A stretch of 64,000 bases of DNA from Lama guanicoe (taxonomy: Eukaryota), in contig MU053652.1 in NCBI GenBank assembly GCA_013239625.1, positions 6,439,902 through 6,503,901 on the forward strand. The letters run 5' to 3'. Below the pieces are notes generated by a model. That model searched no databases, was not told the origin of the DNA, and saw nothing but the letters and a program-made list of their open reading frames with translations. The first letter of the stretch is position 1. Each line of letters opens with the position of its first letter. The translations under genes were made by a program, and so were the position numbers. This document shows positions 1 to 64,000 of this stretch, in pieces.

Positions 1-358
1 GCATCACAAAAGGTGGTTTAAGGAGGCCACACAAACATCTGTCCAGCTCCAAACTCTACACCAACTCAATGAACTACACAGTAAGAATGCCCTCTTCCAC
101 TGCAATTCTGAAGCAAAGAAGCTATAACGATAAAGAAGAGGTTTCACTGGTGGTTTTACACTGTAAACTTTTACTATGAATTATATTTTTATGCTAAATT
201 ATCTTGGTCATGAGAGATGATTTTCCATTTCTTCAATTTGAACTTCCTAATTGGCTAACGCGTTGGCAAGTCTGCAGTTTCAGCAGCTCGCCGAAACCCT
301 CACAAAGCTTAAAGTCACCCTGGTCCTGGGCACACTCTGAAACTGTTTCATCTTACAG

Positions 359-399
359 TGCCATGGGCCACTGCTGCTGCTGGCTCCCCAAGGCTCCTG
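359..399 (+). other. Candidate exon with Kozak ATG (MGHCCCWLPKAP)
   Basis: tttcatcttacag| acceptor, gccATGG at 363, CTG|gtaagt donor at 400; no homology recognised. Confidence 0.25.
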
Positions 400-1049
400 G
401 TAAGTGAGGTCACGTCTTGAGGCTCAACATTACTTCCTTCACTGAAGCCCCAGTGATGGCTCAAATTTCCAATTTTAACTCAATCCTTAATTATCAGTTT
501 CTCATTTCATTGCCCTTGGTTGAAAGCTCTATTCTCTTCTCTCCACCAATGACTGCCTCATTTTCTTTGAGATTTTCAGTTTGCTGCCTCCGTGAAATAT
601 ACCTTGGAAACTGCATCCATTCTGAACAATCTTTTGATTTTAAAAGCATTTATTAATCTTTGACTGAAAGCAAGACTAGTTGTCTGGTAATGGAGTATGA
701 TACTAGTAACATTTCCAGGTTATCTATCGGTTAACAGAAATTTCCCTTTGCGTTCCATAAACATGGGGAAGTTTTCTTAGGTCTTACTTGAAGAGCTAAG
801 ATTTTTAAGGATTATTTAGAAATATTGACCATAAAAGTAGAAAAATGTTTTTTTTCTGGGTAGTATGGAGTAGAGGTGGACTCTGTGGAAGTGGTTTTAG
901 TCAAAAGCCACTTACTTTATATCTGGAACTAGTAGAAGAAAACTGCTGCCCAAGAAATTTTGGCTAGTCATGACAATCTATTTTAGGATAAATAATCTGA
1001 TAAACTAAAACAAAGTATGCTTTCTGATGTTTATTGCTGCATTTATTAA

Positions 1050-1165
1050 TTAATTTAATATATTTTCTAAATAGCAACCATGTGCCTGATATTTTTCTAG
1101 GAATAAAAGGTACATCAATAAACATGACAAAAAAAAATCCTTGCTTTTACAGAGCTTGAATCTTC
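1050..1165. mobile_element. L2 fragment
   Basis: atttatt...ccatgtgcc...aaatccttgcttttacagagctt resembles the L2 3' end. Confidence 0.45.
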
Positions 1166-2089
1166 TCCTAGTATAATTATGGCTTTTAATTAATATTAAA
1201 AATTATAATGTATTTTGAAATTATTTGGGGTAATGCCCCATCTCTTCTCAAAGAGTTCATCATTTTATCTGACATTATTGAACAAACCCAGCTTTTGCTC
1301 ACTAATATGAAATGCCTCATTTCATATATACAATTTCTATGTGCATACTTGGGTTTATTTAGACTCTGTTGTCTCTTTTCTTTTACTGGTTTATCTTATT
1401 CTTCTCATCCCAGGACCAAATGATCATCACAAAAATGCTACTGTGGCTCTTGTCCAGAAGCTGTCATTATTATTACTGTTATTATTACATGGCACCAAAT
1501 CTGAAGCAGAATTCAATGAGATCTTTATTTCTCTAAAATTAAATATATTTCAGAAGGCAAAGTAAAAAGCGTGAATTTTACTGAGAATGTGTTTTAGAAT
1601 AAGGGACAATAACAGTGATAATAATAATTAACAATTAACATTGAACATTTCTCCTCTATCAAAATTGCTTTTCTCTAAAATTCTAGTTCTCTCTCCTTTG
1701 GATTCTCAGTCAACTTTCCCCAGCCTCCAGCCTTCGGTCTCTTCAAACATCTTATTCTTGGTCCTTCATTTTGCATGTAAATATATTTAGTTCTGCCCCA
1801 GCTCTTTCAAAGTGAGCAATTAAATTCCTCTAAGAGTGTGAAAGTTCTTTATAGTGAGAATGAATCAGTGCTAAGAAAACAGATGTTCCAATTATTAAAA
1901 CCCACTGATTTAGAAAAGACAGAGTAGGGGGGTGATAGTTAAGTAGTGGAGGGATCATGAATCATAAATAACACAAACATCTTTTTGTTGATCTTAAACG
2001 CAATTGAAATAACAAAATATTTTCCTGCTGCATATAAAACGTCAGCTAGGTATGCTTATGATGTGCTGGACGCATTACGTGCCAGCAAA

Positions 2090-2215
2090 TATTTATCTTT
2101 ATTTTCCAGTTGAAGATACTGAGTTCAGAAAGATTACACAAATTGTTCAAAGTTACATTGCTAGTATATGGCAGAGCTGACCTTTGAATTCATACCTAAT
2201 CCAAAGCTTTTGGAC
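2090..2215 (-). mobile_element. MIR SINE fragment
   Basis: ttttccagttgaagatactgagttcagaaagatt...aaagttacattgctagtatatggcagagctg matches the MIR core. Confidence 0.65.
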
Positions 2216-2409
2216 ATGTTTTATATGCAGTATGTTTTGATACCTGAAAAATCAGGTACCACTAGTGTAACGTTTTCCTCTATACACTTAATTGCTGTCC
2301 TTATAGAAAAATATTTAGCATCTAAGGGATAAAATTCAATGAGGTTGGAAACATATACAGATGCCTAAGATAATTAGGCCTTGATTTGCTACATTCATAG
2401 ACATGTACA

Positions 2410-2977
2410 TGCGGTAGTCAGTTTTATATGTCAACTTGTCTATACTAAAGTAACCAGTGATTTAATCAAACCCTGATCTGGGCATCTCTGTGAAGACTGT
2501 TGATGCAGTGAACATGTGGTTGTGTGTTAACGAAATTAGTTGATTCTGAGTAGAGAATAAGTATCACCCTTGATAATGTGGGTAATCCTCATCCAATCAC
2601 CTGAAGGCTCAAGAGTAAAAACTGAGGATTCCAGAAGAAAAATTGTGCCATGAGACTGCAACACCAACTCCTGCTTGAGTTTCCAGTCTGCTGGCCTGCC
2701 CTACAAAATTCAGATGTGCCAGCTGCCACTTTGCATGAGCTGATACCTTAAAATAAATCTATATTGATATCCATATCTACGTCTCTAAATAATATGAATA
2801 GATATGCATACAATTATATATACTCACACAGTAAGGTATTCATGTGTAGATACACAAACATAATACTGCATAGATATGGATATATATATTTATTTCATAT
2901 ACATTATGAATAGATACATAAACACCTACATTAATACCCTATTGATTCTGTTTCTCTGGAGAAGTCTGTATGATACA
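2410..2977 (+). mobile_element. MLT2-type (ERVL) solo LTR
   Basis: TG...CA termini; ttttatatgtcaacttg start, ccttaaaataaatct, cctattgattctgtttctctggagaa end; internal AT-rich expansion typical of MLT2. Confidence 0.8.
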
Positions 2978-5359
2978 GGACTTAATCAGGTATCTGAATA
3001 GTACAAAACATCTGCCATACAACAAAATTTTAGAGATGTCTACTGTACCCATTCTTACTGCAACAAATAAGACATTTTACAACCTTATTATTGCATAACA
3101 GAAGTGATTTAGGCAGCATTTACAGGTGCAGAAAAAGAAAAATATTTTAAAGTAATTTTTCTCTTTTCAGTTCATAATTCCTATGGGTAGAATTTATCCT
3201 CAAGTAGTTTAGTAATTTATCAGCAATTGATAATCTCTGAATACTTACATTTAGTTGTGGCTAATTTAGAGTAATATGCATTTCATAGACTATGCATATA
3301 TTAAATATATATGTGTGTGCATTCAAATATAATTGTGGTATTTGGAACTAACATGAAATAATTTCTCACTAAATCACTCCTCAATTATAAGGTAATTTTA
3401 AGTAAATGGTTTTAGAATTTCTTAAGTATTTCTCTATTTTATTTACTAACTAACCTAGAGAGAAAGTGTAACTCTAAAAATCATCATGGAATGCCTGGGA
3501 AATTAATACCAAATTTAACAGTACATATATACACACAAATATATATATACATACATACATACACTGCACAAGCAACATAATGAATAAAGCACGCTTTGTT
3601 ATTTAGTAACGTCAATAATAAACTACTTTACTTCTCAATGTAAAGACACAAGTTCATTGAATTTCCTGTGTATTTGAATACTTGACTATAGTTCATAAAA
3701 TATGATGAACTCATTGAAATTAAGTTCTCATCATGGAGAAAGATAAATCGTTTTCCATATTTTTAAAAATATTAATGCTGGTTACAAAAGGAATTATTGT
3801 CCTATTTAGAGTTCAAATTCAAGGTTTATATAGTAAGAACTTTTAAGGCAAGGGCACATTGTTCTGACTCAAACTTCTTAAACTGGTAGTAGAATGTGTC
3901 TCATATTGATTTGTGTTTGTTAAAAATAAACACACAAAAAACATCATTAAATGGATTGTAAAAGAGTGAACCGAGGTACTGCTACAGGTTTTTTGTTGTT
4001 GTTGAAATAAATTATTTTCTTAGTTTAAGTGATGCATTTAGTAATGCAAGTTATTCTTCAAAGCTGTTATGTTAGGTCGATATTTTTAGATTCATTATAA
4101 CCACACCATGAGTTCAAGGAAAAAATATGAAGAGACTCTGGGCAAGAATCTGGTAAATGATAATAGTGGTAGAGGTAAAGTTCCCAAATGTGGTTATTAA
4201 CAGGTGTCACTTTACATTTAATTGGCTAAAACAAGCCAATTGAAATAAAGGACTTTTGGATTTCCACTTTGAGATTTTTATCACCACCACTGCTATTATG
4301 CATGGCATCAAAGAGATGTGTCTGATTTAATTTAGGCATGTAAGGAATATTAGGATTCTTGAAGCAGAGCCACTAAAAATCAATCTTTATAAATCTCAAT
4401 TATTCAGTTATATTTTCACACATGTATTTCTATCTTAATATAATGTTAACGATAAATGTAAATTCATCAAAACTACTTGGGTCGTAGTAGAGAGAACATA
4501 ATATAATTAGACATAGATGGAACATTTATCTTCATTTAGTATCAAACATGGGCAAAGCACACATGATTTTTAAAAATATCAAAGTCACCATAATAACCTA
4601 TGCCTCTCCTTAGAGAAAAAGAAAGTTTCTCTTTGAGATTTCTCACATTAAACATTTATAAATTATAGCAATATAAGGATTTTCCTAACCTCTTTCACCT
4701 CATCTTGTCAAAATGATAGCTTAGTCACAGATTGGATTAGAGCAGGAACCACCAGATGAATTAAATACCACATGTGATAAAATGAAAGTCACAGTTATTA
4801 TGTAGGAAATGAAAGGAGACTCCTCTCCCTGAAAAGTCTCAGGAGTGCTGGCATGAGAGTGTTTGCCTGTTGCTCTTTATCTCTCTCATTTCCAGTAGAA
4901 TTCTGGGCTGTTTGAATCACACTCTGAGATGCAAGATCACTAAAACATCCAGGGGAAGAAAAGGATATTTCCAGAAGTCACTGAAAAACAGCATCTACTC
5001 TAATAATACAATGACCAAATAAATAAGTGGTGCTCATAATTAAGCTGTTCAGACCAACATAAGGACATCATTCTGTACATTATCTGATCTCATTCTTTCA
5101 GGGTTGCAGCTGACTGTCACTTGACTAATTGAAATTCCGCTCCATTGCTGGCTGTTGGGAACACCAAGGAAACCTGCCATTGTGTATTTCTATTAGACTA
5201 GCAGATGTTATATGGATCAATATAAACATGACATAAAATAGGCTTTTATAAAACACATCCATTAGCCTCTGAAAGGTTCAGGATAATGAAATCATGAAAA
5301 ATATTAATTTTATATTTTGTCAGGACCTGTTTTACAGAGTCCAAAACCTGGTAAATCAA

Positions 5360-5361
<2 letters not shown>

Positions 5362-5393
<32 letters not shown>
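5362..5393 (+). repeat. (AC)16 microsatellite
   Basis: Perfect AC run. Confidence 0.95.
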
Positions 5394-5396
<3 letters not shown>

Positions 5397-5569
5397 CATT
5401 CACTTATTTTTATTTCACTCATTTTGAAGTCGGTGATAAAAATAAAATGAGCCCTAAGAATCTGACTTTTCTTTTATTTTCCTGTTATTTTGATTTTCTC
5501 CAGCCTGCATCTTAGGATTGATATAAATCTCATGTTTCATATTTGGCTCTAATTATTTTATACAAAGTT

Positions 5570-7090
5570 AGCTAAATGGTGGAGGCAGGACCTCTGAAAG
5601 TCCATCCTCTACAAAAACAATGAAACACTGGCAACAACTGTCAAAATCAACACTTTTCAGAACTATGAAAATTAAACAAAAGCTTGAAACAATCTAGAGA
5701 ATGGCTAAATTTCAGTTAAAAAAAGTGAGCTTTGTGGCATTTTAACTTATCCTATTCCCATACTTCTCAGCTCAGTGGTAGCCTTGAAAATCAACAGCTT
5801 TGTAAATAAGGTAACTATGAAAACTGGAAACCTAGCAGTCACTAGAAATGGCAAGACAGAGTTTGAAAAGAACTGTCACTATTTGACATGTTTGTCAGTT
5901 CCTTGAGAAGTTTCATTATCAGGATTTGTTTTTACTTGATCTGACTTAGAAACAACTCTGTTTGAACTCCATGTGAACTGCCCTTTCTCTAGGACACTTG
6001 TTGAAAACCATCAGCAGCAGTGGTTTAACATCACTGTTTGCTAATAATGTTACTCACTGGATCTAACAGCAGTCTGTTGAAAAGTCTTAAAAGGACTAAA
6101 TGAAAAAGAGATTTCCATAAATAGCTTGTGAAAGCTCTTGACATATTCTTGTGGATATAAACATCACATAAAGGTGCAGGGCTGTGTGAATGTACAGGGA
6201 AGTACTGAGAAGGGCCTAAATTCTCACCTGTGGCTGACCCTGACGGTCTATGTAAGCAGAAGTTGAAGGCTAAGCTGGAGTTGTCAGCTTCCTGCTGGAA
6301 CACTAAAAGCATTCCTCACAGCATGCAGAGCTCCAAGGCAAAGACTGGGAGACTCACTTGTTCAAATGAGTTAAGGATATCCCTGTCTGATCATTATCTG
6401 ACCACAAAGTCAATGAAGCATAGACCTCAGTGGCTGCACTTGATGAATAATAGAGGCTATAAAAAATTAGTCCAGGAAAAGTGTTAAACAAATAATTATT
6501 ATCCACAAACTACTACAATGACAACAACCAGCCATAATCATAAATCCAAACAAATTAGGTAAAATCTGATTACTATTATTTCAAATGTCTAGTGTTGAAC
6601 AAAAAATTATGAGAGACACAGGAGATAGAAAAGTGTGGCTTATACACAAGAAAAAAAAAGTGAAAAAAGATGTCTCTGAGGAATCCCAGATGTGGAACTT
6701 TAATGATTTTTAATGAACTATTATAAATTTGCTCAGGTAACTAAAGAAAATATATCTAGAAAATTAAAGGAGTATGTGAATATGTTTCAACAAATAGATA
6801 ACAGCAACAATGCCATAAAATTTTTTTAAAAGAATAATATAGAAATTATGGAGTTGAAATGTACAATAACTGAAATTTTTAAAAAAGTCACTAGAGGAAT
6901 TCAATAGCAGATTAGAACTGGCAGAAGAAAGAATCAACTAACATGAAGGTAGAATCATTAAGATTATGTAGCAGAACACATAAAGAACAAAAAAGATACA
7001 GATAAATGAACAAAGTTTCAGAGATCTGAGAGACACCATCAAGCATGCCAACATACATACAATGGGCATCTCATAAGAGAGGAGAGAAAG
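5570..7090 (+). mobile_element. Old L1M 5' region and decayed ORF1
   Basis: aaatggtggag...cttttcagaactatgaaaattaaacaaaagcttg 5' signature; ORF1-like tcaatagcagattagaactggcagaagaaagaatc...gacaccatcaagcatgccaacatac. Confidence 0.7.
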
Positions 7091-7094
7091 TGGC

Positions 7095-7312
7095 TCTTCT
7101 TTGCCTCCAGAAGCTCTAGAGGTCCAGTTGATACTTCATGACCCAAAATCCTCATAATAAATCACACTGTTACTCTCTGCTGGGGCTCAAAGTCCCCACA
7201 TAAACAAATTCACTCTCATTGGGCCAGGCATTCCAAGAGTTTAGATATTACTTTCCAGGAATTAAGGGCAGAGGCCAGATCTCTCTTTGGGTAAAGTCAA
7301 TTTTTTTTCACA
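7095..7312. mobile_element. MER21-like LTR fragment interrupting the old L1
   Basis: ggcagaggccagatctctctttgggtaaagtcaat...cacaca resembles the MER21 terminus. Confidence 0.55.
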
Positions 7313-7314
7313 CA

Positions 7315-7745
7315 GATGTATTATAAAACATCTATTTAATACAGAGGAAGGTGGTAAAGGAGGAAAAGTGAAAAAAATGATATAAGTCACATAAAAAATA
7401 TACAACAAATGGATTACTCACATAAAACTTTTTCAGTAATTAAATGGGAATGGAGTAAACACACCAATTAAAGGCTGGAGAATGGCAGAATGATTAAAAA
7501 TACATCATACAACTATACCCTATTCTCCAGAGACACACTTTAGATTCCAAGACATACAGATTGAGCATAATAAGATGGATAAAGATATACAATGTGAACA
7601 AAAGGGGGCTGGCAGGGCTATATTAATAGCAGATTTTACTAATATAGACTCTATGCCAAAAATTGTTACTAAAGACAAAGGAGATCTTACAATGATAAAA
7701 GGGTCTTCAAAAACATAAAAATTACAAACAATATATGCATCTAAT
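7315..7745 (+). mobile_element. Old L1 inter-ORF region and ORF2 endonuclease remnant
   Basis: aatggagtaaacacaccaattaaagg...gagacacactttagattccaagac...aatatatgcatctaat (N-x-N-G-L, QETH and NIYAPN-like remnants). Confidence 0.7.
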
Positions 7746-8399
7746 GTGGCTGTGTGATTTATTCCAGTCAAGCTATTAGTGGATGTAACAAGAATGATTC
7801 CTAGACAAAGCATTAACTGTTGGTGTAAAGAGTCTGCAGACATTTCACTTTTCTTTGTATTGTAGAGGCTATCAAAATTCAACACAGTAATGTGGCTACT
7901 CCATCAGTCTGGGTCTAGAAGGATACAGAAGAATTTGGCAGCTCTGGAATTTTCTCCTTTTATCTGTATGAAATTGGACAAGTTAATTAATGTCTCGGAG
8001 CCTAACAATTTCCTTGAGTGTAAAACAGAGATAATAATGTTTGAATATATATCTAAAATTCTTAATAATTTTTGAGTAAGATATGCATATCCAAATACAT
8101 GGTGAGTAAGCTATGCATCTCCAAATACATGAGGGCAATAAGTACCACTTTCTTGGGAAATTCTGTGGCTATGTTTTCCCCAATCTTTGTTGGAAATTCC
8201 TGTAATTTGTATTGGTCAATATATAACAAGGCAGAAATAGTAAGTCTAAACTTCCTCAAGTATCAAAGTATCAGCTCTCTTACTTTAAGTCTACAATTTA
8301 CCTTGATACCTAAAAAAAGAACAAAAATACCTTTAATCCAATGATATCCAGCCCAAGTTAAACCTTCTGCAAGTGCCTGAATGCATCAGATCATTTTTT

Positions 8400-8910
8400 T
8401 GTGTTTGTTGCAGCACATCTATTTAAAAAAAAATTAATAATATATATTTTGTGTCCACTGAGTGCAGAGGAGTCTACAAGACCCTGAGCATACAGAGACT
8501 CCATCTTTACCTGGAAAGTCTCAACTTCTAAAGGGAAGCAGAGGTGGCAAATTCTAAACCAAAAATCATAATAGAACTTAATAGCCCTGTGACAGACGTA
8601 GGCAATCTGCTCAACTTCCTTCAGGAAGTGAATGTCTAAAGAAGTGCTATAAGTGACTTTATTATGCACAAAAACATGGAGATCAATAAAATGGTGTTTT
8701 CAGAAAACGACAGAAAAATCAAAGGGCTGATTACGAGTTAAATACTGGTACGTGGAAGAGCGGTGAAAATCAATGCAACAGTTATTCTTAGATTCCGCAT
8801 CATGTGGACTTCATATTTAAGGTCATGGAGTAAACGATTTTAAGTTTGAGAGTAGCATGACTAGATTTACATTTAGAAAAATCACTATGGCAACAGACTA
8901 CAGAATAGTA
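8400..8910. mobile_element. L2 fragments
   Basis: gattttaag...gagtagcatgactagatttacatttagaaaaatcactatggc. Confidence 0.5.
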
Positions 8911-9309
8911 AGCCTTCCAGTCATGCAAGCAACCATTCATTCATTCATTCACTCATATATATATTCCAAACATGAGTGAGTATTTATTGCGTAGCTCAAT
9001 GTAACACACGATGAAAGTACAAGAATTCATTTTCTCCCTGTTCATCCTCTTTTCTCTCCATCCCTCCCTCTCTCTCACTTAGCTTACTGAGAAGCATTAA
9101 AGACTGATAGTAAACAAAGACAGATAATAAACAAATAATTTAGTAGATGAATACAGCAAATTATATAAGAAATTATGGTGGTCTGAAATAGATCTCTGAT
9201 AGTAGTACTGGAGAGAATAGTAGTATTGGAGAATATACTGGAGGAGTTCTTTGGAGTAGCAGTCTTGTGACATGGGGACAGATCAGAAGAAAGACTCCAG
9301 ACATAACAG

Positions 9310-9590
9310 GCTATATAACAGTATGACTCCATTTGTATGAAAAATCCAGAATAGAAAAGTCCACAGGGAGAGAAAGTAGGTAAGTCATTTCCAGTGGCTT
9401 GGGGGAGTGGGAAAGGGAGTGTGGCTGCTAACATGTACGGAATTTTTTGAAGGAGTTAATTTTTTTATATTAAGTTGACAGTGATAATGCACAACTTTGT
9501 AATTATATTAAAAATACTGAATTGTATACTTTAAAAATGGTGAGCTTTCTGATGCATGAATTATAGTTCAATTAAGCTGTTATAAAGATA
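9310..9590 (+). mobile_element. L1M(B/C/E) 3' end
   Basis: gtatgactccatttgtatgaaaaatccagaatag...aattgtatactttaaaaatggtgagc...caattaagctgtta. Confidence 0.75.
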
Positions 9591-11325
9591 GCACACTTAA
9601 ATATTGCTCTTGTTTGAATATAACATTTTAGGGACAAGTGTAATCATCACATATGTCTACTAATTTTCCAATATTATCACCAAAATAACTCTTTAGAAAA
9701 AAAATCTCTGGATCTTGAATATAATTCATTTGTAAGTTGTCTTTTTCAAAGGAATGTCTTCAAGATGACTTATGGCCTCTTGTGATCTGCCCTTATAGAG
9801 AATATTTCATTTTTTAAGAAGTATGTAAATATATAAATCCCCAAAGCTGGATTTGAAATTGGATAGTAGTAACACCTACCCTGTTTTTCTCTTTTTTGCT
9901 GTGTAAATATCTTAAGCCATTCTAGTGTGCTCTATACAGTAAAATTTTATCCACAATGTAACATAATACTACCTACCTAGAGCTTAGTTTCCAAAGCTCT
10001 GGGTAGTCCTTCAAACTGTTGTATACTCTACAAACAAGTCTTTTATTAGAAGATTTATGCTAATAATATTGAGTTAGAGTTTTCTTCCCCAAAAATGAGT
10101 CCGATATTTGGAATTTTTACTAGCCTCAAAAAGCTATTTTCAAGGAAAGTGATATTTTTGTTTATATGCTTCAGTAACTTTAAATTAAGGCAGTGGGGAA
10201 TTTAAAATGCTGGGGAAAAAAAGCTCAGCAAGAAATAACAATAAAAGACTAGCCACATGAAAGCATGGTAAGAGAAGCCAGTGGGATATAATTACTATTA
10301 ACATTATTATGGTAGGTGGGTTATGTTAGAGAGTGGTAACATCAAATGGTAGGAAAGTCAATGAAGCCACAGGATCACAAATCATTAGGAGAAAAACGTG
10401 TAAAACGTGTTATTTGCACTTGTTATTCTTCATGTGTGTTTTTCACTTGAAGAACTGAAGTGAAATTTAAATTGGTATTTCACAGGTACCAATTTTGCTT
10501 TTATAGAGTATTTACACCTTTAATTCTCCATAAGGAAGAAAGTTAAAAATTCACTTCAGTTACGTATGAAATCCTTACTTCTGTGACTGTTTTGTGATGT
10601 ATTTGCTTTAAATGCAGAAGTTATTTTTTTCTTATTTCTAGAAACAAAGCAATCTAATTTTTTAAATTCATAGTGAACTAACATAGCTAGTATTTTGGAA
10701 TAGAAAAACAGGAATATGAATATAGAATATTCATATAATACAAAATGGGCCTAAGTATTACTAACTGCTGTAAGAATTATCCTCTCACTATGCACATGTA
10801 GAAGATAGGACAATATATGTAAAATGATAGGATGATAGTTTTCTATCATCAACAACAGGTAGTGAATTCTGAAGAAAAAGGGAACAAAGGAGGTGATTTT
10901 CCTATTTGCCTCAACTTACTACCTGAGGCAGTTTCCAAACTTTAAAGAAAAAAAAAGTAACGGAGAAAGATGAACAGAAACTCTTAAACCTATGGAACAG
11001 CTTCAAATGCACCAAAACACATGAAATGGGAAACCAAGGAGAGGAGAGATAGAAAGAAGTAGGGCAACGTTTTTTTTCCTTTTACACCCTAAATATATAC
11101 AACGTTTATTTGTCAATCACACCGCAATAAAGTTGTAAAAAATGAGAATATTTGCTGAGGAGAGGCCAGGGTAGAAATAATACAGGAAATTAGTTAATGA
11201 TTTTTGCATCATTTTCTTTTGACATAGAGATCACATGTGATCTCAAAATGGAAATACATTTCAAAGAAGGCTCTCTGGTAGCTGGAGTTTCCACCCGTTT
11301 GTGCTCCTGTGTGTCTTTGCACCAG

Positions 11326-11837
11326 GATGTAGAGGGGTCCTCTCTGCTCTCAGGGGAGTGATCATGATGGTCCCTGAGACCCACACTGCTCTTGAGGATC
11401 AAGGAGAGCAAAGCGTCTGCTTCCTGTAAGTCTCTCAGTACTGGAGAGAATGCTCCCCGTGATGGACTAGGGGAGATCCTAGAGGTCTCCAAGCCTCCAG
11501 CCCCTGCCACACGTGGGGAGAGAGTCCCAGTCCAGCATATCTCGGTGAGCTAATCATGGGTTTCTATTATTTCAGCACTTGGGATCTACACCACTTTGGT
11601 CCATAATGCCTCCACTTCATGGAAGAATCAGTCATCTAGCTCAACTACAGTGTTGTTCCTAATATGAAAACATTGTCATATTGTTGGAGGTGTTAGTCTG
11701 TGATTTTGAGGTCAAAGAGAACACCTTGAACATGTACAACATGTAAAGCTGCTTCCCTGCTCTCCTGGCAGAACTGCAAAATGGCAGAAATGCACTTGTT
11801 TTCATTGTGATGCACAACCTAGCAGCAGCGCTTAGAG
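11326..11837 (+). other. Cluster of exon-like segments (11326-11425, 11772-11837) in GC-richer unique DNA
   Basis: tgtgtctttgcaccag| ... cct|gtaagt and ccctgctctcctggcag| ... gag|gtaagt; further gtgagc donor at 11545. Confidence 0.25.
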
Positions 11838-12891
11838 GTAAGTACATCCAGACCCCACCTGCATCCAATCATCAAAGACTCCTGATATTTACCAAAAGGG
11901 CCTGTCATTTTCAGAATGAAAAAGTGGCTTATGTCAGTTTGTGACAGCCAATTACAAATATGTAGACAGTCACAGGAAGTGTTTCACTTGACAGTGAAGT
12001 CTCTGCTTTCTATTCCAGGATTTCACCATAGACAAAAAAAGTATCAGCATTTTATCTATTTATACCTATCTGGTGTAAATATGAATAGGCGAGGCAGCAT
12101 AGTAATCATCACAAAGAGCTAATGACCTACAATAATAAATGATGGCAAATAAAAAGAGAAGATAAGAGGAAATGCATAACAGAGTCAATGGTAATTTGCT
12201 TCCAACCATGATGGAGTAACGGCGACTGGATTGTCTCAAATGCCTTAAAACACTAGAAATCTGGACTGATTTTCACATGTGTGACAACAGATATGACAGA
12301 TCTGTGATCTCTGAGTCAAGGGAAACAAAGGAGGTGAGCCTCATGCAGAGAGGGGAAATGCAGATGCAATCTTACAAGAGATCTTATTCTCTTGAAGGCA
12401 TCAATATCAAAAATCAAGTAGGTTAATGCAAATAGAATTTGGGGGCAGGATATTATGAAAAGGGGACCTGTACAAATATTCAAAGAGATCTCTTCAAGTT
12501 TTAGCTGAATATTGATATGACTGTAATACAAAAAAAGAAATTGCACAATTATAAGGAGAAAATTACTTGAAGTAGTAGGACTATCAATTCCTGGAGCTCA
12601 CATAGGGCTGGGAAGAATTCATCTTCCCATCAGCCGGGACAGAAAGACCTCTTAACTCAGAGCAAGGTCTGAGAAGTTTACTGAATTAATAATGAGACTC
12701 AATTTTGTCCACAGTAATAGCTGATCTGTATTCACTCTAACAAATCTTGAAGCAAGCCTTGAGAGGATTCAACTGATCCAAGTAATTAATTGCATTCTAG
12801 GCAATCTCCAACACTACTGAAAGAATACAGTAAAGTCCATCACCCAAATGGAAGATTCACAACATTCAGCACTTGATCACCAACTACCGGG

Positions 12892-13480
12892 TGTATCAGT
12901 CAGTGAGTGAGTGTTCCACCAAAGGAGTGGAACCAGTAGGAAATCAACATATTTACATAGAAAATTTATTTATATCTTCATAAATTAGGTTTTTATATGT
13001 TTATATATAAATGTATATATTTATATTTATATTTTTATAGGGATTAGATAATATATAACTTTGAGAACTGGCCAAGCAGTTTCTGCAAGTTTGTCTCTAC
13101 ACATAATGCTGAAGCCCAAAATTCCCTAGGCAGGCAGTCAGAGAGGGAGGCTTACAAGCAGTCTGGAACCTCAGGAACACAGGCTGGAATCCCATGATTT
13201 CAGAATGACACTTGTGCTCATTCTTGTTGCCCCTCACCTTGGTGACAAGGGAAAGGGCGTCTTGTATAAGCCAGGACCATTTATTGCAGAGCTGAATGCA
13301 TGTATACTTAGCCAGGAGTCAGAGAAACTGAAGGAATATCCAGGGGGAAGGGAAAGTAATTGAAGATCCAGCTGCGGCTTTACATCAACTGAGTGAGTGG
13401 GTGGATCACCAACAACATTTGTGTGCCAGCCAATGGTTGCTGCCTCCCTTTTGTACCACCTGCTCCCTCAACCCCAACTC
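12892..13480 (-). mobile_element. MLT2-type LTR
   Basis: tgtatcagtcag...gaaccagtaggaa, AT-rich block, gctgaagcccaaaattccctaggcaggcagtcag. Confidence 0.6.
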
Positions 13481-13485
13481 TAAAA

Positions 13486-14076
13486 TGTGTAATATCTATT
13501 GCTGCATAACAATATCACCACAAACTTAGTAGCTTAAAACAACATATGTATCTTCTCACTGTTTCTCTAGGTTAGGAGTCCAGACTTGGCTTATCTGCAT
13601 CTCTGCAGGTGCCAGTCAAGATGCAATCAAGGTGTCAGTGAGGGCTAGTTTCTCATCTGGAGGCTCGACTTGAGAAGAAGTCATGGTCCCACCTATCTGG
13701 TTGCTGGCAACATTCAGTTCCTTGCAGTTGGCATATTGTTAGCTTTAGGCTTTTATTTTCTGTCTTCTCAGCTGTCAGCTGGAGGTTATGCTCATCCCTA
13801 CAGGCTGCCTGTAGTTTCTCACCATGTGGGGTTTCCTAACATGGCTGCATGCCTCCTCACAGAAACAGGAAGAGAGAGAACCCAGCAAGAGAAAGCTACA
13901 ATTTTCTGTAACATAATTCCATATAAATAGTCATGTATATCCTGTTACCCTTGCTGTGTTCTACCAGTTAGAAGCAAACCACAGGACCCGTCCACACCCA
14001 TGGGGAGGAGATCACACAAAAGCACGAACACTGGGAGGTGGTTATTGTGAGGGCTACTGCAAAAATCTCTCTCACA
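13486..14076 (-). mobile_element. MLT1 (MaLR) solo LTR
   Basis: ctattgctgcataacaatatcaccacaaacttagtagcttaaaacaac...caatcaaggtgtcag...tagaagcaaaccacagg. Confidence 0.8.
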
Positions 14077-14249
14077 TATTGTGCATGAAAATTCAAAGGA
14101 GAGTATGATTTATAATTAGGAGGGAAAAACAGTAAAAATCACACGTTTAATAGAGTTAGCATATTTAAAGGGACTATTTCAATACACTGCATATATTCAG
14201 ATGGCTAGAGGAAAACATGAACACGGTGATGACAAAGAAATAAGAAACA

Positions 14250-14630
14250 ATTTTTAGGAGCTGTGTAGTTTCAGGTCTTACATTCAAGTCTTTAATTCAT
14301 TTTTGAGTTAATTTTTGCATATGGTGTAAGATAGTGGTGCAGTTTCATTCTTTCTCATGTGGGTTTCCAGTTTTCTCATCACCATTTATTTAAGGAAATG
14401 TCCTTTCCCCCACTGTATATTTTCAACTCCTTTGTTAATTAATTGACCATATATACATGAGTTTATTTCTGGGTTATTCTGTTCTAGGTGTTTGTTTTCA
14501 ATGCCAATATTGCACTGTTTTTATTACTATAGCTTTGTAATATAGTTTAAAACCAGAGAATGTGATGCTTCTACCTTTCTTGTTTCTCAAGATTGCTTTA
14601 CTTACTGGGAGGTCTTTTGTGGTTCCCAAA
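14250..14630 (-). mobile_element. L1 ORF2 fragment
   Basis: ttcaggtcttacattcaagtctttaattcattttgagttaattttt...ttactatagctttgtaatatag is the reverse complement of L1 ORF2. Confidence 0.8.
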
Positions 14631-14944
14631 AGGTTATGTTTAAAATAGGAAAAAAGATCTATTCTAGTTTTGGACTTTCTAGTAGACTAAAATTTATTTG
14701 AAATTTGTTTACCATTCAGACTGAATTCCATTTCTAATATAACAGAATCTCAGATTATTACCAAAAATTCCTTTGGAGAACATCTTGTCCACTGATACAC
14801 TTCAAATTAATACATCCATTGCCTCTTTATCTTCATAAAAGTTTTACTTCCATTGATGTAAAAATCTGGTGGCTGGTTTCAATTTGTAGTTTTGATAACA
14901 CTACATTTACATCTTTCTTTTTCTAAATATAATGTTATTATTTC

Positions 14945-15075
14945 TTCTTTTAGTAGATGAGAAAGTGAGAATTATAGAAGTAAACAATTTGCTCATGTCA
15001 CATGTTTAGGGAAAGAAATAGATTCAAAAAAAATCTGTATGACACTGAATCCTGTACCTTTTCCAGGACACTATT
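14945..15075 (-). mobile_element. MIR fragment
   Basis: tagatgagaaagtgaga...tttgctcatgtcaca. Confidence 0.5.
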
Positions 15076-16341
15076 TTGCATCACTGCTATGTCTACAAAA
15101 GCAAAACAACTATATAATTATGCTCTCACAAAGATAGTTACTTGCATGCTGTACAAGTATAAATGCTTCATATTTTCAATTAATACTGGTTCAGCAAACA
15201 TTTACTGAGGGTCCACAATGTTCAAGAATTATGCTAATCACAGTAGTTCTGCTTTATGCCTTTGACTAATTTAGAATTCGTTAATGATCAATTTAACTGT
15301 AGAAGTACCAGAATCATAAGACAGTTTGAAAAATTAACTCACTATCCTCAAATAATTTAGTGACTCATTACTTAATGGAATAGCTTACTCAAAAAGGAAA
15401 ATATTACTATGAATAATATGAATCATGGAATAAGATATATGTGTCCCATTTTCCCTAATGATAATTTACAATACTTTAAGTTTTCAAATTCTTTTTGATT
15501 TCTTATTCTGATTAGCTATCCTTTCTGTGAAATAAAATAACAAAAGATGAAACTGAGGCTCAGGGTCATATATGACTTGCTATCAATCAAGATATACTTT
15601 AATGGTTGGCTAACCAGAAGTAAAAGTTCAGGTTCCATGGGTCTCAATCCAATAAAATTTTTACATTTATTCCACAGAAAGAGGATTTCTTAGGGAAATG
15701 GATCATCTTTCTATTAAAATTTCTTTAATGTCCCACAGGCTTTGCTGTTTTATATATATTCATAATTGAACTTGATTCTCACATATAGGTTCAACCTTAC
15801 TATGGTGTCGACGATAAAAACATTTGCAATAAAGAACTTCAAAAAAGAAAAAAAATTTACATCCACCATAGGCATTTCACTTTTCATAAATAACACTTTG
15901 GACAAAAGAATTTATTTAATTTTAGAGATTTCCATCATTCAAAAGTTATGCCCCTATAAATATTTAAACAAAAACAAGAAAGTATAAATATTTCTCTCAA
16001 GTCGTTATCTCCAATGTGTCATAGTGCTTATCAAGAGATAGCTACAACATTGTTTGACTATCACATTATATTTTAATGCAGTTTTCACAGACTTTGATTG
16101 GTATTTTAAATATAATGAATAGTCCTAGAATATTGAGTTCCTGGAATTAAACACCAAGAACAACTATAAAATAGTATTTCTGAGATTTTAATTTTTAAAT
16201 ACTTTGAAGTATGTGGAAAAATTCACTGGTGAGTTTGACTTCTGTTTACAAATTTCTACTGTCATAAATTTCTTTTTTGATGAAGACTTTTGAATATTTT
16301 TGAACATACACAAAAATTAAATTTTATGTGGACTATATGTC

Positions 16342-16655
16342 TTTTTTCACTTTAAATTGTGGTAAGAACACGTAACACAAAATTTATCATCTTAGCCATC
16401 TTTAAGTGTGACAGAACCTTGAAGAGATATTTGTACACGCATAAGCATAGCAACGTTATTCACCATAGCCAAGAGGTAAAAGTAACCCATGTGTCCACTT
16501 ATGGATGAATGAATAAACAAAATGTGTTGTATGCAGACCATAGTATATTATTCAGTGAAAAGAAAAGAAAATTCTACACATGCTACAACATAGTTGAACC
16601 TTGAGGATGTTGTGCTAAATGAAATGTCAGTCACCAAAAGACAAGTACTGCACTT
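16342..16655. mobile_element. L1M 3' end in two opposite orientations (tail on -, ORF2 end on +)
   Basis: 16342-16410 is a reverse-complement L1 tail; 16412-16655 is forward atagcaacgttattcaccatagccaagagg...gacaagtactg. Confidence 0.65.
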
Positions 16656-16879
16656 TTACAGTCAGATTTAATTTAATAATATTATTTGAATGAGAAAAAA
16701 TACACACTTTTCACTGAGTTTGTTTCATATTGTTTGAGAATGTTTTGTTAGTTAAAAATTACAACATTTAGTGTAATGAAGACCTGAGAGGTCAGATATC
16801 AATTTTATACATTAGGGAATATCTGGGTCAGAAATTTAGTATTTTGCCAAACTTTATATATGTAATGACAACTCACTGA

Positions 16880-17080
16880 GAATTTAAAATGGAACAGGGT
16901 ATTTGCCAGATGTTGTATATATCTTATTTAATGCTTACCAGCCTTAATAATTTAACTAGTTTTATTCACTTCAATTTATGCCCGAGAAAACTGAGACTTC
17001 GAAGGTTAAACAATTAGCCTAAGATCAAACAGAAGAGGGTGGGAAGAACATTTGTTTTACTCAAAAACCATGCTCTGCAA
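16880..17080 (-). mobile_element. MIR fragment
   Basis: gagaaaactgagacttcgaaggttaaacaattagcctaagatcaaacag. Confidence 0.6.
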
Positions 17081-17389
17081 GTAGTAAGTTATACTACCTT
17101 CTTCAGCTTATATCTACATCAATGTCTTCTTTTATGTACTCTAACAGTAGTTGAAAATGACACAAGTTTCATTCAACTAGTACACTGTTTAAATAATTGG
17201 ATTTGAGTGTCTTACCCTCCTGAATACCTTATTTTAAATTATCAGGTCATTTAAAAAGAAAAGGACTGTCCACCTTGCAATAATAATAAGTCTTTTATAT
17301 GTGACAAGGTATCATGAGTATAACAGAGGCTAAAACATAGCATTTACCTTTAATCTATTTGAGAAGACAAGATGAATACAAAACTGATA

Positions 17390-17645
17390 ATATTAACAGC
17401 AAACACTTTTAAATCATTTTTTAATTTGCCAGGAATGCATATGCATACATGTGTTCATGTGTACACACAATTATGATTTCATGAAAAACCCAATAAACTA
17501 GGTATTAATAACATCAACTCTGTCTTACACATAAAAAATCAGAGGCACAAAGAGCTTATACAGAAACAGAAAGCTGAAGACCAGGTAGAGCCAGAATTTA
17601 TACTCATAAAATTTGAATCCAGAGGCCTTGTTCTTAATCACTTAG
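17390..17645 (-). mobile_element. MIR fragment
   Basis: aaatcagaggcacaaagag...gagccagaattta...ttgaatccagaggccttgttcttaatcac. Confidence 0.55.
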
Positions 17646-17689
17646 CTAATTATTTCATGGTAAATTACTGTCTGTTTCATATGAAGGAC

Positions 17690-18107
17690 TGTTATGGGTT
17701 AAATGTGTCTACTCCAAATTCATATGTTGAAGTCCTCACCCCCAGTATCTCAGAATGTGACCTTATTTCAAAACAGGATCTTTACGGTGGTACTCAAGTT
17801 AAAACGAAGTTACTATGGTAGACCCTAATCCGATATGACTGATGTCTTTATAAAAAGGGGTATTTTGGACACAGAGACACACACAGAGAGAAGATAATGT
17901 GAACAGAAATAGGAAAATGACCATCAACAAGCAAAGAAGAGAATCCTGAAACAGAGATCCTTCCCTCACAGCCTTCAAAAGGAACCAATCCTTCCAATAC
18001 CTTGATTTTGGATTTCTAGCCTCCAGAACTGTGTGACAACAAATTTTTGTTGTTTAAAGCACCTCGTCTGTGGTTCTTTGTTGTAACAGCTCTAGCAAAC
18101 TAGTATA
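17690..18107 (+). mobile_element. MLT1A/B (MaLR) solo LTR with 5-bp TSD
   Basis: tgttatgggttaaatgtgtc...aaattcatatgttgaagtcct...ctagcaaactagtata; flanked by aggac/agaac. Confidence 0.9.
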
Positions 18108-21100
18108 AGAACCATTACAAAATTTTTTCTAAACATGTAATAGATAACACTGGCTTTGTTAACCACAGTAAGTATCCCAGTTCAATACTTGTTTGTTATT
18201 GCAAGATTAGGACTTTGGTGTATATATTGTGGGGGGAGAATAGAACTATGGTAGCAGTAGGATCAGCAAGGTCATCAGGCACCACCTTAATGGAGTCCTT
18301 ACATAGAAAAGTGAGTCTGTACAGTACTATGTGGTTTGGGCTCTGACACGCTTGAACAACAGTCTTCTATATGTGGGGAGAAGTGATGTTATTAAAGTAG
18401 CAACTGAAAAGTTGACCATAAAAGGTAATTATTGGATTGGCCACACCTGATTTTTTAAAAAATGCTTTTCTTTACTTCAGTCAAGGCATATTCTACTCAC
18501 TTAAACCAAATCTGAGGTAAGACTTCAAGAGTCATTTACTTTATTCAACAGTCACCAAAATCTAGTATAAATCATAACAGTAAGGCGTGGAATCCCTGCT
18601 ATCCATGCACTTCAAATCTCTGCTTACAAACGTTTTCTACGACACAGCACAGGCACGCCACTAAATGAATGCTAACATTCTAAGTTATATTAGAATCACT
18701 GTGGTTGGCTAGAAGTCTTGAAATTTCAAAAGGCTCTCTTGCTCCTTTACTGGAAAGCAAAGAAAACAGGGTTTTTTTCATTTTCTTTCTGAGATATAAA
18801 AAATGAGCAAAATTAAATTACATGATTTATAACAATTGTGGATAATATTAAATATGAAAATGTTTCTTTGGGTAAACTAAAATGTACACATTTTAAAACA
18901 GAAATTGTATTTTAATTGACTAAAATGTGTATTTGAAAATGAGAAGTGGGCTGAGGGTCTTGAATAAAGAAACAATTGAGGAAAACAAAAACAAAACCCT
19001 TTTTCTCTTCCAATAAAGCCCAAAAGGCTACTTACATGCTTCCCCTGGGATGGCTAAATTTAACACTGGTCTTGTCATCATACCAATATTAATTCAAGCA
19101 TTGCTGTAAATCCATTATTATGGGATTCTCAGTTTAAATCTATACAGGACAGGCTTTATTATATACAAAATAATTTGCTTGTTAAAGAAGATCTCATTAG
19201 ATAGCTAGTTTGTGATAAAGTTAAACATTTATTTATAGATCATCTAGTATTTGGCAATGAGACTACATGGAGCAAATCTCCTGGGGTGATTGCTCTGGGG
19301 ATATCAGCAGAAGAGGGGGTGGGTGTGTGTTCAGTGACTCTAAACAAGTGATACTTATTAATTAGTATGTTCATTTGTTATAGTCCAATAATGAATGCCA
19401 TGCCACTACTTCTACACTTTGCTCTATATTGAACAATATTTCACTGATATTAATGCAGGTCTCACATTTCATTTTTTGAAGACTGGCTAAAATAGGTAAC
19501 TTGAGCAAATTCTTTGAAAATTTTGAGAGGCAGATAACAATATTTTCTGAACATGAATGGTTTTGAAAGGAAGATAAGTATACAGAAGAACTGAAGAGAT
19601 CATCTAAAGCTTCTACTGAAATATGGAGTGAGCAAAATGTTCTACAAATCAGGCAAAGGGAAGAGTTAATAGTTTGCTTCTCTTGTAACATCAGCATCTC
19701 ACAATAATAATTGTGAGAACAATATGTACTCTTAAAAATCCGGAAATGGAGGTATTTCCATCACTGCATTCATTCCTTCTTACATCCATCAAATATGTAC
19801 TGGAAAGCTGCTATGTCCTAAATATTCTGCAGGGAACTAGGGTTACAAGGTTGCAAATCTCATGGAGTTTACAGTTTAGTAATCTACCCTTAATATTGAA
19901 AGTATTAAAAGAGGAATTAAAATGGCCCAACTCTCTCCATATAACGTGCTTCATATGCCTCCTGAATGTTACCTGTAATTCTAGTTGTGCCCATAAAAGA
20001 AAAACTGTGGCTGTTTATAGTTTTAGATGAACTTAAGCTCTATCAACCTCTGTCATTTTCCCCTTGCTGGGGAGCTCTTAGGTTTCTGAAGGTTTTATTT
20101 TAAGTTGTCTAATTCTCTCACTGTAGCCATCTGGTTTCTTTAGTCCAGATGCTAAGTCCTCTCATCTTGAATGTTTAGCAATGGAATAGACTGAGTGTTA
20201 ATTTACTCCCTCTTTCATTTACACAAGGATTCATCAGCAAAATGTTTATCCATTTCATATTGCTGTTTCTGTCTTATTATCATTGGATTTTTTGGATTTT
20301 AGAGAACACCTTTTATCCTAGGATTTCTAAACAGACATGACTTTCCACTGTATGTGACAGAGCCAGAAATAGCAGGGAAACTGCACAGAAAATGTATTGC
20401 AGGCCAATGGGAGTAAGCATAGTTCAATTCCTCATAGCACTTCTTATTTTGCTACATAATTATGCAGGGAAACTAAACAAGAGATGAGCCTAAAATCATT
20501 AGACACATGCTATGTAAGAAGAGTGCTTTGCTGAGAGTAAAATGAATCATTGATTAGACTTCCTTTTTTTTTTCCTGAAGTTAACACTAGCTAACATTGT
20601 TTTCTTGTTGTTGTCATTTGAAGGTTTTGGGGTATTTGTTTTCTTAAAGATTTTCTTTCATCTTGTATCAGGACAACCTTTCCCTTGCAAAATCTAAAAG
20701 TAGTGAAACATAAAATATAATTGATATTCATATAATTAAATTAGCCTTTTCCTCAATGAAACCTTCCATTTGGAAACTTCTCATGTTCAGAAATGTTGTT
20801 GTTTGACTTTCATTTATAATTTGTAAAATATGCCTAAAGTGAGGAACAAATGCATCATTATCCTGACAGACAAAAGGTAAGAAAAATAACTGGAAGGAAA
20901 ATATGGTATCACTGGAACTCAACTACTTATTCCATCAAAGCCTTTATCAATTTGCTCAAGAACAGAATTTCAGATAATGTATACAATTCTGCCACAAAAT
21001 GAGGCTGGAAGCCTAATTATATTTGAATATATCCTGTGAGATCTCCCCCATGACTTATTTTCCAGGGCATTTCTGCATTAATTTCTGTTCATTATCCCTC

Positions 21101-22034
21101 TTTCACATAGTTTCACCTGAACACATGGGAGAAAAGTATAATAAAAGAAGAGCAAACGTTCTTAAAAAGTTCTAGGCTTCATACATTTCACTGAGGAACT
21201 GGAATGCACCATAATTGGTAGCCTCTGTAAATATCTGCATTCATCAATTACCCTGCACCTCACAATTGATTAAAAATAGCTCTTTTCACTTTTTAAGACT
21301 TGTTTTGTCAGCTTGTTTGAAACTTATGATTCTAACTGGTATTGCAGAACTCTTTAACCAGTTGATCTTGAATATTACTTTCCTAGGAGAAAAGGTGCAA
21401 CTGTTGTTGATCACTATAAAATGACTATACCTAACAAAATAGACATCAGAATTTGAGTACAGCTCTGGACTCTACATGGCCTTTATATATGTTCAGGATG
21501 ACACCTCTCTGTCCCTTCTGAACATTTTAAAACTAAACTATTTCACTCCTGAGGATCTGTATGCAGAGATTGGGTAATCACGCCAAATACACAAACATAA
21601 GTGTCTAATTCATCAGAAATGCTTCAGTTAAAGCAATGGAAAATAATAAAGGCTAATATAAATAGCTATTGCTAGAAGTACAAACTAACAGCTTCTCATG
21701 GCAGTTACTTTCTAGATTGGAGGTTCATTGCTTGTCAGTCTTCAGAGAGGCTTAAATCAGTATTAAAAATGAAAGAAAAATGAAGGCTCTGTGGCAGGGA
21801 CAGATTCTGGTACTTTTTAAAGGGAATGTGCATGTCATCATTATAACCCATGAATCTGCAAGTTTCTATTGACCCATATCTCCATGACGGGACAAACTGC
21901 CCCATTTTAATAGGAACTTAATTTTAACATATTAGAGATGAAGGATAGTTTAGAAACTGTCTAAACCAGTTTCATAATTTACATATGGAGAATGCAATCT
22001 TCAGAGGCTTATCTAAAAACCATTACTGCAATTT

Positions 22035-22260
22035 ACATAGTGCAGTGACCAAGCACACAGACTCCCAAACCACACTGCTTTAATGCAGATCTTTGCTCTA
22101 CCACTTGATCAACTTTGTCAATCACTCTGTGTCTCATTTCTCTCCATTGTCAAATTGAGATAACAGTACTGGCTCCTAGGGTTCAGAGAATTAAATAAAC
22201 TTTTTATTTAAAAAGCTGAGAGCAGGGTCTGACACATGGTATTTTATATGTCAGTGTTTT
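22035..22260 (+). mobile_element. MIR SINE
   Basis: catagtgcagtgaccaagcacacagactc...ctctgtgtctcatttctctccattgtcaaattgagataacagtac. Confidence 0.65.
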
Positions 22261-22336
22261 GGTCATTGATTTTATATTTAATACCTAAGCTACAGTATTC
22301 CAGCTGAGCCACCTGATTCAGGCTCAGCCAATATTT

Positions 22337-25175
22337 ACTTAACACCCCACTAACATCAATGAACAGATCTTCCAAACAAAAAATCAGAAAAGCAACAGAG
22401 ATTCTAAATGACACAAATAGAACTGTTAGACTTAATTGATATTTTGAAGACATTACCTCCAAAAAAAAAAAAAAGAAAGAAAGAAAAACAGAATACACAT
22501 TCTTTTCAAATGCACATAGAACATTCGCTAGAACTGACCACATACCAGGACACAAAACAAGACTTAACAAATTAAGAGGATGAAATTATTTCAAGCATCT
22601 TTTCAGATCACAAAGATGAAACAAGAAATCAACTGCAGAAAAAGAAACAAGAAAAAACTGACTGCATGGAGACTAAACAACATGTTAATAAAAAAACCAA
22701 TCAGTCAATGATAAATTCAAAGAGGAAATTAAAAAATACCTTGAGACAAATGACAATGAAAACACAACCACGCAAAAATCTATGGGATGCAGCAAAAACA
22801 GTCCTTAGAGGGAACTTTATAGTGATATAAGCCTTCCTCAAAAAACAAGAACAATCGCAAGTAAACAACCTATCCTACCACCTAAAAGAATTAGAAAAGG
22901 AACAAACAAAACCTAAAATCAGCAGAAGGAAAGAAATAATAAAGATTAGAGAGGAAATAAATAAAACAGAAAATAAATGAACAAAACCAAGAGCTGGTTT
23001 TTTTGAAATGGTAAAATAAAATCAACAAAGTTCTCCCCAGGTTCACCAAGAAGAAGAGAGAGAGTACCCAAATAAACAAAATAAGAAATCAAGGAGCAGA
23101 AATAACAACCAATATCATGGATATACAAAAAAAAAAGACAATACTGTATACAATTATGTGCCAACAAACTGGACAACCTAGAAGAAATGGACAAGTTTCT
23201 ATAAATATACAGCCCATCAAAACTGAATCAAGAAGAAATAGACAATTTGAACAGACTGATCACTAGAAGTGAAATAGAATCTGCAATAGAAAAAAAAAAA
23301 AAAAAAACTCCCTGCAAACATAAGTCCAGGACCAGATGGCTTCACTGGGGAATTCCACCAAACCAACAAAGAAGAACTCAAACCAATCATTCGCAAACTC
23401 TTCCAAAAGACTGAAGAGACGAGAACACTCTCAAAGTCATTCTATGAAGCCACCATCACCCTGATGCCAAAACCACAGAAAGACAATACTAAAAAGAAAA
23501 TTGCAGACCAATATCTCTGATGAATTTAGATGCAAAAATTCTCAAGAAAATATTAGCAAACCGAATCCAACAACACATAAAAAAGATTATACACCACGAT
23601 TAAGTTAGTTTCATCCCAGGGTCACAAAGATGGGTCAACATACACAGATCAATGTGATACACCCCATCACAAAATAAAAGACAAAAACCACATGGTCATT
23701 TCAATAGATACAGAAAAAGCATTTGATAAAATTCAACATCCATTCATGACAAAAGCTCTTACCAAAGAGGGTATAGAGGAACTATATCTCAATATAATGA
23801 AAGTTATTTTTGACAAATCCACAGTCAGCATAACACTCAACAGTGAAATGCTGAAAGCCTTCCGGCTAAAATCTAAATAAGACAAAGATGCCCCCTCTCA
23901 TCACTCATATTCATCATAATATTGGAAGTTCTACCCACAGCAATCAGACAAGGAAAATAAATAAAAGAGATCCAAATTGGAAGACAAGAGGTAAACCTGT
24001 CATTATATGTAGATGACATAATATTATATGTAGAAAACCCTAAAGATTATACACAAAAACTACTAGAACTGATAAATGAATTCAACAAGGAAGCAGGATC
24101 CGAGATTAACATACAAAACCCTGTTGTATTTCTTTACACTAACAATAAAATACCAGGAAGGGAAAGTTTAAAAAAAAAAACTTTTAAAATCAAAAATGAA
24201 ATACTTTGGAGTAAACCTGAACAAGGAGGTGAAAGATTTATACACTGAGTACTATAAAACACTGAAAAAGTAAACTGAAAATGATTCCAAGAAATGGACA
24301 GATACTCCATGCTCTTGAATTGGAAGAATTAATATTGTTAAAATGGCCATACTACCCAAAGTAATATACAGATTTAATGTGATTCCTATCAAATTACCCA
24401 GAATATTTTTCACTGAACTAGAAATAATCCTAAAATTTATTTGAAACCACAAAAGACCCAGAACGGATAGAGCAACACTGAAGAAAATTTAAAAAAAAAA
24501 AAAAACCTGGAGGAATAACCTTCCCAGACCTCAGACAATACCACAGAGCTACAGTAACCAAAACAAGATGGTAATCACACAAAAACAGACATACGTATTA
24601 ATGGAACATCTACCGTCAATTAATCTTTGACAAAGGAGGCAAGAATATACAATAGAGAAAAGAGAGCCTCTTCCGCAAGTGGTGTTGAGAAAGCTGGACA
24701 GTTGCATGTCAATCTGTGAAGTTAGAACACACCCTCACAGCATACACAAAAATAAACTCAAAATGGCTTAAAGATTTAAATATAAGACAGGGCACTATAA
24801 AACTCCTAGAAGGGGACATAGGCAAAACATTCTCTGAACCATAAACCAAAGCAATTCTCTTAGGTCATTCCCCTAAGGCAAATAAAAGCAAGTCTAAACA
24901 AATGGAATCTAAGCAAACTTGTAAGCTTCTGCACAGCAGGGAAATTATAAACAAAATGAAAAGACCATCTACAGAAAGGGAGAAAATATTTGCAGATGAT
25001 GCTTCAACAAGGGCTTAATTTCCAAAATATAAAAATAGCTCATACAATTCAATAGCAAAAAAACCCAAAAACCCAATCAAAAAATGAGCAGAAGACCTAA
25101 CCTAGACAGACATTTCTCCAAAGAAGAAATACAGATGGCCAATAGGCACATGAAAAAAGAAATGTTCAACATTAC
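22337..25175 (+). mobile_element. L1 ORF2 pseudogene (EN tail and RT), truncated at both ends
   Basis: [10 protein letters not shown] at about 23325, ISIDTEKAFDKIQHPFM (ORF 23692), SLYVDDIILYVENP at about 24000; frameshifts and stops; no 3' UTR or polyA. Confidence 0.95.
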
Positions 25176-25369
25176 TGGGGACCAAACAAAGACCAGCGCT
25201 GCTTTTCCTCCCTTGGAACAGCCCACCTCCCATGCTTGGAGGTGTACTCCCCTTTGTTAATAAATCTTATTAAATCTTTTGCTACACACCACTTTGTCTC
25301 CCATCTTATTTCTTCTCTTTCAGGTATGACAAGAACTAGAGTCTTTTCCCTTCCCCTTTTAGGGTAACA
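25176..25369 (+). mobile_element. 3' part of an ERV LTR fused directly to the L1
   Basis: gtgtactc...AATAAA (25259-25264)...gacaagaac...ggtaaCA end. Confidence 0.6.
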
Positions 25370-26599
25370 GTAGCATTTTCACATTTTATTTTATGTATAA
25401 TTTCTCCCTGAGGGTTCAAATTAAATAATGAAAACAAATTTTGTATTTAAGGTTTGTGGATTATACATATCTGGTCACCTTTAATGGAAAATCTAGTTAG
25501 TATATAAATGGGCAGCGCCACAGCTTTGTGGTTAGTCTGGACATAAGGAAACAATTCTTATTTTTGCAGAATCACTACCTGACACAGCATGATTGATCTA
25601 CTACTTTAATTTATCAAGGAGAGGAACCTGATGTTTGATACTCAAGTGAGGTAGTCATATGGCTGTTCATTCCTTAATTAAGATTTTCCTTAAGGATTTC
25701 TTTGAATAGTTGATATAGGCTCATATGCAGAGCTCCTGGAAATAAAATGAATGTATGAAAAATAATATTTGCATTAAATTGGTGATGCATTTGTTTTTGT
25801 TTTTGTGTAGTTCTGCCATAGTCAGGGAAAAGGTACTTCTCCCTACTTTGACAAATTTATCTTTTGGCTCCCCTTTCCATTAATATTTATTAGGCTTTTT
25901 ATATGTGCCATCAAGGAATAAACACTTCCAGATAAGTAGCAATAAAAAATATAAGACTGTCTCTATTTTCTTCCTGATATATGACCCTAAACAAGTTATA
26001 CAAAAGAATTTTTCCAAAAATCTTCAACATATTTGATTCAATCTATTCCAATTTCTAATTACATATATTTACTGTTTGCTTCTTATTTTTTTTTTCCTGG
26101 AATGTCTTTGCATTTCTGCATATTCTAAGTTCAGTTAGAGACACAGATGTTTCAGCAAGTTTTTTCAGCTGCTGTATCTATTTATCTCCTCTTCATATTC
26201 TTAAAGTCCAGGCCATACAGAGAAAGGTAGATCTGTATCTGTTCTTGTATCCTTAATTATTTTTGATATATGTTTGTTATTTCCCTCCAATCAGATAATA
26301 AGTTTCTTGCGGATAGGTATTATGTCTTGTGTCTTGTGTATCATCAAAATGTAGAGCCCAATATTTGTGATCTACTATAAGCCTGAGGAACACATATGTT
26401 GATGTTACGTTTAAAAATTTTAGTAGCAGTGTCCTCAAAATTGAGATTTTGATGGTTATTTTTAGCAAAGTTCTATATAATCAAAATCTGTATTCCAGTT
26501 GTTAACTGACTGACTAAATAACTCCTCACGCTCTGTCCTCAATATTTTGGTGAATATAATGGTGATAAGAAAGAGAACACAGTGCCTACAGTAGATTAT

Positions 26600-27095
26600 T
26601 GTGTTAGATATTTTCTAATTCTCACTATGGAGCCACTCTCTACCATTTCTTACAATTTAATACGCCTCAAGGCGCTGACTTATTTGGCCTGCATCAACTA
26701 GGCTTCATGTCCTGTAGATTCCGCGGTAGTTTTAGCTAAAATAAGAGAGAGGGGAAGGCGGAAGTCAGAGTATATTTGCCCTTATTTCCTTTCCTGATAG
26801 ACTTAAATTGGAAGTGGCTGCTTTTCTCTCCCTAAGGCCACAGTTCCTTTAAAGAGTCAGATGGTCCTTTTAACAGCTTTAGTTCTCCCGGCATTCTGGA
26901 AGCCTATCCCTCCCTCAGTGTCTTTGGGACTAGGAGTGGTAAACCCTCTCAGCTCTTGCTACCTTTGGGTTGTTTCTGTTGATGCTTTCTCATAATCCTA
27001 CTCTCATCTTTGTAAATATAGTTGTCCTTTCATTACAGTCCTCTCAGCTGCTCTAGTTGTGCTCCCTTTTTCCTTTGGGGACCCTAAATTATACA
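26600..27095 (+). mobile_element. LTR33-like (ERVL) solo LTR
   Basis: ccactctctaccatttct...gctgacttatttggcctgcatcaac...ctaaggccacagttcc...tttgtaaatatagttgtccttt...gggaccctaaattataca. Confidence 0.65.
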
Positions 27096-29169
27096 ATGTT
27101 TAAAGTAAAGGATGAAAAAGATGATTGCAGTTTACCTCTTTAATGCTTAGTCTTACCTAAGTTTCTTTTCAGAGAAAACATCTGTACTTGGTATCAATAA
27201 AATACTACTTATGGTAAGGTTTATAGTTGGTGATGCTTAAATAAATGTATTTTATGCAATGTCACTCCCAAGGAGGGAAAACTCAGCTCAGGTTGACCTT
27301 CTGGAGAATTAGATGAATTAGGAAAAAAACCCAACATATTGGCAAGAAAGCAATGACATTTTTCCAGCTTCTAAAATAGGCATTGTGTTCTCTGCTTTCT
27401 TAAGCCTATAAGACAGCTAACTGAAAAGATCTCAAAGTGACTTGACAAAATGTTGGAAGCACCATATGAAAGAGTCTGGTTGACATCATGTCATGTTAAC
27501 TTTATCTCTGCAAAGTCAGATGTTCTTATTATCCTCTAGTTGATGTAAGAAGATTAACGTGCTGCATGACAGATGGTTTTTAAAAGTACACACCATTCCA
27601 TCTGGTCCCATGTGGAAAAATGAAAGTCACCCACAACTTTTCATCTAAAAATTGCAGTGAGAGGATACTTAAAAGTGAACTTTAACACTTCACAGAGGAA
27701 TTCCACAATATTCCAGTGATGGTTGATTCCAGTTATTCCCCCATTATAAATATCTGTGCTATCTGGCACCCTGGATAAACCCAAACTTTGACATAGGAAA
27801 AGATAAACTTGGAAAGTTCCAGAACCATTTTATGGTAGTGACCACACTGCTCCCTTCCAATTTTGATAACCTTTCATTCAGATTATCAAAGGTTCCAATC
27901 ATTAATCTATTTTGTTGTACAGATGTTAGAAAATATTCAGTGCCTTCTTTTACTGAGTGTTTTCACTTATAGACAGAGCCTGTAAACAAAGAAACAAAAT
28001 TCTATTGCATTTCAGTTCCTAACAAATCAGGGTAGTGCAGCATTACAAATCCAGAGGACTTCTTAGTGTGTTGTATTTCCCCAAATATACAAAGTTCCTA
28101 TTTATATAGATTCAGTGTTCAAAATTTTAAAAACATTAGGTTGATTCACACCTGTAGCACATGCAAAAATGTAATTAAATGTCATCGGTATTTATACGAT
28201 CTTGCATTAAGGAGAGACTATTCCTTAATAATAGATGGTAGGGTTTAAGTTTTATGATAAAGGATAATCAGGTGGGACTGGAAATCATATGGATAATTGG
28301 ATGCAACGTATGTATGATTTTTATATAAGATGGGAACAGTTATTCATCATCAGAACATTTCCACACTTTAATTCAAAATTTTTTTATAATTATGAAATAG
28401 AAGGGGTGGTAGTATGAACCTAACATTAATAAGATAGATTCATAGTAATATAACATAAGGTTTATAATAATTAACAACTAATGATTAATAATCAACATTT
28501 ATATAGTCTAAATTTCATAGTTACAGTCACATACACTACATATGTTAATACGTGTGTAATGTATGTGTGAATCAGTTGATGTGACATATAATTTTTTACA
28601 ATAATGTTAAATGACATTGCATCAAGTAATTAATAATGCATTATTAAGTACTCAATTAATTCAACTGAATCTTTTTATTCTAATTGGGAAAGAAAAGAAA
28701 GATTATGATTCTTTTATTATTTACCTATTCTGTACTGTTTCTACATTGAGTACTGTTGTGAAAAATATGCATAAGATTTTCCCTAAGACAGTTTTTTTGG
28801 ATGTCTTAGAATATGCTTATCTGTGATATTCAACTATTGTTATATTGTTAGAAATCACAATTTTAATTAATTGTTTAAACAGACTGAACGTTAATTGGAT
28901 TTCTGGCAGGTGATATTTATGCAATTTAGAAAACAGAATTATTAGTCACATAGCTTATTGGAGATATACTGTCATGGAAACACAGATTTCTTTGCTATTT
29001 ATTTCTTCTTTTATCCTTTCTTCCCTTCCTTCAAAACCATGTGAACTGCCAAATCTGTGCCAAGTACTGGACTACTAATACAATACATAAATGGTTTTGA
29101 AATACAGGATTCATCCCTTCAAATGCATATACTCTAATGGCAGGGCAAAGAAACATATATAAGTTAAAA

Positions 29170-30940
29170 AACAGAATTTTTCATATATACTAGTTAAAAT
29201 AAACAAAAAGTAGAAAATGCATGATGACCAACTAGAGTTTATCACAGGAATGTACAGATGACAGTTCATCATTCAAAAAGAAATCAGTGCAATTCACCTT
29301 TTTTTAAGAAAGTAAAGCAGAAAAAACACAATCATATCAATTGTACAAAATGCATTTGAAAAAATTCAACAATAATTTATGTAGAAACTTAGCCACATTG
29401 AAGTGCCTGATAAATGGCATCTACCAAAACCTAACATTATTGTTAACAGTGAATATCTGAATTCTTTTCCCATAAAATTGGAGACATTGCTCCTATTCCG
29501 AATTATACCAGAAGTCTTGGCCAATGAAATAAGGCAAGAAAAATAAAGTCAGGAATACTGGAAATAAAGTAATAAAACTATCAATATTTGCAGATAACAC
29601 GACAGTTCACTACAAAGTAGAAGACTCCAAAGATCTACAGGAAATCTCCTTAAACCAGGTGCATGTAGAATGTTGTAGAGTGCAAAGTCATCAAACAAAA
29701 ATCAATTCTATTTCTGTATTTTGGAAAATCAACCATTGGAAGCCAATTTATAGATCATACCATTTACTATACGTCCAGAATACTACAACACTAATGTATA
29801 AATTGAATAAAACATATACAAGATCTGTATGCTAAAAACACAAAATGCAGATAAAAAGAAGCAAAGATTTACTATCAAAGAAAATATACCAAGCCCATGA
29901 ACTGGAAGACCTAGCATAGTTCTGATAAAAATTCACTAAGTTTATATATAGATCTAATGCAATTAGAACAGGGTAGAAATCCAACCAAAACATTTCCTCC
30001 AGGGCAAGACTTCAAGGCAAACGGCTTACTAAAAAAAATTTAAGTAACAGATAATTGTCATGACACATGATATTTTCATAAAATAGAAATATATGGAAAG
30101 CAACTAAATTTATTGTTTTAATTTATATTTTAAATCTATTAAAAAGATTACAACACTATCAAATAAATAAGTAACAAATAATTCCCCACAAATTATTCCA
30201 GCAATATTTTTATAAATCTAAGGAAACTGCTCTAAAATATATAAGAAAATGCAAATAATAGTCAAAATTATTCTGATAATAAAAAACAAAATTGAGAGGG
30301 CTTACGTGATATGATCTCAAGGATTAATACACAGTTACAATAATAAAGACTTTGTAGTATTAGAGCAAAGATGGACCCATAGATTAGTGAGAAGGAATTC
30401 AGAGTCTAGAAATAGACCCACACAAACATCATCAATTGATTTTTTTTTAAATGGCGAAGTCTACGGAGAAAGAATAGTGTCCAGAGAATGATGTTCAAAC
30501 AACTTGAAAAATACACTTGAAAAATGAACCTTGACCTATTCTTCACATTTTTACAAAAAATAACTCAAAATGGATCACGTATCCAATGGTATAATATAAA
30601 ATTATTAAACATTTAAATAAAACATAATAGCAAATCTTAATAATTTGGGGTTATACAGAAAGTTCTTATATATGTGCCAAAAAGCAAAATCCACAGAAGA
30701 AAAGTTGAACTTTAATGAAATAGTAAAAACTACCCAACTTTATAAATAGATAAAAATTTGAACAGTAACTTCAAGAAAAAAAGCTATGCAGATGACAAAC
30801 ATATTCAGGAAAAACATCCAACCTAATTATCCAGTAAGAAAATTGAAACTGAAATCAAAAAGAGATAACAGTACCACTATACACCTATTAGAATGGCTAT
30901 AATAGTAATAAAAAAAAAACTGACAATGCAAAGTGCTAGT
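29170..30940 (+). mobile_element. Old L1M ORF2 remnant
   Basis: gcatttgaaaaaattcaac, tttgcagataacacg (FADD-like), aaataactcaaaatggatca. Confidence 0.8.
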
Positions 30941-32931
30941 TTGCAATAAGTATTTCTTTACATATTTCTCCCAAGAAGTCTCTCCTGAATTATAGACCCC
31001 CCACCCCGAGGAACTTCGAACACAACACAACTGAAGTTAAACTCATTTTCTTCACATACATACTCATACTCTTCACCCGCCACGCACACGAAGTCAGCCA
31101 CTCCAATTTGCAGCTTACAGCTAGTTTCAAAACTTAAAACTCCTTTCATCTGTACCTTTCTCCTGTTTCCTCATTACTACACCCAATCACAGATTTAGTT
31201 CTGGTGATTCTATCCCCATTTTTTCCACCTCTGTAGCAAACAGGGTAACTTTACTTTCCTTGATTATATCGTGTCATTTGCACTATTTTTTCTTGAAAAA
31301 TGTGTTTTGATGCTTTTTATAAAATTAAAATTCACTTGGAAATTTTACATTATAGAAATTAAGACCCAAATATTTACTTTGAAGGCACTGCATAATCTGG
31401 TGGTTTCTGAAATATTTGGATAATTTCTATTTCCAAATTATAGTAGCATGAAAGCACATAGATTTTTTTTTCTAGCCCCACTGGGCTGCTTTCAGTTTTC
31501 TTTTCATGCTTAGCATTTTTTTCTTTTTTGCCTTTGTTCTTATTTCTTATGTCCTCTCCACTTAGACCGACAGTTCATTTTCATGGTGTAGTAATTTGGC
31601 TTTCCCAAATGGATGTGGTTTTCAAGATAAAATGGAAATTCCCTCTCTTCCAGGAAGTTTTACCTCATTCCCCATAATAAATATAATATGTATCTTCTCT
31701 ATATAATCTCAGAGTACTTTGCATCACCAATCTATCTCTTGTCACATTCTGACCCCAAATTTACACACTGGCTCTTTGCCTGTATGTTACACTTAGCCAG
31801 GAATAAAGTTAATCTTTATTAATTTCTAATTTCTTCTAATTTATCACATTCCCTTGCACATAAGATCAGTTACATAAATGGCCACTGAATTGAATGTAAA
31901 ACTTTGTTTTTCTTGTTTTCTTGACACATGAAGGAAGACAGGAAAAGGGCAGCAATTAAAGAGGTGGAGAATAATGCTATCAATAATTGGTGAAGACGTG
32001 TATGAAACTAATAAATAGTAAAATAGTTTTGCCCCAAAGAAGCTTATAAAATGCTATCATAAAATACATACTGTGTGCTTTTAAAACTGTGTGTTATTGA
32101 CCTGAATGAAGACAATGAATAATAATTGCGAAGATAGTCCCATTGGTATATTTTACGGTCCTCTTCCAAAAATAAAGGCAGACAATTGAATTTCTGGCAT
32201 AGGTACTATGCCTTCACTTCGCCAGAAAGATTTGTTCTGAAATTGGGAATTTGAATTTTTAGGCTCTGGTGTTGGAAAGCTGACAACAAAGTCAAACTTA
32301 AAAATACAAACATTTACAATATAATAACTTAGGAACAATTTATTTTTGTTCAATAAAGCTACAATAAAACCACAGCAATCTGACTAAATCATGATATGAC
32401 AGGATAAGACCATGATTTTGCAAATTACTTTATTACCTAAAATGTTTAAAATTTTCAATCCTCATCATGTTACAAAAGGTTAAACTAAATCTTCTTATTT
32501 CCAAACCTCCCAACTGATCTCCTGGTATTCACGTTTACTCTCTTATCCATCATTCCTCGGCTGTCAGATAATCGTCATAAAATGCATATCAGTTTGCTTC
32601 ACACTTTCCACTACACCATTCATTAATGTTCCAAAAGTCCTTAATGTGAATTATGTGTTCCTGTAGTCAGCTCTATATTCCACATTTCTTCCACTTTCTA
32701 TCTATTCTTTTCTAGTCTCCAACAGCTTAGAAGTACCATCTCCTTCACCTTTTCAGTCTCTACTAAATTCAGGCTTTCTTTTGTGTTCTTCTTGTAAGGA
32801 GAACAGTATTCATTTCAGTAAAAATCACTGGATCTCTTCTATTTGACTTATTCCTTAATGTTCACTCGTTTTAATTTTCAGGTCTCCATTGTCCTTTCCT
32901 ACAGTGTGGCTCGCATCACCCCAAATCCTAA

Positions 32932-33062
32932 TTCCCTTTCTTCCTCCCTCCTCTTCCCCTCTCCTTCTTTTCCTTCTCCTCTTTCTCCTTTCTTTCCTCT
33001 CCTCTCCTCTTCTTCCCTCTCTCCCTCTCTATCTCATCTCCCCCTCCTACTCCTTCTCCTTC
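32932..33062 (+). repeat. Polypyrimidine (CT-rich) low-complexity tract
   Basis: Almost purely C/T over about 130 bp. Confidence 0.9.
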
Positions 33063-33604
33063 AATTTGAGGATGGAAGAAAAAGATTCTGGGATTGTGTC
33101 ATCTGATATGGCTCAAGCAGAAATCTTCCCAGTTATAAAGGCATTTTAAAATCAAAAGACTCCCAGAAAAAAGGCAGAACTCTTGACTGTCATAAACCCA
33201 GGATTTTTCTTAGCAATAAATAGAATGCAAGCAATATTAGGAGGTTTATAGTCCTCAATGAGACTAGATAGCTTGTTCTATAGAAAAAAATTACTACTAA
33301 TTTACTGTGATATATTTTCCTTTAGGTAAAGAACTACTCTGATAGTCACATTTTTTGGCATACATGTATTCATTTAGGCAAATCCACACTATTTTTTAAG
33401 CTGACAGATGCAGTAACATAGTTCTTAAAGATATTATAGTTGTATTGGTGTTCTATTGCTGTGTAAAAAATTAATACAAGCAAATCAATATAAAATTATC
33501 CAGATCTGGTTATTTGTGAATATAATATGCACTGAAAATATTAATAATTCAGACTTATTATTTTCATATAATCATATTTAAATGACTATTTAAAATACAC
33601 TTAT

Positions 33605-33830
33605 ATATTCATTTAACATACATTTACCTACTAAGTGTCAGGCACTGCACTTGCTGTTCGGGCTGTAGCAATGAATAAAACAGACAATAATCTCTATCCT
33701 CCTAAAGGTTACATTCAAGTAAAGGGAGAAAAATAAGTAATTAAGTAAAACACATAATATGTCAAGATGACAGGTGTTATTTACAGAAATAAAATAGGGA
33801 ATCGTGATGGGGTATGTGTAAAGGTTACCT
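33605..33830. mobile_element. L2 3' fragment
   Basis: attcatttaacatacatttacctactaagtgtcaggcactg...aatgaataaaacagacaataatctctatcct. Confidence 0.65.
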
Positions 33831-34981
33831 CCTCACGCCCAACACACTTATATAGATAAGAACCAGAGAATGAGGGATGAATAGTGGGAAATCTCATCTT
33901 CTTGGAGTGTACAAAAATAAAGGGTCCTATAAAATAGTCCATAGTGTCACAGGCACTTCTGGTTGCTGTTAAGTTGAGTTTACTGAAGGAGGAGTGGGCA
34001 GTTAGGGTTTTTTGCGACAGAGGTATGTAAACTGCAGAGATGGAAGGAACTGATTAAACGTGCAGAGGCCTGGGTGTGGGGAAACCTATCTAGAGCTCCC
34101 TGAGTCCTGGTGTGCCTTCTTGAATCCAGCAATGGAGAATACTCGGACCTTTTCTTCACACTGGTAAAGAGCTGTAAGATTTGGTGAGGATCATTTAGAT
34201 CACACAGAGCATTCTGACTTCTTGACTCCTGCATAATCATTGTTAGTATCTTTTATCAAAGTCATAAGACTTGGAAATAAAACACTAATATTCACAGATA
34301 CACTTTATCAAAATTTACCATTTTGAAGAGTTAAAATCAATTTAGATGCATTTAAAGGTTGACACCTACTGAAAATGAAAAAATGGTGAGATACTAGTTG
34401 AGCACTGATGACTACAAAGCATTAAGTCACACAATGGGAAATAACAGAGGGGAATTTAGTAGGAGTAGTATTCTGAATAGAATTGCATTTTTTAAATTCT
34501 TGAGGTAACAGAGTTTTTAAAGATCTAGAGAAAACCCAATGGATTTCAGAAATGAATAAAAATATTGTGGTTAATTTAGAAAAGATAATGATGACAACTG
34601 ATAAATAACAGAAAATAAAATGACCAAGTGAATGGAATTCACACATTTTGTGGAAAGGTCACAGTATTTAAATCTATCTAGCTTAAAGGAAGAAAAAAAA
34701 AATTAAATAAAATGGGTTGACTTAATTGGTGTGTACAAATAAAATAAGATTTTATGCAAATATAATTACAACTACGAAATTTAACACTATAGCTAGAGTC
34801 AATTCAGTTAAACATTTGGAAAAGCCATAATAGATGATAAGAGAAATAAAACCCTGGATGTTCTACTGAGAGAGCTTGAGGGGACCTATTCCTGGAGTTC
34901 ATTAAGCAGAGAATGACAACTCTCTGACTTCAATAATTTCGTCATTCATCTGCTTTAAGGAAAATGCTGAGATTTGATGAG

Positions 34982-35115
34982 ATTTTTTTTAAAACAGCTT
35001 TATTTGGATATCATTGGCATAGGAAATTATATATATTAAAGGTATACAACTTGATGTTTTGATTATGTATACACTGAAATGATCACCACAATCAGCTAAT
35101 TAACACATCCTAATA
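34982..35115 (-). mobile_element. L1 3' tail
   Basis: tttttttaaaacagctttatttggatatcattggcata...gatcaccacaatcagctaattaacacatcc. Confidence 0.7.
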
Positions 35116-35550
35116 TCTGTCATTATAAGGATGGAACAGAGAACCTCAGCATACTTCTCATCTTCTCGTATTAGGTGAAAGCCAGAGTTCTCTCAGGACT
35201 GGCCTTGATCACTAAAGGTCAGAACATGAAGGCACTGTGTTTATAAATGGTAGGAGAAAAACTTGGAGATAACAATCTGCCATGAAATTAGTTAATATTG
35301 CTGCAGCCTGGCCATAGAGTGGTGCACATCACCTAGAAGTGAACGTCTAAATGAGAACAATATGGCCAGTCTGACTTAACTCACAAATAGTGTGTATTGC
35401 AGCAGCTGTGGATCAGGCACATATTTCTACTCTTCAAGCAGATGGGTGAATATGTATTTTACGATAATAGGACTATATAACTATAAAAAGGGAATTATCA
35501 TAATTGTACAAACACTATTTTCCCTATTCTCCCAAATTGAGAAAACTATA

Positions 35551-35720
35551 CTTTTTCCCTTTCTTCCTCTCTTTCTCTTTCTTTCTCTCTTCCCCTCCTC
35601 CCTCTCTCTCTCTTCCTTCCTTCCTTCCTTTCCTTTCCCTTCCTTCCTTCCTTTCCTTTTCCTTCCTTCATCTCTCTGTGTTCCTTTCTTTTCTTATTCT
35701 CCTTCTTCTTTTTTCCTTTT
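35551..35720 (+). repeat. (TTCC/TC)n polypyrimidine tract
   Basis: Degenerate TTCC/CT repeats. Confidence 0.9.
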
Positions 35721-36289
35721 GAAATTTCCATCATGTATGGAACACTAAATTCTGTTAAGTTACTTTTCTTAAAATTCCATTCTTGCTGTGTTAATGTTCA
35801 GGCAGCCACAGATAAACCAATTCAGTGTTTTAGTCAAGTATAAATGTGACTGTAAATTCACTTGGAGATTTTGCCATCATTGCATCTACAGTAAGAACTG
35901 AATTGAAGTATCTCTCACAAATAACAAATACACTTTTATATGTATATGCACAGATATGCACAATATAAAAATAGATAAATAAAAATAATATAGAGCATGC
36001 AGAGATATACAAGGTTAAAAAAAAAGTCTGTTTCCAAGATGTACTCCTCCTTCTGGAGTAAATGAAAATTAATAATGTTGCTTAGGGAGAATTTAAATTA
36101 TCTAAAAAAAGTTTACTTATCTATTTATTTTGCCATATGGAACTGAAACACCTTCTCTTGACCATGAGTTACTTGTTTCATCTTTATAAGGAGTCACTCT
36201 CTAAATATAATCCACTGCTTTGTTATACATAGAGGATAACATATCCTTTACCCAAACTAAAGGTTTGTTCAAAGGTCACAAAAATCAGA

Positions 36290-36927
36290 GAAATGTAAGT
36301 ATGCTATACTAAAATTAAGAACATCTGTTCATCAAAGTTATTTCTATGAGAGCAAAATGCAAACCTCCAAGTGGGAGAAGATATTTGCTGTCCTTTATCT
36401 GAGAAAGTTTTTGATTCAGAATATAAAAGAGTTCCTTCAGATCAAAAAGAAAAAAGAAAACAGATAACTCAATACAACAATGATAGGCACTTCAAAAAAA
36501 AAGGCTATCCAAATGGCCAATAAATATATTGATATGGGATAAACGTCATTAATCATCAGGGGAATAAAAATTACAGGATACTATTAAACAACCAAAACAG
36601 CAATAATTAAAGATTTATGAAGCAACTAGAATTTTTATACACTGCCCATTAGAGTATAAATTTGACAAGCATTTTGTTTGGCATTATTTACTAAAATTGA
36701 ATATTCAGCTGCTTTATGAGCCAGCAGTTCTACTGCTAGTTACATACCCAATGGAAGTGTTAGTTACATTCACTAAAATTCATAAACAAGAGTATTCATA
36801 GCAGAGCTTTCATCTAGCTCCAAATTGAAAACAACCCAAATGTCAGGCCACAGTGGAAAAGATTAATATATCTTTAAATATTTACATACACAATGAATTT
36901 CAATATAGAAACGAACATAAATAAAAC
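36290..36927 (+). mobile_element. Old L1M ORF2 3' region
   Basis: aaaattaagaacatctgttcatcaaag...tgggagaagatatttgc...aaacaacccaaatgtc. Confidence 0.75.
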
Positions 36928-37153
36928 TGAGACAGAAGGGAAGGGGGCAGGGCATGACCATTTAAAGAATGACACAGCAACTAGCACTAAAATGGCAGAA
37001 GATTCAACTCCCAGTAGACCCTGAGGTCCAAGATGGTGAGAGATTTGACTTCTAGTAGACCTTAAGCTTCATTATACCCACATTGCAATATATTAGCATG
37101 GTAAATGGCACACCCACAGGTGCCAATTTCGAGGCTAACCATAAAAGGTCAAG
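36928..37153 (+). mobile_element. 5' part (U3) of an ERV LTR inserted in the old L1
   Basis: Abrupt TGAGACAGAAGGGAAGGGGGCAGGG start; duplicated aaaatggc/aagatgg...agtagacc motifs; no 3' end found. Confidence 0.6.
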
Positions 37154-40100
37154 CTATCTCTGTCACAAGGTTTTCACTCTGGTTCTAGTTTAGAAAATTC
37201 CTCAGTTGAATGCTCGGATACTTTTCTCTGTGGTTTGGACTGAAAACTTGTTTTTATCATTCTAAAATTCTAACTGCAGGCTTTCTTGTTTTCAAACAGC
37301 CATAATTTTCTTTCCTATTCTTTAATCATTGCTTAATGACCTCACTTTTCACTCTCTGAGATTTACTTGTTTGGTATTTCTTTTAAAGGAATGCCCTCCT
37401 GTTACCTGCATGCCCATTTTTCTCATGTTTATAGACTTTGTATGTGCTGGTAGCTTTATCTAAAATGCCTCTCTTCCTTGTTGGATAAAATAAGTCTTAC
37501 ACATTTTTCGAGGGTTAGTTTAATAACAATCCACTTGCCCCTTAGAATGCCAGTTACACTCTCCTGTATGTCTCCACTCCAGCACTCATCTGGGTTTTTT
37601 TATTGCTATTAGCTGAGATTGTGCCTCTTCATTTTATATTCTTTCCCTATTACCTCACACAGACGTACAGTAATAGGTCTGTATCATACAATCAGGCATG
37701 CCAGTTGACCACCTAAATCTTAAACTATGGATCTTATTTTTGGTGAAAAACTATCATGATAAAATATGACCTGCAATCATGTGGGTTTTTGCTCTATCGT
37801 CCTTGTAAACTTGGTGTGTACGTATATATGTACATATGTTTATTATATTATTGTGACCTTGTGGGAAACATTATGTGAAAGGTGGAGTACTGAATACCTG
37901 TTTCCTAGAAATATGTTGAAATAATAGATGACATTCTTGAGTAGGAGAATATTTGGGAATCACCAGCCCCTATCTGTCTTCTCACTCCCAAATAATGCCC
38001 TTCAGTATTCATTCAAGGAAAAAAAAAAAGAATTGGTTGCCAAAGCAGCTGTAGATAACCTTGAACAGAAGCATATTCCAACTGTTTCAGAAAAAAATAC
38101 AGCACTATTTATGCTTAAGAAACAAAAGGGAAATCATCCTGAATTAATATATAATGAACAAAATGGTAATTATTTGATGCAAAGGTTTCCTGAACCTCAC
38201 AGTTCTAGCGTCTTTTGGAACTGCTTCATGTTGAGAACAGCACATACAGAAAAGAAAGTGAAACGAAGCCATGTTGAGGGCTCTGGGGTTTTGCAAAGAT
38301 GCTTTGACTTTTGAGAATGATTGAATCAAATGCTTTGTTCCCCAGCTTCAGTGGCCAGCTCAGGCTCAGCTGTTTCTGAGTATGCCATGTTTATTAGAAA
38401 CATTATGGAGAGAACCAAATGCATCAGGCACAAGTCTATATCCCTCCTAAAATGGAGTTGGGAAGCATCACTGAGTAATTCTAAGCTGAGTGTGTTGCCA
38501 TGAGAGGTAAACAAGGTTTCAATCCTCTAAGCAAATATAATCCTTATTTAAAGACTTATAGTAGCTTCTCTCACAGAAGCCAGTTTAGTCATTTTGCTCA
38601 ATTTTTATTTTTAAGTATGCTGCAATATAAATCAATTAGGTGGATTTCTCCACTTGACAGAAATGGATGACACAGTAGATGTCCTTGGGCATGTTCCACT
38701 GGGCTCTTAAAATCGTATTCTAGGCTTAGTGACATAAAATCACTCTGATTTTAATGTAAAAGCCGAAAAAATGATACCTGCCAGGATAGTTCATTAAATA
38801 CAACTGGTCCAGAAGCTAATCTTTGATATTACTGTTTGAGGACTTAGGAAGTGCTCTGGGTTAAAATCCTTCAAGTTATGTTTAATTGTAAAAGAAAATA
38901 TACCTAACTACTTACTGCTTAAGTAAGCGCTGTTTAATTTATTTTCAACTGACAGCTATAAATTGGATGCTTGTTCTAGGGGTACTAAAAGGATCATCAG
39001 TGAGTATTTTTGTACCCAGGATAGCCTAACTCAAATCAAATTCAAATTGTAACTATTCCTCAAATAAAACTTCCGTTCCAACTTTTCTTGAAACATTTTT
39101 GAATGCCCCAGTCCTCATTAAACAATTATTTTTGTGTATTACCATATCTGTCATTGCTTTTGCATCTTAATTCTATGCAGTTTAAATGATAGTTCAACAG
39201 TTTCTTCATCATGACTGAGAAGCTTTTTCTGAAAACAATTTCATATTGAATTTCCTCGCCCCCCCCAGCATCCAGAAAAAGTAGGAAGTAGATCTCTATT
39301 TTACAACTGTGACTGAATTTCTGTTCTCTTTTCATGAAAAAAAAAAAAGTTTAATTCAAGCCATCGACCCTATTCCCTATGGCACAAATATCACTGTGCG
39401 AAGGGGGGACTTTTAGTTCCCCAACTTTGAAAATGCTTTTTAGAAAAGTTGAAGTTTCATACTAGCTATCATTACAGAATTTTTAGCAATTTGAATTCCA
39501 CATCAACTTGACCACAAAATTTTCAGTTTACATTTTGAAATATACAGTATCATTTTATAACCACTAAGAATGAAGTATTTCTGTCTCATAAACATAGTTA
39601 TATTTTCTTTGTAATTACAATTATATATTCACTGCTTTCATTTAGGAAATCATAGTTCAAAGTATTTAGTAATCAGTGTCCTAACAACATAAATCATTAC
39701 CAACATGTGGCAGTATCCTTGTTTAGGGGAAAGGATACTGGGCAGGGTAACTTTAAGATCTGATACGTGTGATTTAGTGATAGAGACCTATGGTAAAAAT
39801 GGACCCGATAGTTATAGACATGACTTCTGAGCTTGGGGAAGGCTTACACTGATGCAAAGTACAGCTTCTTATTCAATATTTATAGAGTACAAGCCACTAT
39901 CCTAGATATTAAGAGAATCCTGGGTGCGTACTATGCATGGCACATTCTTAAAACAAGCATATTGAGGCTAACACAAGTGATAAAATTGACAAGAGAAACT
40001 ACAATAACCTAATGATTCTCAGCCTATTGATGATAATAATAGGAAATCAAACAGTTTGCACTATAATATCTGTAAAAAGTCTCCACCAAGTATCAAAAAA

Positions 40101-41427
40101 CACACTCTTAATTCAAACCTGGTCTATAGTTCTCAATTTATTCTTGTAGCTACGGTCTCTTAAACAAGTTCCTTAAGCTATTTGAACTCCAGTTTGATAA
40201 ATATTAAAATAAAATGTCTTAATGCTCACTTACTCTAATACTGAATTCTAATCTTGATGCAGAACTTATCATTAACTGTTTATTAGGAGTACATGTGGCT
40301 GCAGGAAGAATCCATTTTGACATAAACATTAAGCACCTGTAAAACAACAATGCACCAACACTCTGAACCAAATTTCTGAATGTTCATTAGCTTTTGTTAC
40401 TATTAGATTGAGAGAATTGAGGGAATAAAGTAAATGCAGCCAATCAAGTATTCTAATAGCACAAAAGGTGTGCCTCTAAAATGGGAATCTAATATATTCT
40501 GCATGTTTAGAAAACATGTAATATAATTGTATTTTTTCTTGTTTCTAAGAATGTATCCTTAAAAATTACCTAAGGATAATTGAGATTATATCCAGCCCAA
40601 GCAATTATCAAGTTGCAAATATAATTTATGACAAAACAAATCATTTAATTTAGTGAATGTCTTCTGTAATTTGTTTTAAGTATGTATTTCCCTTGAATGA
40701 TTACCATTTGTGTATTCCACACTTAAAATAAGTTAGTATTACTTATCTGGGAGAATTCTTTTTTCACATAAGCTACAACAGAGACTTCTAGTAGGCTAAA
40801 GGAAAACTGGCAATTCTTTCATTGTCTAGGGAACCTATCTAAAAATATGTATTATGTCTTCACAAAAGCCTTCTAAATATTCACATATTCTTTACGGGCA
40901 GATACTGTAAAAAGAAAAATCATTAATGTTGGAAAGATTCTAATATGGTTAACCTCTTGACTCTTGTTTCACTTTTTTCCTAGATTTGGCAAGTGTATTT
41001 TCTTGAGTAGAAAAATATTTTTCAATAAATATTTCAATATATTGCAGTTAAAATTTTAGAAAGAGTCTATAAAATTGTATTTAAAAGCTTACCATTACAT
41101 TCTTTCTATAAAATGTTTACTTGTTAGAGGAAAGGCCAAAAATCCAAATATTTCTTGCATATATGAAGAATATACTGATATTTAAGATATTAGAAGCATT
41201 ACAACGTTTTTATTTTAGCTTCATCATAGTTTATTGGTTCCTCTGACCCTACCCACACCTCTATGAACAGTCTCTTCGATAATTATTCACAATTTACCCA
41301 TCAGGAATGCCTGATCTGTTTCCTCCCAGGAGCCTGACTACTGTACTCCTTCCCTCTTAAAATATGAACTAGGCCAAAATGCAATTCTGATTTGTATGGA
41401 GGAAAGTTTTATACTCCATTATACGAG

Positions 41428-41870
41428 ACAGTTATATTAATCAGATGTCTTTCAGTTCTAAATGTCATGAACAACTCAAAATGACTTTTAAAACCCCAAC
41501 ACAACAAAAACAGAATAAACAATAAAATGTATCAACACTCTTAGCTATCAGACGGTGTCACTGTGTCCCTTACTCACCTTTTCACCTCTGCTTTTAGTTA
41601 TTTGGCTTCATTCCCTAGTGAGAAATCTGCCATGGCTAGAAATAATTCTTTAGCCACTCAGGCTTATATGGTCCTTATAGTTCACCCTCTCAAAAGGAAA
41701 GAGGCAGGCTGTCCCCCATTCTTACAACAACCTCCTCAAAAGATCCCTATTTACCCTCTTTGCGCCACATGTGTACGCCTGCACCATAACATTGGTCCAG
41801 AAGGCTAGAGTGCTTAGATTGACTACAATAGGTCAAGTAGTCGAGTACTTGTTCAGGAAGGCCAGTCCCC
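41428..41870 (-). mobile_element. Old MLT1 LTR remnant
   Basis: ttatattaatcagatgtctttcagttc...aactcaaaatgactttaaaa. Confidence 0.45.
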
Positions 41871-43209
41871 AAAGAAAAGAGGTGCAGACAAAAAAGTAGC
41901 AGAGACCTAAGATATTTTTGCAAACATATTATTATTGATGTTCATTCATTCCTTCATTCATGGACCATATGAAATAATAGCTGTATATAAGCAATATAAT
42001 AAGACTCTTGTGTAGGTGTATGGGGTAAATACTTGGTATAGATGGAGACATAAATAATACGGTGTGAATTTAATGCTGGGATTTTCAAGAACTTATGCTT
42101 CAGGGTGAAGATGGGAATTTTGATATTGTTTCATAGGGTGGTTCTGATTTACCTCATTTTTTATTTTTTCTCTATTTATATCTCATGCTTGAAATGGAGA
42201 TAATCATAATTAACTTGTGAAACATTTGCTATAATTTTCAAGAACCTTGCTTCCACCACTAGTTAAAAGATACATAGTTTAAATTTATATATAAATGTAG
42301 TGGTAACAGTATTGCTGGTGGTGACACCAGGGAATGAATAACCTCTGAAGTCACTGGTCGATTTCAAATGAAAGTAAGATATTCAAGCCTGCCTCTGGCT
42401 ATTTACACTGAGAGGCACAGAATAGAGTGGACATTGCAAAAACCATACTTGCTTTTTCCAATCTGTAATTCCTGTGCAATTCATTTATTAGAGCTTATTT
42501 TCCATCACTGAATAAAGAACAATTTATTTTTAAGTTGCTTAGGTTAGAAACTATAGAAAGGCAATTATATTTCTAATTTGTAAATAATATGCCAGCAAAA
42601 CTAAAGATGTCTCCATAGCTTATCTGCTAAGTTATCTACATAAAATAGCTTGATACACAATATATTACATAACATAGTACCTGTACATGCACTTCATATA
42701 TGTAGTATATAGTAGTATTATATAATATGCACTTTTCTTTATATATATTTTATATATTATCACTGGTGAGTGTTAAACTGAATAAAAAATCATAGTAAGA
42801 GTTTGTGTTAAAGTTTGATTACTGAGAATACACACATAGAGAACCTGTTGAAATAAAGTCATATTTTTCAATCTGAACAAAGAGGGATTTATTTGTATCT
42901 GGTTAAAAAGTATTGGGAGTTATTTTGGACATTTACCCAAGTGTTGTGTAAAGTAGATCCCTTTGTGATCACCACCTGTCATTCATGAGGCCCATTCTAC
43001 AACACAAAGCAACAACTGAAGAATGGATTTTATTGGGAGAAGTGTACAAGGCAGGTGTTCAATAAGAAGAGAAGGTACATTTTGTTGCTCCCCCAATCCT
43101 TTCATTAATCTCATAGAGGAGTATGCAGGATTAAGGCAATTGCTGTATATGCAGTGACATAGTTCATTTGTAAAAATAGAGGGGAATACTTTAAAAACCT
43201 TACCTTCTT

Positions 43210-45518
43210 GAGAGAAGCAAGATGGTGGAGTAGAAGGATGCTTGTAGCTCACCCTCTCCCACAAATACACCAAAACTCACATCTATGGACCTACTCAGGC
43301 AACCAGAGCACCTGCTGAACTCCAAGAGAACATCGCCCTCTTTGAAAGACAAAGACACCAAAAATTTGGTAGGAGAAAAGGAAAAACGGAAGAAGATAAA
43401 GCAAAATAGTCCAGGACCGATCCCATGGGGAGGAGTGGAAAAGGAGGACTAGCGCTCATTCACTGGGTCTGCCCCTCACCAATGGAGAGGCCAATGGGAT
43501 GCAGGGTGAGCCTCCGAGGCTCAGATCTGCCCTGAGCACCCCTTGACTGACAGAACTGAGTTAAACGGGCACAAAGGGTCCCCGCAACACCCAGCCTGAG
43601 ACGTGAGCCAGCAGCTGGGGCCGGGACAGGCTGCCCGAGCCAGGTGGAGGACTGGGGCGGCTGCACTGAGGCAGCCCCGGGGGACTGCAGGGTGCTACAC
43701 GCCATGGCTGGGAGGGGATACAGAGTAGAACAACCTCGGTTCCCTATAAATTGCAAAAAAAGCAAAGCAACACGGCTGCTGTGCCCTTGGGGGAGGGACG
43801 CTGTAGCCTTTGTCTCCTCAGACCCGTGCCACCATTACTGGCGCTTCTCACAAGAAGAGAGGCGGGGCGCAGCCACAGCTGCCATCTCCTCCTGTACAAA
43901 GTGGCCAGGTGGGGGCAGGGCCGAGACCTGAATCTGCACCCCGAGACCTGAATCCGCACCCAGGGGCTCCGCAACCTCCTAGGCAGGACTAAGACTTATT
44001 TACAGCCTGAAGCAGATAGGATCTTTCTGCCCTGGCACCTCAGAGAACTCTCGCTGCCAAGACAAATAAGGAGCTGAGATTTCATATAGAGTAGGGGCGG
44101 GGTGTTCTGTGGTCTTCCCCGAGCCCGCCTTTGTTGCGCTGACACGTGGCAGAGCAGACAGATGCACAGAACAGTGGAGTGACCGGTGCCAGGAGAGGGC
44201 AGGCGACCACCCAACTTCCTGGCAGGAACACAGCACCTGACCACGGTGCTGGGAGGGGGCGTGATCCTGAAAACTTCCCAAGCCTAAAGGAATCAGATAG
44301 CCAAGTACAGGAGGCTCAGAGGGACCCAAACAGGAAGAACCCAAACAGACCCACACCAAGACATATCATAATCAAGATGGCCAGAGTCAAGGATAAAGAA
44401 ATGATCCTAAAGGCAGCAAGAGAAAAACAAAGAGTGAGTTACAAGGGAACCCCCATAAGGCTCTCAGCTGATTTCTCTACACAAACACTACAGGCCAGAA
44501 GGGAGTGGCAAGATATATTCAAAGTCGTGAATGAAAAAAAAACATGCAGCCTAGGATACTCTATCCAGCAAGGCTATCCTTTAGGATAAGGAGAGATAAA
44601 GAACTTCACAGACAAGCAAAAACTACAAGAGTTTAGCAACACTAAACCCATGCTAAAAGAAATACTGACAGGTCTACTCTAAATAAAAAAGAAGCAGGAT
44701 GCTACAAAAATGAGAAACTCATAACTGGAAAGGAGATAACTGCCATGAATTACAAAAAGAATAAACACAAAATTGTAAAAGAAGACATCTAAATCATTAA
44801 GAGTGGGAGAGGGAAGCAAGGAAAGCCACGGTGGGAAACAGTATGGAGATTCCTCAGAAGACTAGGAATAGACTTATCATATAACCCAGGAATCCTGCTC
44901 CTGGGCTTATATCCAGAAGGAACCCTACTTCAAAATGACACCTGCACCCCAGTGTTCATAGCAGCACTATTTACAATAGCCAAGACATGGAGACAGCCTA
45001 AATGTCCATGAACAGATGACTGAATAAAGAAGCTGTGGTATATTCATACAATGGAACACTACTCAGCCACAAAAAACTGACAACATAATGTCATTTGCAG
45101 CAACATGGATGTTCCTGGAGAATGTCATTCTAAGTGAAGTAAGCCAGAAAGAGAAAGACAAATACCATATGAGATCGCGTATATGAGGAATCTAAAAAAA
45201 CAATCAAACAAAAAAAACCAACCATAAATACAAAACAGAAACAGACTCACAGACATAGAATACAAACTTGTGGTTGCCAAGGGGCTGGGGAGATGGGAAG
45301 GGACAGACTGGGATTTTAAAATGCAGAATAGATAAACAAGATTATACTGTATAGCACAGGGAAATATATACAAGATCTTGTGGTAGCTCTTAGCAAAAAA
45401 AAATGTGACAATGAATATATATATATGTTCATGTATAACTGAAAAATTGTGCTCTACACTGGAATTTGACACAACATTGTAAATTGACTATTACTCAATA
45501 CAAAAACGTAAAAAAAAG
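43210..45518 (+). mobile_element. Young L1-derived element with both ends and two internal deletions (5'UTR + ORF1 C-terminal half + ORF2 end + 3'UTR + A tail)
   Basis: TSD aaaaaccttaccttctt (43193-43209) / aaaacccttaccttctt (45519-45535); CpG-rich 5'UTR starting gagagaagcaagatgg; ORF1 motifs PRHIIIKM and GTPIRLSADFS; ORF2 C-terminal ATWMFLENVILSEVSQ; A-rich tail. Confidence 0.92.
44267..44682 (+). pseudogene. L1 ORF1p RRM/CTD fragment, frameshifted at an A run near 44535
   Basis: ENFPSL...PTPRHIIIKMARVKDKEMILKAAREK...QARREWQDIFK, then MQPRILYPARLSF...KPMLKEILTGLL*. Confidence 0.9.
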
Positions 45519-46323
45519 AAAACCCTTACCTTCTTAGAAGATAACTTTTTCAGCAGACGGATGATTAGATCACTGGGTACCAAGCAGTGTGAACTACAGT
45601 TCCAGATGTTTAGAGTTGTTGCCTCGAAAGACATCTGTCCATTATGAACTACTCTGGGACTGATGGGAAGCTGGGCTAAGGAACAGCATCTCCTGCAAGA
45701 AAAAGGAAGGCGCTAGACACTAGGAAAGCAGAATTTGGGTACACATGCTTCCACAGAGAAGTGGGCCCTAGGTTGCAGGTGACTCACTGCTCAGGTTAAC
45801 AGAATATGCTCCATGTGTCATTTCCAGATTATCTGCTTGTCAAGCTACATATAAGAATGTAAAATGTTTGTGATTTTTGTTAAAGTTTGGAAGTAAGAAA
45901 AATAGTTGCTTCTGGTTGATGAGTGCTGTCTTTTCAGAATCCAGTGAAACTGATATGAAATTTGCACTAAAAAGGTTCAAGAAAGATGTCAATTGTGACA
46001 GTATTGTTCGTGATTTTTCCTAAATTCTCTATTGAGTCTGATAGGATAGGAAGACCCCAAATCTCCCTAAGCCTGAAGTGAGGGCATTGTTGGGGAGGGA
46101 GTAAGTTCCTGAGGCACAGAGACTTGTGGAAAGATAGAGTGAGATTACAATTCTGAAATTTTAAATTTTCCTGACACAATTGTTGATGGAAGCAACCTCT
46201 TCTTTTATCTATGAAAAAACAAATCCCTTTAATAATTGCACTTTTGATCACTGTTGCACACCTCCCAAGAGCATGCTGACTCTCTTATGGACCAATCTCT
46301 GCCATCCCCTGTTGCCTCTATGG

Positions 46324-46533
46324 CAGTGGTACTAAACCTGGGCGATTTTTGTCCCCTAGGAGGACATTTACAATGCCTAGAGACATTTTTGGTTGTCACA
46401 ACTGGGAAGGTGGGTGCAACTGTCATCGATGAGTATGGACCAGAGATGCTTCTAAACATCCTACACGAACAATCGCCGGCAAGAAAGAATTATCTGACCA
46501 AAAATCTCGGAGTGCTGAAGTTGAGAAATCCTG
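46324..46533. mobile_element. MER20 (hAT-Charlie), copy 1
   Basis: cagtggtactaaacctgggcgattttt...gagacatttttggttgtcacaactggg...gttgagaaatcctg; 8-bp TSD ctctatgg/ctctagga. Confidence 0.9.
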
Positions 46534-46559
46534 CTCTAGGACCACAGAAAGAGTTTTTA

Positions 46560-47162
46560 TGTATGTTTTTTTATTCTGTGAAACAAATTAGCACCAAAGG
46601 AGGCTTAAAACGGTATCTGCTCATGATCTCACAGCCTCTATAGATTAGACCTGGGTAAGGATTAGCTGGGTTCTCAGTTCTCTGCCCAGGGTTTCACAAG
46701 GCTGAAATCAAGGTGCTGGCTCGGTTGCATTCTCATAAGGATGCACAACTAGGGAAGGTGTTGCCCCCCCAGCTCCCTTAGGTTGTTTGTTGTTGGCAGA
46801 ATTCATTTCATGGTGGCTGTAGAATCCATGGCCAAAATGGAGAGAGAGAATGACTCCTCTTCGAGTCTAGCTTTAAGGAAGGCCTGTGCTCTCTTGTAAC
46901 GGGTTCACTCAGGTAGGACAGGACAAACCAGGATAATCTCTCATCGGGTATTGGAAGTCAATAAACGATTTGGGACCTTAATTACATCTGTAATACCCCT
47001 CTTCTTTTGCCATAAAGCATGAGATAACCATGAGAGCAGTATCCTATCACCTTTGCCATATTAAATTGGTTGGAATCAAGTTATAAATCCTACCACCATT
47101 CAAAGGGAGGGAATTACTTAAGGGCACGGCTCATTAAAGGTCACCTTTGACTGTGCTCATCA
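46560..47162 (-). mobile_element. MLT1 (MaLR) LTR; further copies at 48248-48850 and 50355-50957
   Basis: aacaaattagcaccaa...gcttaaaac...cacaaggctgaaatcaaggtg...ttggcagaattcatttc...gggaccttaattacatctg. Confidence 0.8.
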
Positions 47163-47249
47163 GACTTCCTACTATAACCCGGAGTGAAAAAGAGCCCACC
47201 TTCAAGAGGAGACAGTGTCATTCTGTACGCGACTTGTGGTTACTTCAGA

Positions 47250-47849
47250 GTGAACAGGGGAAACAGACATCAACTGACAGATTCCTTGCATTGTTTCCTG
47301 GCTTGTGAAGTCAAAGTCATTATGGCAGAAAGGGGACAGTAAAAGTTCTGGAAGTGCCACCAACCCATATAAAAACTGCAAATCAGAAACAACATAGCTT
47401 CACTAGGACAAATACAGAGTACACTGCCATCGAATATCTGAAAGATGCAAGGATGGTGAATCCTCACATCCCCATTTGTATCACCTGCTTGGCCTGTACA
47501 AAGTCCAATGTACTTGGGAAGTTGATAGCAGGTTTCCATAAACCTACTGAGATGGTAATGCCAACTACAGGTGCCATACTGGATGCAACATTGGATGGCA
47601 AAAATACTCATAACTCTGGCACCTGGTACGCAGCTACAGGCCTGCCAAATGCTGTCGGTTACATTCCCATATATAGTTTGCATTTACGTAGCAAGGACAA
47701 TAGTACACCTTTATTGCCTTGCTTTCTTTCTGTTATAATATTATTTAGAGGACTTTTAGTCATTTTGATACCCCTCATAATATCTCATTGATCCATTATA
47801 CTGAAAATATTATGTTAGTTGGCTCCAGTAAGCAGTAAGAATACTAAAA
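47250..47849 (+). pseudogene. ERVL protease end / RT remnant, copy 1
   Basis: NSGTWYAATGLPNA resembles ERVL SPGTWYAAIDLANA; FT*QGQ*YTF resembles FSWQGQQYTF; HYTENIMLVGS resembles HYIDDIMLIGS. Confidence 0.85.
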
Positions 47850-48011
47850 AAAATTTTCCTGACACAAATGTTGATGGAAGCAACCTCTTCTTTTATCTAT
47901 GAAAAAACAAATCCCTTTAATAATTGCACTTTTGATCACTGTTGCACACCTCCCAAGAGTATGCTGACTCTCTTATGGACCAATCTCTGCCATCCCCTGT
48001 TACCTCTATGG

Positions 48012-48221
48012 CAGTGGTACTAAACCTGGGTGATTTTTGTCCCCTAGGAGGACATTTACAATGCCTAGAGACATTTTTGGTTGTCACAACTGGGAAGGTG
48101 GGTGCAACTGTCATCGATGAGTATGGACCAGAGATGCTTCTAAACATCCTACACGAACAATCCCTGGCAAGAAAGAATTATCTGACCAAAAATCAGGGAG
48201 TGCTGAAGTTGAGAAATCCTG
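48012..48221. mobile_element. MER20, copy 2
   Basis: Copy 1 shifted by +1688. Confidence 0.9.
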
Positions 48222-48937
48222 CTCTAGGACCACAGAAAGAGTTTTTATGTATGTTTTTTTATTCTGTGAAACAAATTAGCACCAAAGGAGGCTTAAAACG
48301 GTATCTGCTCATGATCTCACAGCCTCTATAGATTAGACCTGGGTAAGGATTAGCTGGGTTCTCAGTTCTCTGCCCAGGGTTTCACAAGGCTGAAATCAAG
48401 GTGCTGGCTCAGTTGCATTCTCATAAGGATGCACAACTAGGGAAGGTGTTGCCCCCCCAGCTCCCTTAGGTTGTTTGTTGTTGGCAGAATTCATTTCATG
48501 GTGGCTGTAGAATCCATGGCCAAAATGGAGAGAGAGAATGACTCCTCTTCGAGTCTAGCTTTAAGGAAGGCCTGTGCTCTCTTGTAACGGGTTCACTCAG
48601 GTAGGACAGGACAAACCAGGATAATCTCTCATCGGGTATTGGAAGTCAATAAACGATTTGGGACCTTAATTACATCTGTAATACCCCTCTTCTTTTGCCA
48701 TAAAGCATGAGATAACCATGAGAGCAGTATCCTATCACCTTTGCCATATTAAATTGGTTGGAATCAAGTTATAAATCCTACCACCATTCAAAGGGAGGGA
48801 ATTACTTAAGGGCACGGCTCATTAAAGGTCACCTTTGACTGTGCTCATCAGACTTCCTACTATAACCCGGAGTGAAAAAGAGCCCACCTTCAAGAGGAGA
48901 CAGTGTCATTCTGTACGCGACTTGTGGTTACTTCAGA

Positions 48938-50088
48938 GTGAACAGGGGAAACAGACATCAACTGACAGATTCCTTGCATTGTTTCCTGGCTTGTGAAGTC
49001 AAAGTCATTATGGCAGAAAGGGGACAGTAAAAGTTCTGGAAGTGCCACCAACCCATATAAAAACTGCAAATCAGAAACAACATAGCTTCACTAGGACAAA
49101 TACAGAGTACACTGCCATCGAATATCTGAAAGATGCAAGGATGGTGAATCCTCACATCCCCATTTGTATCACCTGCTTGGCCTGTACAAAGTCCAATGTA
49201 CTTGGGAAGTTGATAGCAGGTTTCCATAAACCTACTGAGATGGTAATGCCAACTACAGGTGCCATACTGGATGCAACATTGGATGGCAAAAATACTCATA
49301 ACTCTGGCACCTGGTACGCAGCTACAGGCCTGCCAAATGCTGTCGGTTACATTCCCATATATAGTTTGCATTTACGTAGCAAGGACAATAGTACACCTTT
49401 ATTGCCTTGCTTTCTTTCTGTTATAATATTATTTAGAGGACTTTTAGTCATTTTGATACCCCTCATAATATCTCATTGATCCATTATACTGAAAATATTA
49501 TGTTAGTTGGCTCCAGTAAGCAGTAAGAATACTAAAACTCTTACTGTTAGATATGCTTCCAAGAGTGTGGTAGATAAACTCAACAATTTAAAGATCTACT
49601 TTATTGGTGAAGTTTCTAGGGATCCAATGGTATGGAGCATTTGGGGATATTCCTATTAAAATAAGAGAAAGCCTGCTTTGCTTCATACCACCCATCAAAA
49701 GCAGGAGGCACAGTGCACAGTGAACCCACTCAAATTTTAGAAGTGATATAATTATACTTGATTGCTCTGCTCTGCACATCTTATAGATAACCCGTGTGGG
49801 AGGACAATCACGACTGAGACCTGGAGCACAGATTTCTGTAGCAGGTCCTGGCTGTAGCACAAGACACCCTATCACTCGAATCATATGACTCCATTGGTCC
49901 AAATATATTGGAAGTTATTCTGTAGGATAATCTGGAAAACCCCAAAGAATCAGACAACAGACTCCTAGAGTTACTACCTCACTGCTTCTATCTCAACCAT
50001 GGCCAGTTAACACAGGAGAAGGAAGCGACGGCACAGTATATGGGCAAGCCTTCATGGTATTCTGGCCCAGGCTAAGGCTGATGGCTTT
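48938..50088 (+). pseudogene. ERVL RT remnant, copy 2, extending into the connection region
   Basis: As copy 1, plus VKFLGIQWYG (gtgaagtttctagggatccaatggtatgga). Confidence 0.85.
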
Positions 50089-50118
50089 AATCTCTGCCAT
50101 CCCCTGTTGCCTCTATGG

Positions 50119-50328
50119 CAGTGGTACTAAACCTGGGCGATTTTTGTCCCCTAGGAGGACATTTACAATGCCTAGAGACATTTTTGGTTGTCACAACTGG
50201 GAAGGTGGGTGCAACTGTCATCGATGAGTACAGACCAGAGATGCTTCTAAACATCCTACACGAACAATCCCTGGCAAGAAAGAATTATCTGACCAAAAAT
50301 CAGGGAGTGCTGAAGTTGAGAAATCCTG
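50119..50328. mobile_element. MER20, copy 3
   Basis: Copy 2 shifted by +2107. Confidence 0.9.
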
Positions 50329-51044
50329 CTCTAGGACCACAGAAAGAGTTTTTATGTATGTTTTTTTATTCTGTGAAACAAATTAGCACCAAAGGAGGCT
50401 TAAAACGGTATCTGCTCATGATCTCACAGCCTCTATAGATTAGACCTGGGTAAGGATTAGCTGGGTTCTCAGTTCTCTGCCCAGGGTTTCACAAGGCTGA
50501 AATCAAGGTGCTGGCTCGGTTGCATTCTCATAAGGATGCACAACTAGGGAAGGTGTTGCCCCCCCAGCTCCCTTAGGTTGTTTGTTGTTGGCAGAATTCA
50601 TTTCATGGTGGCTGTAGAATCCATGGCCAAAATGGAGAGAGAGAATGACTCCTCTTCGAGTCTAGCTTTAAGGAAGGCCTGTGCTCTCTTGTAACGGGTT
50701 CACTCAGGTAGGACAGGACAAACCAGGATAATCTCTCATCGGGTATTGGAAGTCAATAAACGATTTGGGACCTTAATTACATCTGTAATACCCCTCTTCT
50801 TTTGCCATAAAGCATGAGATAACCATGAGAGCAGTATCCTATCACCTTTGCCATATTAAATTGGTTGGAATCAAGTTATAAATCCTACCACCATTCAAAG
50901 GGAGGGAATTACTTAAGGGCACGGCTCATTAAAGGTCACCTTTGACTGTGCTCATCAGACTTCCTACTATAACCCGGAGTGAAAAAGAGCCCACCTTCAA
51001 GAGGAGACAGTGTCATTCTGTACGCGACTTGTGGTTACTTCAGA

Positions 51045-52690
51045 GTGAACAGGGGAAACAGACATCAACTGACAGATTCCTTGCATTGTTTCCTGGCTTG
51101 TGAAGTCAAAGTCATTATGGCAGAAAGGGGACAGTAAAAGTTCTGGAAGTGCCACCAACCCATATAAAAACTGCAAATCAGAAACAACATAGCTTCACTA
51201 GGACAAATACAGAGTACACTGCCATCGAATATCTGAAAGATGCAAGGATGGTGAATCCTCACATCCCCATTTGTATCACCTGCTTGGCCTGTACAAAGTC
51301 CAATGTACTTGGGAAGTTGATAGCAGGTTTCCATAAACCTACTGAGATGGTAATGCCAACTACAGGTGCCATACTGGATGCAACATTGGATGGCAAAAAT
51401 ACTCATAACTCTGGCACCTGGTACGCAGCTACAGGCCTGCCAAATGCTGTCGGTTACATTCCCATATATAGTTTGCATTTACGTAGCAAGGACAATAGTA
51501 CACCTTTATTGCCTTGCTTTCTTTCTGTTATAATATTATTTAGAGGACTTTTAGTCATTTTGATACCCCTCATAATATCTCATTGATCCATTATACTGAA
51601 AATATTATGTTAGTTGGCTCCAGTAAGCAGTAAGAATACTAAAACTCTTACTGTTAGATATGCTTCCAAGAGTGTGGTAGATAAACTCAACAATTTAAAG
51701 ATCTACTTTATTGGTGAAGTTTCTAGGGATCCAATGGTATGGAGCATTTGGGGATATTCCTATTAAAATAAGAGAAAGCCTGCTTTGCTTCATACCACCC
51801 ATCAAAAGCAGGAGGCACAGTGCACAGTGAACCCACTCAAATTTTAGAAGTGATATAATTATACTTGATTGCTCTGCTCTGCACATCTTATAGATAACCC
51901 GTGTGGGAGGACAATCACGACTGAGACCTGGAGCACAGATTTCTGTAGCAGGTCCTGGCTGTAGCACAAGACACCCTATCACTCGAATCATATGACTCCA
52001 ACGGTCCAAATATATTGGAAGTTATTCTGTAGGAGAATCTGGAAAACCCCAAAGAATCAGACAACAGACTCCTAGAGTTACTACCTCACTGCTTCTATCT
52101 CAACCATGGCCAGTTAACACAGGAGAAGGAAGCAACGGCACAGTATATGGGTAAGCCTTCATGGTATTCTGACCCAGGCTAAGGTTGATGGCTTTCTCAC
52201 TACCATCTCACTTAGCAGTGATCTTATCCAACACTCTGTTGGCACAATTCTGGTGGTAAATCTGTTTGGTCATCTAATGTGAAAGAAGAGACAGGTTGAG
52301 TACCCAACCTGCCAATAGCAGAGGCAAATGCTGATCCCTATTCTCTGGGGAAGCCAATGGGCTTCCCAGTGGTAAGTTCACCATGTTTGACACCTCCTCT
52401 CACAGAGACATGGCACTCCATAGTTACCAAAAACATGTATATTTTACAAGTATGGATTTGTCTCCTCCTTCTCTAGTGGCTATGTACATACTATTATTTT
52501 TTTCACTTACTGAATGCCTTTTACATAGCCATTGCATCGCTTATAATACTGCCTTCCACCAGAGGACATACTTTTTTATAGAAGAAAATTCTATGTGTGG
52601 CTAATGCTGTCGATGTCAGTTTTGGAGTATAATATGTTTTCTATCACCCTGAGATGTCATATCTTGATGGTAATCTGTGGATCTTCTGTG
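51045..52690 (+). pseudogene. ERVL pol remnant, copy 3, continuing into integrase
   Basis: As copy 2, plus EYPTCQ*QRQML (about 52298) resembling ECPICQQQRPTL, and AFHQRTYF (about 52551) resembling ASDQGTHF. Confidence 0.8.
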
Positions 52691-52747
52691 ACTAAGACAC
52701 AAATGCTTCATTACACAAAGGACAGAGTGACTGCTGAAGGGCAAAAG

Positions 52748-53312
52748 GGTAGATTTTTGCAATTATCTTCCATTTATCCCTCAGAACCACTCTCCACTTT
52801 TATCCATCCTGTCTTGGGAAACTGACTTGTAAGGGGCTATGTGAAAGGGCCCCCATGTTGTTTGGTTTCAGTTTTGATTTAGTCAATATGAGCCCCACGG
52901 AGAGATCAGAGGGAAGTGATCCTGGGATGCATACCATCTTGACATTTTCTCTTTTGCTGTCCTCAGGTCTGGCTGTATCGTTTCACTGAAGGTCATAGTT
53001 TTTCTCAAGTTGGGTCTCCGTATTTGATTCTGATGGCTTTAAGTAGCTGCTCCCTGCCTTCATCCATCTGAGCTTCGGAGTGTTAATAGCACCACTCTAT
53101 CTTTCTAGATTCTATTCATCACTCTGCATACTCCTCCATTTATGTTTAAGTGTGGTAACTGTCTATCATTACTAGTCCATTACTAGATACTGCAGTATCG
53201 TTTGTGGTGCTGTTTGTGCCCAAACTGTTGTGGATAATCCCTTGCTAATTATTATCAAATTGTCTTAATTTGAGTCTGGTATCTATTTACTATGGTGGTC
53301 CTCACTTAAACA
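52748..53312 (+). mobile_element. LTR33-like LTR, probable 3' LTR of the ERVL remnant
   Basis: ccctcagaaccactctccactttatccatcctgt...ggctgtatcgtttcactgaaggtcatag; same family as 26600-27095. Confidence 0.6.
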
Positions 53313-53957
53313 AGGGCAGAGGCCAGAACACAACTGAAAGAGGAATAGAGACAATATGTTAGAGCTCATTCTGATATTCTTCTTCAAGAAAGAGCTGGAA
53401 TCCAGGAAACTATTGATTTAATTTTGCAGATAGAGACACAGTAGCAAACAGACTCCATTAATATTTTTTGTAGATCAAATAGAAATAAATTTGACAGTTT
53501 CAAGAGAAAAAAAATAGAGATAAATTCAACATGAAGTACTCAACTATTGAGTGAATGTCAAGGTCACATAATACTAAGTAGGAGGAAGGACAGATATTAC
53601 CAGAACAGGAGAGGCAGACATTACCTGAACCTTAAAGGAGTATGGGAGAGAGAGGAGAGGGGATGGAAGGAGAGGAGGGAAGGGAAGGAAAGGAGAAAGC
53701 AAAAAACCTACCAGAGAGATATGCTACTTACATCCTGGCATACTCAAGACTCCAGACAAACACATTCTCTTGAAAGCTTTATGTCACAATGATATGTCCT
53801 TCCTTGGACTCTAGGGACACAGGCTTGATGCACATTTTAAGAAGCTTCATTTTTTTTTATAAGGAAGTTTCATTTCTTTAATCTACTAACGGAGCTACCT
53901 CGTTTGGAATAAATTTAGTGACAAAGGGAATCCTTCCTATGGACAGAGGCTTTAATG

Positions 53958-54036
53958 GTCTTAGCAACTCCTCCTCTGAAAGAGGCAGGGGCTATGACGT
54001 CTGTGGGGCAGGATTTAAGATGCTTGCTTATAAAAA
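53958..54036 (+). promoter_or_regulatory. Candidate core promoter: RFX X-box-like site, CRE-like site, TATA box
   Basis: gtcttagcaac (about 53958-53968), TGACGTCT (53995-54002), TATAAAAA (54029-54036). Confidence 0.4.
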
Positions 54037-54813
54037 CACTGGAGGCTCAAAGAAGAAATTGGAAATTAGAGGCTTCTAAAATTTTTATTCTCTTATAAGA
54101 TGCTGTAACTTGAACTGCCATAATTATAAATGAGTAAGTTCTGAAAGAGACTAAAAATCTTAAATGACACACTCTGAAAATATAGACCATAGGAAAGACA
54201 GTTTTTACCCCATCCCTAAATCCACACTAGATATGGTAAAACATAGTTAAAACATTAAACTTCTTGACTTTTCCTAATTGTGTTCGTGTGCACAGATCAC
54301 AGACTATAGATTGGGTAAATACATATTCTGGTTTACCTAGGAGAGGTCTGCTTTATCTTTGTCAGAATCCTGCCTATTTAGCATTTGTTCCCTCTAGTTC
54401 ATCCTTTCTCAAAATTGGTTCAGTTTGTGAGAAAAGCTACATGGGCGCTCTAATCATATAAAACTAGTATGGAATGATTGAAACTCAGGCAAGGTCGAAC
54501 CAAGTTTTCTCTTTCTTAGTTACATTTCTTTTTGTGGACAGAACTAAGACTCTGGTAGGATCTTTGGCAATGCTAAAGCTTAGGGCTGGAACTATAAATT
54601 TGTTTGCAATAATGACATATTAGAAATAAAAAAATCTCTTTTTTTCTCCAGATGTCATGAGTGTGGGGCCCATACTTAGGCTCCAACAGAAATCTGACTT
54701 TTTGTTTTCAGGGTTAGATTTTGCTTCTTCTATTGAGAGAGATATTCCTTATTTTACGGGAAAAAAATACAAACTCATAGTTTCCATTCCTATGAAGGCT
54801 TCAGATAGCATGA

Positions 54814-54848
54814 ATGTATGTATGTATGTATGTATGTATGTATGTATC
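54814..54848 (+). repeat. (TATG)n microsatellite
   Basis: About 8 TATG units. Confidence 0.95.
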
Positions 54849-54961
54849 TACCTACCTATCATCTCTTTTCTTGATATCCTCAGCAGCAGCCTTTGTTTTC
54901 GGGTTCATATGTGAAGAGCTTTTTCTCTTTACGGGTCTGGCTCTACTTACGGAAAGCCCAT

Positions 54962-54971
54962 GTGACGTCAC
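54962..54971. promoter_or_regulatory. Full palindromic CRE (GTGACGTCAC)
   Basis: Perfect TGACGTCA with its CpG retained, in unique DNA. Confidence 0.4.
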
Positions 54972-55999
54972 TATGACTATTCTGGTCACAGCAGAGTGGA
55001 GCAATGCAATTGGCTGCACTGGCTTAGCCCCTGGGAGAGCAGCAGGATAGCAATGATTGTAAATTTAAAACAGACAAAAAAGATGCCATTTTTGAGATGT
55101 GGATACCTTCTAGTTGAACATAACTGTGACTTTAGAAAGACATTTTCCTGTTTTAAATTCACAGCAGTTGAACTTCTTGGATGTCGACTCCCCTCTCCAA
55201 GGGCTAAGCCAGCACGGCCATTTTGAAAGATTTGTTCCTCCGTGACCTGAGGAGCAAAAGACATTTCAAACAATGGGCTCAGAGGCAAAGCACACTGTGC
55301 ACGGGAGAATGACTAAAACATCCTGAAAGGGTTTCCAGTGACGGGGCCTTTGGAGAATTGTTCTAGCCCTAGACATGCTTTCCTGCAAAAGACTCAGATT
55401 TGAACACAGAGAAACAAAGAAAAACTAAAACAAACCTTGTTGTTAAGAGATTAATTTAAACAATCATCTGGGGGATTTCTTGTTTGCTTTCTTTCTTTTC
55501 TGTTCTATTGGTTTTGTTTTGTTTTCGGTTTGCCTCCTTAATTTGTATTAACATTGAAGAATTAAACAAGTTCATCAAATATATCAATTCTGGAGTGAGC
55601 CATGGGCAAAATGGTGATGAAATATTTGCCTTTGAGGGACATCTTGAGCTCCTTTTTTGATTTATAGGTTTCCCCTCCCCTTTTCCCCACTCCAATTCCT
55701 TTCTAGCTTTTAGCAGATCATTTCCTCTAATTTCCAAATCCAGTGGATCATCCTAGTGTTTATTATTGTCCCTCCCTAGAGCATTAGATGGAAAATACCC
55801 TTCCTCCCTTGATTTCTACCACAGAACTCTGCCAATATCCTCCTACTCCTTTCTGACTTTCTCTTGTTGGTCTCTTTGTCTCTTTGTTGGGATTATTGTC
55901 TGCTTTCTGCCCATTAAACTTCTTCCCCGATGCTATCATTCTTCTTTTTCTTCTTAGCTGTACTGCGTGGGGGTAATCACATCTAAAAACTTATTTTTA

Positions 56000-56330
56000 A
56001 TCTTTATGAATTAAGTTTATTTTTTGAATATGTAAAACAAAATAGGTAGAGAAGCCACATTTCCTGTCCTATCAGTTTCATATCAGTTCCACCCAACATA
56101 CATAATCAATTTGACTAGTTTTTGGTGCATTATTTCTTTGTTTATGTTTACAAAAATAAGAAAATATATATGTATTCTTACTTAGTTTTACTTAAGCAAA
56201 TGAGGGCATATTGTATATATTCATTTATCATGGTTTTCTTTTTCTATTAAAAATTTATTTTACAAATCACTCCACAACAGTTCATAAAACTTATTTTTTC
56301 ATTTATTTTTATATATATGTAGAATTCTAT
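56000..56330 (-). mobile_element. Old L1M 3' end
   Basis: T-rich tail; gcatattgtatatattc...aaatcactccacaacagttcataaaac. Confidence 0.5.
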
Positions 56331-56984
56331 TTTGGTCCCAATCCTCAGCCCTATCTGACCCGAAGCTAAAAGAGATAGAAACTTATTCAAATATGAAGTG
56401 AAGACTGTCTTTTTTTTCCAACTAAGATATTAGTTGGGAATTCTAGATTTTGACTTTCCTTTTCCCCACTTAAATTCTCCAGTGTTGTCAGAAGTGACTA
56501 CAACATGCCATCATCTTTGAAATCACTATTTTCACCAGAGCACCTCAGTATGAAAACTCCTTGATCACCCAGTGTCCTTTTCTCCATCTATACTTCATCT
56601 TATACTATCACTGGTGATAATTTAGCTAATAATCATGATTTCCCACATGCCATGATTTCTAGAATCCTATCCTCCAAATGAGAAGGATGATTTATGTTTG
56701 TGTTTTCTTTTGCCAGATACACTCTTAATCCAGGATTAACCTGTGTTAATTCATAAATTAGGCCAAAAGTTTTGTCATCAATAAATCATACTAAGACAGG
56801 GGAACAACTGACATCACCCTTTAAGCCTACATTTTAATGCATCTTTACATTGAGAATATTCAAGGGGTGTGCGTGTGCGTGTGCGTATGTGTGTTCAGGC
56901 TTGTCACTTCTTAAGTCTTTCCTCCTATTGCCTATTTGGCCATTAAAACCCAAGACTCTTGGGTATTCTACTCTGAGGTATGAT

Positions 56985-58105
56985 GTGGTGGTTGCTACAG
57001 GCCAGTGATCCTGGTAAAAATAACTTGGGAAAAGCCATCTAAATTTTAAAAATTCCATACTTTAGAAAGCATCAGAGGGCTATGGAAGCAATGAGGTTTT
57101 GAATTAATAAAGACTTTCTGAGGTGAAATGATAATGCTGACAACTGCCATCCATCCTATTCCTTCCAGGGGACGTGTGTTAATTCTTGGTATAGATTTAC
57201 AATTTTGCTTGTCCTATATAGAGACACTCTGCTGTGGTAAAAGGAAAATCACAAACGTTTTATGTGAAGGAGATGAATTGAAGTGAAAAGCATTGGAAGT
57301 TGGGAATATCAAATGTATGGCTGGTGTGCCCAAAGGAATATTTGTTTGCTGGGCTCTGAAATTGTGTAGAAGGCCACTGAATTACACCAAAATCTTGTAA
57401 AAGCATATGAAATATTCCAGTTTCACGGTATTTAAGAAAAAAGATCCGCTGGGAGAAAGGGCTGGACTGCAAGTTTACGGCCAGTTATCCAGTTAAGGCA
57501 TAAGTTGTATTTGAAGCTACACTGGGCAGGAAGCTGGCTATCTAGGCTGGGAAACTGCAGGAAAAACTGCTGGGTAATCCGGTGTCTTTAATATTGCAAA
57601 GTAAGATACTTAAACAGACCCACAATCAAAATTATAGGAAGACTATACTCAGGGAAAGGGGATGAACAGAGATAAATGTGACCTTCGAAAACTGCAACCA
57701 CACTTGACACAGTTTAATTTGTGTATCAGAGGAAAGTGACTACCTAATCTGGAAAAATAAGATATCATACAGAATTTCATGGTCCTTTATTTATATATAT
57801 CTAATGTCAAAAAAATTACTAAACTTGCAAAGAGGCAAGAAAATCTGGCTGATAATCAACACAAAAAACAAAAGAAGACACAAATAATCCAGACACAGGA
57901 ACTTGCATACAAATATTTTTAAATAAGTATATTAATACAGTAAATAAAATATATGGGAAAATGGCTCAAATAAATGAAAGAATGAAGATATTCAATAGAG
58001 AACTGGAATCTATAAAAATAATTGTATAGATGTCCTAAAGGTGTAGTATATTAAATTAAGAACCCAAGGAATAGATTTAACAGAAAATTGGACACCACAG
58101 ATGAG
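56985..58105 (+). mobile_element. Old L1M 5'/ORF1 remnant
   Basis: ttcaatagagaactggaatctataaaaa...gatttaacagaaaattggacac. Confidence 0.55.
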
Positions 58106-58988
58106 ATGAGAGGAGATGAGATGAATAATGAATGATGCAATAAAAAGCAACTTAACTGGACCCACCCTTCTTCAAATCATTTTTCCCCACTCAATCAGAA
58201 AAATCACTCTAAAATCCAAATTTGATTACTTTCCTCAAAAAAAAATCAATAGATTCTCAGTGCACTTAGGAATAGTATACATATTCTTTAATAGTCTTAA
58301 TATAATTTTACAAGACCTGTCCCTTTATATCTTTCTGGAACATATTGTCACTAAGCATACATTATATATTACTTAAATGAAATACAAGTTGCTGGTGGAC
58401 AGTGAAGAATTTCACCTAATAAAAATAGAAGATACACATACCAATTCAACTTGTTAAAGTGCTTATTTAAGAGACATTACAGGTTCCTGTCCAAGGGCTT
58501 GGCCAACTGAAAGTGATATGTTAGAAAATTTGGTCTGGCAGCAGGCTACAGACTAGATTTTAGTTGAGATAATTTCATTTTAAAGATAAACTTAAAAAAT
58601 TAAAATTACACACTCTTGGAACAGTACTCATTTCCAATAAACTCAAACCAAGACATAATCTTCCTTCCTGGGGCTTTCCTAGTGACCACTGAGAGACTTT
58701 CTGTATCCATTTTTTTTTTTGCCTTATTCACAAATCATCTGTGAATATTCCAGACCTGAACAACAGAAAGTCAATAATCCTCCACACAATTTCAGTTGGT
58801 ATTTATCTTTCTTGGGAACAAAAGTGTCAAAACTACATTATTTAAAGATTGGAAAATTTCTAATTATTACAAAGACGTTTATCAATTTATGTTTTGAGTA
58901 AGAATTATTAGCTTTACTAGTTGAGTTCCTCATATCTACAGAAAACTAAAAACAGGTTGAAATATGTTAACTTTGGAAGAGATAGATA

Positions 58989-59301
58989 CCCTGTCCCTTG
59001 GTATCTGTGGTGGATTGGCTCCAGGACCCCCAGCAGAAAACAAAGTACATGGATGCTCAAGTTTCTTACATAAAATGGTGTAATATTTGCATGTAATGTA
59101 TATACATCCTCCCATATACTTTAAATTATCTCTAGTTAACTTACAATACCTAATACAATAGAAATGCTACGTAAATAGTTGCTGGCATGAGACAAATTCA
59201 AGTTTTGCTTTTTGGAACTTTCTGAAATTTTTTTTGAACATTTTGATCTGTGGTTCATTGAATCAAAGGATCTGGAATCCACGAATACAAAGGGCCAACT
59301 G
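58989..59301. mobile_element. MER2 (Tigger-derived MITE)
   Basis: gtcccttggtatctgtg...ggattggctccaggacccc...ggatgctcaag...aatacaaagggccaactg; TA on both sides. Confidence 0.9.
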
Positions 59302-62229
59302 TATAAGTCGTTTGAAAATTCAGCTTAATAAAATGTAAAAGAAGGAAAATTTCAAAAGGCTGAATTCTTTTGAAATAAAGTTGGGCCCTATTGTTCTTTC
59401 AAACTGAAAAAATTTAATGTATTTTACTTCCCTAATAAATTGCATTACATAAAAATATAAGAATTCTTCTACTAAAATGAAAATAATTCTAAAGAACTCC
59501 TCCTATAAAAAAAAACCTCCCATTTGAAATAACACTAAAAAATGACATAGCAATTATGTGATACACATAGGAATACAGTAAAAACTTCCTGTATCAGAAC
59601 AATGATACTGAATTCCTTTTAAAATGTTTTTGTCATTAATTTCACATTGGATAGACTTAAGTATAATGGATGTTAAGAGAATATTAAGTAATTCAGATTC
59701 TTATAATGCAAATAATGGGAAACTACACAATCTCCATAAAATGAAATACAGAAACCCAGCAGTATTTTTCTCTCTGGCAGAGCTATACCTGAGTTATATT
59801 TTGCCCTTCTGCCTGATTACAAAAATTGACAGAACACAGTGCTAATCAAACGAAGGTAGTAGTATATGCTGTCTCATTTGATGCCATTTCAATCCTTACT
59901 TCCTTGGTCACAGAATATAAATCCAAATTTAGCAAACTTGCCAAAATATTCCATTCGTCATGAGAAAGAAGTGTTTGGGTCAAAACAAAACAGATTTTAC
60001 AAAAAAATTCTGAAAATACATGTACGCTTGGCTACTGTTGATCTGGTCCTAGCTCAAAGATCTTATACAAATGTGCCTCCTTAATACAAAACAATGTTGT
60101 TTCACAACAATCACTTCCAATACCAAGTCCAAAGTTAGTTTCAAGCTGGAGAAACATTTTTAAACACTTGCTGTACCAAATATTCACTTATATGAGTGCC
60201 TACTAAGGCAAGACAGCAGCATTAAGACATATTTGCTTGTTAAAGTGTTATTGTATTGATATGTGATTTCTATGATTGCCCAGGTGCTTTGCAGTTTTAT
60301 CATATATCTTACAATGCCTTGGTTAAAAGGCATTAAAGTTGAAGTTGAAGTTGAAGTTTTAAAAGCATAATAAATATGTATTGTAATATAGAAGCTGAGT
60401 AATTAAGCAGAACTCTAGCAATCTTACAATAATTTGTCAATATTATTGCTTTATATGGAACATGTGCACTGCAGAGAATTTACAATTTCTGTAGTTTGCA
60501 GAAACTACATATGCAGTGTCTCTCAAGCACTCAGTACACTTACTTTTAACAATTTCCCTGCAGGTTAAGTGCTATCGATTCCAATTTGTTTTTTCTTTCG
60601 TTTAGAGAAATTTAAAGGCCTTGTTCAGTTCAAACCATAGTTAAACCTCATTACAAAGCACCCTGCTCTACTGTATATGGAGTGATAATATATTGGCTGT
60701 GTCCCCACTATGCAAGGCAATGCCCCTGTAATGTCAGTAAAACATAGTCTCTAAGAGAATCTGTGCTTATTCCTAGCACTGGAATTCATCAGTATGTATT
60801 TATTTACTTATTTGGGTCATCCAGGTCTAATCAGATGCAGGTGAAGCAGCCTGCCATTCAGGCATGAGTCTTCATTTGACTCCTCAGCTTGCACAATAGG
60901 GAATTAACCTTGTCCACTATTAGTTTACTGTTAAAACATAGGGGATTCTCTGAGTTAGCAACATAAAATCTCTGTTCTGTGGGCATTTGCCCAAGAAGAG
61001 AAACTGGAGTTATTTACTGTAGAGATATTGTTGATGATCCGGTTCTATACATCGCAGCGTATGGTCCTTATGAGGATTCATGGGACAAGATTCACTGAGA
61101 TCTTAGAAACGGGAATAGACTTTCCAAACTTCGTCTTAACTTCAGGCACCGTCAGTCATGGAATGGAGGATCTTTCTCCCTTGACAGTGATGACCAGAAA
61201 GCTCAGAGCAAATTTGTAGCCCAGTTCGAGTAAGTGTGTAGGACCTTATGGCATGCACTTCATCCTTGGCTTCGTTTTATTTTTCTTACCATTAATACAC
61301 TTCACTGCTATTTCCACAGCTATTTATGTTGTACTGTTTGTGTTTTAAACAGTCCACATGATACAGTTTTACTCGGGTTCGGGAGGTAGAAGGGAAGCAG
61401 AAGCCAGCATTGCTTCTGCTGCAGAAGTGGGTGGGATACAGGCTTCCGTGGACAACCAAGGAGAATTCTAGTCCACAGGTTCTGAGAGCGCCCTTGCAGG
61501 GCACCCACTCTGGTCCCGTAGGCAGCTGAGATCGTTGGTAACAGTGGCCGATGATTTCTGCACTTCCTGTTTTAAAGAACACTGCAGTGGCCTCCCTGAC
61601 CCTCCTTCTGTCAATAGATCCAACATTCTTCAGCTTCTGATGTCCAGTATTAAGTTTTGTTTTTGTTTGTTTTTTGGTTTTTGGTATAAAAAACCTGGAA
61701 GTCACCGCTTCTCTGGTGACTCTCTTTGCTCTTCATTTATTCAAAGCAGGGAGACCTGCATTGGCCCTGATGGTTTCTGATTTCGCTCCTACAAAGAGGC
61801 CTCTCAAACAGAGTCTTCCCTTCAGCAAGTAGGGAAGACATGTTCTCCTGCAGAGCTTCCACTGGCTGAAAAGGGCCAAAAATGGGCCTATTCCCACAAC
61901 CGTTAACATACAACTGAGCCTCTGAAATCCGTTCATGCTCTGTAACCATCTTAAATTAAGGCTCAGTAACTAGAAAAGTGTATCACAATCCCATATGCTA
62001 TTAAATGACCATTCCTGTCCTCATCAGAATAGTGGGCAGAAATTCTTTTCTGGTTGGGTATTGGGGACAGGCAGTTCAGTATATTTCTGGTGTTTACTGG
62101 AAACATACACAGATACACACACAGACACACACAGACACATATACATTTGGAATCTGCAATTGTGTAACACATATGCACTTAAATTTGATGAAGCCAAAAC
62201 AAATACTAGCTGTTTCTCATGGCTCTAAA

Positions 62230-62500
62230 TCAGCTTCATCTAAGTGTTCCCCATGTTGGTAAAACGAAGCACCATCTTCCAGATGCTCAGGCCAAAAATC
62301 ATAGTCATTATTTAAAGCTTTTTTTCCTTCACCCCTGCATTCAGTCAGTCAGTCAACTGAATTAGTTCTAGTTCTGCTCACATCTCAAATCCGTGTGTGT
62401 CTTCCTTTCTTTACTCTTCTCACTTTAGTGCCTGGTTTGCTATCACCTCTCTGTGCGATTACTGCTGAGTCGTTGGCCTGGATTCTCATCATTACCACTG
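62230..62500. mobile_element. L2 fragment
   Basis: gcaccatcttccagatgctcaggccaaaaatc. Confidence 0.6.
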
Positions 62501-63419
62501 ACCTAGATTACATAGCATATAAATGCATATATATACATACACATATACATGATAGTTGGTAATCTTCAGTTTTTAGGTTTAATTGTAAAAATTCTGGATC
62601 ATAGACTCCTTTTTCAAAATTGGGAGATTTGACTGCACTGGCTCTCCCTTCCCACACAGCCACAGGGCATGTGATTTTTAGGTTGCCAATGTGCCAAGCC
62701 ATTCCTGAGGTGTCCCAACTCTGAGGACAGGTATCAGCTGCCGATTTTTACTTTTTATACTTACACTGCTGTTTTTCTCATAGTAAAAATGAGAGAAAAG
62801 AAAACTGTTTCCTGCACAACAAACACATCTCTATCAAAAAAATATAAAGTAAAAATACACCTGAAGTATAGTGTGATTCTAAAAAAAGTTGAGGGAAACA
62901 TATATCTCTACAAGTGAAGACTATTCCCTCATATTTAATACTCAAGCTTAGAGCATCCATCGTTGAGATAATAAAATTTAGGTGCCACCGTAATACCTCA
63001 GCTGGAGGTATGTGAGTATGGGACTACTGCTCCAATAATACTTCTTTATTCATAACAAAGATGCACATCATGCTTTATGGTTTAAAAATGTCATTAACCA
63101 TGATATTTCACTGGATCCTCACAACACTGCCAAGAAGGGAATGGTGAAGACGAAGGAAGGGCCAGTAGGAGAAGCTGATCTGTGTAAGTGCACGCAGCCA
63201 ATGATAAAGCAGGGAATAAATTTTAGTCTTTGGACCTTAAGGCTTGCACTTCTTCTAACCCAAAGGATACACATCCTATAACATCTCAGTATAAAGAGAT
63301 TTAACATGTCTATCTCATTTGCTTATCATATTCACAGCATTGATACTTAGAGTTCTTCAATCAGAGGATACGAGTGCATTTCTATCGATCATGACACTTT
63401 GACTTCAAGGAGACAGTCA

Positions 63420-63590
63420 GGTTTAACAGACAGAATTCAAGTCTTGGGTTTACATTCCAGTTCGGACATCTACTACCTTCTGTGGGGACCAAAACGTGAT
63501 GTAAGTTCATGAACTGAACTTACTCTGCGAGGCTATAGAGGGGAATAAGTGAGATAATATATGTAAAGTGTCCAGCAGAGTTAGGGCTGC
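63420..63590 (+). mobile_element. MIR fragment
   Basis: ctgggtttacattccagttc-like start; gtgagataatatatgtaaagtg. Confidence 0.5.
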
Positions 63591-64000
63591 TTCTCTTTGC
63601 TCCACATGGCTGGCCACCTTGCCCCCTACCCAATCCACACTGGGCAGCACATCACACAAACCAGAATACAGTGGGTCTGCTCAGACCATCGCTCCAACAA
63701 TGCCCAATAATCCTTGAGCCATGTCCTACAGCTTTTGCTCTAGAATAAATGTTCAACAAATAATAGGTGTGAAGTGACACATGAGAAGTGATTGTTACCT
63801 CTTCCCCATTACCAGGAAAAATGAGAATTTAGCTTGAAATATCTTTCATTACTGATGCCAGGTAGCTATTTTCCTAGTAATAATATTTTCCTCTATCCTG
63901 AACAAATCATAGTGGTGTCTAGAACCCAAAATTTACCTGTGACATCACTGATTTCTACTACCTAAGCAACTGCTCATTAAAATCAAATTTTAGGTACATT

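Follow-up and report, generated by a model that had tools for sequence, protein, structure and literature searches.

Results

Structure of the element and marks of its insertion

The window analysed was a stretch of 64,000 nucleotides of Lama guanicoe DNA (assembly GCA_013239625.1, contig MU053652.1, positions 6,439,902 to 6,503,901 of the forward strand). At positions 43210–45518 of the window a camelid-type L1 of 2.3 kb was found, which kept its 5′ start, 3′UTR and A tail and carried two internal deletions, joined at 44266/44267 (junction 1) and 44825/44826 (junction 2). An earlier sequence-only reading had described a 2.3-kb L1 with both ends between these bounds, flanked by a 17-bp TSD with one mismatch, and both descriptions were confirmed. 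The two TSD copies (43193–43209 and 45519–45535) were identical at 16 of 17 positions; with at most one mismatch the 17-mer occurred only at these two sites in the whole window, and 16/17 was reached by none of 20,000 random pairs of a 17-mer and an 80-nt stretch. The left copy followed TTT and started with AAAAA, an L1 endonuclease-type site when compared with the consensus given in the covered part of PMC5860796. The deletions had also been called precise, which holds for the joins, clean and with zero inserted bases, and for nothing beyond that.

The whole element was read on the + strand. Its first 1,057 nt (43210–44266; GC 0.57, CpG o/e 0.39) were 5′UTR lacking the 3′ part, and at junction 1 (44266–44268, with a microhomology of 1–2 nt) this 5′UTR passed into the middle of ORF1. 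The ORF1 remnant (44267–44682) covered residues ~163–300, its frame after 44267 corresponding to the ORF1 of P0006, a relative of 300 aa, from residue 163 onwards. Pfam models PF02994 (E 1.4e-19, model positions 30–98) and PF17490 (E 9.7e-07) matched there, and the L1 RBD-like and dsRBD-like domains of ORF1 were present as a remnant only, with part of the RRM and the C-terminal domain. One codon was lost from this remnant, frameshifts lay near 44541 and 44589, and the stop was at 44680–44682. The following 44683–44825, placed after the ORF1 stop and free of any ORF2 match, would be the first ~143 nt of the inter-ORF spacer. At junction 2 (44824–44826) the spacer was joined to the last ~122 codons of ORF2 (44826–45195), a remnant broken by in-frame stops at three places and, near 45073, by a frameshift. 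The 3′UTR (45196–45518) had a degenerate poly(A) signal at 45497–45502 and a tail of eight A at 45510–45517.

Both junctions thus fell where they had been placed before. About 0.65 kb or more was missing at junction 1, comprising at least ~170 nt of the end of the 5′UTR and ORF1 codons 1–162, and most of ORF2 was missing at junction 2. The reported absence of EN and RT was borne out, and a C-terminal Cys/His motif, which we take to be the CCHC knuckle, was counted as gone with them because the ORF2 remnant starts just after it; in camelid ORF2 the motif ends a few residues ahead of junction 2. With frameshifts and stops in both remnants, the element encodes nothing functional and has decayed after insertion. 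The insertion occurred by target-primed reverse transcription (TPRT), as seen from the TSD, the endonuclease-type site, the tail and the intact 5′ start.

The six best matches of the ORF2 remnant were all Camelus dromedarius L1 ORF2, with protein identities up to 83% (dromedary ORF2 pieces such as KAB1262767.1), and the ORF1 remnant was 92% identical in protein to P0006 over the 90 residues searched. Translations of the 5′UTR matched a dromedary model (P0245, KAB1270384.1) and an alpaca model (P0381, XP_072828304.1). By these protein matches the element is assigned to camelid-type L1, of which, at 2.3 kb, it is not a full-length copy; the Repbase name L1-2_Vpa occurs in the covered part of PMC6726744. 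Camelid L1 DNA was sought in viral contigs, metagenomes, GTDB genomes, phages and plasmids and none was found in them or in the literature searched; the metagenomes yielded one ruminant-like L1 (L001), at 68%. Three further candidates were rejected: the sole viral-contig match (L002) had no similarity to the element, the GTDB match (L003) was a chance 21-mer within unrelated microbial DNA, and P0380 was a shrimp repeat matched by chance.

Other features were observed in the window. An older L1 ORF2 fragment at 22339–25175 (+) matched L001 at 71% over 1,292 nt and ended abruptly, short of the position of junction 2; the sequence behind it was unrelated to L1, contained a poly(A) signal and is possibly an LTR. 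Ancient L1 pieces lay at 6863–7700, 16426–16668 and 36676–36885, consisting of matches to ORF1 and to the start of ORF2, separated by a gap, and of two ORF2 3′ pieces. About 630 bp downstream of the element, 46163–52207 held three tandem copies that were 99.2–99.6% identical in aligned blocks of 1.6–2.1 kb and each contained the same 137- and 160-codon stop-to-stop frames; they either arose by tandem duplication very recently or are an artefact of the assembly. No Rfam family reached the gathering score in 52300–64000.

Splice test at junction 1

The deleted ends at both junctions were deduced from residues of relatives' proteins and were not read from DNA. Across junction 1 the element read G-R-D-P-E-N-F-P. 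On the 5′UTR side, P0245 and P0381 both read on with D-P-P and ~60 further residues, while on the ORF1 side the closest proteins, P0006 (92%) and P0010 (84%), both had I-M-T-E-N-F-P. The motif was present in 211 of 240 ORF1 hits, and since the two residues ahead of it varied among these hits (M-A being the commonest, 74), only close relatives were informative. Codon enumeration against the element's own letters allowed three registers, in which the donor was CN, NC or CC and the acceptor GA, AC or CN, and GT-AG, GC-AG and AT-AC pairs fitted in none of them; the two sides shared 1–2 nt (C or CT). The test assumes that the source element equalled P0245/P0381 and P0006/P0010 at those codons, and each side rests on two independent proteins, the 5′UTR pair being computed gene models from different species. 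Read through these four relatives' proteins, junction 1 would be a non-splice deletion.

This result bears on the proposal of the sequence-only reading that the element arose by retrotransposition of a doubly spliced L1 RNA. The insertion shows the same TPRT hallmarks as SpIREs in the covered part of PMC5860796, and an AG is possible at junction 2. The AG that the sequence-only reading gave as possible before junction 1 does occur in the ruminant-like L001, but the proteins of the element's own L1 family do not allow it, and both sides of the junction fail independently in every register. Moreover, the element retains a 5′UTR stretch of ~485 nt that P0381 skips; a GT and an AG stand close to the two ends of this stretch, the register being one residue off and the correspondence approximate. 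Judged by the proteins of the four relatives, the proposal finds no support, and we regard it as extremely improbable.

The stretch skipped by P0381 corresponds to window 43369–43854, with GT at 43369 and AG at 43853, and its skipping possibly reflects splicing within the 5′UTR of camelid L1, as in the human SpIRE class. The last ~70 nt before junction 1 (44192–44266) resembled, in another frame, the 5′UTR of P0381 beyond the junction (54% over 24 residues), and junction 1 apparently marks the boundary between two 5′UTR repeat units; a 20-nt direct repeat was also present at 43921/43941. A 5′UTR–ORF1 fusion gene was considered and rejected, for the in-frame join is a 1-in-3 event, lacks an ATG and lies behind a stop.

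Junction 2 and the dromedary model P0245

The residue before x-L-W-K was examined in 28 camelid-named or same-cluster ORF2 proteins, where it was Q in 20, K in one, namely P0245, and H in one, the remainder being one mis-hit and five unmatched proteins. Since Q is encoded by CAA or CAG, the acceptor at junction 2 could be an AG, as had been suggested earlier. Judging from these residues, the AG could also be a 2-nt microhomology, contributed by either side.

P0245 carries the 5′UTR of the element's L1 family without junction 1. In the part of it that was examined, no match to ORF1, EN or RT was found, and its ORF2 sequence begins at the junction 2 residue (...S-K-L-R-K-P-L-W, against Q-G-K-P-R-W in the element). 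Its R-K could be encoded by the element's own junction 2 letters. Among 23 dromedary models examined, five had an ORF2 match behind at least seven non-ORF2 residues (offsets −18, −14, −6, −3 and +7), and P0245 (offset −3, with a loose L-R-K match) was the sole one whose exact ORF2 residues start at junction 2. Two readings of the model are conceivable: within a full-length L1 an intron was predicted up to a CAG, or the model comes from a second copy that has junction 2. Compared with the element it has several gaps and a different ORF2 tail, for which reasons it was weighed as a lead and not as support. In another computed model, the Camelus bactrianus GTF2F2 isoform P0247 (XP_074234302.1), the last 277 residues were a nearly intact L1 ORF2 C-terminus, which is a possible L1 exonisation or a model artefact.

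These observations raise the main rival reading, that junction 2 was inherited from an ORF2-less, trans-mobilised source and that junction 1 is a private loss of this copy. In its favour are the Q ahead of P-L-W, with its possible CAG, and a model of the same 5′UTR family, free of junction 1, whose ORF2 begins at that residue. In the covered portions of the literature, human SpIRE(97/622)-65 likewise combines one splice with one deletion (PMC5860796) and HAL1s arose several times in mammals (PMC5753468). Yet P0245 is a computed model differing from the element as described, an intron predicted to end at that AG in a full-length L1, with R-K drawn from the 5′UTR, explains it equally well, and the SpIREs described in the covered part of PMC5860796 use a single 5′UTR donor. 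We consider this reading possible but rather doubtful as a whole. A source formed as a HAL1-like camelid family by deletion appears improbable, and a source that was a recurrent spacer-to-ORF2 splice product somewhat more improbable still.

A hypothesis was also framed in which camelid L1s repeatedly drop ORF2 at junction 2, from the spacer to the codon past the CCHC knuckle, possibly by splicing, and the resulting 5′UTR–ORF1–3′ end RNA is trans-mobilised as an undescribed ORF2-less family. The element would be a member with a private extra deletion and KAB1270384.1 another member. We hold this hypothesis to be unlikely.

Copy number and recurrence of the junctions

No second copy of the element was present in the 64-kb window, and none of the other L1 pieces in it spans junction 1 or junction 2. 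A further copy was hinted at solely by P0245, a gene model of ambiguous meaning. Scans of viral contigs with the junctions gave no match and were uninformative, because the ORF2 motif likewise found no camelid L1 in that collection. In a run search with 42700–46100, part of the stretch was shared by 20 of 24 rows. Fourteen contig sets (apparently DNA, or of unknown type; 8 studies, 4 organism labels) shared 0.61–0.66 of the words, the flank making up ~0.32 of the stretch, and six RNA runs shared 0.11–0.30; such words say nothing on the junctions or on expression, since any related L1 supplies them. An ORF2-less or spliced camelid L1 was not described in the portions of the literature searched, a negative that does not establish novelty.

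The whole 2.3-kb structure might belong to a trans-mobilised non-autonomous family whose master already had both non-splice deletions. The element keeps 1,057 nt of 5′UTR, the 3′ end and the tail, which are the needs of transcription and trans-mobilisation, and with inheritance two rare events need not have coincided at a single locus. The lack of a second copy in the window argues weakly against such a family. The same is true of the junction-1 protein search, in which the 120 hits listed of 518 reached a query coverage of 49% at most and none matched on the 5′UTR side, a weak search in which the candidates were just 44–140-aa proteins, few of them camelid. At the position of junction 1, P0245 and P0381 both run on into further 5′UTR, and according to the covered part of PMC5860796 L1 proteins favour the RNA that encodes them and a copy lacking functional ORF1 is described as a dead end, which again weigh slightly against the family. 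We judge it decidedly improbable.

A collapse of a full-length L1 by mis-joins in the assembly was also weighed. The 1–2 nt shared at junction 1 are too short for a repeat-collapse join, the window contains no N, and the 99%-identical tandem copies nearby were resolved; such an artefact is very unlikely.

Discussion

In this study, we described an L1 in Lama guanicoe that retains its two ends around two internal deletions. Its best explanation appears to be a solitary, decayed camelid L1 with two non-splice deletions, to which we assign about an even chance; the weights of this and all other readings are judgements and were not computed. A camelid L1 RNA would have been inserted by ordinary TPRT, and two inner stretches would have been lost at the locus by non-splice events. 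The loss may have happened when the reverse transcriptase jumped forward on the RNA at microhomologies of 1–2 nt during insertion, or through later DNA deletions, two routes that are indistinguishable here. The copy would be a singleton, and its decay would have followed the insertion. Since junction 1 would already be one non-splice deletion, the second needs no new mechanism. In the covered part of PMC5860796 (S1 Table, counted by eye) an extra internal deletion is listed for 5 of 140 human reference SpIREs. One of the five, SpIRE(97/622)-65, measures 1,015 bp, has an 18-bp TSD and lacks 4.5 kb internally.

Several findings stand against two private deletions. At the human rate two independent deletions would occur at ~3–4% each and at ~0.1% jointly, unless the jumps were correlated; junction 2 lies exactly behind a possible AG (Q-P); and in P0245 the ORF2 sequence likewise begins at this residue, preceded by R-K. 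The rarity of a double deletion may be partly offset by the large number of camelid L1s (>100,000 L1 hits of all lengths in camelid genomes, according to the covered part of the PMC5203782 supplement) and by the fact that the element was picked for its oddness.

As a singleton the element matters little, because tables of human L1s already contain short copies with intact ends and internal deletions. Recurrence of junction 2 at several camelid loci would point to a recent rise of an ORF2-less L1 lineage, perhaps via splicing. Should that be true, camelids would hold a young HAL1-like lineage and, if it is spliced, a direct route from L1 to HAL1, and a living lineage would allow tests of how HAL1 elements originate and of how far L1 cis-preference extends.

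Comparison with known systems

The element behaves as a dead L1 copy with internal deletions. Internal deletions in L1 insertions are tied to 5′ inversions in the covered part of bioRxiv 2024.08.27.596794, and the element is free of such inversions. The closest human counterparts are the SpIREs of Larson et al. 2018 (PMC5860796), which are compared here as far as the covered portions of that paper describe them. They have the TPRT hallmarks in common with the element, and of the features taken there as standard, a TSD of about 6–25 bp, an EN consensus site and poly(A), all are found in this insertion. SpIRE(97/622)-65, -21 and -72 and SpIRE(97/853)-9 share with it a 5′ start, a TSD, an EN-type site and a large internal deletion, and SpIRE(97/622)-65 even has two missing stretches. 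However, the first gap in those human elements is a true splice, while junction 1 of the camelid element fails the splice test. Its 5′UTR-to-ORF1 join resembles that of the SpIRE97/976 class. SpIREs have GU-AG junctions that are shared by many copies, with a donor near the 5′ end, whereas the join here leaves the 5′UTR after ~1,057 nt, resumes at ORF1 codon 163 and, by the residues of the relatives, has neither a GU donor nor an AG acceptor. On those residues, the element is not a SpIRE at junction 1. As to junction 2, a spacer-to-ORF2 class of SpIRE does not appear in the portions of PMC5860796 covered.

HAL1s are the other relevant group. Like the element, they are described in the covered parts of PMC5753468 and PMC13756887 as derived from L1, with 5′UTR and ORF1 sequence and without a functional ORF2, and both would need ORF2p in trans. 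The element shares with them the loss of all ORF2 coding capacity. HAL1s form multi-copy families that encode ORF1p (PMC5753468, covered part), whereas here ORF1 has lost codons 1–162 and bears two frameshifts. Since HAL1s encode ORF1p and the ORF1 of the element lacks its first half, the element is not a HAL1 as it stands.
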